A stretch of DNA of 64,000 nt, taken from contig CAWHCF010000022.1 in assembly GCA_963827655.1 (NCBI GenBank), positions 224,001 to 288,000 of the forward strand, written 5' to 3'. The position numbers and the translations under genes are program-made. This document shows, piece after piece, positions 1 to 64,000 of this stretch. Under the pieces are notes generated by a model that was not told the origin of the DNA, searched no databases, and saw only the letters and a list, made by a program, of their open reading frames with translations. Origin of the DNA: an uncultured Acidobacteriota bacterium (lineage in GTDB: Bacteria > Acidobacteriota > UBA6911). Numbering within the stretch: position 1 is the stretch's first letter; each line of letters opens with the position of its first letter.

Positions 1-614
1 ATAACCAGGCGCAGGGCGGCCTCCTGGCGCGGGTCCTTGACCCCGGTGGCGTCAAGGCCATCCAAGGTCCAGTAGTTGTCATCGCGGGCCCGCCCGACGA
101 AGCGGATGCTCTGCTGGTTTCCCTCGCCGGTGTTGATCGCGCCAGGCGCCAGCAACATGAGGGTGGCCCAATGCCGCCCATTCACAGGGATATCGCTGAT
201 CTGCTGCCCGCCGATGACGGTCCCGACCACCGCCGACGTCCTATCCAGGGGCTCGAGAACGCTCTCGACCGTGACCTGCGTATCCGTCGCGCTCACCGTC
301 ATTTCGATGTTCAGATTCCGGTTGTCGCCGACGCCTAACCGAACGTCTCTAATCGTTACCGACCTGAACCCTGTCATGCTGGCGGTGATGGAATACGCGC
401 CGACAGGAACCAGCGAGAAGGAGTAGGTGCCGATAACGCTGCTCAGAGCCTCGCGACGCCATCCTGTTTCCTGCGAAACCAGCTCCACCTTCGCACCCGG
501 GACGACCGCCCCGGAAGCATCCTTGACCGTCCCTGCGAGTGAGGCGCGGTCCACCTGGGCCCAGGCCGGATAGGCTGCCAACAGCACGAGTAATACAAGC
601 GCTTTTGCTTTCAT
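1..614 (-). CDS. TonB-dependent receptor, N-terminal part (runs off the window edge)
   Basis: Manual translation from ATG 614: MKAKALVLLVLLAAYPAWAQVDRASLAGTVKDASGAVVPGAKVELV... Signal peptide, carboxypeptidase-regulatory-like domain, then plug motif IPVNGRHWATLMLLAPG. Confidence 0.85.
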   Translation of the reverse strand, partial: MKAKALVLLVLLAAYPAWAQVDRASLAGTVKDASGAVVPGAKVELVSQETGWRREALSSVIGTYSFSLVPVGAYSITASMTGFRSVTIRDVRLGVGDNRNLNIEMTVSATDTQVTVESVLEPLDRTSAVVGTVIGGQQISDIPVNGRHWATLMLLAPGAINTGEGNQQSIRFVGRARDDNYWTLDGLDATGVKDPRQEAALRLV

Positions 615-1255
615 GAGGGAGATCTCCTGTCGAAACGCTGCCCCGGACTACCGGGAAAAGACGCCCCGAGCAGCGGCTTTCGGTTCACCTATTCGAAGCG
701 AGCGGCCGTGTCCTTAAGACAAAGAGCCGGTGATCGAACTGCTCACACACCTACTTTTTCGTAAGCGCGCACCGATAGCCAGGGATCTGATTGTTTTGCG
801 CGAAAAATATTTCTTTTCTGTGACGACAACTAGAATTTTTCGCGTCGCCGCCTTCGACCCCGAATGCGGATGGATACAGGTTTTACCGCCAGAAAGAATA
901 CGAGAGAGCTGTCTGCCAGGAGAGGATTGCTCGGCCCCGGGGATTGGAGGGGAATCAGGCGGATGAGTAGGTAAACCCGGGTGAATTTCTCCGTGGAGGT
1001 TGACCCGCGCTAGCATTGGGGGCATTCGGGTTTCTCTGAATCTGCGGACAGCTTACAGAATCAACGTGGCATGCAATCGGATTTGAGCGGAAGCCTCTCG
1101 ATTTCGGATCAAGCCGGGGCCGATTTCGCAGACTCCTCGCTGTGATGCTTGCCCGTTAGCGCTTCAAAGGATCAAGAAAGTTGCGTTTCGGTGCGGGTGG
1201 GAGAATAGCATAAGTTCGCCCGGATGGTCTGCCGAGATTTATCTCGGCGGCTGGG

Positions 1256-1362
1256 TCGTGCACCCATTTACGATTGACGATTGACGATTGACGATTGACG
1301 ATTTCGGAAGCTGGTTCCCGCTCATTTCAATCGTCAATCGTCAATCGTCAATCGTCAATCAA
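1256..1362. repeat. Palindromic heptamer element E1: (GACGATT)n-spacer-(AATCGTC)n
   Basis: Both arms visible in sequence; right arm overlaps the ADOP1 stop codon. Confidence 0.95.
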
Positions 1363-4050
1363 TCATGGCGCAGAGCCACCAGCGGATCCACCCTCGAGGC
1401 CCTTCGCGCCGGCAGATAACCCGCAAGGAGAGCGACGGCGGCCATCACCACCGTGGCTGCCGAGATCGTCGCCGGGTCGCCTGGCGTCAGTCCATACATT
1501 TGACTGGAGATCACGCGCCCGGCCGCCAGGGCGGCCGGAACCCCAAGGGCGGCGCCGATGAGCACGAGCACAAGCGTGTCCCACAACAAAAGCCGGAGCA
1601 CGCTGCCACGACCGGCGCCGAGCGCCATTCGTATGCCGATCTCGCCGGTCCGTCGCGTTACCGTATACGACATGACGCCATAGAGGCCGATCGAGGCAAG
1701 CAGCAGAGCCAGAAAACCGAAGGAACTTGAAAGCGTGACAAACAGGCGCTCGGCAAAAAGAGACTGATCAACCTGTTCCTCCAGCGTTCGGATGTCAAAA
1801 ACCGCCAGGTTCCTGTCGACTGCTTGTATCTCGCGTCGAACGGCGGAGACCAGAGCCGTCGGGTCGCCCGCGGTGCGCACGTGGAGTTTCAGATCGCCGA
1901 GCGGCATCGGAGACTGCAGGTACGGAACATAGACCATGGGAGGCGTCTCTTCCCGCACGCTGTTGTACTTCGTGTCCTTTACGACGCCGACAATCTCCAG
2001 GCTGGCCGGCGTCTGAGACCTCGTAATCCCAATCCGCCTTCCGACTGGATTCGCGCTGCCGAAATACTTGCGCGCCAGAGCCTCACTGACGACCGCTACC
2101 TTCGCCGACTTCTCGTTATCCTCCGGCCCGAACTCGCGCCCCATCAACACGGGAACGCCCATCGTTTGGAAGAACTTCGGTCCTACCAGGTTGGCGCCAG
2201 TCGCGATGTTTTCATCCCTACCTGGGGCGTATCCCTGAACCATCAGATTCGTTCGCCAGGAACCGCGAGTCAGCAGACTGAACCGCGCGATGCTGGCCAC
2301 GCGCACGCCGGGAATGGCATCGATCCGTTCGAGCAGGCGCCGGTACAGTTCCGCAAATTGCGAATTCTGGTAGCCGGCCAACGCGGGGCTGACCGTCAAT
2401 ACCAGGACGTTATCCCGATGGAATCCCACATCCACGCCCTTGAGATTCTGAAGGGTTCGTATCAACAGTCCAGCGCCTACGATCAGGATCAAAGAGACCG
2501 CGACCTGCAAGACGACGAGCGCTTTGCCCAGCCGAAGACGAGACATCCCAGCCAGAGTATGGGTCTGGTCTTTGATCGTGGTATTGACGTCCACTTTCGT
2601 CGCCTGAAGTGCGGGAGCCAACCCAAACAGAAGTCCGGTGAGTAAAGACACTAGCGAGGTAAATGCGAGTATGCGAGTGCTGGACTCGAACCTGATAACC
2701 AAAGGGAGCCCTTCGGACATCAGCAGCGAAGCCAAAACCCTGGTTCCCCAGGCAGCAAGGGCAAGGCCGAGCACTCCGCCGATCAATCCAAGGAGCACAC
2801 TTTCGGTCATCAGCTGCCGGACGAGACGCAAACGGCCGGCTCCCAAAGCGATGCGCACGCCGATCTCCTTCCTCCGGGAAACGGAGCGCGCGAGTTGCAA
2901 GCCGGCGACGTTCGCACAGGCAATCAGCAAAACCAGACCCACCACTGCCATCACCACCATGAGCGGCGTAGAGACCTGACGACGTATGGTTCCCAGTCCT
3001 CTTCCGGCCGGATCGAGCTCGATTCGACGCTGGTCCTCCGGCCTCTCCCGGGCTCGAGTCGGATCGCCGTCCCTCATCTCGGCCAGTGCGTGCCGATACG
3101 CCAGGTTGAGACCAGCCTGCGACTGTTCCCTGGGCACTGCCGGATCCAACCGGGCCACGACCTCCAGCCACCAGTAACCAGGATTATTCAGCGCCGGCAC
3201 GTCGAACTCCCCTTGCATCATCATGGGAACCCAGAAATCCGTGGCGTCGCCAACCTGGATGCCGAAAAAATCTGGCGGCGTCACTCCAATGATCGCGAAC
3301 GGCTTTGCGTTGAGCGCGATTCCCTTTCCCACCACCGCCGGGTCGAGCGCAAACCTCCGTTTCCAGTATCCATGGCTGATCACGGCTACCGGGTGTCCTC
3401 CGGGCACGCGATCGTCGTCCGCAGTGAAAGTGCGGCCGATCACCGGCTGGACGCCGAGGACGGTGAAAAAGCTTCCGGAGACGAGCTGCCCGCGGGCAAG
3501 CTCCGCCTGGCCATCGGCGGTTACGTTCAGCCGGAGCCCTGCAGACGCGAACATACCCCGGACGAGCTGCCGATCCCGCAGCCGCTCAAACGCAGGGTAG
3601 GAAAAGGCGGCGTTGGGTCTCCGGTCCTTGGGACTTACGTTCATGATCTGAACCAGCTCGCCCGGATCTTTGACCGGCAGCATCCTCAGCAGAACGGTAT
3701 CGATCACCGTGAAGATGGCGGTGTTGGCGCCAATACCGAGCGCCAGCGACAGCACCGCCGTGGCCGTGAATCCCGGGCTGCGCCTCAACATCCGGAACCC
3801 GTATTGCAAATCCTGAAACAGCTCTTCCAGCCAACGAAGCCCCCACATCTCGCGACTGACTTCTTGCAGTAAGGTTGGATTGCCAAATCCGCGCAAGGCG
3901 GTGTGACGCGCGTCATTCGCGAGACATGCCGGCTTCAAGGTTTTCCTGCGCCTTCATCTCGAGGTGGAAGCGCATCTCTTCGTCCAGCTCGCGGTCGAAT
4001 CGATCCCGTCGGACCAGAACCAGAAGTCTTTTCCAGAGGGTCTGGAACAT
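1359..4050 (-). CDS. ADOP family duplicated ABC permease 1 (2x MacB-PCD + FtsX); frameshift near 3920
   Basis: Start [33 protein letters not shown] at 4050 joins ORF 1359..3938. Motifs [44 protein letters not shown]. Confidence 0.92.
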
Positions 4051-4148
4051 CGTGCACCCATTGACGATTTACGATTTACGATTGACGATTTCAGAAGCTG
4101 GTTCCCGTTCTTTTCAATCGTCAATCGTAAATCGTAAATCGTCAATCA
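4051..4148. repeat. Palindromic heptamer element E2
   Basis: (GACGATT/TACGATT)n-spacer-(AATCGTC/AATCGTA)n; fills the ADOP2-ADOP1 gap; leader and spacer near-identical to E1. Confidence 0.95.
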
Positions 4149-6858
4149 TTCATACCTCAGTGCCGCCATTGGATCGATCCGCGAGGCCCTTCGGGCGGGC
4201 AGATACCCCGAGAGAATTGCCACCCCAAGCATCAGCAGGGTCGCCAGCACGATGCTTACCGAATCCGTCGGCTTCAAACCATAGAGGAAAGCTTCAATCA
4301 ATCGGGCCGAAGCCAGAGCCAAAGGGATACCGACTGCAATGCCGGCGCCTGCGAGAATCAAGACTTCGCGGATCACGAGCCACAGGACACCGGATTGCCG
4401 CGCTCCAAGCGCCATCCGAAGGCCGATTTCTCTGGTTCGTCGCACGACCGTGTAGGACATGATTCCGTATAGACCAATGCAGGCCATGAAGACGGCAAGC
4501 AGTCCGAACAAGCTGCATAACTTCGAGAGCAGCCGCTCGCGAACCAGTGATTGATTTACCTGGTCGTCCAGGGTCTTGAATGGCCCGATCTCGATATCGG
4601 GATGAGACTCGCGCAAGACCTGTCTGACCAGACCCGCCAGGGCAAGCGGGTTTTCAGAGGTCCGGACTTCGACCGAATTGAACTGGCTGGTTGTCTGGAA
4701 CAGGGGCAGATAGAACATACTGCGCGCCTCTTGCCTGAGGTCGTTGTACTTCGAGTCCTTCACGACACCCACGATCTCGACGGCCTGGCCTGGATCAAAC
4801 TGAGGTTTCGTCGAGATCCGGCGGCCCAGAGGGTTCTCGCCCGGAAAGAAAGTCCGCGAGAAAGTCTCGTTAACAATTGCGACCTTGGTCGAAGCCGCCG
4901 TGTCATGATTGGTAAAGCCCCGCCCAGTCAGCAGCGCCATCCCAACGGTGGCGAAGTATTTCGGCGACACGATATTGATTCGCGCGCCTAGCTCGGGCCC
5001 GGGCGGAGGTGTGTATCCTTCGATGGAAAGCGAGTTGACCAATTGGCCGCCGGCGAACAGGCCGATCAGCGAGAGGCTGGCCGAACGCACGCCTGGAATC
5101 TCGTGAAGTCGCTCCTCGAGCCGCCGGTACAGGCTGCTTCGCTGCTCGGATGGAACCGGGTGCATCTCCATATCGACCAGCAGGACGTTCGTCCGGTCGA
5201 AACCCACTTCGATACCCCGCAGGTTGTGAAGACTTCGAAGCAATAGTCCCGCGCCAACCAGAAGCAGGAGCGAAAGCGCGACCTGAGAGACAATCAGGAC
5301 TCTGCTGAAACGCTGCGACCGGCCGCCGGCGACCTGGCTATGAGAAACCGCGCTCAAAGACGGCATCACGTTTACCGCCGTCGCGCGGAAGGCAGGAACA
5401 AGGCCGAACAAAAGGCCGGTCATGGTCGAGACCAGCAGCGTGAACCACAGAACGCGAATGTCCGGACCAGCGTCCAGGACCAGCGAACCCGACGAATCAG
5501 AAATGAGGCTGACCAGCAGCGCGCTTCCGTATGCTGAAACGACGAGCCCCAGGGCTCCACCCAGGAGAGATATCAGCAGGCTTTCGGTGAGCAGCTGTCG
5601 CACGAGACGACCTCTTCCCGCACCAATAGCCAGACGCACCCCGATCTCCTTTTGCCGATAGGATGCGCGCGCCATCAGCAGATTGGCAATGTTGCAACAG
5701 GCAATCAGCAATACGACTCCGACGGTGAGCATCAGAATCTGCAACGGTCTCGAGAATCTCCGTCGAAGATAATCCAGTCCCCTGCTCCCGCTTTCAAAGT
5801 GCAGCGTGTAGTCGGTGACCTGGTGCTCCCGGCGAACGCTGGTTTGACCTCCCGCTGCTATCTCTTCAGCCAGTAACTGCTGATACAGGACCTTCATTGC
5901 CGCCAGGGCTTGCGCCTCGTTCACTCCCGGCTTCATTCGGCCGATTACCTGAATGAAGCTGCCGGTGATCCGTTTCAGAGACCCCGCCGGTATCCCATGG
6001 ACGATTGGAAGCCAGACCTCGGGCGACTCGCCTGCCGTGTCGCCAAAGAACTCGGGCGGCGCGACCCCCACAATCGTGAAAACCCGCTCTATAGCGTCTG
6101 GAGCGTAGCCGACCGTTGTGAGGAGACTCTGGCCAATGACGCCTGGATCACGGCCAAACTGGCGCTCCCAAAAACCATAGCTGATCACCGCAGCGGGCGC
6201 CGACTGCCCATCTTCATCGAAGGAAGAGAAAGTGCGTCCAATGTGAGCATTGATTCCGAGCACGAAAAAGTAGTTGGCAGACACGCGGGCGGTGCGGACA
6301 TGATCGAGTTGCGCGCCCGAACCAATAAGCGTGAAGCGCTTGTGCCCCTGTCCGCTGGTCGCCATCACTCCCGAAAACACTTGCTGGCGCGCCGCGAGCT
6401 GTCGATACAGAGGATAGGAGATGTACCAGGGCCCCCCTTTCTGCCGGGTGGTAAGGACAATCAACTGCTCCGGATTTGGGCACCGGGAGAGTCCGGATCA
6501 AGACCGCATTGATCAGGCTGAAGATTGCCGTGTTCGCCCCGATGCCCAGGGCTAGCGAGAGCACAGCCACCGTAGCAAAACCGGGACTGCGACGGAGCAT
6601 GCGCGCGCCGTAGCGGAGATCTTGAAGCAGCGATTCCAGCCAGCCCAGACCCCAGGTCTCGTGACTGATTTCCATCAGGCGGGTGGTGTTGCCAAACCGG
6701 CGCTGCGCCGCATATCGCGCGTCATCGGGAGATGCTCCGGATTCGAGGTTTTGCTGCGTCTTCATCTCGAGGTGAAAGCGCATCTCCTCGTCCAACTCGC
6801 GATCGAATCGGTCGCGTCGAATCAGATAATGGAGTTTCTTCCACAGGGTATCGAACAT
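4146..6858 (-). CDS. ADOP family duplicated permease 2; frameshift near 6480
   Basis: ORFs 6214..6858 (N-terminus MFDTLWKKL...[12 protein letters not shown]) and 4146..6464 (ends [15 protein letters not shown]). Confidence 0.92.
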
Positions 6859-6867
6859 CTATGTACT

Positions 6868-6941
6868 CATTGACGATTTACGATTGACGATTGACGACCT
6901 GGGCTGCTGTCTTTTCAATCGTCAATCGTCAATCGTCAATC
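6868..6941. repeat. Palindromic heptamer element E3
   Basis: Inverted tandem GACGATT arms between ADOP3 and ADOP2. Confidence 0.95.
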
Positions 6942-6946
6942 ATTTG

Positions 6947-9652
6947 TCATTCATGGCGCAGTGCGACCATCGGATCGACGCGGGATGCTCTTCTCGCCGG
7001 GAGGTAGCCTGCCAGCGCAGCAACCGCGACCATCAGCAATGCCGCCACGGCGATTGTGCCCGGGTCGCTCGGCGTAAGCCCAAACAGGAAGCTCGAGATT
7101 AATTGCGTGCCGGCGAGCGCCGCCGGAATTCCCATCGCAACCCCGATCAATACCAGGACCAGGACCTCACGCAGAATCAACCAGAGCACGTCCCGGCGCT
7201 CGGCGCCAAGCGCCATGCGAAGACCAATCTCGCCGGTTCTTCGTGTCACGGAGTACGCCATCAGGCCGTAGAGGCCGACGCACGAGAGCGCGACTGCAAG
7301 CAGGCCGAATGCGCTCGAAAGCTTGGCAAACAAACGTTCCTGGATAAGACTCGAATCCACCTGGTCGGCCAGCGTCGTGACCTCGAGTACGGGCAGATTC
7401 TTGTCAACCGCCTGGATCGCTTGACGGATCGAACCCGCCAGGGCGCTCGGGATTCCTGCCGTGCGCACCTCCAGCTCGGTCAGGGGAGCCAGGGACTGGA
7501 GGAACGGAAGATAAGTCATCGGTCGAGGCTCCTCACGCAGGCTGGTGTACTTCGCGTCTCTGACCACGCCCACGATCTCGATCTTGCCGCTGTTCTCGGG
7601 GCCGCCCAAACCGAATCTTCTTCCGATAGCGTTCTCGCTGCCGAAATAACGGCGCGCCATGCTTTCATTAACAACCGCGACCTTGGGCGCATTCTCGTTG
7701 TCATGCGGGGTGAACGCACGGCCCAGCACGGAGGGACATTCCCATAGTTTCGAAGTACGTTCGGCCCCACTGCGTTGGCAAAGGTATGCAGGGTCTCGTT
7801 CGGCCTGGGTGTGTAACCCTGCACCGAGATCTTGTTGCCCCAGGAGCCGCCGCCGAACAATCCCATAAAAGACAGGCTGGCCGAGCGGACACCCTGGACC
7901 GCTGCCACACGCTCGAGGAGTTGGGTGTAGAGATTCGCCAGGCGGACATCCTTATAGCCGGTCGCCCGGGCATCGATTCTCAATAGCAGAACGTTCTCCC
8001 GGTTGAAGCCTGGGTCCAGGCTTTTCAATTTCTGAAGGCTGCGCACAAAGAGGCCGGCCCCGACCAGCAGCAACAGGGAGAGCGCGACTTGCGCGACCAC
8101 GAGAGCCTTGCCCAGCCGTTGTTTCGACCGGCCGGCAGTCACAGTCCGCGCGTCCTCTTTGAGTGCGGGCGCGAGCTCGCCCTGTGTTGCGCGAAGGGCC
8201 GGCACCAGGCCAAACGTGATTCCGGCGAGCAGCGAAACCGTGAAAGTGAAAGCAAACACCCGAAGATTGGGATCGGTATCGAGTGGTGGGGGAGTGGGAC
8301 CCTGGGAGACAAGGGCAATCAGGATGCTCGCTCCCCAATAAGCAGAAAGCAGGCCGAGAGCCCCACCGATCAAGCTCATCAATACGCTCTCAGTAATGAA
8401 TTGCCGGACCAGGCGCATGCGACTCGCACCCAGGGCGAGCCGGACGCCCATCTCTCTCTGGCGGGCCGTCGAGCGCGCCAGCATCATGGAGGAGACGTTG
8501 GCGCAGGCAATCAGCAGCACCACGCCGACCACGGCCATCAGAATCTTCAGCGGCTGCGAAAACCTTTCGCGCAGTTCGGAAAACCCCGCGCTCCCCGGCG
8601 CAAGCTCGATTCTCTGTTCGAGAACCTGCTGCCGCCACCGAGGGTTCTCCATGCCGGCAACCGTTTGGGCCTGGATGTCGCCCGAAGACCAGAGCGGCGC
8701 TCGCCTGCGCCTGCTCGACGGTTACGCCCGGTTTCAACCGACCCATGATCTGCAGCCACGTGACACTGTGGCCTTTCCATAGCCAGCTGGGTGCCCGCGG
8801 CGCCATCGTGAGCGGCATCCAGAGATCGGGAGACTCGCCCACGGACTCACCGAAGAACTCCGGCGGCGCCACCCCAATGATGGTGAATAAGGTGTCCTGC
8901 GCCGTGAATGTTTTCCCCACTACGTGCGGGTCGCCCCCAAACCTTCGCTGCCAGTAGCCATAGCTGATCACGGCCAGGGGCTGCTCGCCGGGAACCCGGG
9001 CTTCATCGGCTGTGAACGTACGTCCAACGATGGCGTCGACCCCCAGCACGGAAAAATAATTACCGGAAACCAGTCTTCTCTCGACCAACTCCGCCTGGGG
9101 CTCTCCCGGGCCGCCTATTACGATATTCACCTTCTGCACCGAACTTGATGCCAACGCGCCCGCGAAGCTCTCCGTCTGATCGCGAAAGTCTTTGTAAGCG
9201 GTATAGGAGAACATCCTGTCTCGCCCACCCGCGGAGACGCTGCTGATGGTGACCAGCTGTTGCGGATTCTTGACCGGCAGCTTTTCGAGGAGCAGCGCGT
9301 CGATCAGGCTGAAGATGGCGGTATTGGCGCCGATGCCGAGCGCCAGCGAGAGCACGGCCGCCGCGGTGAAGCCGGGGCTGCGGCGCAGCATGCGAAGGCC
9401 GTAGCGCAGGTCTTGCAACAGGGACTCGACTGAAGAAGAAAACCAGACTTCGCGACTGGTTTCTCGCAGCAGAGGCTGATTGCCGAACCGACGCATCGCG
9501 GAATAGTGCGCCTCTTCCGGGGGCATACCTGCGTCGAGATTCTCCCTGGTCTTCATCGCAAGATGGAACTGCATCTCTTCGTCCAGCTCGCGGTCGAATC
9601 GGTTTCGGCGAAAAAGAAACAGGAGTTTTTTCCAAAGGATATCGAACATCAT
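6947..9652 (-). CDS. ADOP family duplicated permease 3; frameshifts near 8670 and 7740-7760
   Basis: ORFs 8390..9652, 7516..8652 and 6947..7729 are consecutive ADOP segments. Confidence 0.9.
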
Positions 9653-9657
9653 GTTAT

Positions 9658-9748
9658 CGATTGACGATTGACGATTGACAATTGACGATTGAAGCTACCG
9701 GTTGTCATGGTTTCAAATCGTCAATCGTCAATCGTAAATCGTCAATCG
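9658..9748. repeat. Palindromic heptamer element E4
   Basis: Inverted tandem GACGATT arms between ADOP4 and ADOP3. Confidence 0.95.
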
Positions 9749-9750
9749 CC

Positions 9751-12400
9751 TCATTCTCGCCGTAAGGCCACGACAGGATCCACCGCCGGTTGCGCGGCGC
9801 GCAGGCACAAAACTCGCAGCCCCGCCGACCAAAGCGATCAAGAGCAGTACGCTGATCAGAGTGGCTGGATCTGTCGGACTCACAGTGGAGGCCAGGAACA
9901 TCGCCAGGGGGCCTGTGGCCAGCGCAGCTATCGCCAGACCAATGACTCCTCCCACGCCGAGCAGAATCAGGCCATCCTTCAGAACCATCCACAGCACCAG
10001 CCCCCGCGATGCGCCCAGCGCCATCCGAATGCCGATCTCCGAGGTTCGCCGGCTCACCGCGTAGCTCATCACTCCGTAAAGTCCCACCATTGCGAGCAGC
10101 ATACCCAATCCACCCAGGCTCCCCAACACGAGGGCGCCGATTCGGCTGGGCCAGAATGCCCGGGAGACATGGTCACTCATGGTTTGAACCTCCACATCAG
10201 CCGAACGATCCAGGTCCGCGATGGCCCTTTTCGCCGGAGCCAGAGCCGCTGCCGGCGGGCCCGCGGTGCGAAGCAGGAGACTCCTGACCCGGCGTACCTG
10301 CTGAGGTTGTAAATACGACAGGTAGACCTGTGGTTCCGGCGCTTCTCCCGGCGAAAGGTACTTGCTGTCTGCAACGACACCCACGATCTCGAGGAATCGT
10401 CTGTCGCGGCCTTCGCCCTGGACGAGCCGCTTGCCGAGCGGATCGGCGTCCGGCACCGACTTGTCAGAACAGCGCCTGATAAAAGCCTCGTTGACGATCG
10501 CGACCGGAGCCACACCCTCGCGGTCGCCTGCCCCGAATTCCCGTCCGCGTAACACGGGTATCCCTAGCGTCTCAAAGTAACGGCGGCCGACGACGTTCAG
10601 GTAGGTTGCGACTCCAGGCCCATCCTCTTGCCCTTCCAGCCAGAGTCGGTCTCCCGATGTTGCAAAGCTGAGCGGAACGATGCCGGCACAGCTGGCCGAC
10701 TGAGCGCCGGGTACGGCTTCCAGCCGGTCCATGGCCTGTTCGAAAAACAACTTCTCCTGCTCGCCGGTGTGCTGCCCCCGGATCAGATTGACGCTGAGGA
10801 CCAGCGTGTGATCGACATCGAAACCGGGACGGGCGCCGCCGATTTCGAGCAGACTGCGAACAAACAAGCCCGCCGTCACGAGCAGCACCACTGAAACCGC
10901 GACCTGGCCGGCCACCAGGAAATTGCGGAGAGTAAACCGGCGATGACCGAATTCCTGAGCTTCGTCCTTGAGCGCGGGAACAAGACGCGAACGGGTGGCT
11001 TGAAGCGCCGGGACGAGGCCGCACAACAGCGAGGTGACCATCGCCAGCGACAGCGCGTAAAGCAACAGGCGAAAATCAGGCTCGAGTTGAAAGGTCATTC
11101 CCGAATCCGGTATCTGGATCCGATTCAGAACCATGTTGAGCCAGAGATTGAACAGCAGCGCGACACCGGATGCCAGGAGCGCAAGCACCATGGTTTCCAC
11201 TAATAGCTGTTGAACCAGCCGGCGACGGCTGGCCCCGAGCGCGAGCCTCATGGCAATTTCGCGGCGGCGGCTCACTCCGCGCGCCAACAACATGGACGCC
11301 ACATTGGCGCAAGCGATGACGAATACCAGGCTGACCACAAGGAACAACAGGCCGGCCAGGAACCAGACCTCGGCGTCATATTTCTCCAGCTTTTGAATTC
11401 CGGACATGGCGCGCGCGGCGGCCTGGCCGAAGTCCTTGTTCTGCTGCGGGTGTGCCTGCTCGAGACGCCTGGCGGCGGCCGTCAAGGCCGCCTCAGCCTG
11501 GCGCCGGCTGAGACCGGCGGGAAGCCGGCCAATTACGATAAAGAGGTTTTGATGGCGGTCCTGGAGCCCCGGGACGAGCAGTTCGCTCAGAGGCAGGTAT
11601 AGCTCCGGCGCTTCACCGAATTCCGCAACGGAGCGGTATTTCTCGGGCAATATCCCTATTACGGTGAACGGGCGGCCGTTTAGAGTCAGGTCACGGCCGA
11701 TGATGCCGGGCTCACTTCCTAGTCGCCGCTGCCAGAATTGGTGGCTCAACACCACCAGCTGGGGCTTCTGTTCCGGCTTTGCTTCCGCGTCGCGGAAGGT
11801 ACGCCCTCTGGCCGCCTGGACGCCAAGCACGTCGAAGAAGTTGCTTGTCACCAGATGGCTGCGAACAGTCCGGGGCACAGTCCCGGCGCTCCAGCTCTCC
11901 TGACTCAGCGTATACGCTGCCAGCCCATCGAAGATCCTGTTTTCCTGAAGATCGCGATAATTCGGGTACGACATCTGCCCGGATCGACCTGCTTCAATTC
12001 TCAGCAAGCGCCCCGGGTCGCGCGCTGACAGGTCCTTGAGAAAGACTTCATTGAACAGGTTGAAGATTGCCGTGTTCACGCCGATGCCCAGCGCCAGCGA
12101 GAGGATGGCCACCAGAGTGAAGCCAGGACTCTTTCGCAATGTCCGCGCGGAATAACGAAAGTCCCGCAGCAAGCTTTCCAGCGAAGTAAATCCCCACGTG
12201 TCGCGGCTGACCTCACGCAGGCGTGTCAGGTTCCCGAAAGCGCGTTGGGCCGCATAGTGCGCCTCTTCGGGAGAAGCACCCGTCTCCAGCTTCTCCCGAG
12301 TCTTCATCTCGATGTGGAAGCGCATCTCCTCATCCAACTCGCGGTCAAACCGGTCACGTCGCAGCAGAAGGAGTAGTCGCTTTAACAGGGTTCGGAACAT
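9751..12400 (-). CDS. ADOP family duplicated permease 4; frameshift near 9785
   Basis: ORF 9728..12400. The family C-terminus VDPVVALRRE-stop lies in another frame and ends at 9751. Confidence 0.92.
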
Positions 12401-12408
12401 CTCATTTC

Positions 12409-12498
12409 CGATTTACGATTGACGATTTACGATTGACGATTGAAAAGCAGCGATGATCGATGCTTCAATCGTCAATCGTCAATCGTAAATCGTCAATC
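12409..12498. repeat. Palindromic heptamer element E5
   Basis: Inverted tandem GACGATT arms between padR and ADOP4. Confidence 0.95.
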
Positions 12499-12499
12499 C

Positions 12500-12823
12500 T
12501 CACGCGGTTTGGATCACGCGGGTGATCGCCTGAATCACCCGATCGAACTCCGAAAGCTCGACTGTGAGCTGCTTTCGTCCAGCCGGCGTGAGCCGGTAAT
12601 AGCGTGCCCGGCGGTTGTTTACCGAATGTCCCCAATCCGCCGCAACCCAGCCTTTGATCAGCAGCCGTTGCAGCGCCGGATACAGCGATCCCTCCTCAAC
12701 CTGGAGGACGTCGTCCGATATCTGCTGGATGTGTTGCGCAATTCCGTAGCCATGCATGACCCCGCGCGTGAGCGTCTTCAAAATCAGCATCTCCAGCGTT
12801 CCGGGCAGAAGCTCCGTTTTCAT
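12500..12823 (-). CDS. PadR family transcriptional regulator (Acidobacterial ADOP-associated type)
   Basis: MKTELLPGTLEMLILKTL...HGYGIAQHI...EEGSLYPALQRL...NNRRARYYRLT; GGAGG RBS 10 nt upstream of ATG 12823. Confidence 0.95.
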   Translation of the reverse strand: MKTELLPGTLEMLILKTLTRGVMHGYGIAQHIQQISDDVLQVEEGSLYPALQRLLIKGWVAADWGHSVNNRRARYYRLTPAGRKQLTVELSEFDRVIQAITRVIQTA

Positions 12824-12834
12824 CGAGTGGGTTC

Positions 12835-12885
12835 CTCCCATAGATTATCTTTGGGAGTATGATTCAAAGAACGAAACAGTGTCAA
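12835..12885 (-). promoter_or_regulatory. Sigma70-type promoter with overlapping palindromic operator (probable PadR site)
   Basis: Minus strand TTGACA (12885-12880), 18 bp, CATACT (12861-12856). Inverted repeat CTCCCATAGA-TTA-TCTTTGGGAG at 12835..12857. Confidence 0.75.
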
Positions 12886-12926
12886 CAGGAGTTCAATTAT
12901 TTTGCATAGCTCATCGATGGGAGATT

Positions 12927-12960
12927 CGATTGACGATTTACGATTGACGATTGACGATTG
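12927..12960. repeat. Single-arm heptamer element E6 (GACGATT)n
   Basis: cgattgacgatttacgattgacgattgacgattg with no adjacent opposite arm. Confidence 0.9.
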
Positions 12961-12990
12961 AACTAGCGGCTTGGCGGTGGGGCGTCTGTC

Positions 12991-14715
12991 TTACCGCGGG
13001 CGAAGGATGAGTTCCCTTTGAGCGGCGGACCAGCCCAGCAGCCGCTGGGTGTACGGATCGATGCGCTCGGGAAAGCGGGCTGAAAGATCGTTTCGTTCTT
13101 CGGGATCCAACCTTAGATCGAAGAGCTTCGTTCGTCCCGCGCCCAGCTCGTAAATGAATTTCCATTCCCGATCGCGCAGGCCCAGGAATCCCAGAGAGTA
13201 GTCGGTGAAGAAGAGAGCCATTCGCTCCTGCGCCTCCAGCAAGGACTGACCCTGGTACGAAGCCGGGAGCGGAAGACCCAGCAGATCCAGTATTGTGGGC
13301 GCAATATCGATCAGGCTGGCTACCCGGCTTACGCGGCGAGCTTCGCAGACGCCAGGCGCCGCCAGGATGAAGGGCACACGCACATTTTCGTCGTACACGA
13401 GAAACGTGTGTCCATAATTACCTTCGTGCTGGCCGAAGGCCTCACCATGGTCACCGAAAATCACAAACAGGGTGTTTCGATCCCGGCGTCGTTGTGCCAA
13501 CCCCTCCAGGAGCGTCCCTAACGCCGCATCAGCATCGAAGAGCGCGTTTCGATAGCGGCCTGTCTCGTCGTGTTCCGGAAATGGACCCTCGCCTGATGAC
13601 TCATAGGGATGATGTCCCGCGATCGGAAGATAGGTGACGAAAAACGGCTGGTCCGCCGGGATCGCGTCAATCCAGGTGAGAATCCGGCGCACCGCGGACG
13701 TTTCGTCGATACCAAAGCTGGAGTCGTGCTCGCCTCCGATGTCACCCGCGTCCTCCAGCGTGTGGAAACCCCGATTGCGAATGATCGCATTCATCCCCAG
13801 GTACATGAATCGTCCCGAGTGGAACAGAGCGGTCCGGTATCCGGCGCCTGCAAGAACGGATGCAATCGAAGGATAATTCACGCCTTCGTAGGTCCGAGGC
13901 TCGGTGTCGACCGCAGGGTAGACCGAGCACAGCACGGAAAACAGACCCTTGATACTTTCGGGATAGACTGCGTAAGCGTTCTCGAAAAGTACTGCCTCAC
14001 GGGCCAGTCTGGTCAGGTGCGGCATTGGATCTTCAACCGCGCCATAGGGCCGCAGGTACCTGGCTCCGGCGGATTCGAGAATCACGAGGACGACGTTGCG
14101 ACCCGCGGCGGCGCCTCGATAGCTTGTAAGGTCTTCCGAGTCCCTGGTGCCGCCGGGACTCGCCCGCCACTCGGCGACAAGCCGTTTCGCTTCGACGCGC
14201 GGGACCGCGGTGGTAATGAGTACCGCTAAAACGTTGCGATCAAGCCCGAGGGTCTCGATGCGCCGGCTGGCGCTGATGCCGAACGGAACACAGATGAGCG
14301 CCACGACGGCCGACAGGGCAAAGACACGTGGCGGGACCCAGCGCGCCAGGAGCGGAAAGAGAGCGCCGGCAAGGAAAACCAGGAGAATCAGCGCCAGGTT
14401 CTCCCACCGCAAGTGGTACGCGATAGAGTCGGCGAGCGGCGCGCCGGCGGCGCGCAGCACCGGCCAGGTCAACGGTGTCGACAGCACGCGAGTCACCGGG
14501 ACGTTGATGGCCGTGTAAAGGACGATAGTCGCGTATGCGCTCCACGCAATTGAAGGTCGCCGCAGCCCGCGATCGATTGCGGCGAACAGAAGCGCAACCA
14601 GAAGGTCCTGCCAGAGATACGCTGCCGGCGTCCACAATGAAACGGGTATATCGCGCCCGGCCAGAATCAACATCTTCGCCAGCGCAAATACACCGAACAG
14701 GCTCGCAGCTCTCAC
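12991..14715 (-). CDS. Membrane-anchored LtaS/MdoB-like alkaline-phosphatase-superfamily transferase (sulfatase fold)
   Basis: About 5 N-terminal TM helices, NVVLVILES, GHHPY, FGDHGEAFGQH, DIAPTILDLLG; no CxPxR sulfatase motif. Confidence 0.75.
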   Translation of the reverse strand: MRAASLFGVFALAKMLILAGRDIPVSLWTPAAYLWQDLLVALLFAAIDRGLRRPSIAWSAYATIVLYTAINVPVTRVLSTPLTWPVLRAAGAPLADSIAYHLRWENLALILLVFLAGALFPLLARWVPPRVFALSAVVALICVPFGISASRRIETLGLDRNVLAVLITTAVPRVEAKRLVAEWRASPGGTRDSEDLTSYRGAAAGRNVVLVILESAGARYLRPYGAVEDPMPHLTRLAREAVLFENAYAVYPESIKGLFSVLCSVYPAVDTEPRTYEGVNYPSIASVLAGAGYRTALFHSGRFMYLGMNAIIRNRGFHTLEDAGDIGGEHDSSFGIDETSAVRRILTWIDAIPADQPFFVTYLPIAGHHPYESSGEGPFPEHDETGRYRNALFDADAALGTLLEGLAQRRRDRNTLFVIFGDHGEAFGQHEGNYGHTFLVYDENVRVPFILAAPGVCEARRVSRVASLIDIAPTILDLLGLPLPASYQGQSLLEAQERMALFFTDYSLGFLGLRDREWKFIYELGAGRTKLFDLRLDPEERNDLSARFPERIDPYTQRLLGWSAAQRELILRPR

Positions 14716-15838
14716 CGAAGCACCAGATTCAGCCGCTTGAGCAGAAAGACAGATATTAGCGCGGTGGTTGGGTGCCGGCGCCAGATCCAGTCATGAATTA
14801 CTACCGCGGAGACGGGAGGATGGCGGTACAGCGAAGCCCGATCGCCAACATAGGAAAGCGGGATCACGAGCAAATCGAAACCGGCATGCTGTCTGGAGTC
14901 GTAGCGAGCGTTGATGAAATCCACTTCCCTATCCAGAAACCCGCGCGCCAGCGTAATGTTATGGGCGCTTGCATCTATGACGACAAACCGGGCCTCCGGC
15001 AAGAGACGCTGGAGAATCAGAACCGTTCGAGGAAACAAGCCTCCGCCTACAATGGCCACGTCGCTGACTGCGGGCAGCTTCGGCAGCAGCCGCCGGAAAG
15101 CTCGCTCGTGTCTGGCCAGCACGAATTTCTGAAGCGCCGGGGAACATAAAACCCGCCGCTCCAGCGACTCGAGCCTAGCTGCATCGAGCCAGCGCAGCAC
15201 GGCCGGCCATCGGCTGGCCGGCGTTGTCTCCAAGCGGTGTACCGGCAGCCGCGACCAGTGGATGCCAGGATTCGCATGATGCTCGGCATGGTAACCATCA
15301 TTGAAAAACAGAAGGTTGTAGAGCCTGCCTGTGTGATTGATGATCCCGAGCTCGTGCTCGTAGTAACCGTGCACGGCGCAGAGTGCAAGGCCGGCGGCGT
15401 ACCCGGGCAGATAAACCGACAGGAAAAAAACGGGCGCCAGGTTCAGCATTGCAATCCAGATCGAAGCCACCAGCCCGATCTCGATGAACGCCTCCGGACT
15501 CGCTCTGAAGCGCCACGGCGGCCGGCATGATGCGCCAGATGTCTTTCGCGCCAGATCGACTGCGGGATGCCGAGCAACAGGCTGAGGTAAGACGAGAAAA
15601 GCGCATTCAACCAGCGGCTGCGGAAGAAGGGATTGTGAATGAAATTATGAGAAATGGTGTTCGAGTTCCACCAGACCCCGAGAGCCACGACCGGCGCGAA
15701 CGGCGCCAGCATCAGGACAACGCCATGAATTCCGGCCAGAACGATGAAGATTCCGTCCGGCTCGTGAACCACCAGGGGTCGAAGACACCAGGACATCAGG
15801 AGACTTCCTTCGTGTCTTCGTGACATAGCGGTTAGCAT
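14712..15838 (-). CDS. Fatty-acid desaturase-like His-box membrane protein fused to a Rossmann/SAM-like domain; frameshift near 15520; true start possibly GTG near 15772
   Basis: His boxes HNFIH, RHLAHH, YHAEHH; C-terminal VAIVGGGLFPRT...FVVIDAS. Confidence 0.65.
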
Positions 15839-15854
15839 CGGCGGCTCTGGTCAA

Positions 15855-16087
15855 GGGTTCGCGCAGAAATAAGTTCGCATTCTGCTGCAGGCCCCCAGGC
15901 CCGCTGGCGAGGCGCGAGCGACGATGCGTACCCGGTGCGGTACGTGAGGAGCGAGCAACAAAGCCAGCGGGCCTGCGGGCCGCAGCCCGAAGGGGCGCGA
16001 TCCTCAGCATGCTTAGCAAACAGAAACCGGTTCATGATTGACCACCGACCCTCGCGCCAGAATGTGAAGTTATTTCTGCGCGAGCCC
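15855..16087. mobile_element. MITE-like non-autonomous element, copy 1 (233 bp)
   Basis: Terminal inverted repeats GGGTTCGCGCAGAAATAA / TTATTTCTGCGCGAGCCC; near-identical copy at 46301. Confidence 0.9.
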
Positions 16088-16545
16088 TAAGATCTTCTCA
16101 GCGCCAACAGCTCTTTGACGGCGGGGTTGCTGGTATCGACCCTCATCTTTTGCATTCCGAACCCGATCGGATAGGCGTCCGGTGAGGCCGGCTTTTCCTC
16201 CGGCTTTCGGATCCGGCCGGTAGGAATGTACCGGCCGCCAAAGCCCACGCACTGGGAGGTTCCTGCGACTCTCTTCAGATCGGCAAACTCCTTCCTCGAA
16301 GCATCCGGCTCGTTTTTATTGAGCTCGTAGTACATGTATCCTCGCACCGGCGATTCATAGATCTCGCCCCGACCCGTCGCGAGGCTGAACGCTCCCCAAA
16401 TCTGAATGCGCTCAGGTGCTGCGTCATTCGGCTCGAGGACCACTTTGTCAACCAGCGCATAGATACCTACGGGATCGCTGGCCATTGCCGGTAGACTCAG
16501 CCCGAGAATCGCCATCACGGTTGCTGCGAATCGAATGCCGTTCAT
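16087..16545 (-). CDS. Secreted hypothetical protein
   Basis: Signal peptide MNGIRFAATVMAILGLSLPAMA; GGAGG upstream; stop codon at the MITE end. Confidence 0.8.
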   Translation of the reverse strand: MNGIRFAATVMAILGLSLPAMASDPVGIYALVDKVVLEPNDAAPERIQIWGAFSLATGRGEIYESPVRGYMYYELNKNEPDASRKEFADLKRVAGTSQCVGFGGRYIPTGRIRKPEEKPASPDAYPIGFGMQKMRVDTSNPAVKELLALRRS

Positions 16546-16686
16546 AGAAAGACCTCCGGGGTTGATTAACTTCGTTCGGTCATTCTAGACGACCGCGCCA
16601 GCGCGAACGTTAACCTGAAATTTTTAAATCGACGCCTGCGAATGATGTAGATTGGTGGTTACGGTTCGAGTCCAGCGTTACCGGAC

Positions 16687-16795
16687 ATGACAAATGAAAA
16701 ATGACAAATGACCAATGTGGGCAGTCTTACGGATCCCGTGCCAGCCGGCCGGCTTCCCATTTGTCATTTTTCATTTTTCATCTTTCATTTGTCAT
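16687..16795. repeat. Palindromic heptamer element, (ATGACAA/ATGAAAA)n...(TTGTCAT/TTTTCAT)n
   Basis: Visible upstream of ndh. Confidence 0.9.
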
Positions 16796-16834
16796 TCCTT
16801 GAATTCACCGTTCGAGAAGTACACGCTTGGGACG

Positions 16835-18196
16835 ATGAAAGCACCCACGCCCGAGAATAATCGTACGCCCGGACCCCAGGATCCGTCGCTTCCTCGAGTC
16901 GTCATCATCGGAGCCGGCTTCGGCGGATTAGCTGCGGCTCGTTCACTCAGGCGAATGAAGGCGCAGATCACGGTTGTTGATCGCCGCAACCACCACCTGT
17001 TTCAGCCGCTTCTTTACCAGGTCGCAATCGCCGGCCTCTCGCCCGCCGATATAGCGGCGCCCATCCGTTCAATCCTTCGCCGGCAAAGGAATGCTACGGT
17101 TCTGCTGGCCGAGGCAATCGGCTTCAATCTTGCTGACCGGGTTGTCGTCTTGAACGACGGCAACCTCGAATACGATTACCTGATTCTCGCCACCGGCGGC
17201 CGGACCAGCTACTTCGGCAACGATCATTGGGAAACCTACGCCCCCGGCTTGAAAGATCTGGATGACGCGGTCGAGATCCGGCGCCGGGTTCTGCTCGCCT
17301 TTGAAGCTGCAGAACGGGAACCCGATTCGGCGCGGCGACGCGAGCTACTGACTTTCGTGGTGGTCGGGGGCGGTCCCACGGGCGTCGAACTGGCGGGAGC
17401 CATTGCGGAGTTATCGCGCTTCGTGCTGGCCTCCGATTTTCGCTGCATCGATCCGCGAGAAACCGAGATCCTGCTGGTTGAGGCCAGCGACGGCATCCTT
17501 GACACATTCCCGCGCGATCTTTCTCGCAGCGCCCAGGCGCAGCTCCAGCGACTGGGCGTGAAAATACGGCTCGGCTCAAGGGTAACCAACGTCACCGAAG
17601 CGGGGGTTCACCTCGGAGAGGCCTTGATTCGAACGGCGACTGTGATCTGGAGCGCGGGTGTCCGCTCAACCTCTCTGACCGAGCGGCTCGGGGTTCCCCT
17701 CGATCGAGCCGGGCGCGTTCTGGTTGAACCCGATCTTACTCTGCCCGGACATAAGGAGGTCTTCGCGATCGGCGACATGGCCTCATTTCTGCACCAGAAC
17801 GGGAAGCCGCTGCCTGGGATCAGCCCGGTGGCGATCCAGATGGGCAAGTGCGCCGCGCGCAACATCCGGCGTTCGATCGAAGGAAAGCCGCGCGAACCCT
17901 TCCACTACTTCGACCGGGGGACCATGGCTACGATCGGGCGCTCCGCCGGTATCGCCGATGTAGGCAAATTGCATCTCAGCGGTTTCATCGCCTGGCTCGC
18001 CTGGCTCCTGGTTCACATTTACTTCCTGATCGGCTTCCGAAATCGAATCGTTGTGCTTTTCAACTGGGCTTGGTCCTATTTTACTTACCAGCGGGGCGCT
18101 CGGCTGATCACCGGCCGCAGGTTAGGCGTGCTGCCGTCATCAGTACCTCGAGACTCACAAGCCCCGGATAACGAAGGTGAATACATGGTGCGGTGA
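16835..18196 (+). CDS. ndh: Type II NADH dehydrogenase (FAD-dependent)
   Basis: VVIIGAGFGG, NHHLFQPLLYQVA, VVVGGGPTGVELAG, GTMATIGR. Start reassigned to ATG 16835. Confidence 0.9.
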   Translation: MKAPTPENNRTPGPQDPSLPRVVIIGAGFGGLAAARSLRRMKAQITVVDRRNHHLFQPLLYQVAIAGLSPADIAAPIRSILRRQRNATVLLAEAIGFNLADRVVVLNDGNLEYDYLILATGGRTSYFGNDHWETYAPGLKDLDDAVEIRRRVLLAFEAAEREPDSARRRELLTFVVVGGGPTGVELAGAIAELSRFVLASDFRCIDPRETEILLVEASDGILDTFPRDLSRSAQAQLQRLGVKIRLGSRVTNVTEAGVHLGEALIRTATVIWSAGVRSTSLTERLGVPLDRAGRVLVEPDLTLPGHKEVFAIGDMASFLHQNGKPLPGISPVAIQMGKCAARNIRRSIEGKPREPFHYFDRGTMATIGRSAGIADVGKLHLSGFIAWLAWLLVHIYFLIGFRNRIVVLFNWAWSYFTYQRGARLITGRRLGVLPSSVPRDSQAPDNEGEYMVR

Positions 18197-18282
18197 AGCC
18201 CAAGAAGCGCGATTTTAGCTCGGGCCAAACTGAGAATTTATCCCTCAGGTTGCTATTGTGAACACCCGTTGCGTAGCAGGCA

Positions 18283-18385
18283 AGCTGTCAGCGCTCAGCC
18301 CTCAGCGCCAGCGCACCATCGAGGTGAAACGCATGCCGACCGCACTCATCCAAAGCTGAACGCTGACCGCTGATCGCTGAAAGCT
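18283..18385. repeat. Degenerate palindromic heptamer element, (TCAGC..)n...(GCTGA..)n
   Basis: agctgtcagcgctcagccctcagc ... gctgaacgctgaccgctgatcgctgaaagct. Confidence 0.8.
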
Positions 18386-18434
18386 CAAGATTTCAAGTAT
18401 CCGTGGCTGTTTTTAGTAAATTATTAGGTTTCTG

Positions 18435-19445
18435 ATGCAAGAAGGCCACTACCCAGACGCAAAAACACCCGGAGCCGTCCTCTTGATGTTGGGTGTCTTT
18501 TTGTCCCTGCGTCTTTGTGGCTATGCTGAAGACCGCGATCATTACGAGATACGCGGGAAAATAATCCAGCAAGACCGGAAGGGTGGCCGACAGGCGCTGC
18601 CTCTGGTTTTCATCCATGGTTCCGTTACGCCCTATACCGCCCGCACAGTTGCCGATGCCGGCGGAAACTTCAAATTCAAGGAGTTGCGTCCGGGAACTTA
18701 TACGCTCGTCGTTGCCGTGCCGCGGCAGGGAGAAAAGCAGCAGACGATCGACGTGGGTCCGACCCTCGCCGATTCAAAAGGACGGGTCGATGTGACCATT
18801 CAGTTTGAGCGCAGACTTCCTTCGGAAGAGTCTCGTGCCGTCGCCGCCACACAACTGTCCGTTCCTGACAGGGCGCGAAGGGAGTATGAAAAGGCGCAGG
18901 AACGTTTGGGACAGCATGACGTTCCGGGTGCGATCCAATATCTCAAGAATGCTCTGGATCTGGCTCCGCAGTTTTCGGCCGCGTGGAATAATCTTGGAAC
19001 TATTGCTTATCAATCGGGTGAATACGGAAACGCCGAGAAGCACTTTCGCGAAGCGCTGCGCCACGACCCGGATTCTTATGCGCCGCTGGTGAACCTTGGC
19101 GGGGCGCTTCTCTCGTTGAACCGGCCCGAAGAGGCTCTGCCGATTAATCTCGAGGCCGTGAAAGAGCGGCCCGACGACGCGCTGGCGCACTCACAGCTGG
19201 GGCAGAGTTATCTCCGGGTTGGCCAGATCGAACCGGCCGAGCAACACCTGAAGCAGGCCAAGGCCCTCGACGTCCGGCATTTCTCCTTTCCTCAGCTGGT
19301 GCTGGCGGAGATCTACGCGCGCAAGGAGGACTATGCGGCGTTCGTCTCCGAACTGGAGGAGTTTCTGCGCTATCACCCCGATTCGAAGCTCGTTCCCGGC
19401 GTCAGTCAAGCCTTGGAAAAAGTCCGGGCGACGATCAACCGGTAG
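18435..19445 (+). CDS. Carboxypeptidase-regulatory-like domain + TPR protein
   Basis: DAGGNFKFKELRPGTYTL; TPR motifs AWNNLGTIAY, PLVNLGGAL, AHSQLGQSY. Confidence 0.85.
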   Translation: MQEGHYPDAKTPGAVLLMLGVFLSLRLCGYAEDRDHYEIRGKIIQQDRKGGRQALPLVFIHGSVTPYTARTVADAGGNFKFKELRPGTYTLVVAVPRQGEKQQTIDVGPTLADSKGRVDVTIQFERRLPSEESRAVAATQLSVPDRARREYEKAQERLGQHDVPGAIQYLKNALDLAPQFSAAWNNLGTIAYQSGEYGNAEKHFREALRHDPDSYAPLVNLGGALLSLNRPEEALPINLEAVKERPDDALAHSQLGQSYLRVGQIEPAEQHLKQAKALDVRHFSFPQLVLAEIYARKEDYAAFVSELEEFLRYHPDSKLVPGVSQALEKVRATINR

Positions 19446-19671
19446 CGGTGATGGCCCGCACGGACTATCCGCTCGACCACTCACAGAGCCGGGGAAAAAT
19501 GCCCTGCCTTTGTATTCGATCCGGCTCTCCAAACGTTTTTGGGTACCTGCTCCTTGTCAACTAATCCCAAACGTCGCTAAGATTTATCTTGAGGTTGACT
19601 CTCAGGTACACCGTTTGCTCTCCGTAAAAAGGTATTCCTGCACGCAGTCAACGAGAATAAGGAGGCAAGTG

Positions 19672-20347
19672 ATGCTGCGAAGCAATCTTCTGAGACTTGG
19701 AATTTTGTCGTTCCTGGCATTGAGCCAGCTCCTCCCCGTGATTGCAGAGGATAAGCTGGGCCGGGCGGTGGAGCTGTACGAATCCAAGAAATACTCTGAA
19801 GCCGAGGCGGCTTTACGCGAAGTGCTGGCCGAGGAGGCTGGTAATTCTCGCGCCCGTCACACGCTTGGGTTAACCTTGCTGGCGCTCAAAAACTACGGAG
19901 AGGCCGCAAATGAACTCCAAAAAGCTGTCGAGGCCGGTGGGGCGAGCGACACACTTCAGGTGGATCTGGCCCGCGCTTATGTGGAGCTCAAGGAGTGGGA
20001 CAAAGCCGAGGCCGCTTTGAGAGCAGCTGAAGAAATCAAGTCAGACAATCCGGATATCTACTACTATCGCGGAATGGTCGGCTGCGGCGCGCAAAGATTA
20101 CGCCGCATCAGTCGCAGGGTTCGAAAAGGCGATCGAACTCAACCCCTCCCATGCCTACGCGCACTACTATGCCGGACTCGCTTATAACGCCCTCAGGCGG
20201 AGTGACAAAACCGTGCAGCATTTCGCCATCTTTCTCAAGCTCGCCCCTGATGCGCCTGAGGCCAAGAAGGTGGAGTCGCTGCTTCGTGTCGCTTCGGTAG
20301 ACCTGATCTTTGCGTCATCGCAGCTCGCGACCCCCAGGACTCGTTGA
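19672..20347 (+). CDS. Secreted TPR protein; frameshift near 20080; 3' end uncertain (20300-20347)
   Basis: GGAGG RBS at 19661; MLRSNLLRLGILSFLALSQ signal; TPR continues AHYYAGLAYN in the shifted frame. Confidence 0.75.
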
Positions 20348-20416
20348 TCCTTCGTTCTTTGCATCGTAGTGGATCGTGTTGCAGCGAAAACCGGGAAGAC
20401 GCTCACGAAGAGTGAC

Positions 20417-23400
20417 ATGAAGCAGTCGAGACGAAAGCTGATCGCCGTCATTGGCGGAGCAGTGATCTTGATCGTGATCATTGCGATTGTCTTGCTGCAC
20501 ACGCCGGCTGCCAACCGCTACGCTCTCGGAATACTTCAAGATCTGCTTCGCCGTGATTTCGGGATTGAGCTGAAGGCCTCCCGCGTGCGGTATAACGCCC
20601 TCCGGCTGTCGGTCAGGCCTGGATCAGGTCGCACTGGGGGCGACTGCAGCACCTGATCTGCCTCCTTTCCTCCAGGTTGAACGAGCCGATTTCCGGCTCA
20701 GCTTGCCGCGGCTTCTTGCCGGTATTCCCGCCATCAGCGCCGCCCGTCTCGACGGGGTGAAAGTACATTACCTGCTGACAGAAGATGGCAGGAGCAATAT
20801 CCCTCGGGATCCCAAGGCGAAACCCTTCGAAGAGTTGCCGGACTTCCTGATTGCCGAATTGGAAGCGCCCGCCGGCTCATTGCTCTTCGAGGACCGGCAG
20901 TCCCGGCTGAAGATCGAAATTCCGCGCTGGAAGCTGGGGGTAAATGGGAATCCCGCAACTCTTGCCCATCGTCTTGTCTTCGAAGCGGAGGAGGCCGGAA
21001 CGGCCAATTACCAGGGACACGCCCTCCCTGTCGAAAAACTAGAGTTAACCGCAACCATCAAGAAGAAGGATCTCGCCCTGGAGAAACTTCACCTCCGCCT
21101 GGGAAACTCGGAAATCTCCGGCTCCGGCTCTCTCGAAGATTTCGCGAGGCCATCCCTGAACTTCAATATCGAGCCGAATCTGGACCTGAGCCAGCTTGCC
21201 GAGCTCGCGGAAATCGGCGTAAAAACCGCGAGGGAGAGTCCGAGGCAAGACCTCGGTTACAGGGCGCCTCGACGACATTCAGATCTCCGGGGATATCGAA
21301 GGAGACGGGATCGCCGCGGCAGGCTACACGCAGATCGGCTTCAACGCTCGAGCGCATTGGAGCAGCAAGGCCGAACAGCTCCGGCTGGACGCGTTTTCCG
21401 CCCGGTCTCCGAAAGGGCAAGTGGAAGGAAAGGGCGCGCTGGCCTTGAATCCAACCGGAGACAGCCGTCTCGACGCTCGAATTCAAGACCTCGATCTGGA
21501 ACCTGCGATCCGGCATTTCGCGCTGCCGGTCCAGGTGTCGAGCCGCGCCAGTGCGAACGTCCGGGCGCAATGGAAAGGACTCGACTTCTCCAGCCTGTCG
21601 GCGGATTCACGATTCAGCCTGGTTCCGGCTCGCTCGACGCCAGGCCCCAACGTCCTGCCGCTTGCGGCGACCGGATCGTTGAAGTCGGCAAACGACCGAA
21701 TCGCAGTTTCGATTGAATCGGCGCGCTTGCTTGGCTCCAGCGTGAGCGGACAGGTGGTGATAAGGTCACTCGAGCACATCGAAGGCGAACTCCGCGGTCA
21801 CGTAGATCAAGTCGAGCAGCTCATGGCCGAAGTGTCAAACTTTCTGGGCCGCAATCCGGACCAGCCTCTGGCCGGCGTGGAGATCACGAGGGAGCGCGGA
21901 TTTTACGGCCCGCCTCCAGGGGAGGGTGGAAAACCCGACCGTCATCGGATCTCTCGAAACCCAGGATCTCGCAGTCGGGGGAATCGAAGGCGCAAGCCTG
22001 AAGGCTGACACCGAGATCACGCGGTCCGGGATAGTCTTGCGAGAAGCTGTGGCGCAACTCAATGACCAGAAGGTCTATGCCGAGGGATTCATAGGGCTGG
22101 AGGGCAGCAGCCCGCCGCTGAAGATTGATGCGCGCGTCGAGCAAGGATCTATTGCCGCAGTTCTGTCGGCGTTGCAAATCGAGATCCCGGCCGAGGGAAA
22201 CTTCAAGGGTGAGGCCCACCTCGGCGGGACGATGACGCATCCTATCGGGAACGCGACTTTCTCAGGTTCTGAACTCAGTCTTCATGGCGAACCGCTTGGG
22301 AACGCTGACTGCGGAAATTCGAGTCGACGGGCAAAGGGTGGAGACCACCCGCCTCCTCCTGGAAAAAACTCCCGGCGACGCCACGGAGGACTCGCTTCAG
22401 GGCAAGGGTGAATACGATATCGGTTCCGGCCGATTCTCATTTGAGGCCGCCGGGAAGGATCTGAAAATCGAAACTCTGAAGCTGCCGGATGAGACGCCGG
22501 TGAGCGGGCAGGTGAACCTGTCGGCGTCCGGGACAGGAACCTTCGACAGTCCCTCGGTCGATCTCAAGCTGCAGGCGACCGATGTCGAGATTCGCGAGCA
22601 GCTGGTGGGTACGCTGGATGCCACCGCCGCGCTCAGGAACCAGCAGGCTCTTATCGAAGTCCGCGCGCCACGCCTGAACCTGGCCTCCAACGCGCGTATC
22701 GAGACCCGCGCTCCCTATCCTATCGAATTCGAGCTGAAGGCAAGCGATTCGGACCTCTCGCTGCTGGCTGTTCCGATTGGTCCCGGGCAGACGCTGGCCG
22801 GGAGCCTCGACGCAACCATCAGCGGCTCGGGAAACCTGGACTCGATTAAACAAGCCGCGCTGTCGGCCGAGATCCGCAAAATCCGGCTCGCCGCGCTCGA
22901 TCGGGAGGTTCGGAACCAGGCTCCAATCAAGCTTGCCTATCGAGATGGCACACTCAGAATCGATCCTGCAATTATCGTTTCAAACAACGCCGAGATAGAA
23001 GTAGCCGGAGCCGTACCGCTCGAGGAGCAAGCCGGGCGTGGGTCTCTGAGCGTCAAAGGCTATTTGGACCTGGCCGAAGTGTTTCCCTTCATTGATGAGC
23101 CGGAAGGACTCTATGCCGCGGGAAGGCTGAATCTGAATCTGGTGCTGGAAGGAACCCTGCGGCGGATGGGGCTTGCTGGAGGCATTACTCTGACCGAGGG
23201 CTTTTTCCATTATCCTTATATCCGAATGCCGCTCACCGACATCGTCGTGGATCTCAAGATCGAGAATGGCATGCTCCTCCTGACTCAGGCGCAGGGACTC
23301 TGGGGGTCCGGGAAGCTCTCACTGAGCGGCGAGATGCCGCTGGAGCTTGTTGCAGCCCAGCTTCCGTTCGAACTCGAAAAAACCGGAAAGCCCGCCCGCT

Positions 23401-26400
23401 TGGCCCTTGCCCTGAGAGATCTTCGCCTCGAGACTCTGGGAGGAGAGTTTCCGAGCGGCATGACCGGGGTCGTGGATCTCCAGGTGAGCGCCGAGGCGCC
23501 GCGACTCGATCTCCAATCTTTGTCCGGCAAGGCAACCTTCGAGAGGTTGCGCCTCCAGATGGAGCAGTACGTGCTGGAACAGGCTGAGCCGTCGACGATT
23601 GTGGTTCGCGACGGCGTGGCGGCGATCGAGCGTTTCGCCCTGACGGGACCCAGGACGAAGCTTCAGGCGAGCGGCACGGCCGGGCTCGGCGGGGATCTGC
23701 CGCTCGATCTTCGAGTCGATGGAAACTTCGATGCGGGGATTCTCACCTTCATGTCGGAGCAGGTCAGAGCGGTGGGAGAGACGCGCCTCGGGCTGGCGCT
23801 TGCCGGGACAGCCAATGCGCCGCTTTTTTCGGGATTCCTCGAGCTTCAAGATGGCCAAGCGACTCTCGCGAATCCGAGGATCGACGCCGACGACCTGGAC
23901 GTTCGCCTCAAGTTCGCCGCGGATTCGGTGGCAATCGAAAACCTCACCGGACAGATCAACGGCGGCTCGCTGCAGGGGCGTGGCTCGGTGGGTTACAGGG
24001 AAGGCGACGTCGCGGATTTTAACATCGACCTGAAGGCCGAAAACATGTTCCTCGAGGCTCCCAAAGGCCTGAAAACGCTTGCGAGCGCAGACCTGAAGGT
24101 TCGCTCTCCCGAACACTGGATCGAAATCGGAGGTTTGGTACAGATCCTGGAGGGCTCTTATCGTGAACCGCTCGAAATCGATAGCGAGCTGCTGAACTAT
24201 CTCCGGGCCGACCAGGTCGCAGATTTAGGCGACAGAACCCAGCCCTCTTCTTTCGAGGATTCGCTACAACGTTTCGCTCGAAACCAAGACCCCGATCATC
24301 GTGGACAATAATCTGGCCAAGCTGGCGGCAGATGCGAATCTCAAGCTCGTCGGAACCTACTATCGTCCGGCGGTGGTTGGGCGGATGCAGGTGGAAGAGG
24401 GGGGCGAGATTTATTTGAACGAGAGAAGGTACTACGTTGAAAGGGGAAACATCGATTTCACCAGCGAGACTCGAATCGAGCCCTCGCTCGACATTCAGGC
24501 CAAAGCCGAAGTCAGTGGCTACGACATTGATCTCCATGTCAGTGGTCCGCCCAAGAAGATTTCCACAACCCTGACCTCGGACCCGCCGCTACCCGAACCT
24601 GACATAATTTCATTGCTGCTTACCGGCCGAACCTTGGAGGCCGTTCAGGGCGAGGAATTCGAGGTGGCGAGAGAGCAGGTTTTTTCGTATCTGGCAGGCC
24701 GCGCCGGCCAAAGAATCTCGGCGGGCGCACAGAGGGCGCTCGGATTAAGCGACGTGCGGATCGAGCCCAGCCTGATCTCCCCCGAATCAGACCCGGGAGC
24801 GCGCCTCACCATCGGCCAGGACATTACTCGAGACTTTCGAATGATCTACTCGATGGATCTTGTCGACAGCGGGAAACAGACCTGGATTCTCGAATACGAT
24901 CTCACCCGGAGATTCACCACCCGTGGAATCAAAGACGATGAAAACGACTATCGATTCGAATTCGATCACGAACTGCGCCTGGGAGGCCCTCCCCAGACGA
25001 AGCAGTATTCTCGTGCCAGGTCGCAACCGAAAAACCGGGTCGGTTCCCTGAAGTTTGCGGGTGACTCGATCTTCCCGGAGAAGACCCTGACCGATAAACT
25101 CGGCGTGAAGCCAGGGGACAAGTACGACTTCTTCAAGCTCCGGAGGGGCACGGACAAACTGCAGAACTTCTACGCAAAACAGGGACACCTCGAGGCATTG
25201 ATTCGACTGGAGCGCCAGCCCCAAAACGGGGAGACGGATCTGACCGTGCAGATCCAGCCCGGTCCCCAGGTAGAGTTTGTTTTCGAAGGCGCCGAGGTCT
25301 CAGGAGATGTGAAAGAGAAAGTTCGGCAGCTTTGGAGCGAAGGCGCCTTCGATGCCCAGCGCGCCGAAGATGCGTTGAAAGTCATTCGGAAACCTCTGGT
25401 CGAAGACGGCTATCTCCAATCCAGCGTGAACTACTCAGTCGAAGAGCTGGCTGACCGAAAGCGAGTCCGGTTCAGCATATCGCCCGGGACGCGCTTCACA
25501 GACGTCGACCTGGTGTTCACGGGCGCTTCTGGAATTGAAGCTTCCGAATTGAAACGCCAGCTCGAAACCGCGGACCTGCGGACCTCTGTCTCTACTGAAC
25601 CGCGCCAGGTTGCAGACTTTTTGAAGCGCCTGTATCAGAAGCGCGGATACCTGCAAGCCGAGATTGAGCCGCCGCGCCTGGAACCCGGGCCTCAAGCAGG
25701 GTCGGGCCAGATGATCATCACGATCAAGGAGGGACCGCTGTTCAAGGTCGGGGATGTGAATTTTTCCGGCCATCGCCATTTCAGCAAAGAGAGGCTTCTG
25801 CAAGCGATTCCTCTGGCAACCGGAAAAGAGTACAGATCGCAGCTCATCGATGAATCCCTCACCGGGCTTGAGCAGCTCTACCGCAGCAACGGCTTCAATG
25901 AGGTCATCATCAGCTATCGGATCGCGCGCGACCCAGGCGCCGCGCTGGCGAACTTCTCTTTCGAAATCGAAGAGCACCGGCAGGGGGTGATACGGGAGAT
26001 CGTCATCGAAGGAAACGACCGGACCAGCGACGGATTTGTGCGCCGTCAGCTGAGCATCAGTCAGGGCGACCTGCTCGATCTGGACAAGATAGGTCGCTCT
26101 CGAACGAAGCTGTACAACACGGGCGCGTACACGATTGTCGATTTCCAAACCGAGGAAATTCAAGAGCCGGGGATCAACTCGTCCTCTGAAATCAAACCAG
26201 TCCGGATACGAGTGAAGGTTAGCGAGGTCACGTCCCTATCGCTTCCGCTATGGAGCTTTCTATGATACCGAACGCGGCGTCGGCGTGATCGCCGATCTTG
26301 CCCACCGGAATTTTCTGGGCAAGGCCGCCGTTGTTGGGGTGAGAACCAGGTATGACTCCGGCCTTAAAGAGGTTCGCGGCTATTTCGGCCAGCCCTCGGT

Positions 26401-27246
26401 CGTAGGTATACCGCTCCGGACTAATGTCACGGCCTTTTCTCACCAGGGAAATCAACGAGGCCGAGCAATTCATAACCGACAGGACTCGGATTCTCTCTCC
26501 AGCAGCAGAAACGCTTTAGAAACCATTCGCTCCTGGAATACGGTTATCGCTACGAGCGCGTCCGGTCCTTTGACAAGGAACCGGAATCCGCTGTTCCCGG
26601 ATCCCATCAGTTTGCCTCTCGCTCGTCTCTTCAGCACGATAACCCGGGATACGCGGGATGACCTGCTGGACGCCACCCGGGGCTCTTTCACCTCACAGGG
26701 GCTGGAGTGGGCGACCGAAAAACTTGGCTCGGACTTTCGTTTCATCAAGTATTACGGTCAGTACTTTTATTATCGTGCCCTGCGTAAGCCGATCGAAGCG
26801 GACAACGGCTTATCTCGGCCGCGGCTGGTCTATGCGGTCGGAGTACGGGCAGGATTGGCGAAGACGTTCAAGGGAGAGTTCTTGATTCCGAGCGGAACGT
26901 TTTTTTGCCGGCGGCGGCACGACGGTACGTGGTTTTGAGCAAGACCTGCTCGGACCGCGGGATGCTTTGGGAGACCCGCTCGGCGGCGAGGCGGTTTTCA
27001 TCCTGAACAACGAATTGCGCTTCCCGATTGTCTCTATTTTCGATGGAGTCGGATTCGTCGATCTCGGGCAACGTTTATTTGAAGGCTTCCGATTTCAATC
27101 CATTCGACGTGCGTAAAACTGCAGGTGCCGGGCTTCGGCTGCGCACATCATTTCTGCTTCTGAGACTCGACTATGGATTCAAGCTCGACCGGAAACCGGG
27201 CGAGAGTCGGGGCGGGTTATTCTTCAGTATCGGCCAGGCATTTTGA
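20417..27246 (+). CDS. TamB (AsmA-like/DUF490)-POTRA-Omp85 (TamA/BamA) fusion; multiple frameshifts
   Basis: N-terminal TM anchor and beta-taco repeats; DUF490-like segment continues in frame into POTRA domains in ORF 24301..26265; FFAGGGTTVRGF loop motif; ends FFSIGQAF. Confidence 0.8.
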
Positions 27247-27247
27247 G

Positions 27248-27288
27248 GGTGTCAGGCCTTGAAGATTCAATGTTCAAGGCCTGACACC
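27248..27288. terminator. Perfect 16-bp inverted repeat between convergent genes (REP-like or bidirectional terminator)
   Basis: GGTGTCAGGCCTTGAA-9 nt-TTCAAGGCCTGACACC. Confidence 0.7.
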
Positions 27289-27306
27289 TGGAGTCTGGCT
27301 TGTGGT

Positions 27307-28194
27307 TCAACGGATCCAATTGCGGCCCAGGAATTCCAACATCGTATCCCAGGCCTGGACCGCTGCCCGGCTGTCCGATACCGACATATCGGGCGCACGG
27401 AAGAAACCGTGAGGGGCGCGACTGTAGACCTCCCATTCGAAGACCTTGTTGAGCCGCCGCATCTCGCGAGCGGTCTCCGCGGCGCGTCCCGTTATGCTGG
27501 TAGCGGTATTGTTGTCCAGGGCGCCATAAAGCGCCAGCATCGGCGACGTAACATCGGGAAGAGCCTCGAATGGGGGTGAGGATCCATAGAAGACAATCGC
27601 CGCCCACAATTTCGTATTCCTGGTGGCGAGGGTGAATGACCGCGCGCCCCCCCAGCAGAAACCGACCGAGGCGATATGCGCGACGTCGACGTCAGGGCGA
27701 CGCGTGAGCCATTCGAAACCGGCGTTCAAGGCGTCGATTTCATCCTCAGGAACTGCGGCGACGCCGGTCCTGAGGGTTTCAAGCATCCAGGGCGCGTGTT
27801 GGCCATCGGGCAGCAGCGCAAATGGGAGGACGTGAGGAGCGAGCGCCAAAGCGCCCCGGCGCGCGAATTTCCGGGCGACATTCCGGACGAACTCGGTGAT
27901 GCCGACGTTTTCGTGGATCACAATGATCGCGGGAAAAGGGCCCCCCTGTGTCGGTTTCGCCAGGAAAAAATCAATCGACCTGTCGCTCATCATATACTGG
28001 CCCGTTGATTCTTCGATAACGGACTCCTGAGCGCGCGCTTCTTGAATGAAGCTGGAATCGAAACCGAGCGTGCTCAAGGCATGGCTGGCGGCAATAACGC
28101 TGCCGGTGGTCGCGATGAGACCCTGAATAAAGTCTCGGCGGCCTAGGGATCCTGTGCGGAATTTGTCACATAACTCTGTCACGGCGGTTTTCAT
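27307..28194 (-). CDS. Dienelactone hydrolase family protein, Tat-like signal
   Basis: RRDFIQGL; IIVIHENVG; GFCWGG nucleophile; APHGF. Confidence 0.88.
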   Translation of the reverse strand: MKTAVTELCDKFRTGSLGRRDFIQGLIATTGSVIAASHALSTLGFDSSFIQEARAQESVIEESTGQYMMSDRSIDFFLAKPTQGGPFPAIIVIHENVGITEFVRNVARKFARRGALALAPHVLPFALLPDGQHAPWMLETLRTGVAAVPEDEIDALNAGFEWLTRRPDVDVAHIASVGFCWGGARSFTLATRNTKLWAAIVFYGSSPPFEALPDVTSPMLALYGALDNNTATSITGRAAETAREMRRLNKVFEWEVYSRAPHGFFRAPDMSVSDSRAAVQAWDTMLEFLGRNWIR

Positions 28195-28443
28195 AGATCT
28201 ACCTCCTTGGGTCAAAGCACGGACTTCAAACTAGTTCGTCTATTAATACCTCCGATGTAAATTCCCGCGACGCTGAGAGTAGTGAGTTTGCCGCAGGGTG
28301 CGCAAGAGGAAAATCCGGCGGCTGGATCCCTCGCGACCTTGCGTCCTGGCAGTATATCCCGTTTTCAAGCCCTGTCACGCGAAGAGTTATTGCGCGACGG
28401 TCCCGTTGCGGATACGATGAAGGCATTTGGAGGATCGTCCATC

Positions 28444-29580
28444 ATGTCAGTCACTCGCAGGCAATGTTTGAAAATGATCGGCGGCTCTGCCGCTGCAGGC
28501 GCCGTTATAGCTCCGAACATCACGGCCCCGGCTCTGCAGGCACAGGTCTCTTCCAAAGCGGAGCGCAGCAAGCTTTCGATGCCGGGACCGTACCGAGGTC
28601 GCGTGGTCGCAATCGAGAGTCGTCGCTCCATCCTGTCGGGCCAGTACCAGGCCGCGACGATCCAGGAGATGATGCGCCGGGGGATGACCGAGTTGACGGG
28701 GACCGCGGGCTGGGTCGATGCCTGGCGCAGTTTCTTCGAACCAGGAGACGTCGTCGGTATCAAGGTTAATCCCGTAGGGGCGCCGCACGTGATCTCCGAC
28801 GCCAGCGTTGTGCGCGAAATCATCGAGGGCCTCAAGGCCGCCGGAGTAAAGGCAAAAGACATCGTCGTCTATGACCGCTATCGCGCCCAGTTCTTCAAGG
28901 CCGGATTCGACAAGTGGCTTCCCGAGGGCGTTCGGACCTCTTCCGCCGCTGAAGACTACGAGACCGTGCAGCAGGCAATCGAAGGTTATGACCCCGACCA
29001 TTACATGGACATGGCCCTTACCCTTCCGGGCTATGATGTGGACAATCTCACCGCCCGCCGTTCATATGCGGCCCGCTTCATTACCAAAGAGATCAACAAG
29101 CTGATCAATCTGCCGGTTCTGAAGGATCACCAGTCCGCCGGAGTTACGCTCGCATTGAAAAACTTGTCTCACGGGCTGGTCAACAACGTCAATCGCAGTC
29201 ACTCCAGCAAGACTCTCAATGCTTGCGGCGCGTTTATCCCGGCCGTGGTTTCGATGCCCGTGATTCGCAACAAGGCCGTGTTGCACATTCTCGACGGGAT
29301 CAAGGCGTTATATCACGGCGGGCCGGGAGCGAGGCCGCAGTATGTCTGGGAGCATCATTCACTCTACTTCGCTACCGACCCGGTGGCGCTCGACCGGATC
29401 GGCTGGAAGGTCCTCGACCAAAAGCGCGCCGAGGTTGGAATGAAATCGCTCGCAGAAGACAGGCCGGATAAGGTGAGCACCTTTCTCAGCCGGCAGCCCG
29501 AACACGTGGAAATTGCGGGAGCCTTGGGGCTTGGAGAATGGGACGAGGCGAAAATCGACCTCCGTCGCCTCCAGCTCTGA
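28444..29580 (+). CDS. DUF362 domain protein, Tat signal
   Basis: TRRQCLK; VGIKVN; INLPVLKDH..GVTLALKN; TDPVALD. Confidence 0.85.
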   Translation: MSVTRRQCLKMIGGSAAAGAVIAPNITAPALQAQVSSKAERSKLSMPGPYRGRVVAIESRRSILSGQYQAATIQEMMRRGMTELTGTAGWVDAWRSFFEPGDVVGIKVNPVGAPHVISDASVVREIIEGLKAAGVKAKDIVVYDRYRAQFFKAGFDKWLPEGVRTSSAAEDYETVQQAIEGYDPDHYMDMALTLPGYDVDNLTARRSYAARFITKEINKLINLPVLKDHQSAGVTLALKNLSHGLVNNVNRSHSSKTLNACGAFIPAVVSMPVIRNKAVLHILDGIKALYHGGPGARPQYVWEHHSLYFATDPVALDRIGWKVLDQKRAEVGMKSLAEDRPDKVSTFLSRQPEHVEIAGALGLGEWDEAKIDLRRLQL

Positions 29581-29582
29581 TA

Positions 29583-29658
29583 CAGGATTTAGGATCTAGG
29601 ATTTAGGCTGGGGAGTCGTTTCTGAATCCAAATCTAGATCCTGAAATCCTAAATCCTG
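29583..29658. repeat. Palindromic heptamer element, (AGGATTT)n...(AAATCCT)n
   Basis: Fills the gap between two convergent stop codons. Confidence 0.9.
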
Positions 29659-29661
29659 ACT

Positions 29662-31167
29662 TTAATTGCGCTTGATCCGCAGCGCAATGTCCTCAGTATA
29701 ACCCGGCGACTGCAGTTCAATCGGACCTCCCCGAGACACGAACCGCTCGTTTCTTTCGATGCGGCCGCTTCGTGTATCAAGCCACCCTGCCTCGTACGAT
29801 CCGGCCGGCAGTTCGAGTTGCAGCTTCACCTGTTGAGTTTCGAGAGACACTTTATATGGCGGGCGGGGCCGCTGGCCGGACGTCTGGCCGTGATCAGGTT
29901 GGCCGTGGTGGATGTAGATCGCGTACGCGGTCCCGAGCTGAGCCAGCGCGCGCACGGTAGCTTCAGGGGGAACTCCTCCCTTGATGAAGCTCGTGTCAGG
30001 ACGCATTCGGATGAAATCGAGACTGTGGATGAAATTCTTGAGAATCCCGAGCTGGTGTCTCAACCCGGAACTCCCGCCACCCGGTGTGGTGGCCGGAGGC
30101 ACAAAAGTTCCGTTCTCATGCTCTGTGGTGAACGAGTAGTCCAGGTTATTGTAGAGCGCGCCGCCGGCGAGGATGAAGTCCCACCCCTGGATCCGGTAGG
30201 TAACGTCCGCGGAACCATCGAATCCGGTCTCGTTCAAACCGATCGCCTTATTCAGATCATAGTTCAGCTTGACGCTGTCCGGAGGACGCGAATAGTGAAA
30301 GTTGAAGATTGAGATTGCCCTGTGCGGGTTCTGAACCCTGGTCGAGCCGTTGCTGATGTTTCTGGCAATCAGATGTTTGGAGCCGAAAGAAGCTTCTGCA
30401 GCCAGGATGGTCTCGGTGATGTGATCCTGCCACTCGACCGTCACCCCGGCAAAGTAGGGCTCGTTGCAGATTTCGTAATAGAGGTTGTCGTAGTCGCGCA
30501 GCTCGGTAACGATCTTCCGTACCATCGCGTCCTGGACCGCAACCAGCCTGCTGTCTTTGAGAGTAAGCGCGTCCGTCCTGTTGATGCCGGCTCCTATGCC
30601 GTTAATGTTGTTCGCAGGATTCAGCGGGCTTACGTTCCAGAGCTCATCGTTGTAATAGGGACAGAAGAGACTGACCTCGACCACGACGCCTCGCCGGCTT
30701 GCTTCGCGGACGAAGTCTTTCAGCCGCGTGATGTGAGATTCGTCCCAGGTTTCAAGATCGAACTTGTTGCCGCCACCGGCAAATCCCGGGGTGGAGCTGC
30801 GCGCCCAAATACAGCTGAAGCGGTTGGGCGCAGGCGCCAGAGTGTTGTTCGCGATGTTAAACGACCCCGGTATCTCCAGGTAGGGCCCGCCCGGCCAGAC
30901 GCGTGTGAGATTAAGCCCGCGCGACTGAAGTTCGCTGAGGTAGGCCACGTAGTCGAAATCGAGGTTGAGGACCGCTCCGTAGTGTTCCCCTGACGTAATC
31001 AAGACCGTTGGCTTGCCGCGGAACAGAAAGTAATGAGGATTGTCGGGATGAAGTCTCAGCGGTTCGGCAGCGGCCGCAGTCGGGACGGCGGCCAGAAGGG
31101 CGCCAATCAGCGCCATGACGGCAATCAAGGCAGCGTTCTTTCCCATCAATGCGGGTGTCGAAATCAT
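29662..31167 (-). CDS. Secreted glycoside-hydrolase-like (GH-A clan TIM barrel) protein
   Basis: Signal peptide; LHPDNPHYFLFRGKP; YEICNEP (acid/base-like); NETGFD. Confidence 0.65.
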   Translation of the reverse strand: MISTPALMGKNAALIAVMALIGALLAAVPTAAAAEPLRLHPDNPHYFLFRGKPTVLITSGEHYGAVLNLDFDYVAYLSELQSRGLNLTRVWPGGPYLEIPGSFNIANNTLAPAPNRFSCIWARSSTPGFAGGGNKFDLETWDESHITRLKDFVREASRRGVVVEVSLFCPYYNDELWNVSPLNPANNINGIGAGINRTDALTLKDSRLVAVQDAMVRKIVTELRDYDNLYYEICNEPYFAGVTVEWQDHITETILAAEASFGSKHLIARNISNGSTRVQNPHRAISIFNFHYSRPPDSVKLNYDLNKAIGLNETGFDGSADVTYRIQGWDFILAGGALYNNLDYSFTTEHENGTFVPPATTPGGGSSGLRHQLGILKNFIHSLDFIRMRPDTSFIKGGVPPEATVRALAQLGTAYAIYIHHGQPDHGQTSGQRPRPPYKVSLETQQVKLQLELPAGSYEAGWLDTRSGRIERNERFVSRGGPIELQSPGYTEDIALRIKRN

Positions 31168-31261
31168 TTTGTGTCCTTTGTCTTTTTGATGTCGCTTGCG
31201 TCTCGGCAACCTGTTGTTGCTGAAACTCCGGACGACCTCGCTCACCTTGGTCATCGCCAGA

Positions 31262-31290
31262 TTGACATCAAGTCATCACAATGATAGCAT
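31262..31290 (+). promoter_or_regulatory. Sigma70 promoter, probably giving a leaderless mRNA
   Basis: TTGACA-17 bp-TAGCAT, then 6 nt to ATG 31297. Confidence 0.7.
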
Positions 31291-31296
31291 CACTTC

Positions 31297-31545
31297 ATGC
31301 GTACGACGCTGACATTGGATGAAGATGTCGCGGTAACCTTGAAACGGATCGCAAAGCGGCGAGGAACATCCTTTAAAGCGACAGTGAACGATGCTTTGCG
31401 CCTCGGCCTCGATACGCTGGCTCAACCGCCTCGACTCGCGGAGCCTTATAGCATCAACCCGTGGAACCTCGGCGGGAGCATGGTGGGGAGTCTCGACAAT
31501 GTCGAGGAAGTACTGTCTCGCATCGAGGGAGAGGATCACGTGTGA
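31297..31545 (+). CDS. VapB-like ribbon-helix-helix antitoxin (orphan)
   Basis: MRTTLTLDEDVA...SFKATVNDALRLGL...DNVEEVL. Confidence 0.85.
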   Translation: MRTTLTLDEDVAVTLKRIAKRRGTSFKATVNDALRLGLDTLAQPPRLAEPYSINPWNLGGSMVGSLDNVEEVLSRIEGEDHV

Positions 31546-31553
31546 TTCTCGTG
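31542..31553 (+). pseudogene. Possible four-codon remnant of a deleted VapC toxin gene
   Basis: GTG ATT CTC GTG (M-I-L-V) overlaps the antitoxin stop (GTGA); no PIN domain follows. Confidence 0.5.
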
Positions 31554-31630
31554 CCCATCGTAGGTTTCCGATACAGGCGGGAACTCTTCGTCCAGAACCA
31601 ACCGCGGAGGCTCAAAGACGCGAAGAAGAT

Positions 31631-32484
31631 TCAGCTCCAGCTCTTTAAACCCAAGAGCTTTTCGCCCAGATCCGTCAGCTCGGCCGGTGTGCCAGACTTT
31701 CGCTCCAGTTCACGCGGATCACCCGGAAAGGCAAAGCCTTCCGGAGTGAGCCGTTCACGCCACATCCGAATCCGGCTCCGCCGCAGTTCTTCGTTCTCTT
31801 CCTGAACCGGAAACATCGTGATGTATTGCGCCAGCCGCGGATAACGCTCGAGTTGCGCGCGACACCGTGCGGCGTGAGGCTGTTCCAGATCAGCAGATCG
31901 CCGGCGCGCGTTTCTACCCTCCGGATTTCGAGTCCGGTCAGGTCTGGCTGCCACGGATCGCGGCTGGCAGGCTGAGTTCGGACCCATTGTTCGAAGCGTC
32001 GCGGGAAACCTGGAACACACTGGAATCCGCCCTGCTCGCCGGAAGTATCGGTCAGGCTCAGAACCCCCTGCACCTTGGACTCGAGCGGACGGAGCGAGGT
32101 GTCGATATCCCAATGGATGAAGCCCTGGAAATCCCAGCCGGGACGCGCAGGCGGGTTCAGGTTGACGCGGTCGATGGTCACCCAGAGCTTCTCGGTCCCC
32201 CAGATATCGGCAAACGCCGCATGAACACGCGGATACTGTCGATTGTCCCAGAGCGTCTGGTGATGGTAGAGCTCCACCATGCCGCTCTGGTTCAATTCGG
32301 GCATGCCGTTGAGACGCTCAGGGTCCCGATACCAGGTCGAAGGATCGTTGCGGTCCATCTCGAGGAAATTCCAGATCACGCCGATCACCGCCTCCAGGTT
32401 TTCCCTCGGAACGGCGTCGTGCACAATCACGTAACCGTTGTCTTCCCAGAAGTCACGATCGGCTGCGCTCAAGACCCGCGTCAT
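31631..32484 (-). CDS. Phytanoyl-CoA dioxygenase (PhyH) family protein; frameshift near 31840
   Basis: FWEDNGYVIV, HWD, AGDLLIWNSLTPHG. Confidence 0.85.
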
Positions 32485-32552
32485 GGTTCGTTTCTTCGTG
32501 TCTTCGCGTCTTCGTGGTTAGTGCGAACTCAGAGCCTCCCGGCAAAGTCGTG

Positions 32553-33134
32553 CTAACGCAGGATCCAGGCTACGCCTGCCAGGATGGTCGCCGAGTTGAC
32601 TCCCAGATTCTCCCCGGCGGTTCCAGCGTTGGAAATATGAAAATTGCGAAACTCAAAGATCCAGCTCGCCCCCCTCTTTTTAGGAAATACCCGGACGCCT
32701 ATGCCAAGCAGAAGCTGAAAGTTGAACACCCGGTCGATCTCCTTTACCTCGAGGGATGTCCACAGCAAGCCTGCCCCCGCGCTGACATAAGGAGTCCAGT
32801 TGCGATCGTTCCGGAAATGGTAACGGCCGGCGACGCCGGCCAGGCCGCCTGAAATGGCGGCGGGCTGAATGTGAACCAGCAGAGTTCCTTCTCCGTAAAG
32901 TTCGAGACGACGGGTCACGAACCAACCCATCTGGGGATGAAAGGCTATGGATTGAATGTCACTTTGCGTCTTGCCATAGCCGGGTAAGCCGGCGGACCAG
33001 GAATGCCCCCACCCGAAGGACAATCCTCGAGTCCGGCTATCCGAGTCGAACAGTAACTGTTGCGCCACACCAGGGTCGGCCAGCAGAGCAGTCACCGCCA
33101 GGACGCGAAGGCCTGAAAGAAGGCAACGAGCCAT
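32553..33134 (-). CDS. Acyloxyacyl hydrolase / PagL-like outer-membrane beta-barrel
   Basis: Signal peptide; FNFQLLLGIG; HISNAG...NLGVN motif. Confidence 0.85.
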   Translation of the reverse strand: MARCLLSGLRVLAVTALLADPGVAQQLLFDSDSRTRGLSFGWGHSWSAGLPGYGKTQSDIQSIAFHPQMGWFVTRRLELYGEGTLLVHIQPAAISGGLAGVAGRYHFRNDRNWTPYVSAGAGLLWTSLEVKEIDRVFNFQLLLGIGVRVFPKKRGASWIFEFRNFHISNAGTAGENLGVNSATILAGVAWILR

Positions 33135-34094
33135 TACCGGGCCGTTGGTTGTGCGACCACGTTCGTCGGTTTTCCCTTGAGGTAATTCCAGACATTCTCG
33201 ACGGCAAGCTGGAGACCGGCCTCCAATACTTCTGGAGACACGCCCGCGGAATGAGGAGTGAGAACAACATTGGAAAGTCGAGTCAGCGGATGGCCCTGCG
33301 GCAGCGGTTCGGTCTCGAACACGTCCAGCCCTGCCCCGGCAATCCGGCGGGCAGAAAGGGCCTCGACCAGCGCCCCCTCGTCGACGATGGCGCCGCGAGC
33401 CGTGTTAATGAGGATCGCCGAGGTCTTCATCATCCGCAGTTCGCGGGCTCCAATGAACCCGGTACTCTCCGGAGATAGTCGAAGATGCAGGCTGACTACG
33501 TCGGCGGTCTTCAAAAGCGTCTCGAGCGCAACCAGTTCGATCCCGAGGGCGGGATTCGGATGCATAGTCCAGGCAATGACGCGCATGCCGATTCCCGAGC
33601 CCAGGCGCGCGAATTGACGGCCGATCGCTCCCAGGCCGATGATACCCAGAGTCTTGCCGTGGAGCAGCATCATCTCGCCGCGCGGCCAGCCCCCGCGCCT
33701 GGTTTCCTGATCAAGCTGTGGAAGGCGGCGCGCTATGGCCAGCATCAGCGCAAGGGAGTGCTCGGCGATCGCCACGGCCGCGACGCCAGGGGTATTGGTG
33801 ACCGTCACCCCGTGCTTGGCCGCGGCGCCGAGATCGACATTGTCGGTCCCGGTGCCCCAAATCGAAAGGAGGCGAAGACGAGGCGAGCTGGGAGAAGACG
33901 CGTTCGCTGAATCTCGAGGAGGCGCGTATATTGATGACGATTTCGGCATCGGCGACGCGCTCGATGAGCTTGTCCTCCGAGCCGGGGAGAGTATTGTAAT
34001 AGGCGACCGCCCTTTGTTCCAGAAGCCGGTAAGCCTGGCTGGTGAACATCACCGGCGGCGCGTCGTCGGGAATGACAATTTTCGGTTCGGTCAC
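33134..34094 (-). CDS. D-2-hydroxyacid dehydrogenase (SerA-like); frameshift near 33880
   Basis: GTGTDNVD, VAIAEH, GIIGLGAIG, LINTARG, LDVFETEP, LTPHSAG. Confidence 0.88.
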
Positions 34095-34101
34095 AATAGA
34101 G

Positions 34102-34188
34102 ATTCTCAGTGTCTTCGAGTCTTCGTGCCTGGTGCGGCGGGAAAAAAGCCAACCTCTAGGACACGAAGACTCGAAGAAACGCCAAGAA
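34102..34188. repeat. Palindromic octamer element, (CTTCGTGT)n...(ACACGAAG)n
   Basis: Abuts the TBDR stop; closely related to the copy at 37641. Confidence 0.88.
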
Positions 34189-37100
34189 TCAGAACTCCAA
34201 GCTGAAGATCAGAATCGTATATAGCCTGCCGCCCAGCCCCGAGAAACTTCCTTGCGTGCTTGTGATTTTCCCAAACGACTGGGGGTTCGTGAAATTAACC
34301 GCATTGTTCGGCGCCGAGAAAAAGGGAACCTTGAAAGGATTGTTGACGTCGACCCGCAGCGTTCCCTTTACGCGTTCCCCCACCAGGATCGTCTTGGCCA
34401 GAGTCACCTGATGCCAGAGCAAGCCGGGGCCGGTAACAATGTTGCGGCCCGTCTGCCCCGGCGTGAAAGACGCCGGGTAAGCGAAAGCATTGAGGTCGAC
34501 CCAGGGTTCCTTGCAAGACACGATATGACGGCAAGGTCCGCTGCGATCGAACGGAATGCGAATGTCGTCGTAGGTTTTACCCGGCGCCAGATTGGGTCGC
34601 AGGGTTCCCGGGAGGAAAACGTTATTCGAGCCGGCAAGGTGAAGGTCAAAGGCGCGCCGCTCTCGATCGTCTGGATCATGCCGAAGCGCCAGTCGCTGAT
34701 CAGTTTGTTTACAAATCCATTGCCGTCGCTGGCAAACTTTCTCCCTCGGCCAAACGGCAGGTCGTACAAACCGTACGTCACCCAGCGGTGCGCCACGTCG
34801 TAGCTCGAACGCCCCTTCTCCAGCCGGCGGTTGTAGAAAGTGATGCCGCCCGCGCCGGCGTCGTTGCTCGACTCATCCAGCGCCTTGCTCCAGGTATAAA
34901 AGGAGGTCAGGTTGAACCCCATCGAATAGCGCTTGTCGATTTTCAGGGTTCCTGAATGGAAGCTGTTGTGGCCGTAGTTACTGTAATGGGATATGGCGCC
35001 GAAATGCGGGTAGGGACGGAAGTTTTGCGAGGCCGTCCGTATGCGGTTGAGCTCGTCGAAGCTCTGCGCGATATCGAGAGGAATGGCGTTGATGTCCCAG
35101 CGGTTCAGCAGGCCGACCCCGGAAGAGCCCTGATAGTTGGCTTCGAGAACCAGACTATCGCCCAGCTGAAACTGAAGCCCGGCATTCCAGTTGAGGATAT
35201 AGGGCGACCGCATCTGGGGATCGAAATAGGACGCGGCGCGGCCGCTGTAATTCGTGCCGAGAAATGGGGCGGTCCCGTCCGGCAGGACGTTGAACGCGAA
35301 GGACGGCGGCCCCTGCCGCAGGTAAAACGCGGTGCTGGGATCTCCGGGCGGAGGCTGCACGACCGCGGTGGCAAGATACTCCTCGAAATTCTCGCGCAAC
35401 CCGGTGGTCCAGAGATCGAGAGTGTTCACCGCAAATCCGCCGCGGAAGACCCAGTTCTTGGCGAAGTTGTAGGCCAGCCCCAGGCGGGGTTGGAAGTTAT
35501 TCAGGTCGCGCGCGGCAAGGTTTCCGTCAGGGTGAAGCAGACCCCCTCTTTGTCCGGTCAATGGATCGATCGCGTCGGGACTGAACTGGGTCTGCTGGCC
35601 GTACTTGGTGTTGAAGGGGGTCTCATACTGCCAGCGCAGTCCGAGGTTGAGAGTCAGATTGGGCGAGACCTTCCAATCGTCCTGGAAATACAACGAGTGA
35701 GTCCACCAGCGGGGAAGCCACGTGGCCAGCGCCTGAGTGAATTCGGCGCGCACCACGGAACCCAGCAGGAACGACGCGAATTGATTGCCGGTGTTGGGCC
35801 GGAAGGGAAAGTCTGTGCCGCCGAACGTGTATCGCCCGGAAGGCTGCTCGACCAGAATTGAATTGGCCCGCGTCCGGAGCAGTTCGTATCCGGCCTTGAA
35901 GGTGTGCCGGCCTCGCACCATGGTCAAGTTTTCCTGCAGGCTCATATTCTCGGTCACTTCGCCTTCCTTGCCTTCAGGAAACCTGGCGTCAAAGAGGTAG
36001 TCGGTTGCGGTGCGCATGAAGCCGGGCATGGTCTGGCGCTGGGGCATTGGGTATGCCAAGCTGCTGCGCCCAGTTCTGATCCAGACTCTCCGGAACACGC
36101 GAGAACTTGCGGCGATTCCCGCCCACGCGAATTTCGTTGATAGTCCTGGGACTGAGCGTGATGGTGTCGGAGATCACGACTTGCGTCTGGTCGATGGGAA
36201 TGGGAGTGTGGTTGTAATCAAAGATCGGGTTTGCATACTGAACGTTCCAGCGATCGAAAAACGACCGGTGGCGGTAGTTCGAGAGACGACCGAAGATCTT
36301 ATGATCATTCGAAAATGAGTGATCGATCTTGTAGTCGGTGCCGGTGCGGTAGGAGCGATAGACGGTATCCGCGCTGAGGTTATTCATCGGCCCGGTTCGA
36401 GTCATGAACGCCTGGTTGAAGCGGTTGTTTTCGGGCGAGTACGGGTTGAAACTGAGAAACTTCGCAGCCACCGGGTCAAAACGGCTCTGCGGTATCTGGT
36501 TGCCCGGGAACTGCGTCCGGGAATAAGTGCCGTCCGCGAGCCGGACCGTCGTAGCCGGGTCGTAAATGGGATCGCCGATTCCGCCGAAGCTGAAATCGCC
36601 CGCCATCATCGCCGGACTCGGGACGGTACGCTGAGCGTCCTCTGAAGCTTTTTCGTGATGACGCTGAAAGCCGATCAGAAAGAAGGTCTTGTTGTGCCCG
36701 TCATACAGCCCCGGAATAATGACCGGACCACTCAAGGCCCCGGTTATCATGTGATACCCGAAGCTTCCCAGCGGGATATTGGGGTCTTGCCAATTTCGGT
36801 GAATCTGCTCCTTGCTCAAGTAGCGCTCTTCGGCCAGACCATGAAACTGGTTGGAGCCGCTCTTGTACGTGATATTCATGATCCCGCCGCCCGAGTGTCC
36901 GTATTCGGCGGGAAGCGCGGTGGTCAATACCTTCACCTCTTCGATGTTCTGCTCGACGGTCGCCAGGAAGCGATTGGTCGCAATCTCGCCGCGCACCGGT
37001 TCCATCCCGGAAACTCCCTCCATGGTGGCGACAAACGCTCGCGAACGCTGCCCGCCAACGTTGCCGCCGGCTCCCTGAGATGTGACGCCGGGCATGTACC

Positions 37101-37553
37101 AGAGGATGCTCTGGATCTTCTGCTGCGGGGTCGGCAGCTTGTTGCGGATATCGCCGCTCACGAGATGCCCGACGGTCGAGGTTTCGGTTTCGAGCAGCGG
37201 CGTCTCGGCCTTGACCTCGATGGAATCGACCACCTGGCCGATTTCGAGAACTACGTCGACACGGGTTGTCTCCGTCGACCGCACCGTGATGTTGCTGTTT
37301 ACCGTTTTTTTGAAACCCTGAGCCTCGAAGGTAATTTCGTAGGTGCCAGGGTTGAGGTACGGAATGCGATACATCCCCTCTTCGTTGGTCAACGCGTCGT
37401 AGGTAAAACCGGTTCCGCGTGCTGCAAGTGCACTGCCACTCCGGGAACAATTCCGGACGTCGTATCGGTAACCCGCCCGACAATGGTCCCCTGTCCCGTC
37501 TGGGCGAAGGCATTTGCTGTAATCAGAAGCAGAAAGGTCGCGCAACGCAACAT
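34189..37553 (-). CDS. TonB-dependent receptor (Acidobacterial Oar-like); several frameshifts
   Basis: MLRCATFLLLITANAFAQTGQGTIVGRVTD; PAEYGHSGGG; QDDWKVSPNLTLNLGLRW; ends FSLEF. Confidence 0.88.
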
Positions 37554-37640
37554 GCTTGCCTCCCGTTGCAGAAAAATGGAATTGGAGATTTCCCGTTGAA
37601 GACTTTTATAGTCTATCGGCGGTCCATTTCGCAAGCACAA

Positions 37641-37714
37641 ATTCTCAGTGTCTTCGCGTCTTCGTGGTGAGTCCGGCGGACAAAACCAACCACTAAGACC
37701 GAAGACGCGAAGAA
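37641..37714. repeat. Palindromic octamer element
   Basis: attctcagtgtcttcgcgtcttcgtgg ... ccactaagaccgaagacgcgaagaa. Confidence 0.88.
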
Positions 37715-37744
37715 CCTAGAACCTTGAACTCTAAGGAGAATCTC

Positions 37745-39617
37745 ATGACAAACCTCCGGATGGCGTTTCTCGTATTGATCTTCTTCTCGGCCACGGTGTC
37801 GGCGAAAGACATCACCCTGGTTATCGATACACCTCTTGCGCCCCCGGGTTGGGCATTGATGGAACGGGAGCTTCTTCGAGCCAATTCCAGCGCATGCGAA
37901 CGCTTCGCCGCGAAGTATCTCGATCAGCGCGGATACCTGCTGCATACGCCGCGGTGGGGCACTCTCGACGGACCCGACGACGCGATCGAAACCTTCCACA
38001 ACTGGACTCTCCTCCATGCTCTGGGAGGTTCGGATTCCGTCCTCCGGCTGTTCAAGAAGGCTCTCGAAGGCCACCTTCAACAATATAAGGAACTGCGGAC
38101 CAGCAAGACCGAACTGGCCAAAGACGGCGCCTACTACAAGGAATTCATCACCATGTCGGATTGGTTCCACACGGGCGAAGGGATGCGCGGTTTCATGTTC
38201 CTGGGACTTAGCGACCCAACCGACGAGCGGCTGAGCCAGCGCATGCGGCGATTTGCAGGTTTTTACATGAACGAGGATCCGGAGGCGCCCAACTACGACC
38301 CCAAGCACAAGATCATCCGCAGCCTGTGGACCGGCAGCAAGGGACCCATGCTCCGTAAAGCCACGACCTACGACTGGGTGGGAGACTCCGTGCCCGGCCG
38401 CTTCCACGCGCTTCACGGCCCTGCGGGGCGAAGACGAAATGGTCGATCTCGAAGCCCACTACCCGAAGATGCTGGCGCATTGCGCCGAGTACCTCGACAG
38501 CGTGGGAGATCACCCGCTCAACCTCGCATCGACCAACCTGGCGCTCAATGCTTACATGTTGACCCACGAACAAAAGTACCGGGACTGGACCCTGGAATAC
38601 GTCAACGCCTGGAAGCAGCGGACTGAAGCTAACGGGGGGAACATCCCCACCAACATCGGCCTCGACGGAACCATAGGGGGCGAGTACGGCGGCAAATGGT
38701 ACAAAGGCACCTACGGCTGGAACTTCACGATCTATGACGGCGAGATCGACCAGATCGGCCATCGCAACACCTTCGCCTCGGGAATGTGGCCCGGGTTCGG
38801 CAATGCCCTGCTGCTCACGGGCGACCAGGCCTACGTGGCCACTCTCCGCCGGCAGATGGACAATCTCTACGCTCAGAAAAAGACCGTCAATGGAAGAGTG
38901 ACGATCCCTCAGATGTATGGCGACCCTCGAGGACACGGCCAAACCGGCCAGGAAAGCTGGTATCACTGGACGACGAATCTATTGACAGATCGGCTGACCG
39001 AAATCTACCTCTGGTCGATGGACCGGAAGGATCTGGAACGGGTTCCCCAAACGGGTTGGATCGGATTCCTGGAAGGAGCTCAGCCTGACTTTCCCGAGAC
39101 GGCGTTGCGAGCGGATTTCCAGCATATCCGGGCCAAAACCGCAGAGATGCGCAACGATCCGACCACGGCGGACACACGCCTTGCGGATTGGCCCATGGGC
39201 CTGAATCCGGCGACAACCCAGACCCTGGTCAATCTGATGCTCGGAGGATACCTGACCGGTAACATCTGGACCCTGCACAGCCGGGTCCGTTACTTCGATC
39301 CCATCCAGCGGCGTTCCGGCCCGCCCGAGGATGTGGCGGCACTGGTGGAAAAACTCGGGACGGACTCGGTGACATTAACCCTGGTGAACACAAACCAGGT
39401 TCACCCGCGCACCGTGATCGTGCAGGCCGGCGCATACGGCGAGCATCATTTCAATTCGGTCGCTTTCAATGGCAAGACCGAGGCCGTGGACCATCCCTTC
39501 GTCACGACCCGGCTTGAGCCCGGATGTGGAACCCGGATGGTGTTTACCATGAAGCGCTATGCCAATCAGCCGACGGTGGCGCAGCCCTGGGATCGAGGAT
39601 GGATGGTCAAACGCTAG
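37745..39617 (+). CDS. Secreted hypothetical protein (about 620 aa); frameshift near 38435
   Basis: AAGGAG RBS, signal peptide; ORFs 37724..38626 and 38439..39617 join. Confidence 0.75.
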
Positions 39618-40254
39618 CCTTCGAGTCTTCGCGTCCCGGCGGTGAGTTTTCTTCTGCAGCGCGTGCGACAAGATAGGCAAGCGAGCGGCCGGTCCCGCTT
39701 CGAAGCCGCCCCGCCCATGACGTGTGGATTCTGGGCCACTCCGATTGCGCGATCACGCCGCTCTCGACTACCTCGAAACCCGCCGCTCGATAGCTGGCCG
39801 TCAGCGAAGGCGTCATCGTACCGGCAAGAACCGGATCAAGCCCCAGCCGCGTAATCTCGGAGCGATCCCTTCGGGAATCGAGGCTGATGACGACCTCCAG
39901 CCACGCGCCCGGCGCGCAGATGCGTCGCAGGTTTTGGAGCACGCGATCCTCGCCGCCGGCCAAAGCGCGAAGCAGACTCCCCCAGGGAAAATGCACGTGT
40001 ACTTCGTCAGCCACACCGTCGAGCTCCGAGGGGAGTTCCTCGACCGAGGCATGCAAGAACAGAATATTCGGCACTCCCCCCTTCGCACGCTTCCGATGGA
40101 CTCTTTCAGAGACCTTCTTCAGGGCTCCGGCGCTGGCGTCTATCCCGATGTAGAAGCTCCCGGGATTGCGGCGAGCGCACTGGTATACAAAGCGCCCGTC
40201 GCCCGTCCCGAGATCGATGATCACGCCTCCGCCGGTAGGGAGCAATGAGATCAA
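39607..40254 (-). CDS. 16S rRNA (adenine(1408)-N1)-methyltransferase-like, NpmA/KamB family
   Basis: IDLGTGDG, YIGID, KGGVPNILF, ELPSELDGVAD, FPWGSLL, TSWAGRL follow the NpmA/KamB motif order. Confidence 0.85.
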   Translation of the reverse strand: MISLLPTGGGVIIDLGTGDGRFVYQCARRNPGSFYIGIDASAGALKKVSERVHRKRAKGGVPNILFLHASVEELPSELDGVADEVHVHFPWGSLLRALAGGEDRVLQNLRRICAPGAWLEVVISLDSRRDRSEITRLGLDPVLAGTMTPSLTASYRAAGFEVVESGVIAQSEWPRIHTSWAGRLRSGTGRSLAYLVARAAEENSPPGREDSKASV

Positions 40255-40487
40255 GGAATTCTTGTCAGTCGAGCTAATAAAAGCCTTTCCCGCGAATTAC
40301 CCTTAACATGATGCGATCCTTTCAATAACAGTGAGTATAGGGGTCGGGTCTGCGCCTGGCAAGACTCTGGGTTTCCTCCGTCCTTCGCGTCTTCGTGTCT
40401 TGGAGGTTCGGTTTTGTTCGCTCGATTTGAACTTTTTCCGCGAGACCTGAATCTAACCTCGCAGATAACCATATCGAGGTCACGTAT

Positions 40488-41670
40488 ATGAGGGAAAGAA
40501 TAAGGCACCTGTTTCTCGCCTGCGCCTCGGCCGGCCTGGTGTTCTTGCTGTCGGAAATCCCGGCCGCCGCGCAGCAAAAAGATGCACAGATCAAGTATGA
40601 GCTGAAAGAATTCCTGGGACTTCAGATACCCCCGGGACTGGACGTTTTCGCCCTGCGAATTCCTGCGGACAACCCTATAACCCCCGAAAAAGTCGACGCT
40701 CGGCCGGCTGCTTTTCTTCGACCGCGCCCTCTCGAGCGACAACACCGTCTCTTGCGCCGACTGTCACCATCCGAACCTGGCCTTCACGGATGGCAGGCCG
40801 GTCGCAACCGGAATTAGAGGACAAAAGGGAGGGCGCAGCGCGCCTACCCTGATCAATCGCGCCTTCAGCGCGTCGCAGTTCTGGGACGGCAGAGCCGCTT
40901 CTCTGGAGCAGCAGGCGAAAGGGCCGATGCTCGACCCGCTCGAAATGGGCAACCGTTCTCATGAAGACATCGTCGTAAGGCTGGAACGCCTTGACGTCTA
41001 CCGCGGGCTGTTCAAGGAGGCCTTCGGCACGGAGTCCATTACTATCGATCGGGTCGCGCAGGCGATCGCCACGTTCGAAAGAACACTGCTTTCGGGGAAT
41101 TCTCCCTTCGATCGCCACCAGCGTGGGGATGCAGGAGCAGTCAGCGCCTCGGCCAGGCGGGGCTTCGATCTGTTTCGCGGAAAGGCTCAGTGCGACACCT
41201 GTCACACCGGCTTCAATTTCACCGACGAACAATTCCACACCTTAGGCTCGAGCTACCAGCGGTCCGACTCTGACTTCGGCCTGTTTCACGTCACGAAGCG
41301 CCAGGGAGATAAGGGTAAGTTCAAGACCCCGACGCTGCGCGAGATAGCCAACACCGGGCCGTATATGCATGACGGTCGCTTCAGAACATTGGAGGAAGTA
41401 GTCGATTTCTATGGCCGCGGCGGACTCGATGGGGGCCGTTGCGCCCCGGCCGGGATTGGTGGTTTGAATAGCCTGGGCTTGCCGCTGCCTGTACCTGGCG
41501 CGCTTCCGCGGGTGCTGCAACAACGGCTGCCAGCGGGCCTTGGTTCCGGCCCAACCGAGATAGTTCCGTTAAACCTGAGCCAGAAGGATAAGCGGGACCT
41601 GGTGGAATTCTTGAAGTCTCTAAGCGGCGAAGGGTGGCAGCATGTCGAGCCTCCCGAGAGAATTCCCTGA
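40488..41670 (+). CDS. Diheme cytochrome c peroxidase / MauG family; frameshift near 40700
   Basis: CADCH and CDTCH heme motifs; QFWDGRA; FKTPTLR; PYMHDG. Confidence 0.88.
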
Positions 41671-41772
41671 GGCCAGGGTAACCACAAAGACTGGAAGACA
41701 CGAAACGCAAATAAAGCGGCTTGCTGCGGCCAGTCCGGTGTGCGATAAAGGACCTCTGAAAAGAGGTGTGCC

Positions 41773-42738
41773 ATGCAATGTCCGGACTGTGAGGTCATTG
41801 ACCGACGGCAGTTTCTGAAAACTGCAGCCGCAGCTAGCGCCGGCGCCCTTGGCGCCGTCGCTGCGCCTAAATTCAAAGGATCCTCCGAGACTCTGGTGAC
41901 CACGCTTTACCAGAGCCTCTCAGCGGAACAGAAAAAGACGGTTGTGTTCCCTTTCGACCATCCTCTGCGTTCGAAGGTGGATGCCAACTGGCAAATCACT
42001 CCGGCCAAGATCGGAACGGCCTTCACCTCCGATCAACAGGCCATGATCGAGGAAATCTTCCGGGGTTTGCACAACCCTGAATTTCTCGACAAGGTCTTAT
42101 ATCACATCAAGGAAGATGGCGGCGGGATCGGAAACTACTCGGTCGCCCTCTTTGGTGAGCCCGGCAGCGGCGCATTCGAGTTCGTGCTGACAGGGCGGCA
42201 CTGCACGGCTCGATGTGATGGCGATTCGGTGGCAGGGGTCGCATTCGGGGGCCCGATCTTTTACGGGCACGCATCGCAAAGCTTCAACGAAAAACCGGAT
42301 CATCCCCAGAATGTCTACTGGTTTCAGGCGCTCCGGGCCAATCAGGTGTTTCAGGCGCTGGATGGAAAGCAGCGGCAACTGGCTCTGCTCGGCGATCCGC
42401 GCGAGGAGAAGTCGACCGATACCGTTGCTTTGAGAAAACCGGGCGAGGCGCCGGCCGGCCTGCCTGTTTCCGAAATGGCTCGCGACCAGAGAGAGCTGGT
42501 CGAAAAGGTTCTCGCCGATCTTCTGCTGCCGTTCCGCAAGAAGGACAGCGATGAGGCGATGAAGTATATCAACGCTAACGGCGGGGTTAAGTCGCTCTCC
42601 ATGTCGTTTTACAAAAACCTGGATGTCGGCGGCGATGGCGTCTGGGACGTGTGGCAGCTGGAAAGCCCCACCATGATCTGGTATTTCCGGGGTAGTCCGC
42701 ACGTGCACACGTGGGTGAACATCCGCGCGAAGGCGTAG
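41773..42738 (+). CDS. DUF3500-like protein, Tat signal
   Basis: DRRQFLK; YSVALFGEP; GGPIFYGH; WYFRGSPHVH. Confidence 0.7.
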   Translation: MQCPDCEVIDRRQFLKTAAAASAGALGAVAAPKFKGSSETLVTTLYQSLSAEQKKTVVFPFDHPLRSKVDANWQITPAKIGTAFTSDQQAMIEEIFRGLHNPEFLDKVLYHIKEDGGGIGNYSVALFGEPGSGAFEFVLTGRHCTARCDGDSVAGVAFGGPIFYGHASQSFNEKPDHPQNVYWFQALRANQVFQALDGKQRQLALLGDPREEKSTDTVALRKPGEAPAGLPVSEMARDQRELVEKVLADLLLPFRKKDSDEAMKYINANGGVKSLSMSFYKNLDVGGDGVWDVWQLESPTMIWYFRGSPHVHTWVNIRAKA

Positions 42739-42758
42739 GATCGCAGAGCGACAGCGTC

Positions 42759-42975
42759 TGTCCCGAAGGGACAGCGGACATTAGCCGGTGGTGAAACCAC
42801 CGGGGAGGGGCGATACCAACCAATGCGCCCTGGCGGGGCCGGACGCGAGCACGGTTCCACAAGATCGGCGGTAAGAATGCAAGGCTCGTCCCGCGCCCTT
42901 CCGGGGCGCGCCGACCACGGTCATCCGCTCCCGGTGATTTCATCACCGGCTAATATCCCTTGTCCCTCCGGGACA
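42759..42975. repeat. REP/REPIN-like composite inverted repeat
   Basis: TGTCCCGAAGGGACA..TTAGCCGGTGGTGAAACCACCGG and its inverted counterpart CCGGTGATTTCATCACCGGCTAA..TGTCCCTCCGGGACA. Confidence 0.8.
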
Positions 42976-43147
42976 AAGCGCGCGATGGTTTCTGATGACC
43001 CGTCGCCACAAGGATTCAGACAACCTCACCAGCCGACCACCATCACGTCAGACGTGGACGTTGAAGTGATCGTGGACATGATCGTGATCGGCCTTTCTTT
43101 ATGGTCGGGGCTACCCTTTCGGCTCCTGACTCGAATAGTCCCCTTCA

Positions 43148-44167
43148 ATGAAAGCCGCGCTTCTGGAACGCTTCGGCGAACCGCTGACCCTGGCTCAAAT
43201 CCCTCAACCTGTCCCGGGACCCGGCCAGATTCTCGTCCGGGTCGAGGCTTGCGGACTCTGCCACAGCGATCTACACCTCGCCCGCGGCGAATGGGAAGGA
43301 TTCAAGCCTCGCATGCCGATGCCGCTCGTGCTCGGACACGAAGTGGCCGGCCGGGTCGCGGGTCGCGGCTCGGGCGTGCAGCGGCTCAAAGAAGGAGACC
43401 CCGTCGGCGTCGCCTGGTTTCATTACACCTGCGGGAGCTGTGACTACTGCCGCCGTGATCTGGAAGTCTTCTGCGACCAGTCGCAGATCACCGGAGTCAC
43501 GGTGCACGGCGGCTTTGCCGAGTACGTTCTGGCCTGGGAAAGCCACGCGACGCCAATCCCCGAAAGTCTGCCGCCCGGCGAGGCCGCGCCCTTGTTTTGC
43601 GCCGGCGGAACCGTGTTCAGCGCGCTTTCGAAGGTCAAGCTCGACGGTTCGACTCACCTCGGCATCTGGGGCGCCGGAGGGCTAGGGCAGTATGGCATCC
43701 AGCTGGGCAAGTTCGCCGGGTCGCGAGTAACGGCCGTCGATCTATCTCCCTCGAGACTCGAGCTGGCCCGATCACTCGGAGCCGACGCCGCGCTGGGCGC
43801 CGAGGAGGCGACCGAGTGGTTCGGCCGGCCGGAGAACCGGGTAAACGTAGCGCTGGTCTGCGCGAGCTCGGCGGAGGCGTACCGCAGCGCGTTCCAGGCC
43901 CTTCAGAAGAACGGCGTGCTGCTCATCGTAGGAATTCCCTCCGCGCCGCTACAGTGGACTGCGGGAGACCTCATTCGATCGGGAGTCCGGATCATCCCTT
44001 CGCGAGTCGCAAGCCGCCGGGAGCTGTCTGACCTGGTGAAGCTGGCGCAGAGCGGCGTGGTCCGCTCCGAGATTGTTTCCTTCCCGTTGCGGAAGATCAA
44101 TGACGCCATCCGGGCGCTGGCCGCCGGAGAAATCCGCGGTCGGGCCGTGATCCATCCGGATCTTTAG
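43148..44167 (+). CDS. Zinc-dependent alcohol dehydrogenase (AdhP-like)
   Basis: CGLCHSD, GHE, CGSCDYC...C, GAGGLG. Confidence 0.92.
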   Translation: MKAALLERFGEPLTLAQIPQPVPGPGQILVRVEACGLCHSDLHLARGEWEGFKPRMPMPLVLGHEVAGRVAGRGSGVQRLKEGDPVGVAWFHYTCGSCDYCRRDLEVFCDQSQITGVTVHGGFAEYVLAWESHATPIPESLPPGEAAPLFCAGGTVFSALSKVKLDGSTHLGIWGAGGLGQYGIQLGKFAGSRVTAVDLSPSRLELARSLGADAALGAEEATEWFGRPENRVNVALVCASSAEAYRSAFQALQKNGVLLIVGIPSAPLQWTAGDLIRSGVRIIPSRVASRRELSDLVKLAQSGVVRSEIVSFPLRKINDAIRALAAGEIRGRAVIHPDL

Positions 44168-44176
44168 CAGCAACGT

Positions 44177-44254
44177 TCTTGGTGTTTCTTCGTGTCTTCG
44201 AGTCTTGGTGGTATTTGTTCCGCAGCGCTAACCACAAAGACACGAAGACACTAA
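44177..44254. repeat. Palindromic octamer element (TGTTTC subfamily)
   Basis: tcttggtgtttcttcgtgtcttcgagtcttggtggtatttgttccgcagcgctaaccacaaagacacgaagacactaa. Confidence 0.9.
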
Positions 44255-44295
44255 ATTAATTCCGCCTGGCCTGGCCGGCTGCGATCCGCCTTTCG

Positions 44296-44697
44296 TCACA
44301 AGACTTCGCTCAGTTCCAAGCGTGCCACCTTCTTGTGAGCCTTCCGGTCGCAGGTTATCCATATTCCTTGGAGCAACTTCGCGAGTGCCACGTAAGCCGC
44401 ATCGTATCCGGATAAACCCAGGCGCTGGATGGGTTGAATCTCCGATAGCAGCGCGGGAGTCATCGAGAATCGCTGGATGCCCAGGGTCACGACACGTGCC
44501 AGAAGCGCAAGCTGCTCTTCGGATGGATCCGGGATGCACCGGTGGAAGACGTGGGCCAGCTCGAAGTAGAAGATCTCGGGAACAGCAAAGTGCGACGGAG
44601 AAGCCAGAACCTCGGCTAGAACGGCCAGCGCCTGCTCTCGTCCCCGTTCGAGAACGAACCACTTGATGGCGACCGACGCATCAATGATCCGAACCAT
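44296..44697 (-). CDS. vapC: VapC/PIN-domain toxin
   Basis: IIDASVAIKW, E, YDAAYVALA, ITCD. Confidence 0.9.
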   Translation of the reverse strand: MVRIIDASVAIKWFVLERGREQALAVLAEVLASPSHFAVPEIFYFELAHVFHRCIPDPSEEQLALLARVVTLGIQRFSMTPALLSEIQPIQRLGLSGYDAAYVALAKLLQGIWITCDRKAHKKVARLELSEVL

Positions 44698-44947
44698 AGC
44701 GCAGTTTCCGCAGGACCGCGAGCGAACCGACGGATGACTTGACTGCGCTGCGACGGAAAGCTTCCAGGAGCTCTAGCCTCTTCTGTTCCTCGCGGTAGTC
44801 GATGAAGCGCTCCTTGAAGATTCTGAGCGAAATCAGGACCGCTACCGGTTCGCGCCCCTTTTCAATAATGATCGGTTCGTCGGTCTTCTTGAGTTTCTCG
44901 AGAATCCTCCCAAGGGACTGGCGTACTTGCAGCGCATTCACTTTCAT
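44681..44947 (-). CDS. Phd/YefM family antitoxin
   Basis: VNALQVRQSLGRIL...PIIIEKGREPVAVLIS; overlaps the toxin start. Confidence 0.88.
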   Translation of the reverse strand: MKVNALQVRQSLGRILEKLKKTDEPIIIEKGREPVAVLISLRIFKERFIDYREEQKRLELLEAFRRSAVKSSVGSLAVLRKLRYGSDH

Positions 44948-44953
44948 GGATGA

Positions 44954-44983
44954 AGTGTATAGTCACGTGACTATACACGTCAA
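44954..44983 (-). promoter_or_regulatory. TA promoter with a perfect 24-bp palindromic operator
   Basis: GTGTATAGTCACGTGACTATACAC (44955..44978); TTGACG-18 bp-TACACT, then 6 nt to ATG. Confidence 0.8.
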
Positions 44984-45265
44984 TGGAACAATGGGCCTTG
45001 CAGGGCACGCCCGTCGGAACCGGAGCACGGATGCTACAGATTCGATTTTCGCGCAACCAATGGCAACTTTCCCTGGTTGCGGTCTTTCGGCGTGGAAAAC
45101 TCGTCAGCACGGCGCAACATTTTGCGTCGCTCTTGCGTTTTCACAAAGGAACCGCAACGTTGTCATCGCGGACGCGACGTAAAAACGTGTTCGCCCTAAA
45201 CCGGTATTGAAACGACGGCTGAATTCACACCGACGGATCCAAATCTCAACAGGAGGGATCGCGCG

Positions 45266-46232
45266 ATGAAAAGGCTGCACGCGTTTCTGGCCTTTGTCAC
45301 TTTGTTCACGATAGTTCTCGGTGGTATTCAAATTACACATGCGGCTGATTCAAAGGATGGACTAGTGGTTGAAGACAAAGCCTATTCCTTTCCGTCCTAT
45401 GAACAGGCGGTGCAAACCACTGAGGTGGAGAAGTACACCACCGAAAAGGCCTATGCTAAGGCTGTCAGCGATCGCCAGTTCGAGCTACGCAAACTAAGGT
45501 ACATGAGCGATGGCTTAAAGGTCGTCGCTTATCTTTACAAACCAACTCAAGTTCAAGGAAAGAAACTGCCCGCGATCATTTTCAACCGCGGCGGTGTAAT
45601 CAGAGGCGACATCGCGCCGGAACTCATCACTGTCTTGCAGCGACTCGCGTCGGAGGGCTTTGTGATTTTGGCGCCCATGTACCGGCAAAGCGATGGCAGT
45701 GAGGGTCGAGACGAGGTAGGAGGAGCAGACGTAAACGATTTGTTCAATATCTCTCCACTCGCGAATTCACACGGATTCGTCGACATGAATAACTTGTTCA
45801 TGTATGGCGAGTCGCGCGGTGGGATGATGACCTATCAAGCTGTCAAGAAAGGCTTCTCCATAAACGCGGCGGCTGTGTTTGGAGCCTTCACCGACTTGGG
45901 AGAACTGATGGCGTGGCGCCCTGACGTCTATCAACCAGCGATGCTAAAGCAACTCTGGCCCGGCTTCGACACAGAGAAAGACGAACATCATTAGGGTCAG
46001 GTCCGCTATCCAATGGCCCGAACAACTGAATGCGCCGTTACTGATCATGCACGGAACCGCTGACAAGAGCGTTAACCCAAGCCAGTCTCTCGCCTTGGCC
46101 CAGCAACTCCAGAAGTTAGGCAAGACCTATGAGCCGATCGTCTACGCGCAGGACAATCACTTCCTGTCACGCAACGAGGAAGACCGGGACAGGCGCGCCT
46201 TGGCCTGGTTCAAGAGGCACATGAAAAAGTGA
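45266..46232 (+). CDS. Secreted S9 (prolyl oligopeptidase-like) alpha/beta hydrolase; frameshift near 45990
   Basis: IIFNRGG, GESRGG, MHGTADKSV, DNH. Confidence 0.85.
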
Positions 46233-46300
46233 TTGATAATCCAAACCCAGGAGTTAAACCCATTTGTCCTGTTTACGCGCATCGGTCTCTCACCCATTAA

Positions 46301-46532
46301 GGGTTCGCGCAGAAATAAGTTCGCATTCTGCTGCAGGCCCCCAGGCCCGCTGGCGAGGCGCGAGCGACGATGCGTACCCGGTGCGGTACGTGAGGAGCGA
46401 GCAACAAAGCCAGCGGGCCTGCGGGCCGCAGCCGGAGGGGCGCGATCCTCAGCGTGATTAGCGAACAGAAACCGATTCATGATTGACCACCGACTCTCGC
46501 GCCAGAATGTGAAGTTATTTCTGCGCGAGCCC
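46301..46532. mobile_element. MITE-like element, copy 2 (232 bp), TAA direct repeats
   Basis: taa-GGGTTCGCGCAGAAATAA...TTATTTCTGCGCGAGCCC-taa. Confidence 0.9.
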
Positions 46533-46615
46533 TAAGCGGCAGGCCCGAATTGGGCGATGCCACGCTCTGCACTACCGACACGGGGATGCGCTCCACGTCG
46601 CCGGGTGAATCGCCG

Positions 46616-48494
46616 CTACGTCGGCGGGAACGTCAACTTGACCGCCTCGCCGCCCGAGGGCGCGCGGCGCGAATACACGCGCACCACCAGTTGGCCGGCG
46701 GCCAGGTCGCGCCGGTCCGAATACGGAAAATGTCAGCGTGCCGGTCGGCGCCGTCGCTGCGCCGCCGAACAATTGGTGCAAGGCCGCTGCGGGCTTCTCG
46801 CCCGCACGGTGGACCCAAACGGCCGTCACGCCGTCGCGTCGCAGGGCGTCCAGGTCCAGCTTGTAGGTCAGTCTTGACGTAGTCGCATCGTAGACCATTT
46901 CACCGAACGCACCGGTCATCCGTTTAGAGGCCGGCGCCTTGCCGCCAACCAGCGCCGGCGCGCTGAACGGAGCCTGTCTCACCTTCGCCGCCTGCTCGAA
47001 TGCATAGCCCAGCGCGAGCAGCTGTGGCTCGCTGAAGGCGGCGCCCAGCAGGTCGACACCGATCGGCAAACCGTCGTCGGTCCAGCCGGCCGCAAGTCCC
47101 AGGGCGGGCAGGCCCGAGCCGGCGCTCAACTGGCAGTTAGATCCGGCCTGCGGATCGCCGATGCGCGCGGGCTTGCGGCGCAGCGTCGGATAGGCGAGCG
47201 CGGCGAGCCGGTGCTCCTGCAGGACAGCTTCAACAGCCTGCCGAATCGCTTTGCGTTTGATCATCGCGCGCCGATACTGCTCGCTCTCGCGTTTCTCCAC
47301 CGCGTTGCGCGCGCGCAGGTTCGACTCGAGCGCCGCATGGTACAGCCCGCGCTCGAGAATCTCGCCGAGCGATCGCACCGGCGCGTCCGGCTGGCGGGCA
47401 AGATAGTCGGCGAAGTCGAACTTGAATTCGGCATTGATGAGGCTGCTGTCGCGCAGCAGATCGTCGAGGCCCGGGACGGCAACGTCGATCGTTTCGGCGC
47501 CCGCCTTCTTCATTGCCTCGAGCGCCTTGTTGAGCACCACCGTAACCTCCTGGTCCTCCGGCGCGGTGCCAAACAGGCTGCGAAGAACGCCGATGCGCGA
47601 GCCTTTGAGCGCGTCGGAAGAGAGCGCATCGCGGTACGACTTCGGGATGTGTCCCGCGCTCGCGCTCGTGACGGCGTCGGCTGGATCGGCGCCGACAGTT
47701 GCATCAAGCATGATCGCGAGATCTGCGATGGAGCGCGCGATGGGGCCGCCGATGTCCTGCGTGCTCGAAAGCGGCACGATGCCCGCGCGGCTCGACAATC
47801 CCTGGGTGCCGCGCAGACCGACGAGATTATTGTGGGACGCGGGATTCCGGATCGACCCGCAGGTGTCGCTCCCCATCCCCGCGACCGCGAAGTTCGCCGC
47901 CACGGCGGCACCGGTTCCGCCACTCGAACCGCCGGGATTCCGACCGAGGTCGTACGGGTTCCGGGTCTGGCCGCCGCTCGAGCCGATGTTGGTGATGCCG
48001 GAGGCGAGCTCATGCATGTTGGTCTTGCCGACGATGACCGCCCCGGCATTCTTCAAGCGCTGCACCTGGAAGGCGTCGCTGGCCGGATGAAACGACGCCA
48101 GCGCAATGGAACCCACGGTCGTGGGCATCTCCAGGGTCTCGTAGTTGTCCTTCACCACAATCGGGATGCCATGTAGCGGACCGCGCACCCGCCCGGCTTT
48201 TCGCTCGGCGTCCATTTTTTCCGCCGCGGACACCGCCTGCGGATTGAGCGCGACCATCGCGTTGAGGGCAGGACCCTGCTTGTCGTACGCGGCGATGCGC
48301 GCGAGGTAGATCTCGACCAGCCCGCGCGACGTGACCCGGCCGGCCTCCATCGCGGCTTGCAGCTCGTGGATGGATTTCTCCATCACGTCGAACCCCGAAG
48401 GTGGTTCCGCACCGGGTCGATGCGTCTGCGGGTGACCCGTATCAAGCGCCGCGCCGATTGCAAAAATGAGAACGAGCCGAGTGGTAATGTGCAT
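46616..48494 (-). CDS. Amidase-signature family protein with a C-terminal CHRD-like domain; frameshift near 46730
   Basis: GPLHGIPIVVKD, GKTNMHE, GGSSGG, GSDTCGSIR. Confidence 0.88.
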
Positions 48495-48565
48495 GATTCT
48501 ACGCGTTTCCTCGTGGCGGGTCTTGCCTTGAACGCTCACGGATAGGCTTCGCTGCTGTTTTGGGA

Positions 48566-48647
48566 TTCGTGTCTTTGAGTCTTAGTGGTGCTGGTTAGAC
48601 AGCTCTAACCACGAAGACACAAAGACACGAAGAAACACTAAGAGCCC
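48566..48647. repeat. Palindromic octamer element
   Basis: ...taaccacgaagacacaaagacacgaagaaacactaagagccc. Confidence 0.88.
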
Positions 48648-48792
48648 GCAGTATAGACGCGCCCGCCGAAGCTGTCGATGGATTCCAATGATTCTTGAGC
48701 GGCCACGGTTTGAATACGTGACCGTATTTATGAACCAGCCGGCTTAGTGTGCTATAAACGACGGCAGATCCGTCTCTTGAAGGAGCAATGCC

Positions 48793-50592
48793 ATGATGAA
48801 GACCATCCGTCTGCTTGTGCTTCTCCTGCTCGCGGCTTCCGCCGGCGCACGCCAGCTGCCGGAAGCGACCGAAGCGGGCGCTCGCCCCGGCCTGTCGCGC
48901 CCCGCCGTCGCCGGGCAACATGGCCTCGTGGTTGCCGGTCATCCCCTCGCTTCGATGGCCGGCGCCCGCACGCTGCTCAAGGGAGGGAGCGCAGCCGACG
49001 CCGCCGTTGCGATCCTGGCGACCCTCAATGTCGTCGAACCCGAGATGTCCGGGGCGGGGGGCAACGGCTTCATGCTCGTCTACGATCGCAAGAGCGAGAA
49101 GATCTACTCGCTGTCCATGACGGGCGCAGCCCCCAAGGCTCTTCGCCCCGAAGCCATGACGGCGGAGACACTCAGCACGGGTATCGACGCGGCTCCTGTG
49201 CCCGGCCTGTTCGGTGGCTGGATCGCAGTCCTCGAGCGGTTCGGTACGCTCCCGCTCGGCGATATCCTGCAGCCGGCGATCGACTACGCGGAGAACGGTT
49301 TCCCGGTCGACCCGCCGCTGGTGCGCAGCATCGAGTCGAGGCGGGCCGACTTGCAGCGCTTCCCGACGAGCGCGCGGATCTTCCTCCCCACCGCGCGCCC
49401 GCCCGCGGCGGGCGACCTCCTGAAGAACCGCGATCTGGCCGCGACCTTCCGCAAACTGATCGACTCCGAGACGGCGCTCTTGCGGCAGGGAAAACCGCGA
49501 ACCGACGCGCTGCGCGCGGCCCACGACCGCTTCTACCGTGGTGACATCGCCGCAGAAATCGTGCGGTTCACCAAGGAGGCCGGCGGTTCGATGTCCGCGG
49601 AGGACCTGGCCGCCTATCAGCCGCTCTGGTCTGAGGCGCTTCACACGACGTACCGTGGCTACGACGTCTACTCGACACCGCCGACCTCCCGGGGCGGGCT
49701 CGAGGTCCTGATGCAGCTTAACCTCGTCGAGAGCTACGACCTGAAAAGCCTCGGAGCCGGAAGCGCCGCGGCGCTGCACCTCCAGGCCGAAGCGATCAAG
49801 GTCGCGAAGTCCGACGTCTACCGCTACGTCGCCGACCCTCGGCTCACGCGGGTTCCCACGATCGCGCTGCTTTCCAAGGAGTATGCCGCCGCGCGGCGCA
49901 AGCTGATCGATGCGGCGAAGGCCGGCCCGTATCCCGAGCCTGGCATGCCCCAGGGTACCGAGCGTGCGCTCCGGGCACAGCGCGCACCCAGGGGCGAGAG
50001 CGTCGTTGAAGGCCACACGACAAGCTTCTCCGTCGTGGATCAGGCCGGCAATGCCGTTGTCTGCACGCCGACTCTCGGGAGCGGCTTCGGCACCGCCGTC
50101 GTGGTCGGTTCGACCGGCCTTCTCTTCAACAACGGCCTTCGGACTGGCTCAACGGCACCCTATTCCGATCACCCGAACTACGTTCGTCCAGGGCAGGTCC
50201 CTCTCCTCAACAACTCACCGATTCTCGTCTTCAAGGGCGGGCGGCTGGTCCTGACGCTGGGCTCGCCGGGCGGCGAGACGATCGGGCAGACGCAGTTCCA
50301 GGTCCTGATCAACGTGCTCGACTTCGAGATGCGGATCCAGGAGGCGATCGAGGCACCCCGATTCGCTCTCGATGCCTCGCCGAACTTCTACAAGCCTGGT
50401 GCCGGCATCCGCCTGCGGATCGAACAGGGGGCGGCGGCGGACGCGATCGCGCGCCTGCGCGCGCTGGGCCACTCGGTCTCCGTGATGCCGCGTGGTCTCG
50501 GCAGCATGCAGGGGATCCTGGTGGACCCGAAGACCGGCGCCCCGGCAGCGGGAGCGGATCCCAGGCGGCTGGGCTACGCGATCGGCTGGTGA
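48793..50592 (+). CDS. ggt: Gamma-glutamyltransferase family protein
   Basis: GGSAADAA, SGAGGNGF, HTTSFSVVD (catalytic Thr), GSPGG, GADPRR. Confidence 0.92.
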   Translation: MMKTIRLLVLLLLAASAGARQLPEATEAGARPGLSRPAVAGQHGLVVAGHPLASMAGARTLLKGGSAADAAVAILATLNVVEPEMSGAGGNGFMLVYDRKSEKIYSLSMTGAAPKALRPEAMTAETLSTGIDAAPVPGLFGGWIAVLERFGTLPLGDILQPAIDYAENGFPVDPPLVRSIESRRADLQRFPTSARIFLPTARPPAAGDLLKNRDLAATFRKLIDSETALLRQGKPRTDALRAAHDRFYRGDIAAEIVRFTKEAGGSMSAEDLAAYQPLWSEALHTTYRGYDVYSTPPTSRGGLEVLMQLNLVESYDLKSLGAGSAAALHLQAEAIKVAKSDVYRYVADPRLTRVPTIALLSKEYAAARRKLIDAAKAGPYPEPGMPQGTERALRAQRAPRGESVVEGHTTSFSVVDQAGNAVVCTPTLGSGFGTAVVVGSTGLLFNNGLRTGSTAPYSDHPNYVRPGQVPLLNNSPILVFKGGRLVLTLGSPGGETIGQTQFQVLINVLDFEMRIQEAIEAPRFALDASPNFYKPGAGIRLRIEQGAAADAIARLRALGHSVSVMPRGLGSMQGILVDPKTGAPAAGADPRRLGYAIGW

Positions 50593-50665
50593 GCGCGCCT
50601 TTTTTTCGTGAGGAGTCTTTTCCGGGATGTACGAGGCACCTTTGATCCTCAGGGTTTCGACAAGC

Positions 50666-50716
50666 CTTGGTGTTTCTTCGTGTCTTCGTGTCTTGGCGGT
50701 ATTGGTTCCGCAGCGT
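50666..50716. repeat. Single-arm octamer element
   Basis: cttggtgtttcttcgtgtcttcgtgtcttggcggtattggttccgcagcg; abuts the stop codon at 50717. Confidence 0.85.
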
Positions 50717-52787
50717 TCACTCCCGGCTGTTCCCGAAATGGAAATGCAGGACTGTTTCACTCGGAACGGCCTGATTGCCGCGGCGCGCAGGTGAGAATCG
50801 CCACTGGCGCGCCGCATCGGCCGCGATGCTCGAGAGATATTCCGTCAGGCTGTTTCCTTTTGAAAGCGGCTCAGTCCGAACCACAGTTCCGCCGGCGTCG
50901 ATGTAAACCTTGACATCCACCTGGAGACCCGCCACCGGGAGATTCCTCAGGCTCGAGGGAAGATAAGGCGCAACGCGGCGAACCGCCTGGGGTGCCACAT
51001 AGTCGGCACTCGGACCCTGAACGCCACCTGCGAGAGAATTCCGCGGGGCGGGCGCCTCCGGAGACGAATTCCTTTCTGGTACGATTCTGCTCGTCTCAGT
51101 CCTGACAGGTTCACTCTTGCTTGCCACAGGCGCGATCGGCTGGCCGGGCGGCTTCGCCGGCTTCCTCCGGCGGACGCGCGGCGTCGGTAACGTTGGGCGA
51201 GGACTCGGATGGGGACGACAGTCTGGCTTCGCCGGCGGGTACGACCGACGGCTTCGGTGGAGCAGACTGGCTGGCCGGTGGAGGGGCCGCCGGTTGCGGC
51301 ACATTGACCTCCGCGGCTTCCGATCGAGGCAAGGTAACCGGCTTCTCAGACGGTGATGGCGCCACTGGTGCCGCGCCGGACGACGGTTTCACCGCGGCCG
51401 GGGTTGAATCCAGAACGGGTTTCTCACTGGCTGCCACGGCCGGCGGCTGTTGGATATCAGCCTTAGCCTTCTCCGCCTCCGATCGGGACAAGGGAGCCGG
51501 CGTCTTAGACCGTGATGAATCAGTCAGGGGCGTCCCGACCGGCGTCTTCACCGCCGGAGGCGCCGGGTCAGGAACCGGTTTCTGGTTAACCGTGATGGGC
51601 GGCGGCGTCTCGACTCTAGTCGAAGCGGACTCCACTCTGGCTTGCGGCGGCGCGGGTGTGCCTGCTTGCCGGGCCCTGAGGATTCGTGCCGACTCGGTCG
51701 TCTCCCTGTCCGACCCGACTACCCTCAGGCGAACGGTGACATCGTCCGATTCGTGAGGATAGACCAGGGCGCCGGCTTGAAGCTGGTCCGTGCTCAGCGT
51801 CAGCTGCCTCCTGGCGGCCCGGTCGGCAATTGACAGAATGGCCTGTTTTGCGGACGCGATTGCGGGAGAACTTTTGTTCCAGGTGATGCGGAGTAAATCA
51901 TTTTCCACGGTAGCGGTCAGGTCCAATTCGGTAAGATCGTGACCCAGCGACCCAGTCGGCGCGACATCAGGCTTCAGCAGGTACTTGTAGCCGACGCCGC
52001 CGAGTACCAGGGCCAGGACTGCCATCGCCGGCCAGAGAAGACGCCGTCTGGCCTGCGATGGCGCGAATTGTGGAAGAGCGACGGTCTGGATGGGAGCTGG
52101 CTCGAGCATAGGCTCACGAACCAACTCCGAAGGATCGGATCTGAGATGGACGCACCACGGCTGGTGCGGGTCGAAGTTCGACTTCGGCCGAAGGGCTCGC
52201 CTCAACGGGCGCGCGGTGAGCCAACCTGGTACGGTTTAAAGGAAACACCAGCTTGGGATTCGACTCGACTCGTCCTTCTTCACAAAAGAAAAAAGCTCCC
52301 ATCGCGAGCCGCGCGCTTGAGGGTTGGATGAGCAGGATGGCGCCGACCGAATTCGGAAGGTATTCCTTCGCCAGGAGCATATCTTCATCATCGAGGTTAA
52401 CCGCCTCCCGGTTGTGGCTGCGGTAGTAACCGACGACATAGAGCTTCCTTCCCGGCCCGGGGTGCCATCTCGCCATCTGATCATGCATGAGTCGTTTGTC
52501 GGAACCCGAAAGATGGTAAACGGATCCGAACTGGTGCTCACAGGGAACGGGCGTAAAACCTTCGATGATGATTCTGCGGCGGGAATCGGATTCGATCCTG
52601 CCAAGCAGCAATCCACCGACTTCAGCACCACCTTCCGGCGGCGTAAGACTCCGCGTTATTTCATAGTCCAGCCATTCGACCGTGCTCAGATGCAGGTGAA
52701 CGGAGAGTTCAGTCTCAGGCACATCCCACACGGAAAACGTGGGGCCACGGAACCGTTTATTATCATGTCATCGGTGGAATTCTTCAT
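50717..52787 (-). CDS. JAB/MPN-like domain - TM - Pro-rich linker - TonB C-terminal protein 1; frameshifts near 52740, 52200 and 51150
   Basis: EVGGLLLG...VVGYYRSHNREAVNLDDED; TM LLWPAMAVLALVLGGVGY; C-terminal VDVKVYIDAGGTV...AARQWRFSPA. Confidence 0.75.
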
Positions 52788-52951
52788 GGTGGGCTTCCTT
52801 CACATCCTCAAGATCAGTCCCTACCGCATGCGTGGAACCTATGGGCGGGCGTGACTTTTGAGGATTATACCCAAAACCTGAGTCAGGAAGAGAGTTTTCT
52901 AGAGGAAATCGGTTACTTCGAAATGACTAGCCCGAATGGCTAACTCTCAGG

Positions 52952-53036
52952 GGTGTGTTTCTTCGTGTCTTGGTGGTATTTGTTCCATTGGCTCTAACCA
53001 CTAAGACACGAAGCCACGAAGAAACACTAAGAGCCC
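52952..53036. repeat. Palindromic octamer element
   Basis: gtgtttcttcgtgtcttggtggtatttgttcc...taaccactaagacacgaagccacgaagaaacactaagagccc; abuts the stop codon at 53037. Confidence 0.9.
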
Positions 53037-55428
53037 TTAGTCCTTTTTGAATTGGAACCCGACCACCGCGCTGCTCGACACGTTCTGACTCGCCTGCCGG
53101 GCAGGCGCGAAACGCCACTGACGCGCCGCCTCGAGCGCGAGAGAGGTAAGGAAGTCGTGTTTTCCTTTCGAGACCGGTTCAGCGCGGACCACTCTTCCCG
53201 TCGCGTCAATTTCTACCCTGACGTTGATTTGAACGTCCTCGCTAATCAGGTTACGAACGTTGGAAGGAGTCGAGGGCTTCACTTGCCGAAGAGGCCGCGG
53301 GGGCGTGTAGTCGCTCCGCGTCTCTGGCGCGGGTTGAGCCGAAGGCGGCGCGACCTCGGGCGGAGCGGGAGTTTTCTCGGGTAGCGCGACCGGTTTCGCC
53401 GGTTCGCGGGAGGTGGAAGCCGGCGGCTGTTCCTGAGCGGTCCGGGCGGTGTCGGGCGGACGCGCCGGTTCGGTGACCTTGGGGGGTGGCTCGACGGGCG
53501 GGCGCTGTGTCGTCTCACTCGGCAAGGGTGCCGAGGCGGTCTCGGCAGGGGGAGTAACTGGTTTCACTTGCTCCGGGGCAGTAGTTTGCGGGCGTTGGGG
53601 CTCGTCGCGCTGGGCGGCGACCTCGGCCGGCTTCCGCTCTACCACGCCCGGGCTCGAGACCGGGGGCGGAGGGAGGGTTGACCTTGCACTCGTCGCCCGG
53701 GATGTCGGAGGGGGTGTGGCTCGGGCTAGACTAAGCTGAGATGGCCCGGCGGCTTCAGGATTCCGGTTCCGGCGAGAGCTTTCGGTCTGGGCCCTGGTTC
53801 CCGATCCTCGGCCGCTACTCGGTGGAGACCGGTCGATTTTGATTGTGGGTACTCGATCTCTTGATTCTGCTCCAGACGCGCCCGAACGAGCAACCGCCGT
53901 GCTAACGACGCCGACTGCCGGGGTTGATTCGACGGTTTCGTCGTTCGCTCCGATAACCTGGAACGAAACGGTGACTTGACTGGTGTTATGGGTGAGAGAC
54001 TACGTTTCCGGTCTGCAGCTGGGGGGCTCCAAGATTCACGTTCCTTCTCTCACCGCCATCCAAAATCGATAAAGAGCCTCTTTTCGCCGTCGCGATCGAA
54101 GGTAAGTCTTGGTTCCAGCTCACGCGAAGTGAATCCCCTTCGAGCAGCACTTCCAGGCCCAGGGCAGCTGGTTGAAGGACGGTAACCTGCGGTCTCGTAA
54201 TGCCGAGGCTGCTGAAGAGTCCGGCTAGCGATTTCGGCATTTCTGATCCGCGCAGAAGTTGATAGCTCGCGGCACCGACAACCAGGATCAGGATGGCGAC
54301 GAGCATCATCCCTGCCCAGGACCGCCACCTCGGCGTCTCCGGTTCGATAAGGGGAAACATGGGTACCTGGCTCGGCAAAAACTCGAGCTCTGCCTGATCG
54401 GCCGCCTGAGGGAGAAGTTCTTCCAGTTCGAGTTCTTTCCCCTTGGGCGGCGCGTGACCGCGCCTTTCGGATGGTCTCGGAACGTGAGCTACCGGTTCGA
54501 ATTCTGTCTCCTCAGGCGGCTGGTGACCGCGCCTTGCCGACGGTCTGGGAGCGTGACCTTCCGGTTCGAATTCTGTCTCCTCGGACGGCAGGTGGTCTCG
54601 CCTTGGGAATGGCTTCGGGGCAACCGGCTCCGGTTCGAATTTTCTCTCCTCAGGCGGCTGGTGGCCGCGTCTTGCGGATGGTCTCGGAACGTGAGCTCCC
54701 GGTTCGGATTTTTTCTCCTCGGACGGCGGCTGGGCTCGCCTCGGGGGTGGCTTCGGGGCAAACGCCTCCGGTTCCAATTCTCCCTCGTCAGAAGCGGAAA
54801 ATGGCGGGGCCACGCCCTCCGGCATATCTTCTTCCTCTGTTTCCGGAAGGGAATCCAATGTCGTTTCGCCGCGGGTCAGCCGGCTTCGGCTGAAAGGAAA
54901 GATCAAGTTGCATTCGCGCTCGACATGCCCCTCGTCGCACAGGAAAAGACCACCCACGCGATCACGTTGCCCCACAGGTCTGATAAGCAGAAAGACGCCG
55001 ACCGAATCCGAGAAAAACTCCTTCGCCAGGGACACATCTTCGCCGTCCAGGCTGAAGTCTTCCCGGTTGTGACTCCGGTAAAACCCGACTACATAGAGGT
55101 TTCTTCCCGGACCGCGCTGCCACCGAAATAGCTGCTCCTGCAGGAGGTCCTTATCGGATTTAGAGAGGTGGTACAAGGAACCCGACTCGTATTCGCACAA
55201 CACCGGCGTGAAGCCTTCGATGGTAATCTTGTTCCACGCCTTCGATTCGATTCTGCCGAGGAGCAGCCCACCCACTTCGGCTCCCTCCGGTGCCCTCAAA
55301 CTCTCCCGGATCTCGTAGTCCAGCCATTCAACCGCGCTCAGATGCAGGTGTACCGCCATCCCGCGGTCGGGAATTTCCCATACACAGAAAGCCGAGATCG
55401 GCAATCGTCCAGTTCCAGCAGAACTCAT
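53037..55428 (-). CDS. JAB/MPN-like domain - repeats - TM - Pro-rich linker - TonB C-terminal protein 2; frameshift near 53995
   Basis: EVGGLLLG...VVGFYRSHNREDFSLDGED; TM MMLVAILILVVGAASY; C-terminal VRVEIDATGRV...AARQWRFAPA. Confidence 0.78.
54425..54781 (-). repeat. Intragenic 69-bp (23-aa) tandem repeat, about 5 copies
   Basis: GGTTC anchors at 54494, 54563, 54632, 54701 and 54770; unit like EFEPEGHAPRPSARRGHQPPEET. Confidence 0.9.
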
Positions 55429-55457
55429 AGTTTCAAAAGGGCCGCGCTCAAGATTAA

Positions 55458-55535
55458 TGGTGTTTCTTCGTGTCCTGGTGTGTCAGAGGTATTGTTTTGC
55501 AGCCCTGACCACGAAGACGCCAAGAACACGAAGAC
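55458..55535. repeat. Palindromic octamer element
   Basis: tggtgtttcttcgtgtcctggtg...gaccacgaagacgccaagaacacgaagac. Confidence 0.82.
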
Positions 55536-55687
55536 TGAACGCTTCATTAATACTCTACCAGTAATCGGCAACTCCAGTCTCTTCTCTTAAACCTTACGAG
55601 TTTGAGAAGACAACAGATTTTAATCATATCATTCTTCGGTCTTTGCGTCTTTCTGGTTAATTTTTAGATACAAGAGAAACCCGAATC

Positions 55688-58204
55688 TCATCTCGGTCTC
55701 GGTTGTGCGTTGATAGCCGAAAGAACTGAGAGGCCATGAGTTCCATAAAGTGCGAAGCCTCCCACTTCGTCATCCGCCGTGATCGTGATGTATCCCGACG
55801 AAAGCGCCGTGACGGCCAGGTTGGGGAAGAATTCGGTCAGCAGCTTGCAACTGCGCCCTCTCCTGACAACTACCTCGGTCGTCGAAGCAAGAAGGCTGCC
55901 GTTGCTGTCGAAAACCTGGATGTTCGCGCTGACGTCGGTATCGCGGGGATTTGTGATTGCGATGCCCGTGAAATACGTCGCGTCGGAGGCAACCTGGCTG
56001 AAGACCAACTGTTTTTGAGACGCGCTCACCAGCGGCAGCGCTGCGGAAAATGAGTTTCTTTCGGGATCCCCGAACACAACCGTGCCAATGATCCGCACGC
56101 CACTCGTGACAATTTCTACGTACCCCTGCCTGGTTCCCCCTGGCCCTATGAAGAACTGCTGATCGCTAATGTACAGCTTCCCGTGTCGGGAAATTGGCAT
56201 CTGCCTCGGGGAACCGATCGGAGTTCCATCATCGCCGATAAACCGGAAATTCACCGTGCCGGGATTCGAATCGAGGTTCACGATCGACAGAGTGGAGCGC
56301 CAGGGTCCTCCAACCACATACTGTGGCGAATACAGCCTGGTACCGCCTGAAGTAGAATCGAAACCGTTGACCGCCTGCGCGTACCGATCCGGCCTGGCGA
56401 GATACTCAAACGGGACGATCTCGCGCTCGGAGGTCGCGCGGATGTAACTGGAGCCGATTAGAGCCGCGCCTGGGAACAGATCTGAAGCCGATTCCACGAG
56501 CGCCCCGTTGCCGTCGATGTTTCTGGCCGCTGACGCTACCGCCGTCCCGTCGGCCCCGACCAGTTCGAAATTAATCGCCGTCGACTCCGCGTTGGGATTC
56601 ACGACCTGGACCCGGGTTACTCCTTGTTCCTCCAACTCGGGCAAGACAAACCCCGTCAACGGGCTTACCGAGGCGTCGGCGCCATCCAGAACCGTAAGCG
56701 ATCGGTCGTAGGTCAGAAAAGAGGCTGCGATCTGGCGCGATGTGCTTTCCAGCTTGACCCATCCCACGGAATTGCTTCCGGCCAATCCCGGCCCGAAGAG
56801 CCGGCTGTCTGTCAGGGCGCTCTGTTCCCCTGGACGGAGTGCCACTGAAGTCGGATTCGTGATGTTGGAACCCGTTATCGGACGCCCGGTCCTGTCATGG
56901 GCAGTAAACATCAGGGTGGCCGCGCTGGCGCCCAGGTTCGCGACTGCGATCCCGGTGTACTCACCCGCCGAATCGTTCGTGGTCACCAGGTCGGGGAAAT
57001 ACAGCGTGGGGGTCGCCGGAGCATCGGGATTCACGATCCGGGAAACCGAGCCCTCCAGAGCCACCACATAAATCTCTCCAGCCTCGTCCTCGCCAAACGA
57101 TGAGAGGGACAGGTTCGTGTCGAGCAGAAGCGACGGCGCGCCCCCACTCAGCACGAAGATCTCTCCCGAACAGTAATCCGCGTAAACATACGCGCCCAGA
57201 GGAAGACTTCGCCGCGTCCCACGATAAACGTAGCCGCCGGTTACGGAACAGCGTCCCTGAGCTCCCGGAGTATGGGCGTATTCGGCTATCGGCGGAATGA
57301 AGCTTGCGGCGTTGCAAGGGCCGATGTTACATCGGTTCCCCTCGAAGACCCTCCAGCCATAGTTGCCCCCCAGCGTGATGATGTCGACCTCTTCGATAAC
57401 GTTTTGCCCGACGTCTCCGGCATAAAGCTGCCCGGTCACTCGATCGAAAGAGAATCGCCAGGGATTTCTTAGCCCGGTAGCGTAGATCTCGTCGCGGCCT
57501 TCAATCGGTCCGAAGAACGGATTGGTCGAAGGCGATGTGTAAAGCACCGACTGACTCTCAGGACGGTCGATATCGATGCGAAGCATCTTTCCCAGCAGGT
57601 CGTTCAAGTTCTGCGCCCGGTTTTCGGGATCGTTCCCGGACCCGCCGTCTCCCATTCCAATGTAGAGCAGGCGGTCGGGACCGAACTCAATCATGCCGCC
57701 GTTGTGATTCGCATAAGGCTGAGGTATGACCAGAATGATGGTTTCGGCCGGGTCTGCCACGTTTGGATCTGAGGCGGAGACGCGATACTCGGATACGACG
57801 GTGGCCCCATCGCCGGTGCGAGTGTAGTTTACAAAAAAGCGGCGATCTGACGGGAATCTGGGATGAAAGGCCAGGCCGAGCAGCCCCCGCTCGCCTCCCG
57901 CCAGTATTTTACTTCTGATATCAAGGAAGACGGCAGGCGCCGTCGAGCCGGGTTGAAGCACTCTGATACGCCCCGCCTGCTCGATAATGAAGAGCCGGCC
58001 GCTGCCATCGTGGGCGTTAGTCACATAGAGCGGACTCGACAATCCGGTCGCCACCACCGGTTCGAGCGCGATGCGAAGAGGCACCGAGCCGGGATTCTGC
58101 GCGAAAGAATTGAGGCCTTGCGGAGCGGCGGCGGCTTCCTGCCGCAAAGTAATTACGGCACAACAGCAGATGAGAGCCCGAAGAGCAATTCTCGCCGCTT
58201 TCAT
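55688..58204 (-). CDS. PQQ-dependent glucose/sorbosone dehydrogenase-like beta-propeller with C-terminal repeated domains
   Basis: [38 protein letters not shown]. Confidence 0.88.
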
Positions 58205-58297
58205 GATGCACTCCCGAGAAGCGGGCCCAATGGGGGCTGGTCTCCCCGCTTCCGCGTGTCTCTCGCGCGCCCGCCGCGCAGACGCGAAGGTAGTATT

Positions 58298-60061
58298 TTA
58301 GATGCCCGTGGTCTCGATCTCAAGAGAAGCGTCGAACCTATCAAACAAACGGCCCAACCAGACGATGGCGACGGCGGCTTCGATCAAGAGGCCGATGGCA
58401 GCCACCAGGGAGGCGATCGGAGCAATCGCCAATCCAATGAGCCAATAGGCGCTCAGAAAAACCATTGAGAACAGAATGGCCGCGGGTATGACGGCAAAGA
58501 GCAGGACCAGCCCAGTGGCTCCGGCCATGATCAATCTCTGCCCCATCGCCTCGATTCCCTGTTGATGCTCCTTTCCCAGGTGAATCCAGCCGGGCATCAG
58601 CAGGGCGGCTGCGTTCTGAATCAGCACACCCAGGAGGCTGAAGCACGGAAGCAACAAGGCTGCGCACAGGCCGAACACCACGCGCTGATAAGGCGGCAGC
58701 GCATGATTTCCCAATCCCGGCAAGAAGCAAACGGCGAGAAAGAGCAAGAACCATTCCGTACAGGCTAGAACAGCGGCCGGCGCCATGACTTCGCCCAGTA
58801 CCACGCTCCATCCTGGAACCGGATAGGTCTTGATCAGATCAAGATGGAGCAGATCGTTGCGCAAGTCGTCGCGCATCACCACGGGCCCCATGATGGCGAC
58901 GAACAAGGCAATTCCGGCGGCAGCCCCGCCGATCATCGCCGGAACGATGCTCGGGCCGGAGCTTCCGCCGGAGGCCACCCAGACTGTCGCGGCCACGATA
59001 GCCAGCGCCAGGGCTAACAACCGGCTTACGCGTACCCGGCCGGAGGAAATCAGGTTTTTCCAGAAGAAGGCCACAAAGGGAAATCCCTCGGATGCGAGGC
59101 GAAACGGAGGGCGCCGGGCCCTCCTGGAGCGCAAGGCTTCAGCCGGCAGGAGCCCTCGCTTACGCGCCTCAATGCGCTGCGCCGCCTTTTCGGACCTCTC
59201 GAGCGAGGCCTCCTCGAAGCTGGCATCGCTCCGGATGACCCAGAGATAAGACAGCGCCAACAGCATGAGCGCCGGAGCCAGAGACAGAAGGAACGACGTC
59301 CCATCCTGTGCCAGAGCCGGACGCAGCAACGCCCGGAACGGCAGCAGCAGGTAGTACAAGGGACCGGCCTGGAGCAGTCTGCTGAACCACTCAAGCAGAG
59401 CCTCCGGTGCCGAGTCCTGAAGCACAGGCGGAGCCGGGATGAACCATCTAATCCACACAAGGATGCAGAGGATCACCCCGGCCAGTCCTGAGAGCGTCCA
59501 GAGCTGGCGCTTGACGGCGGACCAGCCGTGTTCCGAGAGGCTGGCCTGCGCCATCGAGACCCCCATCCGATAGAGAGCCAGGAACGAATAGACGATCCAA
59601 AGACCGGACGCCAGATAGGGAGTGCGCAGCAGACTCCGCCCCTGCCCGAAAACAAGAGTAGAAATCAGCACCCCGAAAATGATCCCGAGTTGTCCCTTGG
59701 CGATTCGGAAGTGCAGCAAAGTCCGGCGTCGCAAGGGAGCAGGGAAAAGAAACTGGACTTCCGCGGCGGTAAAGGTGATGCCTCCGCCGCGCGCCGGAAG
59801 GATCCAGGGCAGAAGGACGAAAATCAACAGCCCGAAGGCAAAGGCGGTCTCCATCGAGCCCGCGGCGCTGAAATCGAGCCGGATATCGGGCTGGCCGCGA
59901 GACCTTACTCGAATGAAGGACGGATGAATGAACGCGAAGTAAAGGTACAACCCCCCCGCCAGGGCGGGAATTAGATACTTCGGTTGCCGGAGGCGTCGCA
60001 GCCTTGCCAGGATCCGGTTCTTCAGGCTGGCGTAAAAGTAAAACAGAAACGCCGCGATCAT
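58298..60061 (-). CDS. Putative ABC exporter permease
   Basis: Polytopic membrane protein, EVQFLFPAPL; downstream of the ABC ATPase. Confidence 0.8.
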   Translation of the reverse strand: MIAAFLFYFYASLKNRILARLRRLRQPKYLIPALAGGLYLYFAFIHPSFIRVRSRGQPDIRLDFSAAGSMETAFAFGLLIFVLLPWILPARGGGITFTAAEVQFLFPAPLRRRTLLHFRIAKGQLGIIFGVLISTLVFGQGRSLLRTPYLASGLWIVYSFLALYRMGVSMAQASLSEHGWSAVKRQLWTLSGLAGVILCILVWIRWFIPAPPVLQDSAPEALLEWFSRLLQAGPLYYLLLPFRALLRPALAQDGTSFLLSLAPALMLLALSYLWVIRSDASFEEASLERSEKAAQRIEARKRGLLPAEALRSRRARRPPFRLASEGFPFVAFFWKNLISSGRVRVSRLLALALAIVAATVWVASGGSSGPSIVPAMIGGAAAGIALFVAIMGPVVMRDDLRNDLLHLDLIKTYPVPGWSVVLGEVMAPAAVLACTEWFLLFLAVCFLPGLGNHALPPYQRVVFGLCAALLLPCFSLLGVLIQNAAALLMPGWIHLGKEHQQGIEAMGQRLIMAGATGLVLLFAVIPAAILFSMVFLSAYWLIGLAIAPIASLVAAIGLLIEAAVAIVWLGRLFDRFDASLEIETTGI

Positions 60062-60067
60062 AAGCGT

Positions 60068-60145
60068 ATCAGCTTTCAGCAGTCAGCTTTCAGCAGTCAG
60101 CTGTCAGTAGTCAGCTGTTGGCTGACAGCTGATAGCTGATAGCTG
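60068..60145. repeat. Palindromic heptamer element, (TCAGC..)n...(GCTGA..)n
   Basis: Fills the gap between the ATPase stop and the permease start. Confidence 0.9.
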
Positions 60146-60874
60146 TTAGCTTCCTCCCGTGACCCGGAAGAAAATTTCCTCGAGATTCGTGTCGCCTTGA
60201 AGCTCCGGGAGGCTGCGCGAAATCGCCTCGAGCGAATCGTGGATGATCTTACGACCTTCCTTCAGGATAAGGACCCGGTCGCACAATTCCTCGACCAGAT
60301 GCAGAAGATGAGAGCTCACAATGATAGACGCGCCTGCGCGGGCGCGATCGAGAATCGTGCTTTTCATCCGGCGAATACCGATGGGATCCAATCCGGTAAG
60401 CGGTTCATCGAACAGCAGCGCCCTGGGCGAGTGCAGCAGTCCGCACGCAATGACCAGTTTCTGCTTCATCCCGCGGGACAGTTCCGAGGGAAGCGCATCT
60501 CGTTTTTCCCACAGCTCCAGCTCGTCCAGCAGATTCTTCGCATCCTGTTCGTAGCGCTCGACACCGTAGATGCGCGCGGTGAACTGAAGGTGCTCCATGA
60601 CCGTGAGGTAGTCGAAGAGCCGCGGCTCGTCCGGCATGAACGACGCCAGTCGCTTGGCCGAGAGCGGGTCATCCCGCAGGGAGTGGCCGCAAATACGAAT
60701 ATCCCCCCGCGTCGGCGGAATGATCCCCACGACGCAGCGCAGCGTGGTGGTCTTGCCGGCGCCGTTAGGCCCGACCAGACCCAGAACTTCTCCGGGTTCC
60801 ACGCAAAAGGACAGGTCGGTTACCGCCGCGAAGGAGCCGTAAATCTTGGTTAGTCCATCGATCTCAATCATCAA
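60146..60874 (-). CDS. ABC transporter ATP-binding protein
   Basis: GPNGAGKTT, LSRGMKQK, LLFDEP, SSH. Confidence 0.95.
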   Translation of the reverse strand: MMIEIDGLTKIYGSFAAVTDLSFCVEPGEVLGLVGPNGAGKTTTLRCVVGIIPPTRGDIRICGHSLRDDPLSAKRLASFMPDEPRLFDYLTVMEHLQFTARIYGVERYEQDAKNLLDELELWEKRDALPSELSRGMKQKLVIACGLLHSPRALLFDEPLTGLDPIGIRRMKSTILDRARAGASIIVSSHLLHLVEELCDRVLILKEGRKIIHDSLEAISRSLPELQGDTNLEEIFFRVTGGS

Positions 60875-61027
60875 ACGGTTGCTTCAATGAACGAGCATTG
60901 TAGCAAAAAGCCGGGATGGTTGCCTTTTCCTGGCGTCTTCGCGTCCTGGTGGTTGATCTGAGTCTGTACCTCGCAATGGCCGGAAATGCGCGTTATAATT
61001 GGGATCGTACAACTAAAAAAATTGGCG

Positions 61028-61049
61028 ATAGCGAAATCAATTTTGCTAT
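61028..61049. promoter_or_regulatory. Possible regulator-binding palindrome upstream of korA
   Basis: ATAGCGAAAT-CA-ATTTTGCTAT (9/10 inverted match). Confidence 0.4.
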
Positions 61050-61108
61050 GCTACGACGTTTGGGCGCGCGCCCTGACATCGGATTAACACTGACTGGAGA
61101 AGTTAACC

Positions 61109-62959
61109 TTGAGCAATTCAGAAACGACGGTTGTTGCTGAAATCGAGCGCGCGAGCGCGCGAGAACCGGTCGTGAATGATTTCAGCATTCAGGTCGCCAC
61201 TATCAACGGATCCGGAAGCCAGTCCGCCAACAGTGTCTTGATGCGTTCCATCTTTCAGATGGGCGTGCCGGTGAGCGGCAAGAATCTCTTCCCTTCGAAT
61301 ATTGCGGGTCTGCCGACCTGGTTCACCATCCGCGCCAATAAACACGGGTACATCGCGCGCAAGGCTGAAATCGACTTCATGGTCGCGATGAACCCCCAGA
61401 CGGCGCGCGAAGATGCCATGACCGTGCAACCGGGTGGGGCCCTCCTGGCAGAAGAGACGCTGGGCCTGAAGGGCGTGCGCAGCGACATCAGCTACTATGG
61501 CGTTCCCTTCGCAAAGCTGGCCGGCCAGGTGGTCCCCGACGTCAAGCTGCGAAAACTGCTGGCCAACATGATTTATGTGGGGGTCATGGCAGAACTGCTG
61601 GGAATCGATGTGGTGGAAGTGGAGAAGGCGATTCGAAAGCAGTTCAAGACGAAGGTCAAGGCCGCCGAGACCAATATCCAGGCGGTGAAGGCTGGCATCG
61701 ACTACGCGCGCTCGAATCTCGTGAAGACCGACCCGTTTCGCATCGAGCGGATGAACAAGACTCAGGGCAAAATAATTATCGACGGCAACGCCGCCGCCGG
61801 CTTGGGGGCCATGTTCGGGGGATGCACGGTCGTCACCTGGTATCCGATTACACCGTCGAGTTCTCTCGTCGAGCAGATGATCGATTACATGAAGCAGTAC
61901 CGGATCGACCCGGAGACGCAGAAAGCGACGTTTGCCATTGTACAGGCGGAAGACGAGCTTGCCGCTCTTGGAATGGTGATCGGAGCAGGTTGGGCCGGCG
62001 CTCGCGCCATGACTTCAACCTCGGGTCCGGGCATTTCCCTCATGTCCGAATTTGTAGGGCTGGCCTACTTTGCGGAGGTGCCGGCGGTAATCTGGGATAT
62101 TCAGCGCATCGGCCCGTCCACCGGACTCCCCACTCGAACCAGCCAGGGGGATATTCTTTCGGCCTTCCTGCTCAGCCACGGCGACACCAAGCATATCCTG
62201 CTGCTTCCGGCGACCGTGGAAGAATGCTTCCGCTTCGCCCAGGAAGCCTTCAACCTGGCCGAGCGTTTTCAAACCGTGGTTTTCTGCATGAGCGATCTCG
62301 ACCTTGGCATGAACAACTGGATGGCGGACCCGTTCGCATACCCCCACGATATCCCGATCGACCGGGGGAAAGTGCTCTCCGCGGAAGATCTGGACAAGCT
62401 GGGCAAATTCTCCCGTTACCTCGACGTGGACGGAGACGGAATACCCTACCGCACCATCCCGGGAACCAACCATCCGGCAGCACCCTACTTCGCCCGTGGC
62501 AGCGGGCATAATGAGGACGCCGAGTACACGGAGCGCCCGGAAGACTACGTCAAACTGATGGACCGGCTGGCCCGGAAATTCGAGACTGCGCGCCGATATG
62601 TTCCAGCGCCGGTGACGGAAAACGGCGGCAGCTCACGAGTGGGAATCATCGCCTATGGAAGCACCCACCATGCGATCGGCGAGTCCCGCGACCAGCTGAG
62701 ATCGGAATACGCCATCGAGACGAATTACCTCCGGTTGCGGGCGCTTCCTTTCGGCCCCGAAGTCGAGGCCTTCATCGCGGAGAACGATCGAGTTTATGTT
62801 GTGGAACAGAACCGCGACGGCCAGATGCGCAGCCTGCTCATCTTGGATTATCCCGCGATGACCGCCAAGCTGCGTTCCATTCGCCATTACAACGGAATCC
62901 CCATCGACGCGCGCTTTGTCACAAACGCCATCCTCAGCCAGGAAAAGGAGACGGTCTGA
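61109..62959 (+). CDS. korA: 2-oxoacid:ferredoxin oxidoreductase alpha subunit
   Basis: NGSGSQSAN, WYPITPSS, QAEDELAA, TSGPG, GPSTGLPT, EQNRDGQ. Confidence 0.92.
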   Translation: MSNSETTVVAEIERASAREPVVNDFSIQVATINGSGSQSANSVLMRSIFQMGVPVSGKNLFPSNIAGLPTWFTIRANKHGYIARKAEIDFMVAMNPQTAREDAMTVQPGGALLAEETLGLKGVRSDISYYGVPFAKLAGQVVPDVKLRKLLANMIYVGVMAELLGIDVVEVEKAIRKQFKTKVKAAETNIQAVKAGIDYARSNLVKTDPFRIERMNKTQGKIIIDGNAAAGLGAMFGGCTVVTWYPITPSSSLVEQMIDYMKQYRIDPETQKATFAIVQAEDELAALGMVIGAGWAGARAMTSTSGPGISLMSEFVGLAYFAEVPAVIWDIQRIGPSTGLPTRTSQGDILSAFLLSHGDTKHILLLPATVEECFRFAQEAFNLAERFQTVVFCMSDLDLGMNNWMADPFAYPHDIPIDRGKVLSAEDLDKLGKFSRYLDVDGDGIPYRTIPGTNHPAAPYFARGSGHNEDAEYTERPEDYVKLMDRLARKFETARRYVPAPVTENGGSSRVGIIAYGSTHHAIGESRDQLRSEYAIETNYLRLRALPFGPEVEAFIAENDRVYVVEQNRDGQMRSLLILDYPAMTAKLRSIRHYNGIPIDARFVTNAILSQEKETV

Positions 62960-62961
62960 AT

Positions 62962-64000
62962 ATGTCCACGGCAGTTGAACCTCCGCGATCCAAGGGTACC
63001 AATCGAATCGGCCTGATGTTGAATGATTACAAAGGCAAGGATTCTACGCTTTGCGCGGCGTGCGGTCACGACGCGATCACGAGCCAGATCGTCAAGGCGT
63101 TCTTCGAATATGGAGTGGATCCGGTTCGAGTCATAAAGCTTTCAGGCATCGGATGCTCCTCCAAGACCCCGGCCTATTTTCTCAACCGTTCCCACGGCTT
63201 CAACGCCGTCCACGGCCGCATGCCGGCTGTCGGTACCGGCGCTCTCCTGGCCAACCGGAACCTGCTTGCGATCGGTGTCAGCGGAGACGGGGACACGGCC
63301 TCGATCGGGATGGGACAGTTTGTCCACATGCTGCGCCGGAATGTTCCGATGGTCTACATCATGGAGAACAACGGCGTATACGGTTTGACCAAGGGGCAGT
63401 TCTCCGCTACAGCCGACCAGGGATCGAAGTTAAAGACCGGAGTGCTGAGCGACCTGCCCGCGATTGATTGCTGCACCCTGGCGATCGAGCTCGGCTGCGG
63501 ATATGTGGCCCGCTCGTTCGCGGGAGATCCCAAGCAGGTTGTGGCTCTGCTGGAGGGGGCGCTGGCGCACCGGGGAACGGCTTTCCTGGACATAATCTCT
63601 CCCTGCGTGACCTTCAACAACCACGAAGGCTCGACCAAGAGCTACAAGCACGCCAAGGAGACGGAGGAGATGCTCCATGAAATCGGCTTCGTACCGTATT
63701 TCGAGCCGATCACGGTAGACTACGACGAAGGGACGGCCAAGGTTGTTGAGATGCACGACGGTTCTCACATCGTGCTGCGAAAACTGGAACGCGACTTCAA
63801 TCCCATGAACAAGGGTGAAGCGCTCCAGCTCATCCGCGAATCAAATGCGCAGGGCGAATTTCTGACCGGACTGCTCTACATCGATCCGGTCAAGCCTGAC
63901 TTCACGGAATTGCTGGGATTACACGACCAGCCCCTCGCTTCTCTCCCGGCCGAAAAAGTGCGCCCATCCCGAGAAGCTCTGGAAGCCATAATGGAATCGC
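62962..64000 (+). CDS. korB: 2-oxoacid:ferredoxin oxidoreductase beta subunit (runs off the window edge)
   Basis: Manual translation: MSTAVEPP...LCAACGH, SGIGCSS, HGRM, GDGD, ENNGVYGLTKGQ, SPCVTFN. Confidence 0.92.
   Translation, partial: MSTAVEPPRSKGTNRIGLMLNDYKGKDSTLCAACGHDAITSQIVKAFFEYGVDPVRVIKLSGIGCSSKTPAYFLNRSHGFNAVHGRMPAVGTGALLANRNLLAIGVSGDGDTASIGMGQFVHMLRRNVPMVYIMENNGVYGLTKGQFSATADQGSKLKTGVLSDLPAIDCCTLAIELGCGYVARSFAGDPKQVVALLEGALAHRGTAFLDIISPCVTFNNHEGSTKSYKHAKETEEMLHEIGFVPYFEPITVDYDEGTAKVVEMHDGSHIVLRKLERDFNPMNKGEALQLIRESNAQGEFLTGLLYIDPVKPDFTELLGLHDQPLASLPAEKVRPSREALEAIMES

What the first reader, a model, noticed from the sequence alone, without database searches (positions are those of the whole stretch)
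1256..12960. PadR-ADOP array with a palindromic heptamer element at every gene junction
Seen: padR and four diverged ADOP permeases are separated by (GACGATT)n-spacer-(AATCGTC)n elements (E1-E5, plus single-arm E6). Each fills nearly the whole intergenic gap, two overlap stop codons, and this heptamer occurs nowhere else in the window. Known: ADOP orphan permeases paired with PadR are an Acidobacterial family without an adjacent ATPase. Inference: the one-gene-per-element layout is cassette-like. The elements may be recombination or insertion sites that build the array, or roughly 30-bp mRNA stems that process or tune the polycistron.
Basis: partly seen in the sequence, partly recalled or inferred. 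Interest (0 to 1): 0.8.

Follow-up and report, generated by a model that had tools for sequence, protein, structure and literature searches.

The report
Heptamer-repeat hairpins between permease genes
Five long hairpin-forming DNA elements built from a repeated seven-base unit separate the genes of a regulator-plus-four-permease operon, but similar elements also sit between many unrelated genes in this genome and in other bacteria, so they look like a general intergenic repeat and not a gene-cassette system.

Summary
On the minus strand, padR and four ADOP permease genes are separated by five palindromes (E1-E5) whose 26-36-nt arms are (G/T)ACGATT heptamers. A sixth, single arm lies upstream of padR.

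The elements are not special to this array.
- The window holds 10 more palindromes and about 8 single-arm sites built from other 7-8-nt tandem units, at unrelated junctions.
None is beside padR and one is beside an ADOP-like gene.
- Very similar GACGATT palindromes sit in alternative-complex-III and lpxI loci, and related ones in nuo and rmlA loci.
- No recombinase and no attC-like core was found.

Synonymous sites beside the elements are near saturation, yet the arms stay almost identical, and E1 and E2 share loop and flank. So the elements are copied or homogenised independently of the genes.

Best reading: a local lineage of a widespread class of tandem-repeat-armed intergenic palindromes (REP/STRR-like). 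In the operon mRNA they would form strong intercistronic stems. The cassette-recombination reading is not supported.

The parts
12500..12841 (-). padR, Acidobacterial PadR-family regulator. The true start is probably the second ATG at 12823, which is preceded by GGGAGG.
   Evidence: TIGR03433 148.7 bits against a cutoff of 101.8; the match starts at residue 13. Sequence read.
9751..12400 (-). ADOP1 permease. A frameshift lies about 20 codons before the true stop; the mechanical ORF runs on to 9728, inside the arm.
   Evidence: TIGR03434 796.3 bits, model positions 1-792 of 803. The family-typical C-terminus ...VDPVVALRRE* is in another frame.
6947..9652 (-). ADOP2 permease, in three ORF pieces (two frameshifts).
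   Evidence: Pieces cover TIGR03434 positions 1-240, 249-537 and 546-803. Frames shown.
4146..6858 (-). ADOP3 permease, with one frameshift at a G6 run near 6437.
1359..4050 (-). ADOP4 permease, with one frameshift in the N-terminal prefix domain near 3930.
   Evidence: TIGR03434 971.8 bits. Frames shown.
1266..1360 (-). E1: heptamer palindrome after ADOP4. It is followed by the same 13-nt flank as E2, but no gene follows.
   Evidence: 32-nt arms, 100% complementary. RNA fold -71.2 kcal/mol, z -10.8. 92% identical to E2 over 88 nt.
4060..4146 (-). E2: heptamer palindrome between ADOP3 and ADOP4.
   Evidence: 31-nt arms, 100% complementary. RNA fold -52.8 kcal/mol, z -8.0.
6869..6941 (-). E3: heptamer palindrome between ADOP2 and ADOP3.
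   Evidence: 26-nt arms, 96% complementary. RNA fold -41.5 kcal/mol, z -6.2.
9658..9748 (-). E4: heptamer palindrome between ADOP1 and ADOP2.
   Evidence: 33-nt arms, 94% complementary. RNA fold -54.6 kcal/mol, z -7.8.
12404..12498 (-). E5: heptamer palindrome between padR and ADOP1.
   Evidence: 35-36-nt arms, 89-91% complementary. RNA fold -58.1 kcal/mol, z -7.6.
12927..12961 (-). E6: single heptamer arm, 5.0 copies. It lies about 42 nt upstream of the promoter-like site of padR.
   Evidence: Tandem repeat call. It forms no hairpin, z -0.5.
12856..12885 (-). Promoter-like site TTGACA-18-CATACT upstream of padR.
   Evidence: Consensus scan, 10 of 12 matches. This is a match only, not evidence of function.
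16687..16796 (.). Same class, other unit: (ATGACAA)n palindrome in a divergent intergenic region.
   Evidence: DNA fold z -6.0.
18288..18385 (.). Same class, other unit: (TCAGCSC)n palindrome between an oxidoreductase gene and a TPR gene.
   Evidence: DNA fold z -3.3.
29584..29657 (.). Same class, other unit: (AGGATTT)n palindrome filling the gap between two convergent genes, 3 and 4 nt from their stop codons.
   Evidence: DNA fold z -5.0.
60069..60151 (.). Same class, other unit: (TCAGCWG)n palindrome between an ABC ATPase gene and its permease gene. It overlaps the stop codon and ends 7 nt before the start codon.
   Evidence: DNA fold z -7.1.
34104..34177 (.). Same class: one copy of the octamer (TCTTCGTG)n palindrome family. 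Other palindromic copies are at 37643-37713, 44187-44256, 48572-48633, 52960-53022 and 55465-55525. Single arms are at 32485-32516, 40382-40405 and 50675-50698.
   Evidence: 31 matches to the octamer dimer against 0.73 expected. Copies share loops and flanks (families D9, D11, D13). Folds.

Best explanation
E1-E6 are one local lineage of a widespread class of intergenic palindromes whose arms are short tandem repeats. The class resembles REP/BIME elements and cyanobacterial heptamer repeats. It is not an ADOP-specific device.

Origin (inferred). Heptamer arrays grow by replication slippage. An inverted copy of an array, made by fold-back or template switching, turns it into a hairpin-forming palindrome. 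Finished elements are then copied or converted to nearby junctions. Selection on stop codons and ribosome-binding sites confines them to the space between genes, so in a compact operon they 'fill the gap'.

Effect (inferred, about 40% likely to be a selected function). The five genes are probably transcribed from the promoter-like site upstream of padR. If so, each element forms a 26-35-bp stem that starts 0-7 nt after a stop codon and ends 12-13 nt before the next start codon. Such stems should block 3' exonucleases, offer double-strand-specific (RNase III-type) cleavage sites, and hinder ribosomes that terminate right at their base, as described for E. coli REPs. That would set the relative expression of padR and each ADOP cistron.

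The 28-33-bp identical arms lie about 2.7-2.8 kb apart. They could also serve passively as crossover points for gain or loss of ADOP units.
For: Shown:
1. The hairpins are real and strong.
2. The class is general within the window. Ten more palindromes and about eight single-arm sites are built from other 7-8-nt units, at divergent, convergent and co-directional junctions of unrelated genes. The octamer family gives 31 matches against 0.73 expected, and its copies share loops and flanks.
3. The same heptamer is general across genomes. My own arithmetic for uniform base composition expects about 4 by chance. The loci come from Acidobacteriota, Bacteroidota, Verrucomicrobiota, Chloroflexota, Planctomycetota, Armatimonadota and Cyanobacteria. 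0 of 124 are beside padR and 1 of 124 is beside an ADOP-like gene. 29 of 124 have an inverted partner arm within 170 nt.
4. Eleven of 12 folded regions from 8 loci give z -5.2 to -17.6. They sit at junctions of alternative complex III, nuo, MoxR/DUF58, MscS/rmlA, lpxI and a three-gene Caldilineales cluster. Arm-to-start distances are again 10-12 nt in L022 and L070.
5. Heptamer repeats dominate the short tandem repeats in the flanks of these loci: 24 arrays of period 7, against 9, 1, 3 and 1 for periods 4, 6, 8 and 11, in 264.6 kb. They fall into 17 unit classes. This agrees with the published finding that heptanucleotide repeats are the commonest long simple repeats, attributed to polymerase slippage (Mrazek 2007, as summarised in the Introduction of PMC4679880).
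6. The elements evolve apart from the genes. Third-codon-position identity in the 40 codons before the stops of ADOP2-4 is 0.40-0.47. In the first 39 codons of ADOP1, 3 and 4 it is 0.54-0.69. Yet 25 of 29 right-arm columns are invariant across all six copies, and E1 and E2 are 92% identical over 88 nt including the loop.
7. Stop codons lying next to REP stems are reported to stall ribosomes and trigger mRNA cleavage in E. coli (passage in PMC12306157).
Against: - No RNA data exist for this organism, so co-transcription, processing and stability effects are all inferred.
- Sense-strand RNA folds are only 0.3-3.7 kcal/mol better than antisense in E1-E5. They are worse in three other oriented members of the class. 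So nothing shows selection at the RNA level as opposed to a symmetric DNA palindrome.
- A crude ORF-based tally of array orientation relative to neighbouring genes shows no polarity: 23, 23, 26 and 19.
- Six same-unit elements at six consecutive junctions, in a window where other junctions use other units, is more order than random seeding gives. It is explained here only by assumed local copying.
- No relative of this padR-ADOP array could be fetched, so presence or absence of the elements in orthologous arrays is unknown.
Confidence: 0.55

Rival explanations
1. Functionless genomic repeats. The elements are by-products of slippage, template switching and copying that persist wherever they do no harm. 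Any hairpin in the mRNA is tolerated, not used.
For: - The class occurs at all junction types, including divergent promoter regions (16687-16796, 48566-48643).
- Units are diverse, with 17 heptamer classes in the locus flanks.
- Arrays show no orientation bias relative to genes and no sense-strand folding advantage.
- 95 of 124 arrays elsewhere are solo direct repeats with no partner arm.
Against: - The arms stay almost invariant, 25 of 29 columns across six copies, beside coding DNA whose synonymous sites are saturated. This needs continuing homogenisation or selection.
- By my reading, 9 of 13 oriented palindromes in the window start within about 10 nt of a stop codon.
- Stems of 26-35 bp inside an operon transcript are unlikely to have no effect on expression.
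Confidence: 0.25
2. Array-building repeats (the weak form of the reader's idea). The near-identical arms act as portable homology for unequal crossing-over or gene conversion. ADOP units are then duplicated, lost or exchanged between elements.
For: - The arms offer 26-33 bp of near-perfect identity spaced about 2.7-2.8 kb apart.
- E1 and E2, which flank ADOP4 on both sides, share the loop (21 of 25 nt) and a 13-nt right flank that ends at the ADOP4 start codon. The genes beside them are much more diverged.
- REP-mediated tandem duplications are known in enterobacteria (recalled, not checked here).
Against: - The paralogues are old: 33-60% protein identity and saturated synonymous sites. No recent unit turnover is visible.
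- ADOP4's closest paralogue is ADOP2, not a neighbour.
- The same elements sit in single-copy housekeeping operons elsewhere.
- Strain comparison was not possible.
Confidence: 0.1
3. PadR operators. The heptamer arms are DNA binding sites of the adjacent PadR regulator, repeated at each gene to control it.
For: - PadR-family proteins bind inverted repeats (family knowledge, recalled).
- Within this window the unit is confined to the padR operon.
- A half element (E6) lies upstream of padR.
Against: - 0 of 124 arrays of the same heptamer elsewhere are beside a padR gene.
- E6 lies about 42-75 nt upstream of the -35-like hexamer. That is not where a repressor operator usually sits.
- Operators between cistrons, 12 nt before start codons, have no obvious role.
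- A separate small palindrome, CTCCCA-N11-TGGGAG (12835-12857), lies over the padR ribosome-binding region and is a more conventional candidate.
- Other units build the same architecture at genes without PadR.
Confidence: 0.05
4. Integron-like site-specific recombination sites. Each element is an attC-like site and each ADOP gene a mobile cassette.
For: One element per gene, all genes in one orientation, and little room for promoters between genes.
Against: - No integrase or other recombinase among the 59 distinct ORFs scanned.
- 0 of 5 elements has the attC core motif or its inverse (recalled consensus).
- The genes are paralogues of one family, not unrelated cassettes.
- Here the arms are conserved and the loops vary, the reverse of attC sites.
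- Identical elements occur in housekeeping operons.
Confidence: 0.03

Closest known systems
REP / BIME elements of enterobacteria and the GTAG- and CGTC-tagged REP super-families (Di Nocera et al. 2013, PMC3733652; passages read)
   Same: - Dispersed intergenic palindromes, mostly just downstream of coding regions and plausibly transcribed as RNA hairpins.
- Several families coexist in one genome.
- Proposed roles are mRNA stabilisation, termination, and interference with translation termination when close to a stop codon (passage in PMC12306157).
- Each heptamer here happens to contain CGTC.
   Different: - REP stems are 5-13 bp with loops of 2-20 nt and an unpaired GTAG or CGTC end tag (Table 1 of PMC3733652).
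- Here the arms are 26-36 nt, made of 3-5 tandem heptamers, with loops of 19-28 nt. CGTC is paired and repeated, not an end tag.
- No RAYT transposase gene was seen in the window.
TAACTGA intergenic heptamer repeats of Beggiatoaceae, Cyanobacteria and Bacteroidetes (MacGregor 2015, PMC4679880; abstract and Introduction read)
   Same: - Tandem heptamers in intergenic DNA with 2-6 copies per set.
- Often only a few nucleotides upstream of start codons.
- A scattered, cross-phylum distribution and no known mechanism.
   Different: - The unit is different.
- Those repeats are direct: 169 direct sets and a single indirect one in the reference genome.
- Here 5 of 6 sets are inverted pairs that form hairpins.
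Long simple sequence repeats with heptanucleotide units (Mrazek et al. 2007, seen only as summarised in PMC4679880) and cyanobacterial STRR heptamer repeats (recalled, not checked)
   Same: - Period-7 tandem repeats are the commonest class of long simple repeat and are ascribed to polymerase slippage.
- Period 7 also dominates in the window and in the fetched loci.
   Different: I found no description of a systematic inverted-pair arrangement that fills intercistronic gaps in the papers I could search.
RNase III processing hairpins between genes of a polycistron, e.g. the phage T7 early region (recalled, not checked)
   Same: One long stem-loop between consecutive cistrons of a single transcript. 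After cleavage it leaves stabilising stems at the mRNA ends.
   Different: Those sites have internal bulges and are experimentally mapped. Here cleavage is only a prediction from stem length and perfection.
Integron attC sites and cassette arrays
   Same: One imperfect palindrome per gene, with the genes co-oriented.
   Different: No integrase, no core sites, paralogous genes instead of unrelated ones, and conserved arms with variable loops.

Membership tests
ADOP family duplicated permease (TIGR03434) | Profile score above the curated cutoff of 622.3 bits | tested here: met
   ADOP1 796.3, ADOP3 main piece 799.0 and ADOP4 971.8 bits. ADOP2 is split into three pieces (283.0, 316.8, 349.7 bits) that cover model positions 1-240, 249-537 and 546-803.
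Acidobacterial PadR regulator (TIGR03433) | Profile score above the curated cutoff of 101.8 bits | tested here: met
   148.7 bits, model positions 2-100 of 101.
REP (GTAG/CGTC-tagged; PMC3733652 Table 1) | Stem of 5-13 bp (GTAG type) or 8-9 bp (CGTC type) | tested here: not met
   Arms are 26-36 nt.
REP (GTAG/CGTC-tagged; PMC3733652 Table 1) | Unpaired GTAG or CGTC tetranucleotide at one end | tested here: not met
   CGTC occurs once in every heptamer, inside the paired arms. No unpaired end tag is present (sequences).
REP (GTAG/CGTC-tagged; PMC3733652 Table 1) | Loop of 2-20 nt (GTAG type) or 4-5 nt (CGTC type) | tested here: not met
   Spacers are 19-28 nt by the arm definitions. Only the shortest definitions of E3 and E5 fall inside the GTAG range.
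REPIN / RAYT system | A REP-associated tyrosine transposase gene in the genome, flanked by the repeats | tested here: inconclusive
   None among the 59 distinct window ORFs scanned. The rest of the genome was not available.
Integron cassette array | Integron integrase gene beside the array | tested here: not met
   The flanking genes are a sulfatase-like gene, a desaturase and an S-layer-like fragment. No integrase family hit was found in the window.
Integron cassette array | attC core sites at the element ends (consensus recalled from memory) | tested here: not met
   0 of 5 elements, each taken with 25-nt flanks, holds the core motif or its inverse.
Integron cassette array | Cassettes carry unrelated genes | tested here: not met
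   All four genes belong to one family.
MITE | Terminal inverted repeats with target-site duplications, and many dispersed copies | tested here: inconclusive
   Inverted arms are present and copies are dispersed in other genomes. No consistent flanking direct repeat is seen at E1-E5. No empty site was available for comparison.
Intrinsic (Rho-independent) terminator | Short G+C-rich stem followed by a T run | tested here: not met
   None of the 22 terminator-like sites in 1-16000 coincides with E1-E6. No T run follows the arms.
Heptanucleotide long simple sequence repeat | Head-to-tail copies of a 7-nt unit, longer than chance | tested here: met
   Eleven arms of 3.9-5.4 copies with 87-100% matches. 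Enrichment shown.
TAACTGA-type upstream heptamer repeats (PMC4679880) | Direct repeats of that unit just upstream of start codons | tested here: not met
   The unit is different and the arrangement inverted. Only the position near start codons (12-13 nt) is similar.
PadR operator | Specific binding by the cognate PadR protein | not testable with these tools
   Only context is available: 0 of 124 arrays elsewhere are beside padR.

The most novel reading that the evidence does not exclude
Tandem-repeat-armed palindromes are an undescribed, cross-phylum class of self-generating 'operon punctuation'. They arise from heptamer or octamer slippage followed by inverted copying. They spread locally as unit-specific lineages. 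They have been co-opted as intercistronic RNA stems that are cleaved or act as barriers, so that each cistron of a polycistron is tuned separately. On this reading, the six GACGATT copies of the padR-ADOP operon are one locally amplified lineage. That lineage individually gates padR and each ADOP permease, and it also provides the crossover points through which ADOP units are gained and lost.
Probability: 0.2. Interest if true: 0.6.

Novelty: new variant of a known kind. Interest (0 to 1): 0.4.

Why it matters
If the class is real and functional, it would be a simple and widespread way for bacteria outside the model groups to insulate or tune genes inside operons. These groups include Acidobacteriota, Chloroflexota, Bacteroidota and Verrucomicrobiota. 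It would also show regulatory hairpins arising de novo from simple repeats.

For the ADOP/PadR system specifically, the result is sobering. The striking one-element-per-gene layout says little about how these unexplained permease arrays are built or controlled.

There is also a practical point. Repeats of this kind, together with the indel errors seen throughout this window, can mislead gene calling. An example is the ADOP1 ORF, which runs on into an arm.

Tried and rejected
- Rfam: no family reached its gathering score in the whole window. The only sub-threshold hit in 1-16000 was a plant microRNA model on E4 (28.5 bits against 59), which is a generic hairpin match.
- Internal promoters: the scan found one weak site using a heptamer as its -35 element, in E5 only. 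My own reading of E1-E4 found no matching -10 element, so I dropped promoters-in-elements.
- Sense against antisense RNA stability, as a test for RNA-level selection: no consistent difference.
- Array orientation relative to neighbouring genes in 80 loci: no polarity. The ORF calls were crude, so this is only weak evidence.
- A special cross-phylum meaning for the (G/T)ACGATT unit itself: rejected as unnecessary. Heptamer arrays of 17 unit classes occur in the flanks of the same loci, and this unit accounts for 3 of 24.
- Recent gene conversion of the coding DNA next to the elements: not supported. Third-position identity is 0.40-0.69.
- Paralogy as the cause of same-unit arrays at consecutive junctions elsewhere: not needed. 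The two consecutive L017 genes, each followed by an array, are not paralogues (best BLASTP E 0.09).
- The window's own locus, or a close relative of it, among the 124 fetched loci: absent. Only the repeat arrays themselves match.
- Literature: exact-string search for dimers of the heptamer found 0 papers. Searches on ADOP/PadR and on Acidobacteria intergenic palindromes found nothing on these elements.
- One search failed on two non-ORF coordinate pairs. These were dropped and the search was rerun.


Full report
**1. What is there**

The region is a minus-strand gene run (frames):
- padR, 12841-12500, TIGR03433 at 148.7 bits
- ADOP1, 12400 to about 9751
- ADOP2, 9652-6947
- ADOP3, 6858-4146
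- ADOP4, 4050-1359

All four permeases match TIGR03434 and carry an N-terminal permease-prefix domain.

GACGATT occurs 38 times in the window against 11.9 +/- 3.1 expected. Of these, 31 lie in six clusters. Five clusters are inverted pairs with arms of 26-36 nt, 89-100% complementarity and spacers of 19-28 nt. As RNA of the coding strand they fold at -41.5 to -71.2 kcal/mol, z -6.2 to -10.8. The sixth cluster, E6, is a lone arm of five heptamers. It lies between the stop codon of a sulfatase-like gene and a promoter-like site (TTGACA-18-CATACT) upstream of padR.

On the coding strand every junction has the same layout:
- stop codon
- 0-7 nt
- (TTGACGA/TTTACGA) x 3-4
- loop
- (AATCGTC/AATCGTA) x 3-5
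- 12-13 nt
- ATG

- Seven isolated copies of the heptamer do occur elsewhere in the window, at about chance level.
- The apparent run of the ADOP1 ORF into an arm is caused by a frameshift. The family-typical C-terminus and its stop are in another frame, 5 nt before the arm.
- All four ADOP genes have frameshifts, but so do at least five unrelated genes in the window: TamB, a TonB-dependent receptor, a TPR protein, an Omp85-like gene and a desaturase. I read these as assembly indels, not decay.

**2. The elements are not specific to the array: evidence inside the window**

Tandem-repeat and inverted-repeat scans of the other 51 kb show the same architecture with other units.

Heptamer palindromes (DNA folds z -3.3 to -7.1):
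- (ATGACAA)n at 16687-16796, in a divergent region.
- (TCAGCSC)n at 18288-18385.
- (AGGATTT)n at 29584-29657, between convergent genes and 3 and 4 nt from the two stop codons.
- (TCAGCWG)n at 60069-60151, between an ABC ATPase gene and its permease gene. It overlaps the stop codon and ends 7 nt before the start codon.

An octamer family, (TCTTCGTG)n, gives 31 matches against 0.73 expected. It forms six palindromes and about eight single-arm or weak sites between 15.8 and 61 kb. Its copies share loops and flanks, so whole elements have been copied (families D9, D11, D13).

By my own count over an approximate gene map, roughly 19 of about 40 junctions in the window carry such an element. The padR-ADOP operon stands out only in that all six of its junction sites use the same unit.

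**3. Evidence from other genomes**

About 4 hits would be expected by chance for uniform composition (my arithmetic). The loci come from Acidobacteriota, Bacteroidota, Verrucomicrobiota, Chloroflexota, Planctomycetota, Armatimonadota, Cyanobacteria and others.

- tblastn with the window's PadR and ADOP proteins found 0 PadR matches and 1 ADOP-like match (L028, 28% identity) among the 124 loci. Only 80 loci carry up to 2 kb of flank; the other 44 hold 346-837 nt.
- 29 of 124 arrays have an inverted partner within 170 nt: 17 in the window's orientation and 12 in the opposite one. The other 95 are solo by a strict criterion.
- I then chose 17 loci that showed palindromes or consecutive arrays and scanned 47 of their ORFs against Pfam.
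- The elements lie between ActC and ActD of alternative complex III (L070), nuoC and nuoD (L014), MoxR and DUF58 (L038), and an MscS-like gene and rmlA (L022). Others lie near rplN and rplP (L069), after lpxI (L040), and at two successive junctions of a three-gene cluster in a Caldilineales genome (L039).
- Of 12 such regions from 8 loci, 11 fold with z -5.2 to -17.6.
- L070 and the second element of L040 have almost the window's design: three or four GACGATT units per arm and a loop of about 23 nt.
- Arm-to-start distances of 10-12 nt recur in L022 and L070. I take this spacing to be the footprint that a ribosome-binding site must keep free, which would also explain why elements 'fill the gap'.
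- None of the loci overlaps the window's own locus.

**4. The unit itself is probably not special**

In 264.6 kb of locus flanks, period-7 arrays of at least three perfect copies number 24. Periods 4, 6, 8 and 11 give 9, 1, 3 and 1. The 24 arrays fall into 17 unit classes, and this unit accounts for 3 (overlapping loci cause slight double counting). Many arrays abut arrays of other heptamers.

This matches the published picture that heptanucleotide repeats are the commonest long simple repeats, possibly because about 7 nt interact with the polymerase during slippage (Mrazek 2007, as summarised in the Introduction of PMC4679880).

**5. Relation to the genes**

The ADOP paralogues are old, at 33-60% protein identity. 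Third-codon-position identity is 0.40-0.47 in the last 40 codons of ADOP2-4. It is 0.54-0.69 in the first 39 codons of ADOP1, 3 and 4 (my ADOP2 N-terminal alignment was out of register and is not used).

In contrast, 25 of 29 right-arm columns are invariant in all six copies. E1 and E2 are 92% identical over 88 nt including the loop. They also share a 13-nt right flank that stops at the ADOP4 start codon.

So the arms are either kept or continually homogenised. At least one whole element has been copied or converted more recently than the genes diverged.

**6. Tests of specific mechanisms**

- Integron-like recombination. No integrase or transposase family among 59 distinct ORFs scanned. 0 of 5 elements has an attC-type core (recalled consensus). 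The genes are paralogues.
- Terminators. None of the 22 terminator-like sites coincides with an element, and no T run follows the arms.
- PadR operator. No association with padR elsewhere. E6 lies well upstream of the promoter-like site. A different small palindrome covers the padR ribosome-binding region.
- Known RNA families. None.
- RNA-level selection. Not detectable from the asymmetry between sense and antisense folds, nor from array orientation.
- REP membership. Stem, loop and tag criteria of PMC3733652 Table 1 (passages read) are not met.

**7. Most likely mechanism**

Shown:
- Strong palindromes sit at every junction.
- The class is general in this genome and in distant phyla.
- The elements evolve independently of the flanking genes.

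Inferred:
- The elements arise from slippage-grown arrays that acquire an inverted copy and then spread locally.
- Transcribed from the padR promoter, they give five long intercistronic stems.
- A stem that starts 0-7 nt after a stop codon is in the position where E. coli REPs are reported to stall terminating ribosomes and provoke mRNA cleavage (passage in PMC12306157).
- Perfect stems of 26-35 bp are also natural substrates for double-strand-specific RNases and barriers to 3' exonucleases (established knowledge of REP and RNase III; recalled).

I put 0.55 on the overall classification and origin. I put about 0.4 on a selected RNA-level role.

**8. What stayed unchecked**

- Orthologous padR-ADOP arrays could not be fetched.
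- No supplements were consulted.
- Gene orientation in the loci rests on simple ORF calls, validated by Pfam only for the 17 chosen loci.

**9. Verdict**

The cassette interpretation is not supported. The mRNA-stem interpretation is plausible but untested. The finding is best filed as a new variant of known intergenic repeat classes, of moderate interest.

Noticed in passing
window 18435-20187, 20703-26938, 34404-37545, 14712-15838 and all four ADOP genes: Many genes are split or fused by frameshifts. TamB is in four or more pieces, and its last part runs into POTRA domains in a single ORF. A TonB-dependent receptor, a TPR protein and a fatty-acid desaturase are each in two pieces. One ADOP3 shift lies at a G6 run. 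This looks like indel error in a long-read assembly.
   Followed up: partly
window 15807-60936 (about 14 sites, e.g. 34104-34177, 44187-44256, 48572-48633, 52960-53022): A dispersed octamer-repeat (TCTTCGTG)n palindrome family: 31 matches against 0.73 expected. Its copies share loops and flanks. It is absent from the padR-ADOP operon.
   Followed up: partly
window 15853-16091 and 46299-46536: A stretch of about 240 nt is present twice, 30.4 kb apart, at 94-99% identity. It includes a G+C-rich 19-nt inverted repeat with a 54-nt spacer. It has no Rfam match and I did not identify it.
   Followed up: partly
window 12835-12857: A small palindrome, CTCCCA-N11-TGGGAG, overlaps the GGGAGG ribosome-binding sequence of padR. 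The padR start is more likely the second ATG, at 12823. The palindrome could be the real operator or a stem that hides the ribosome-binding site.
   Followed up: no
window 1266-1303, 4060-4090 and the other left arms: On the coding strand each TTGACGA unit contains TGA. Because 7 is not a multiple of 3, three units place stop codons in all three frames right after each gene. In L040 the lpxI ORF actually ends on such a TGA inside the arm.
   Followed up: no
window 54353-54792: About five tandem copies of a 69-nt unit (62-77% identical to the reference copy) lie inside a 480-aa ORF of no known family (53986-55428, minus strand).
   Followed up: no
window 27248-27288: A near-perfect 20-nt palindrome with a 1-nt spacer lies between two convergent genes. 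It is not built from tandem repeats.
   Followed up: no
window 39607-40254 (minus strand): This ORF matches the NpmA-type 16S rRNA (adenine-1408) methyltransferase family (PF24675, 201 bits). Known members of that family confer aminoglycoside resistance.
   Followed up: no
L009, L027, L030, L036, L041, L044, L099, L109, L110 (around position 2000 or 300): (G/T)ACGATT arrays in other genomes often directly abut arrays of different heptamers. Repeat units seem to change along a single tract.
   Followed up: no
L017 2000-2020 and 3115-3135: In a Verrucomicrobiia contig, two consecutive non-paralogous genes are each followed, 4 nt after the stop codon, by three TACGATT units with no inverted partner. 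The genes share only a prepilin-like N-terminal motif.
   Followed up: partly
L005, L014, L020, L038, L085, L094, L105, L106, L116: A second palindrome type has the heptamers in the opposite order (AATCGTA...TACGATT) around an inner GAATAGA/TCTATTC stem. It recurs mainly in Pyrinomonadaceae-type Acidobacteriota. L020 has two copies, with z -13 and -17.6.
   Followed up: partly

Follow-up and report, generated by a model that had tools for sequence, protein, structure and literature searches.

Tandem acidobacterial paralogues combining an MPN-like domain, a single transmembrane helix and a TonB C-terminal domain

Acidobacteria, which rank with the most abundant bacteria of soils, possess very large sets of TonB-dependent-receptor-like (TBDR-like) barrels, the energising and control of which are poorly understood. 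In TonB, a transmembrane (TM) His within an S-H-L-S pattern provides the coupling to ExbBD. TonB of the E. coli type (PDB 1xx3, 2gsk, 9ddo) is composed of a short cytoplasmic tail, a single TM helix, a Pro-rich spacer, and a C-terminal TonB domain (TonB_C). Other proteins are known to carry this domain in different settings. For instance, GltJ (AgmX) and GltG of the Myxococcus gliding machinery place TonB-C in the periplasm, behind a cytosolic effector module, one TM helix, and a flexible region, and the report on GltJ describes this same order, with a cytosolic module that binds MglA and AglZ (PMC11135422). SjdR is a TonB-like protein that, according to the report on it, plays a role in septal and cell wall structure and not in siderophore transport (PMC8262864). 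Similarly, some TonB homologues of Bacteroides thetaiotaomicron were described as fusions of an M56 (BlaR1-like) peptidase with TonB_C (10.1101/2023.07.07.548152).

The two paralogues described here share with E. coli-type TonB the single TM helix, the Pro-rich spacer, and the C-terminal TonB_C. However, their family has an MPN-bearing cytoplasmic region of 170-370 residues where TonB has a short tail, both proteins have a fibronectin type III-like (FN3-like) domain after the TM helix, no conserved TM His or linkage to exbBD was found, and the TonB_C scores of this clade are weak. They share the overall layout of GltJ and GltG, whereas the cytosolic part of GltJ consists of ZnR and GYF instead of MPN, and GltJ operates together with the Agl motor and Glt proteins; ZnR and GYF had no Pfam match in either paralogue. 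Assignment to the GltJ/GltG (AgmX/PglI) type was rejected, with scores of 16.4 and 12.5 bits for NCBIfam myxo_SS_tail (NF033768) against a cut-off of 40. The M56 fusions are alike in that their N-terminal part, sensor-like and from a peptidase family, is linked to a TonB C-terminal domain, but M56 peptidases are zinc enzymes that cross the membrane several times and have no relation to the soluble MPN fold, and Pfam gave no M56 match in the pair. The MPN fold itself is shared with Rpn8/Mov34, CSN6, KIAA0157/Abraxas2, and a Caldiarchaeum Rpn11-like JAMM enzyme (Foldseek E 2e-8 to 4e-6). The family shares with MPN-minus proteins an H-x-H zinc site that is not complete; in contrast to the scattered loss seen there, the substitution follows one fixed pattern (R-S-H/N-T/N-R), and unlike these MPN proteins, the domain is tethered to a bacterial inner membrane with no evident MPN+ partner.

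Layout of the two paralogues

The window, which is the whole 64,000-nt stretch of DNA analysed, contains the paralogues A (53037..55428) and B (50717..52787), and all their features given below lie on the minus strand. Paralogue A is read from two ORFs, 53986-55428 (480 aa) and 53037-53645 (202 aa), separated by one single-base break at about 53990-54000, and would be approximately 796 aa long with the single extra base there discounted. By tblastn, the intact metagenome orthologue P0014 (780 aa) matches it with 81% identity in frame -3 (55428-53989) and 80% in frame -1 (53990-53040). Paralogue B runs from the ATG at 52787 to a stop at 50717 through the ORFs 52114-52731 (205 aa), 51111-52205 (364 aa), and 50717-51304 (195 aa). 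The preliminary description counted two breaks in B; three were found, at about 52765, at 52149, and at about 51152-51160, and the true start is the ATG at 52787-52785 (MKNSTDD...), which is also the start in the orthologue P0002 (690 aa) and in the paralogue L002. The intact P0002 covers B by tblastn in three frames with 83%, 70%, and 66% identity.

Between A and B, outside both proteins, lies an intergenic repeat element (52955..53034) that comprises an inverted pair of the 18-mer CAAGACACGAAGAAACAC. The 18-mer has six matches in the window with up to two mismatches, against zero expected. The depth of the element was 49-110 in metagenome contigs, with many loose ends, compared with 0-11 in other bins.

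A and B have the same order of parts: MPN-like domain, one TM helix, FN3-like domain, Pro-rich spacer, and TonB_C. Two further paralogues in the same genome (L002, 634 aa; L004, 570 aa) are single intact ORFs with all these parts, and the metagenome orthologues P0002, P0004 (752 aa), and P0014 are intact as well. Because of these one-ORF paralogues and orthologues, and because soil-metagenome contigs lack the indels at the sites that they cover, the MPN-TonB_C fusion is real. The JAB and TonB-C parts, as the preliminary description had held, belong to one gene and not to separate genes; the two-paralogue architecture that it outlined was also recovered from ORFs, Pfam, and structure models, and literature searches yielded no paper on such an architecture, in line with its remark that no characterised protein is known to have it.

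The MPN-like domain, approximately 170 residues long and predicted to be cytoplasmic, is encoded by 54877..55383 in A and 52222..52731 in B. Pfam JAB (PF01398) matches both below its 22.5-bit cut-off (A, E 0.022, 15 bits; B, E 2.2e-4, 21.5 bits). The AF2 model of the B domain has a pLDDT of 88.3 and a pTM of 0.81, and the Foldseek matches listed for it were MPN proteins only (best E 2e-8, TM 0.40-0.62), which establishes the proposed MPN fold. Between this domain and the TM helix, A possesses an in-frame tandem repeat (54422..54791) in its presumed cytoplasmic linker, for which Tandem Repeats Finder gave a 69-nt period (23 aa) and about 4.4 copies, with units like ...PRPSARRGHQPPEE.EFEPE... 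The single TM helix of A, WAGMMLVAILILVVGAASYQLL, is a hydrophobic segment of the translation (54253..54318) with R/W residues on its N-terminal side and no His. That of B, LLWPAMAVLALVLGGVGYKYLL, is preceded by RRR and corresponds to residues 58-77 in the model of 51111-52205 (51975..52034). Exactly one hydrophobic segment was present in 117 of the 139 family proteins of at least 300 aa. The lack of a signal peptide, the basic residues before the TM helix, and the periplasmic nature of TonB_C domains together point to an N-in topology, with the MPN domain in the cytoplasm and the FN3-like domain, spacer, and TonB_C extending across the periplasm.

The small beta domain of the preliminary description is present in both proteins and can now be named more closely as an FN3-like sandwich. 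In B, it (LRITWN...) spans 51672..51923 (model residues 95-178, pLDDT 89-98) as a seven-stranded FN3 sandwich. VIA-align matched it to FN3 domains (Z 9.7-8.4; for most of the matches listed, rmsd 2.3-3.1 Å over 79-87 residues), and Foldseek returned FN3/monobody chains (E 5e-4, TM on the target 0.6-0.7); Pfam fn3 had no match in either protein by sequence. Its counterpart in A (LRVSWN..., 53922..54165), recognised by homology to the modelled B domain, is interrupted by the frameshift at about 53990-54000. The translations then show a spacer of more than 200 residues, rich in Pro/Ala/Ser in A (53229..53921) and in Pro in B (50924..51671), where it is disordered in the model (pLDDT below 60). 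The TonB_C of A (53046..53228) covers profile positions 18-78 of 79 and scores above the Pfam cut-off of 24.6 bits (E 1.5e-6, 29 bits), while the divergent TonB_C of B (50735..50923) falls just below it (E 1.9e-4, 22.3 bits) and matches the NCBIfam TonB model PRK10819 with E 2.2e-5. The family profile matches E. coli TonB 1xx3 with E 2.2e-8. As the scores in this clade are weak, TonB-box binding by the TonB_C of A and B is an assumption, which counts against the adaptor reading given below.

A and B are members of an uncharacterised, mostly acidobacterial family of single-pass inner-membrane proteins. Its N-domain forms 2322 clusters at 50% identity, mainly from Bryobacterales-type Acidobacteriota in soil, and Paludibaculum fermentans is a cultured carrier of the short form. 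TonB_C was found in 40 of 157 family representatives, and a TonB_C-like end in 51 of the 163 N-domain ORFs of the fetched loci; about two thirds of the family lack it altogether.

Comparison with TonB and the gene neighbourhood

The reading that we favour, tentatively and at somewhat less than even probability, is that A and B span the envelope as non-canonical, TonB-like adaptors whose MPN domain is a binding module and non-catalytic. The TonB_C end would dock onto peptidoglycan or, by strand addition, onto an outer-membrane barrel that offers a TonB-box-like strand, and the zinc-less MPN module would tie this envelope contact to a cytoplasmic partner or ligand, as the ZnR-GYF module of GltJ does. 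Coupling to ExbBD is not indicated. A conserved His or S-H-L-S was not found in 35 TM segments from the 40 TonB_C-bearing members; only one of the 35 contains a His, near the segment end, and neither A nor B does. The four ExbD genes of the genome, at three loci, lie beside or near other TonB_C matches and never beside the four paralogues. ExbB/ExbD, anti-sigma, and ubiquitin-like genes were absent from the commonest neighbour clusters, all annotated, of 82 relatives (15 clusters) and 50 TonB_C-bearing relatives (14 clusters). The missing TM His or S-H-L-S, the distant ExbD genes, and the absence of ExbBD from these clusters are the grounds for calling the proteins non-canonical as TonBs.

A and B would be true energy-transducing TonBs if they served a subset of the TBDR-like barrels with ExbB-ExbD supplied from elsewhere, the MPN domain only regulating or localising them. 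We consider this unlikely, although it is the best placed of the alternatives. The TonB_C domain and Pro-rich spacer fit it, and ExbBD encoded elsewhere may be used in trans despite the missing TM His. The 8.18-Mb genome has at least 67 scored matches to PF25183 TBDR-like barrels (348 first-look candidates) against three ExbD loci, which makes orphan TonBs plausible, and the C7 paralogue lies among TBDR-like genes, adjoining another TonB_C protein. The Bacteroides TonB homologues reported to have an extra N-terminal M56 peptidase domain are a further precedent (10.1101/2023.07.07.548152). However, besides the TM helix and the ExbBD genes discussed above, the absence of TonB_C from most of the family indicates that the conserved core function is not energy transduction of the TonB type, and the TonB_C scores in the clade of the window are weak, at 22-30 bits compared with 54-82 for the six best TonB_C matches of the genome.

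It has less in its favour that TonB_C senses receptor occupancy and passes it to an MPN domain controlling a regulator, the relay conjectured in the preliminary description. The envelope-spanning layout fits such outside-in signalling, the conservation of the cytoplasmic pocket hints at a specific partner, and 10 of the 82 loci contain an ECF sigma gene within 3 to 8 genes. Yet sigma/anti-sigma, two-component, and TBDR genes are not conserved among the commonest neighbours, the one TBDR-like neighbour cluster occurring in 8 of 82 loci at scattered positions. The preliminary description had linked the proteins to two TBDRs in the window; this link carries no weight, since the PF25183 matches lead one to expect one or two TBDR-like genes per 64 kb by chance. 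Known cell-surface signalling relies, moreover, on anti-sigma factors of the FecR type and on a signalling domain of the receptor itself rather than on TonB_C. Altogether, the gene neighbourhoods of the family are uninformative: the TP_methylase gene that adjoins the short form in 51 of 82 loci reflects order-level synteny among kin. There is weak recurrence of LpxD, GT4, and CDP-alcohol transferase genes, and no glt or agl genes were found among the annotated neighbours.

Frame breaks in the two genes

The breaks in A and B are probably assembly errors, since soil-metagenome contigs cover three of the four sites and the indels are absent at all three. At 53998/54000 in A, one base is left out in all three of the soil-metagenome runs that span the site; at 52764/5 in B, one base is inserted in three of three, and in the DNA alignment with B, the L088 and L091 copies also have an extra base near 52765; at 51159, the sole run across the site lacks one base. 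The window copies could instead be real pseudogenes, decaying duplicates whose function rests with the intact paralogues on other contigs, which we regard as improbable. Four indels in 4.7 kb is denser than in the rest of the window, the mostly intact TBDR-like genes of the genome show that the assembly is not uniformly error-ridden, and the protein P0010 (204 aa, on a 203-kb contig of another assembly) terminates at the very stop that follows the 52149 break in B. This break, outside the coverage of the independent contigs and sharing its stop with P0010, could be real. Against decay stand, in addition to the three intact sites, the pN/pS of the B N-domain (0.12 versus L088, 18 differences; 0.11 versus L091, 8 differences), the absence of in-frame stops and larger deletions from both genes, and at least three other genes of the window that are split in the same way.

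The altered JAMM site and its significance

The motif is GFYRSHNREDFSLDGED in A and GYYRSHNREAVNLDDED in B, so that both proteins do read E...R-S-H-x7-D-x2-D as first noticed, and the signature is family-wide and not a local decay. The best sequence relative of solved structure is the Caldiarchaeum Rpn11-like protein 6fjv (E 2.2e-6), and the profile alignment to it places E37 at the catalytic Glu, R104 at His1, H106 at His2, D114 at the JAMM Ser, and D117 at the Asp. In both family alignments, R104 and D117 are invariant and S105, E37, and R108 are invariant or at least 90% conserved. Among the 137 sequences matched by the motif regex, out of 157 family members scanned, Arg stands at His1 in 135 and Asn replaces His2 in 19. 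The JAMM Ser column is Asp in A and B and D, S, T, G, A, or E across the family. The JAMM zinc site is thus replaced by a pocket E...G-[YF]-[YF]-R-S-H/N-[TN]-R...D, which keeps the upstream Glu and the Asp of S-x2-D of MPN+ proteins and lacks the H-x-H ligands and the conserved Ser.

The choice between a pseudo-protease and a re-wired domain, left open in the preliminary description, can be sharpened: the Arg fixed at His1 and the Asn at His2 argue for a conserved non-zinc pocket. In the adaptor reading the domain would bind and not cleave. A catalytic site with changed chemistry would explain the strong conservation of E37, H106, and D117 just as well. Least probable of all is an active membrane-tethered peptidase or isopeptidase, either with E37 as base and a metal held by H106, D117, and other ligands or metal-free, a carboxylate or phosphate being bound by R104 and R108. 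Although the Glu, second His, and Asp of JAMM are retained and no part of the protein is more conserved than this pocket, Arg almost always takes the place of the first zinc ligand, the Asn-bearing members include a TonB_C-rich clade (18 rows, SH-aLRT 98 in a quick tree), the Ser column varies, ubiquitin-like, E1, and E2 genes were not seen among the commonest neighbour clusters, and pseudo-DUB chains, KIAA0157 and CSN6 for example, are among the top Foldseek matches.

A bolder form of the adaptor reading, which we offer as speculation, is that a JAMM active site has evolved into a new site for a ligand or partner, namely the invariant R-S-H/N-T-R...D pocket, and that the family is a hitherto unrecognised class of acidobacterial couplers that span the envelope and work without ExbBD. 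A cytoplasmic cue at the MPN domain would then gate barrels or the cell wall through the FN3-like domain, spacer, and TonB_C, or the reverse.

The family constitutes thousands of sequence clusters that have no Pfam model of their own and for which literature searches found no paper. It joins a conserved MPN domain with an altered zinc site to the inner membrane, and roughly one quarter to one third of its members also have this domain joined to a TonB C-terminal domain. If the MPN pocket binds a defined partner, the family would be a new example of the re-use of the deubiquitinase fold in bacteria and would add a further case to GltJ, so that two TonB-C proteins would connect the outer envelope with proteins of the cytoplasm.

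Domain architecture and the altered pocket

The N-domain of paralogues A and B has the MPN fold that the preliminary description had proposed for it. Its AlphaFold2 model, built on a 137-sequence alignment, reached a pLDDT of 88.3 and a pTM of 0.81, and all matches listed by Foldseek against the PDB are MPN proteins (E from 2e-8, TM scores 0.40 to 0.62), including KIAA0157/Abraxas2, BRCC36, a Caldiarchaeum Rpn11 homologue, CSN6, Rpn8/Mov34, and Rpn11. An ESM Atlas lookup gave JAB-named and unnamed clusters (0.90-0.93), consistent with the MPN reading. The N-domain-only profile (family alignment A3, 56 sequences) matches Caldiarchaeum 6fjv at an E of 2.2e-6, which aligns the catalytic Glu with EVGG, the first and second His with R104 and H106, and the Asp with D117; the JAMM Ser column is variable in the family and occupied by Asp in the window copies. 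The altered JAMM motif read earlier from the bare sequence is therefore exact.

This non-JAMM pocket is conserved across the family. G40, L42, G44, R104, and D117 are invariant in both family alignments (A1 and A3), E37 and R108 reach at least 90% conservation in each, and G101 and S105 do so in A1 and do not vary in A3. The motif regular expression fits 137 of the 157 family proteins examined, with Arg at the first-His position in 135 of the 137 (R-S-H in 110, R-S-N in 19). Since the H-x-H and Ser features are missing and the Pfam JAB score lies below the cut-off, the family does not belong to the JAMM enzymes.

A single hydrophobic helix, spanning residues 58-77 of the model, forms the TM segment. 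A Kyte-Doolittle scan with our own threshold found exactly one hydrophobic segment in 117 of the 139 family proteins of at least 300 aa, none in 21, and two in one. Basic residues before the helix, together with the absence of an N-terminal signal peptide, point to a probable N-in topology. A GxxxG-like motif present in many family TM helices is only a hint of possible dimerisation; an MPN homodimer prediction (A3, residues 1-178, two copies), run without controls, scored 0.00 against a mark of 0.42 and gave no verdict, so dimerisation is left out of the mechanism. The small beta domain marked by LRITWN is present as first described and can be specified further: modelled at pLDDT 89-98, it aligns with FN3 in VIA-align (Z 9.7-8.4; rmsd 2.3-3.1 Å over 79-87 residues in most rows listed) and matches FN3/monobody chains in Foldseek at E 5e-4, so that its predicted fold is FN3-like. 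It is followed by a Pro-rich spacer of over 200 residues, with pLDDT below 60 in the model, and by a TonB_C domain that is divergent in the window's clade (22-30 bits; the six best TonB_C matches of the same genome score 54-82 bits).

One-gene fusion and the interrupted frames of A and B

The fusion from MPN to TonB_C is real. The genome of the window (8.18 Mb, 53 contigs, 90% complete) has four N-domain copies. The two that lie beyond the window, L002 (634 aa) and L004 (570 aa), each encode the full architecture in one unbroken ORF; the family proteins P0002, P0003, P0004, and P0014 are likewise intact. These own-genome paralogues and metagenome orthologues bear out the earlier placement of the JAB and TonB-C parts within one gene. 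Of the 163 N-domain ORFs at loci retrieved from metagenomes and reference genomes, 51 have a TonB_C-like end by our own HMM.

Within the shared locus 50717-55428, both copies lie on the minus strand. Paralogue A extends from the ATG at 55428 to the stop at 53037, with a 480-aa ORF to 53986 and the remainder in another frame; against its intact orthologue P0014 (780 aa), tblastn gave 81% identity in frame -3 to 53989 and 80% in frame -1 from 53990. Paralogue B consists of three overlapping ORFs (52114-52731, 51111-52205, and 50717-51304) and matches the intact P0002 (690 aa) in three frames, with switches at 52150/52148 and near 51152. Its conserved start MKNSTDD (ATG 52787-52785) sits one base out of frame with the remainder. 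All four breaks in the two copies are single-base indels, and with these discounted, the predicted lengths would be about 796 aa for A and about 689 aa for B. In the cytoplasmic linker of A, a unit of 23 aa (69 nt) is repeated in frame about 4.4 times (54422-54791, minus strand), and B has no such repeats; many substitutions, along with an indel of net 3 bases, set related metagenome contigs apart in this stretch.

The A/B region was compared with Logan contigs, 90-99% alike, from four soil or rhizosphere metagenome runs of four studies, which cover three of the four break sites, not 52149. One base is absent at 53998/54000 in A in all three covering runs, one base is added at 52764/52765 in B in all three covering runs, and one base is absent at 51159 in B in the single covering run. 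The remaining listed indels have lengths divisible by three (51598, 3 bases; 53539, 9 bases; 54689/54693, 2+1 bases). The JGI metagenome contigs L088 and L091, which are 93-96% identical across the start of the B N-domain, likewise have the additional base near 52765, bringing MKNSTDD into frame; pN/pS of the B N-domain is 0.12 against L088 (18 differences) and 0.11 against L091 (8 differences). At least three other window genes are broken likewise into overlapping frames: a MacB-like permease (MacB_PCD/FtsX; 6947-9652) in three pieces, a TBDR-like barrel (CarboxypepD_reg/OMP_b-brl_4; 34404-37545) in two pieces at Pfam positions 2-253 and 258-720, and a TPR protein (18435-20187) in two. These splits suggest that this portion of the assembly contains indel errors.

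Two findings count against assembly error and favor real pseudogenes in the window: the majority of the genome's TBDR-like genes are intact, and P0010 (204 aa), from a second assembly, ends at the same stop as B after the 52149 break. However, the breaks are absent at all three sites covered by independent metagenome contigs, and pseudogenisation of the window copies, weighed separately, is improbable. On the basis of the intact relatives, the low pN/pS, and the similarly split window genes, we conclude that A and B are in all likelihood functional in the lineage and that the window indels are most likely assembly errors.

The region of about 120 bases upstream of B (52830-52950, minus strand) is near-identical in L088 and L091, whose sequence further upstream differs, and holds TATAAT and an AAGGAAG ribosome-binding-like motif; a sigma-70 consensus promoter scan of 50500-55700 gave 0 sites, including at the TATAAT region. 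The 18-mer CAAGACACGAAGAAACAC and its inverse have six copies in the window with up to two mismatches (44182-44199, 48621-48638, 50670-50687, 52955-52972, 53010-53027, and 55460-55477; 0 expected), mostly just outside the large ORFs listed. Metagenome contig depth at the copy between A and B is 49-110, compared with 0-11 for the remaining bins, and loose ends are numerous at 52955-53038; the element looks REP- or MITE-like and very abundant in soil metagenomes.

Family distribution and gene neighborhoods

A and B belong to a real, large, and unstudied family. A phmmer search of 1.84 billion cluster representatives with the B N-domain gave 2322 relatives at E <= 1e-3, 1008 at E <= 1e-10, and 25 at E <= 1e-30. 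The family core is MPN, TM helix, and FN3. TonB_C was found by Pfam in 40 of 157 family proteins (16/80 at E <= 0.01 and 24/77 at E <= 5e-4), SnoaL/DUF4440 in 2 of 80, and a family-specific HMM found TonB_C in 43 of the 139 proteins of at least 300 aa. On a quick ML tree of the N-domain (137 rows, rooted only at the midpoint, with SH-aLRT support), the TonB_C label requires 12 changes, compared with 34.7 for shuffled labels; it fills several clades and is absent from one 71-row clade.

A genome contig search found relatives encoded on 301 stretches, and the best 80 of these are titled almost entirely Acidobacteriota (Bryobacterales, Bryobacteraceae, Solibacteraceae, and Terriglobia, with the cultured Paludibaculum fermentans among them); two MAGs in the best 80 are labeled 'uncultured Bordetella sp.' Within the window's phylum, a single-protein search matched 2 of 151 genomes, and a profile search at E <= 1e-10 picked up relatives in 8 of 301 sampled genomes and in none of the six from the window's own family, so that most phylum genomes searched gave no match and four copies in one genome are unusual among the sampled relatives. 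Only one other tandem pair of MPN-TM-FN3-TonB_C genes was found among 162 fetched loci (L162:8235-11698, a metagenome contig); its copies are 35% identical, with R-T-Q in one and R-S-H in the other.

In the window, A and B lie between gamma-glutamyltranspeptidase and amidase genes at one end and genes for an ABC exporter and a glucose/sorbosone-dehydrogenase-like protein at the other; ExbB and ExbD are not among these neighbors. The four ExbD genes of the genome all lie elsewhere, adjoining or near other TonB_C matches. The intact paralogue on contig C7 (L086, G000:C7:13000-32999, 9862-11766) abuts a Y2_Tnp transposase fragment (9341-9865). TBDR-like genes, of which some are split, surround it, and a further protein of 484 aa in its vicinity (13637-15091) matches TonB_C strongly; the C23 paralogue is surrounded by unrelated metabolic genes.

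Across 82 loci, a divergent TP_methylase gene adjoins the family gene in 51. In these 51, the short form (MPN-TM-FN3, 340-440 aa; L006-L085) stands head-to-head with this TP_methylase-family gene, which is possibly rsmI-like, as in P. fermentans (L022:6941-7936). Further neighbors are ferrochelatase (19), LpxD (18), a ClpB-like AAA gene (14), signal peptidase (7), an ECF sigma gene at a distance of three to eight genes (10), and a TBDR-like gene at scattered positions (8). At 50 TonB_C-bearing loci, FAD monooxygenase (9), GT4 (7), a LOG-like gene (5), CDP-alcohol transferase (4), and LpxD (3) recur. ExbBD, anti-sigma factors, and ubiquitin-like components are missing from the commonest neighbor clusters of both sets, the clusters to which annotation was confined. 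The neighborhood was rejected as functional evidence, as its recurrences are synteny among kin.

Elsewhere in the window, a 215-aa ORF (39607-40254, minus strand) matches Pfam NpmA at E 1.8e-59 (201 bits, cut-off 60). NpmA is a family of 16S rRNA (adenine1408-N1) methyltransferases known from aminoglycoside resistance. On the plus strand at 22284-26265, a TamB-like ORF (22284-24311) precedes an ORF with the TamB domain end and three POTRA repeats (24301-26265), followed by an Omp85 fragment (26285-26938); either frame errors in a TamB/TamA locus or an unusual fusion would account for this arrangement.

A candidate envelope-spanning adaptor

Three known folds (MPN, FN3, and TonB_C) are combined here in an arrangement for which we found no description in literature searches on TonB with MPN/JAB, TonB-C architectures in Acidobacteria, and JAB with transmembrane and Acidobacteria, in line with the initial remark that no characterised protein with this architecture was known to its author; 'TonB' has 0 occurrences in Iyer et al. 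(2006; PMC1779556). [quoted passage not shown] Two further sources describe SjdR as a TonB-like protein with a non-transport role (PMC8262864) and TonB homologues with peptidase-family N-terminal parts of the M56 type (10.1101/2023.07.07.548152).

The architecture, the folds, and the conserved non-JAMM pocket are shown by the analysis; an adaptor spanning the envelope is the preferred, still tentative, reading of how the family works. That A and B are true TonB paralogues driven by ExbBD seems unlikely: they end in TonB_C, but their TM helices depart from the motif of TonB energy transducers, with no TonB-type His, and exbBD was not seen among the annotated neighbors. The outside-in signaling device first proposed, with TBDRs as partners, is decidedly unlikely; the TBDRs in the window had been taken as a meaningful link, but the genome has 67 scored matches to TBDR-like barrels (of 348 first-look candidates), so their presence in 64 kb is expected by chance. 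An active, re-wired hydrolase is very improbable with Arg at the first-His position.

In the adaptor reading, the MPN domain, without zinc, would bind instead of cutting, and TonB_C would dock on a TonB-box-like strand of an outer-membrane barrel or on peptidoglycan. The whole protein may thereby tie contact with the envelope to a cytoplasmic partner.
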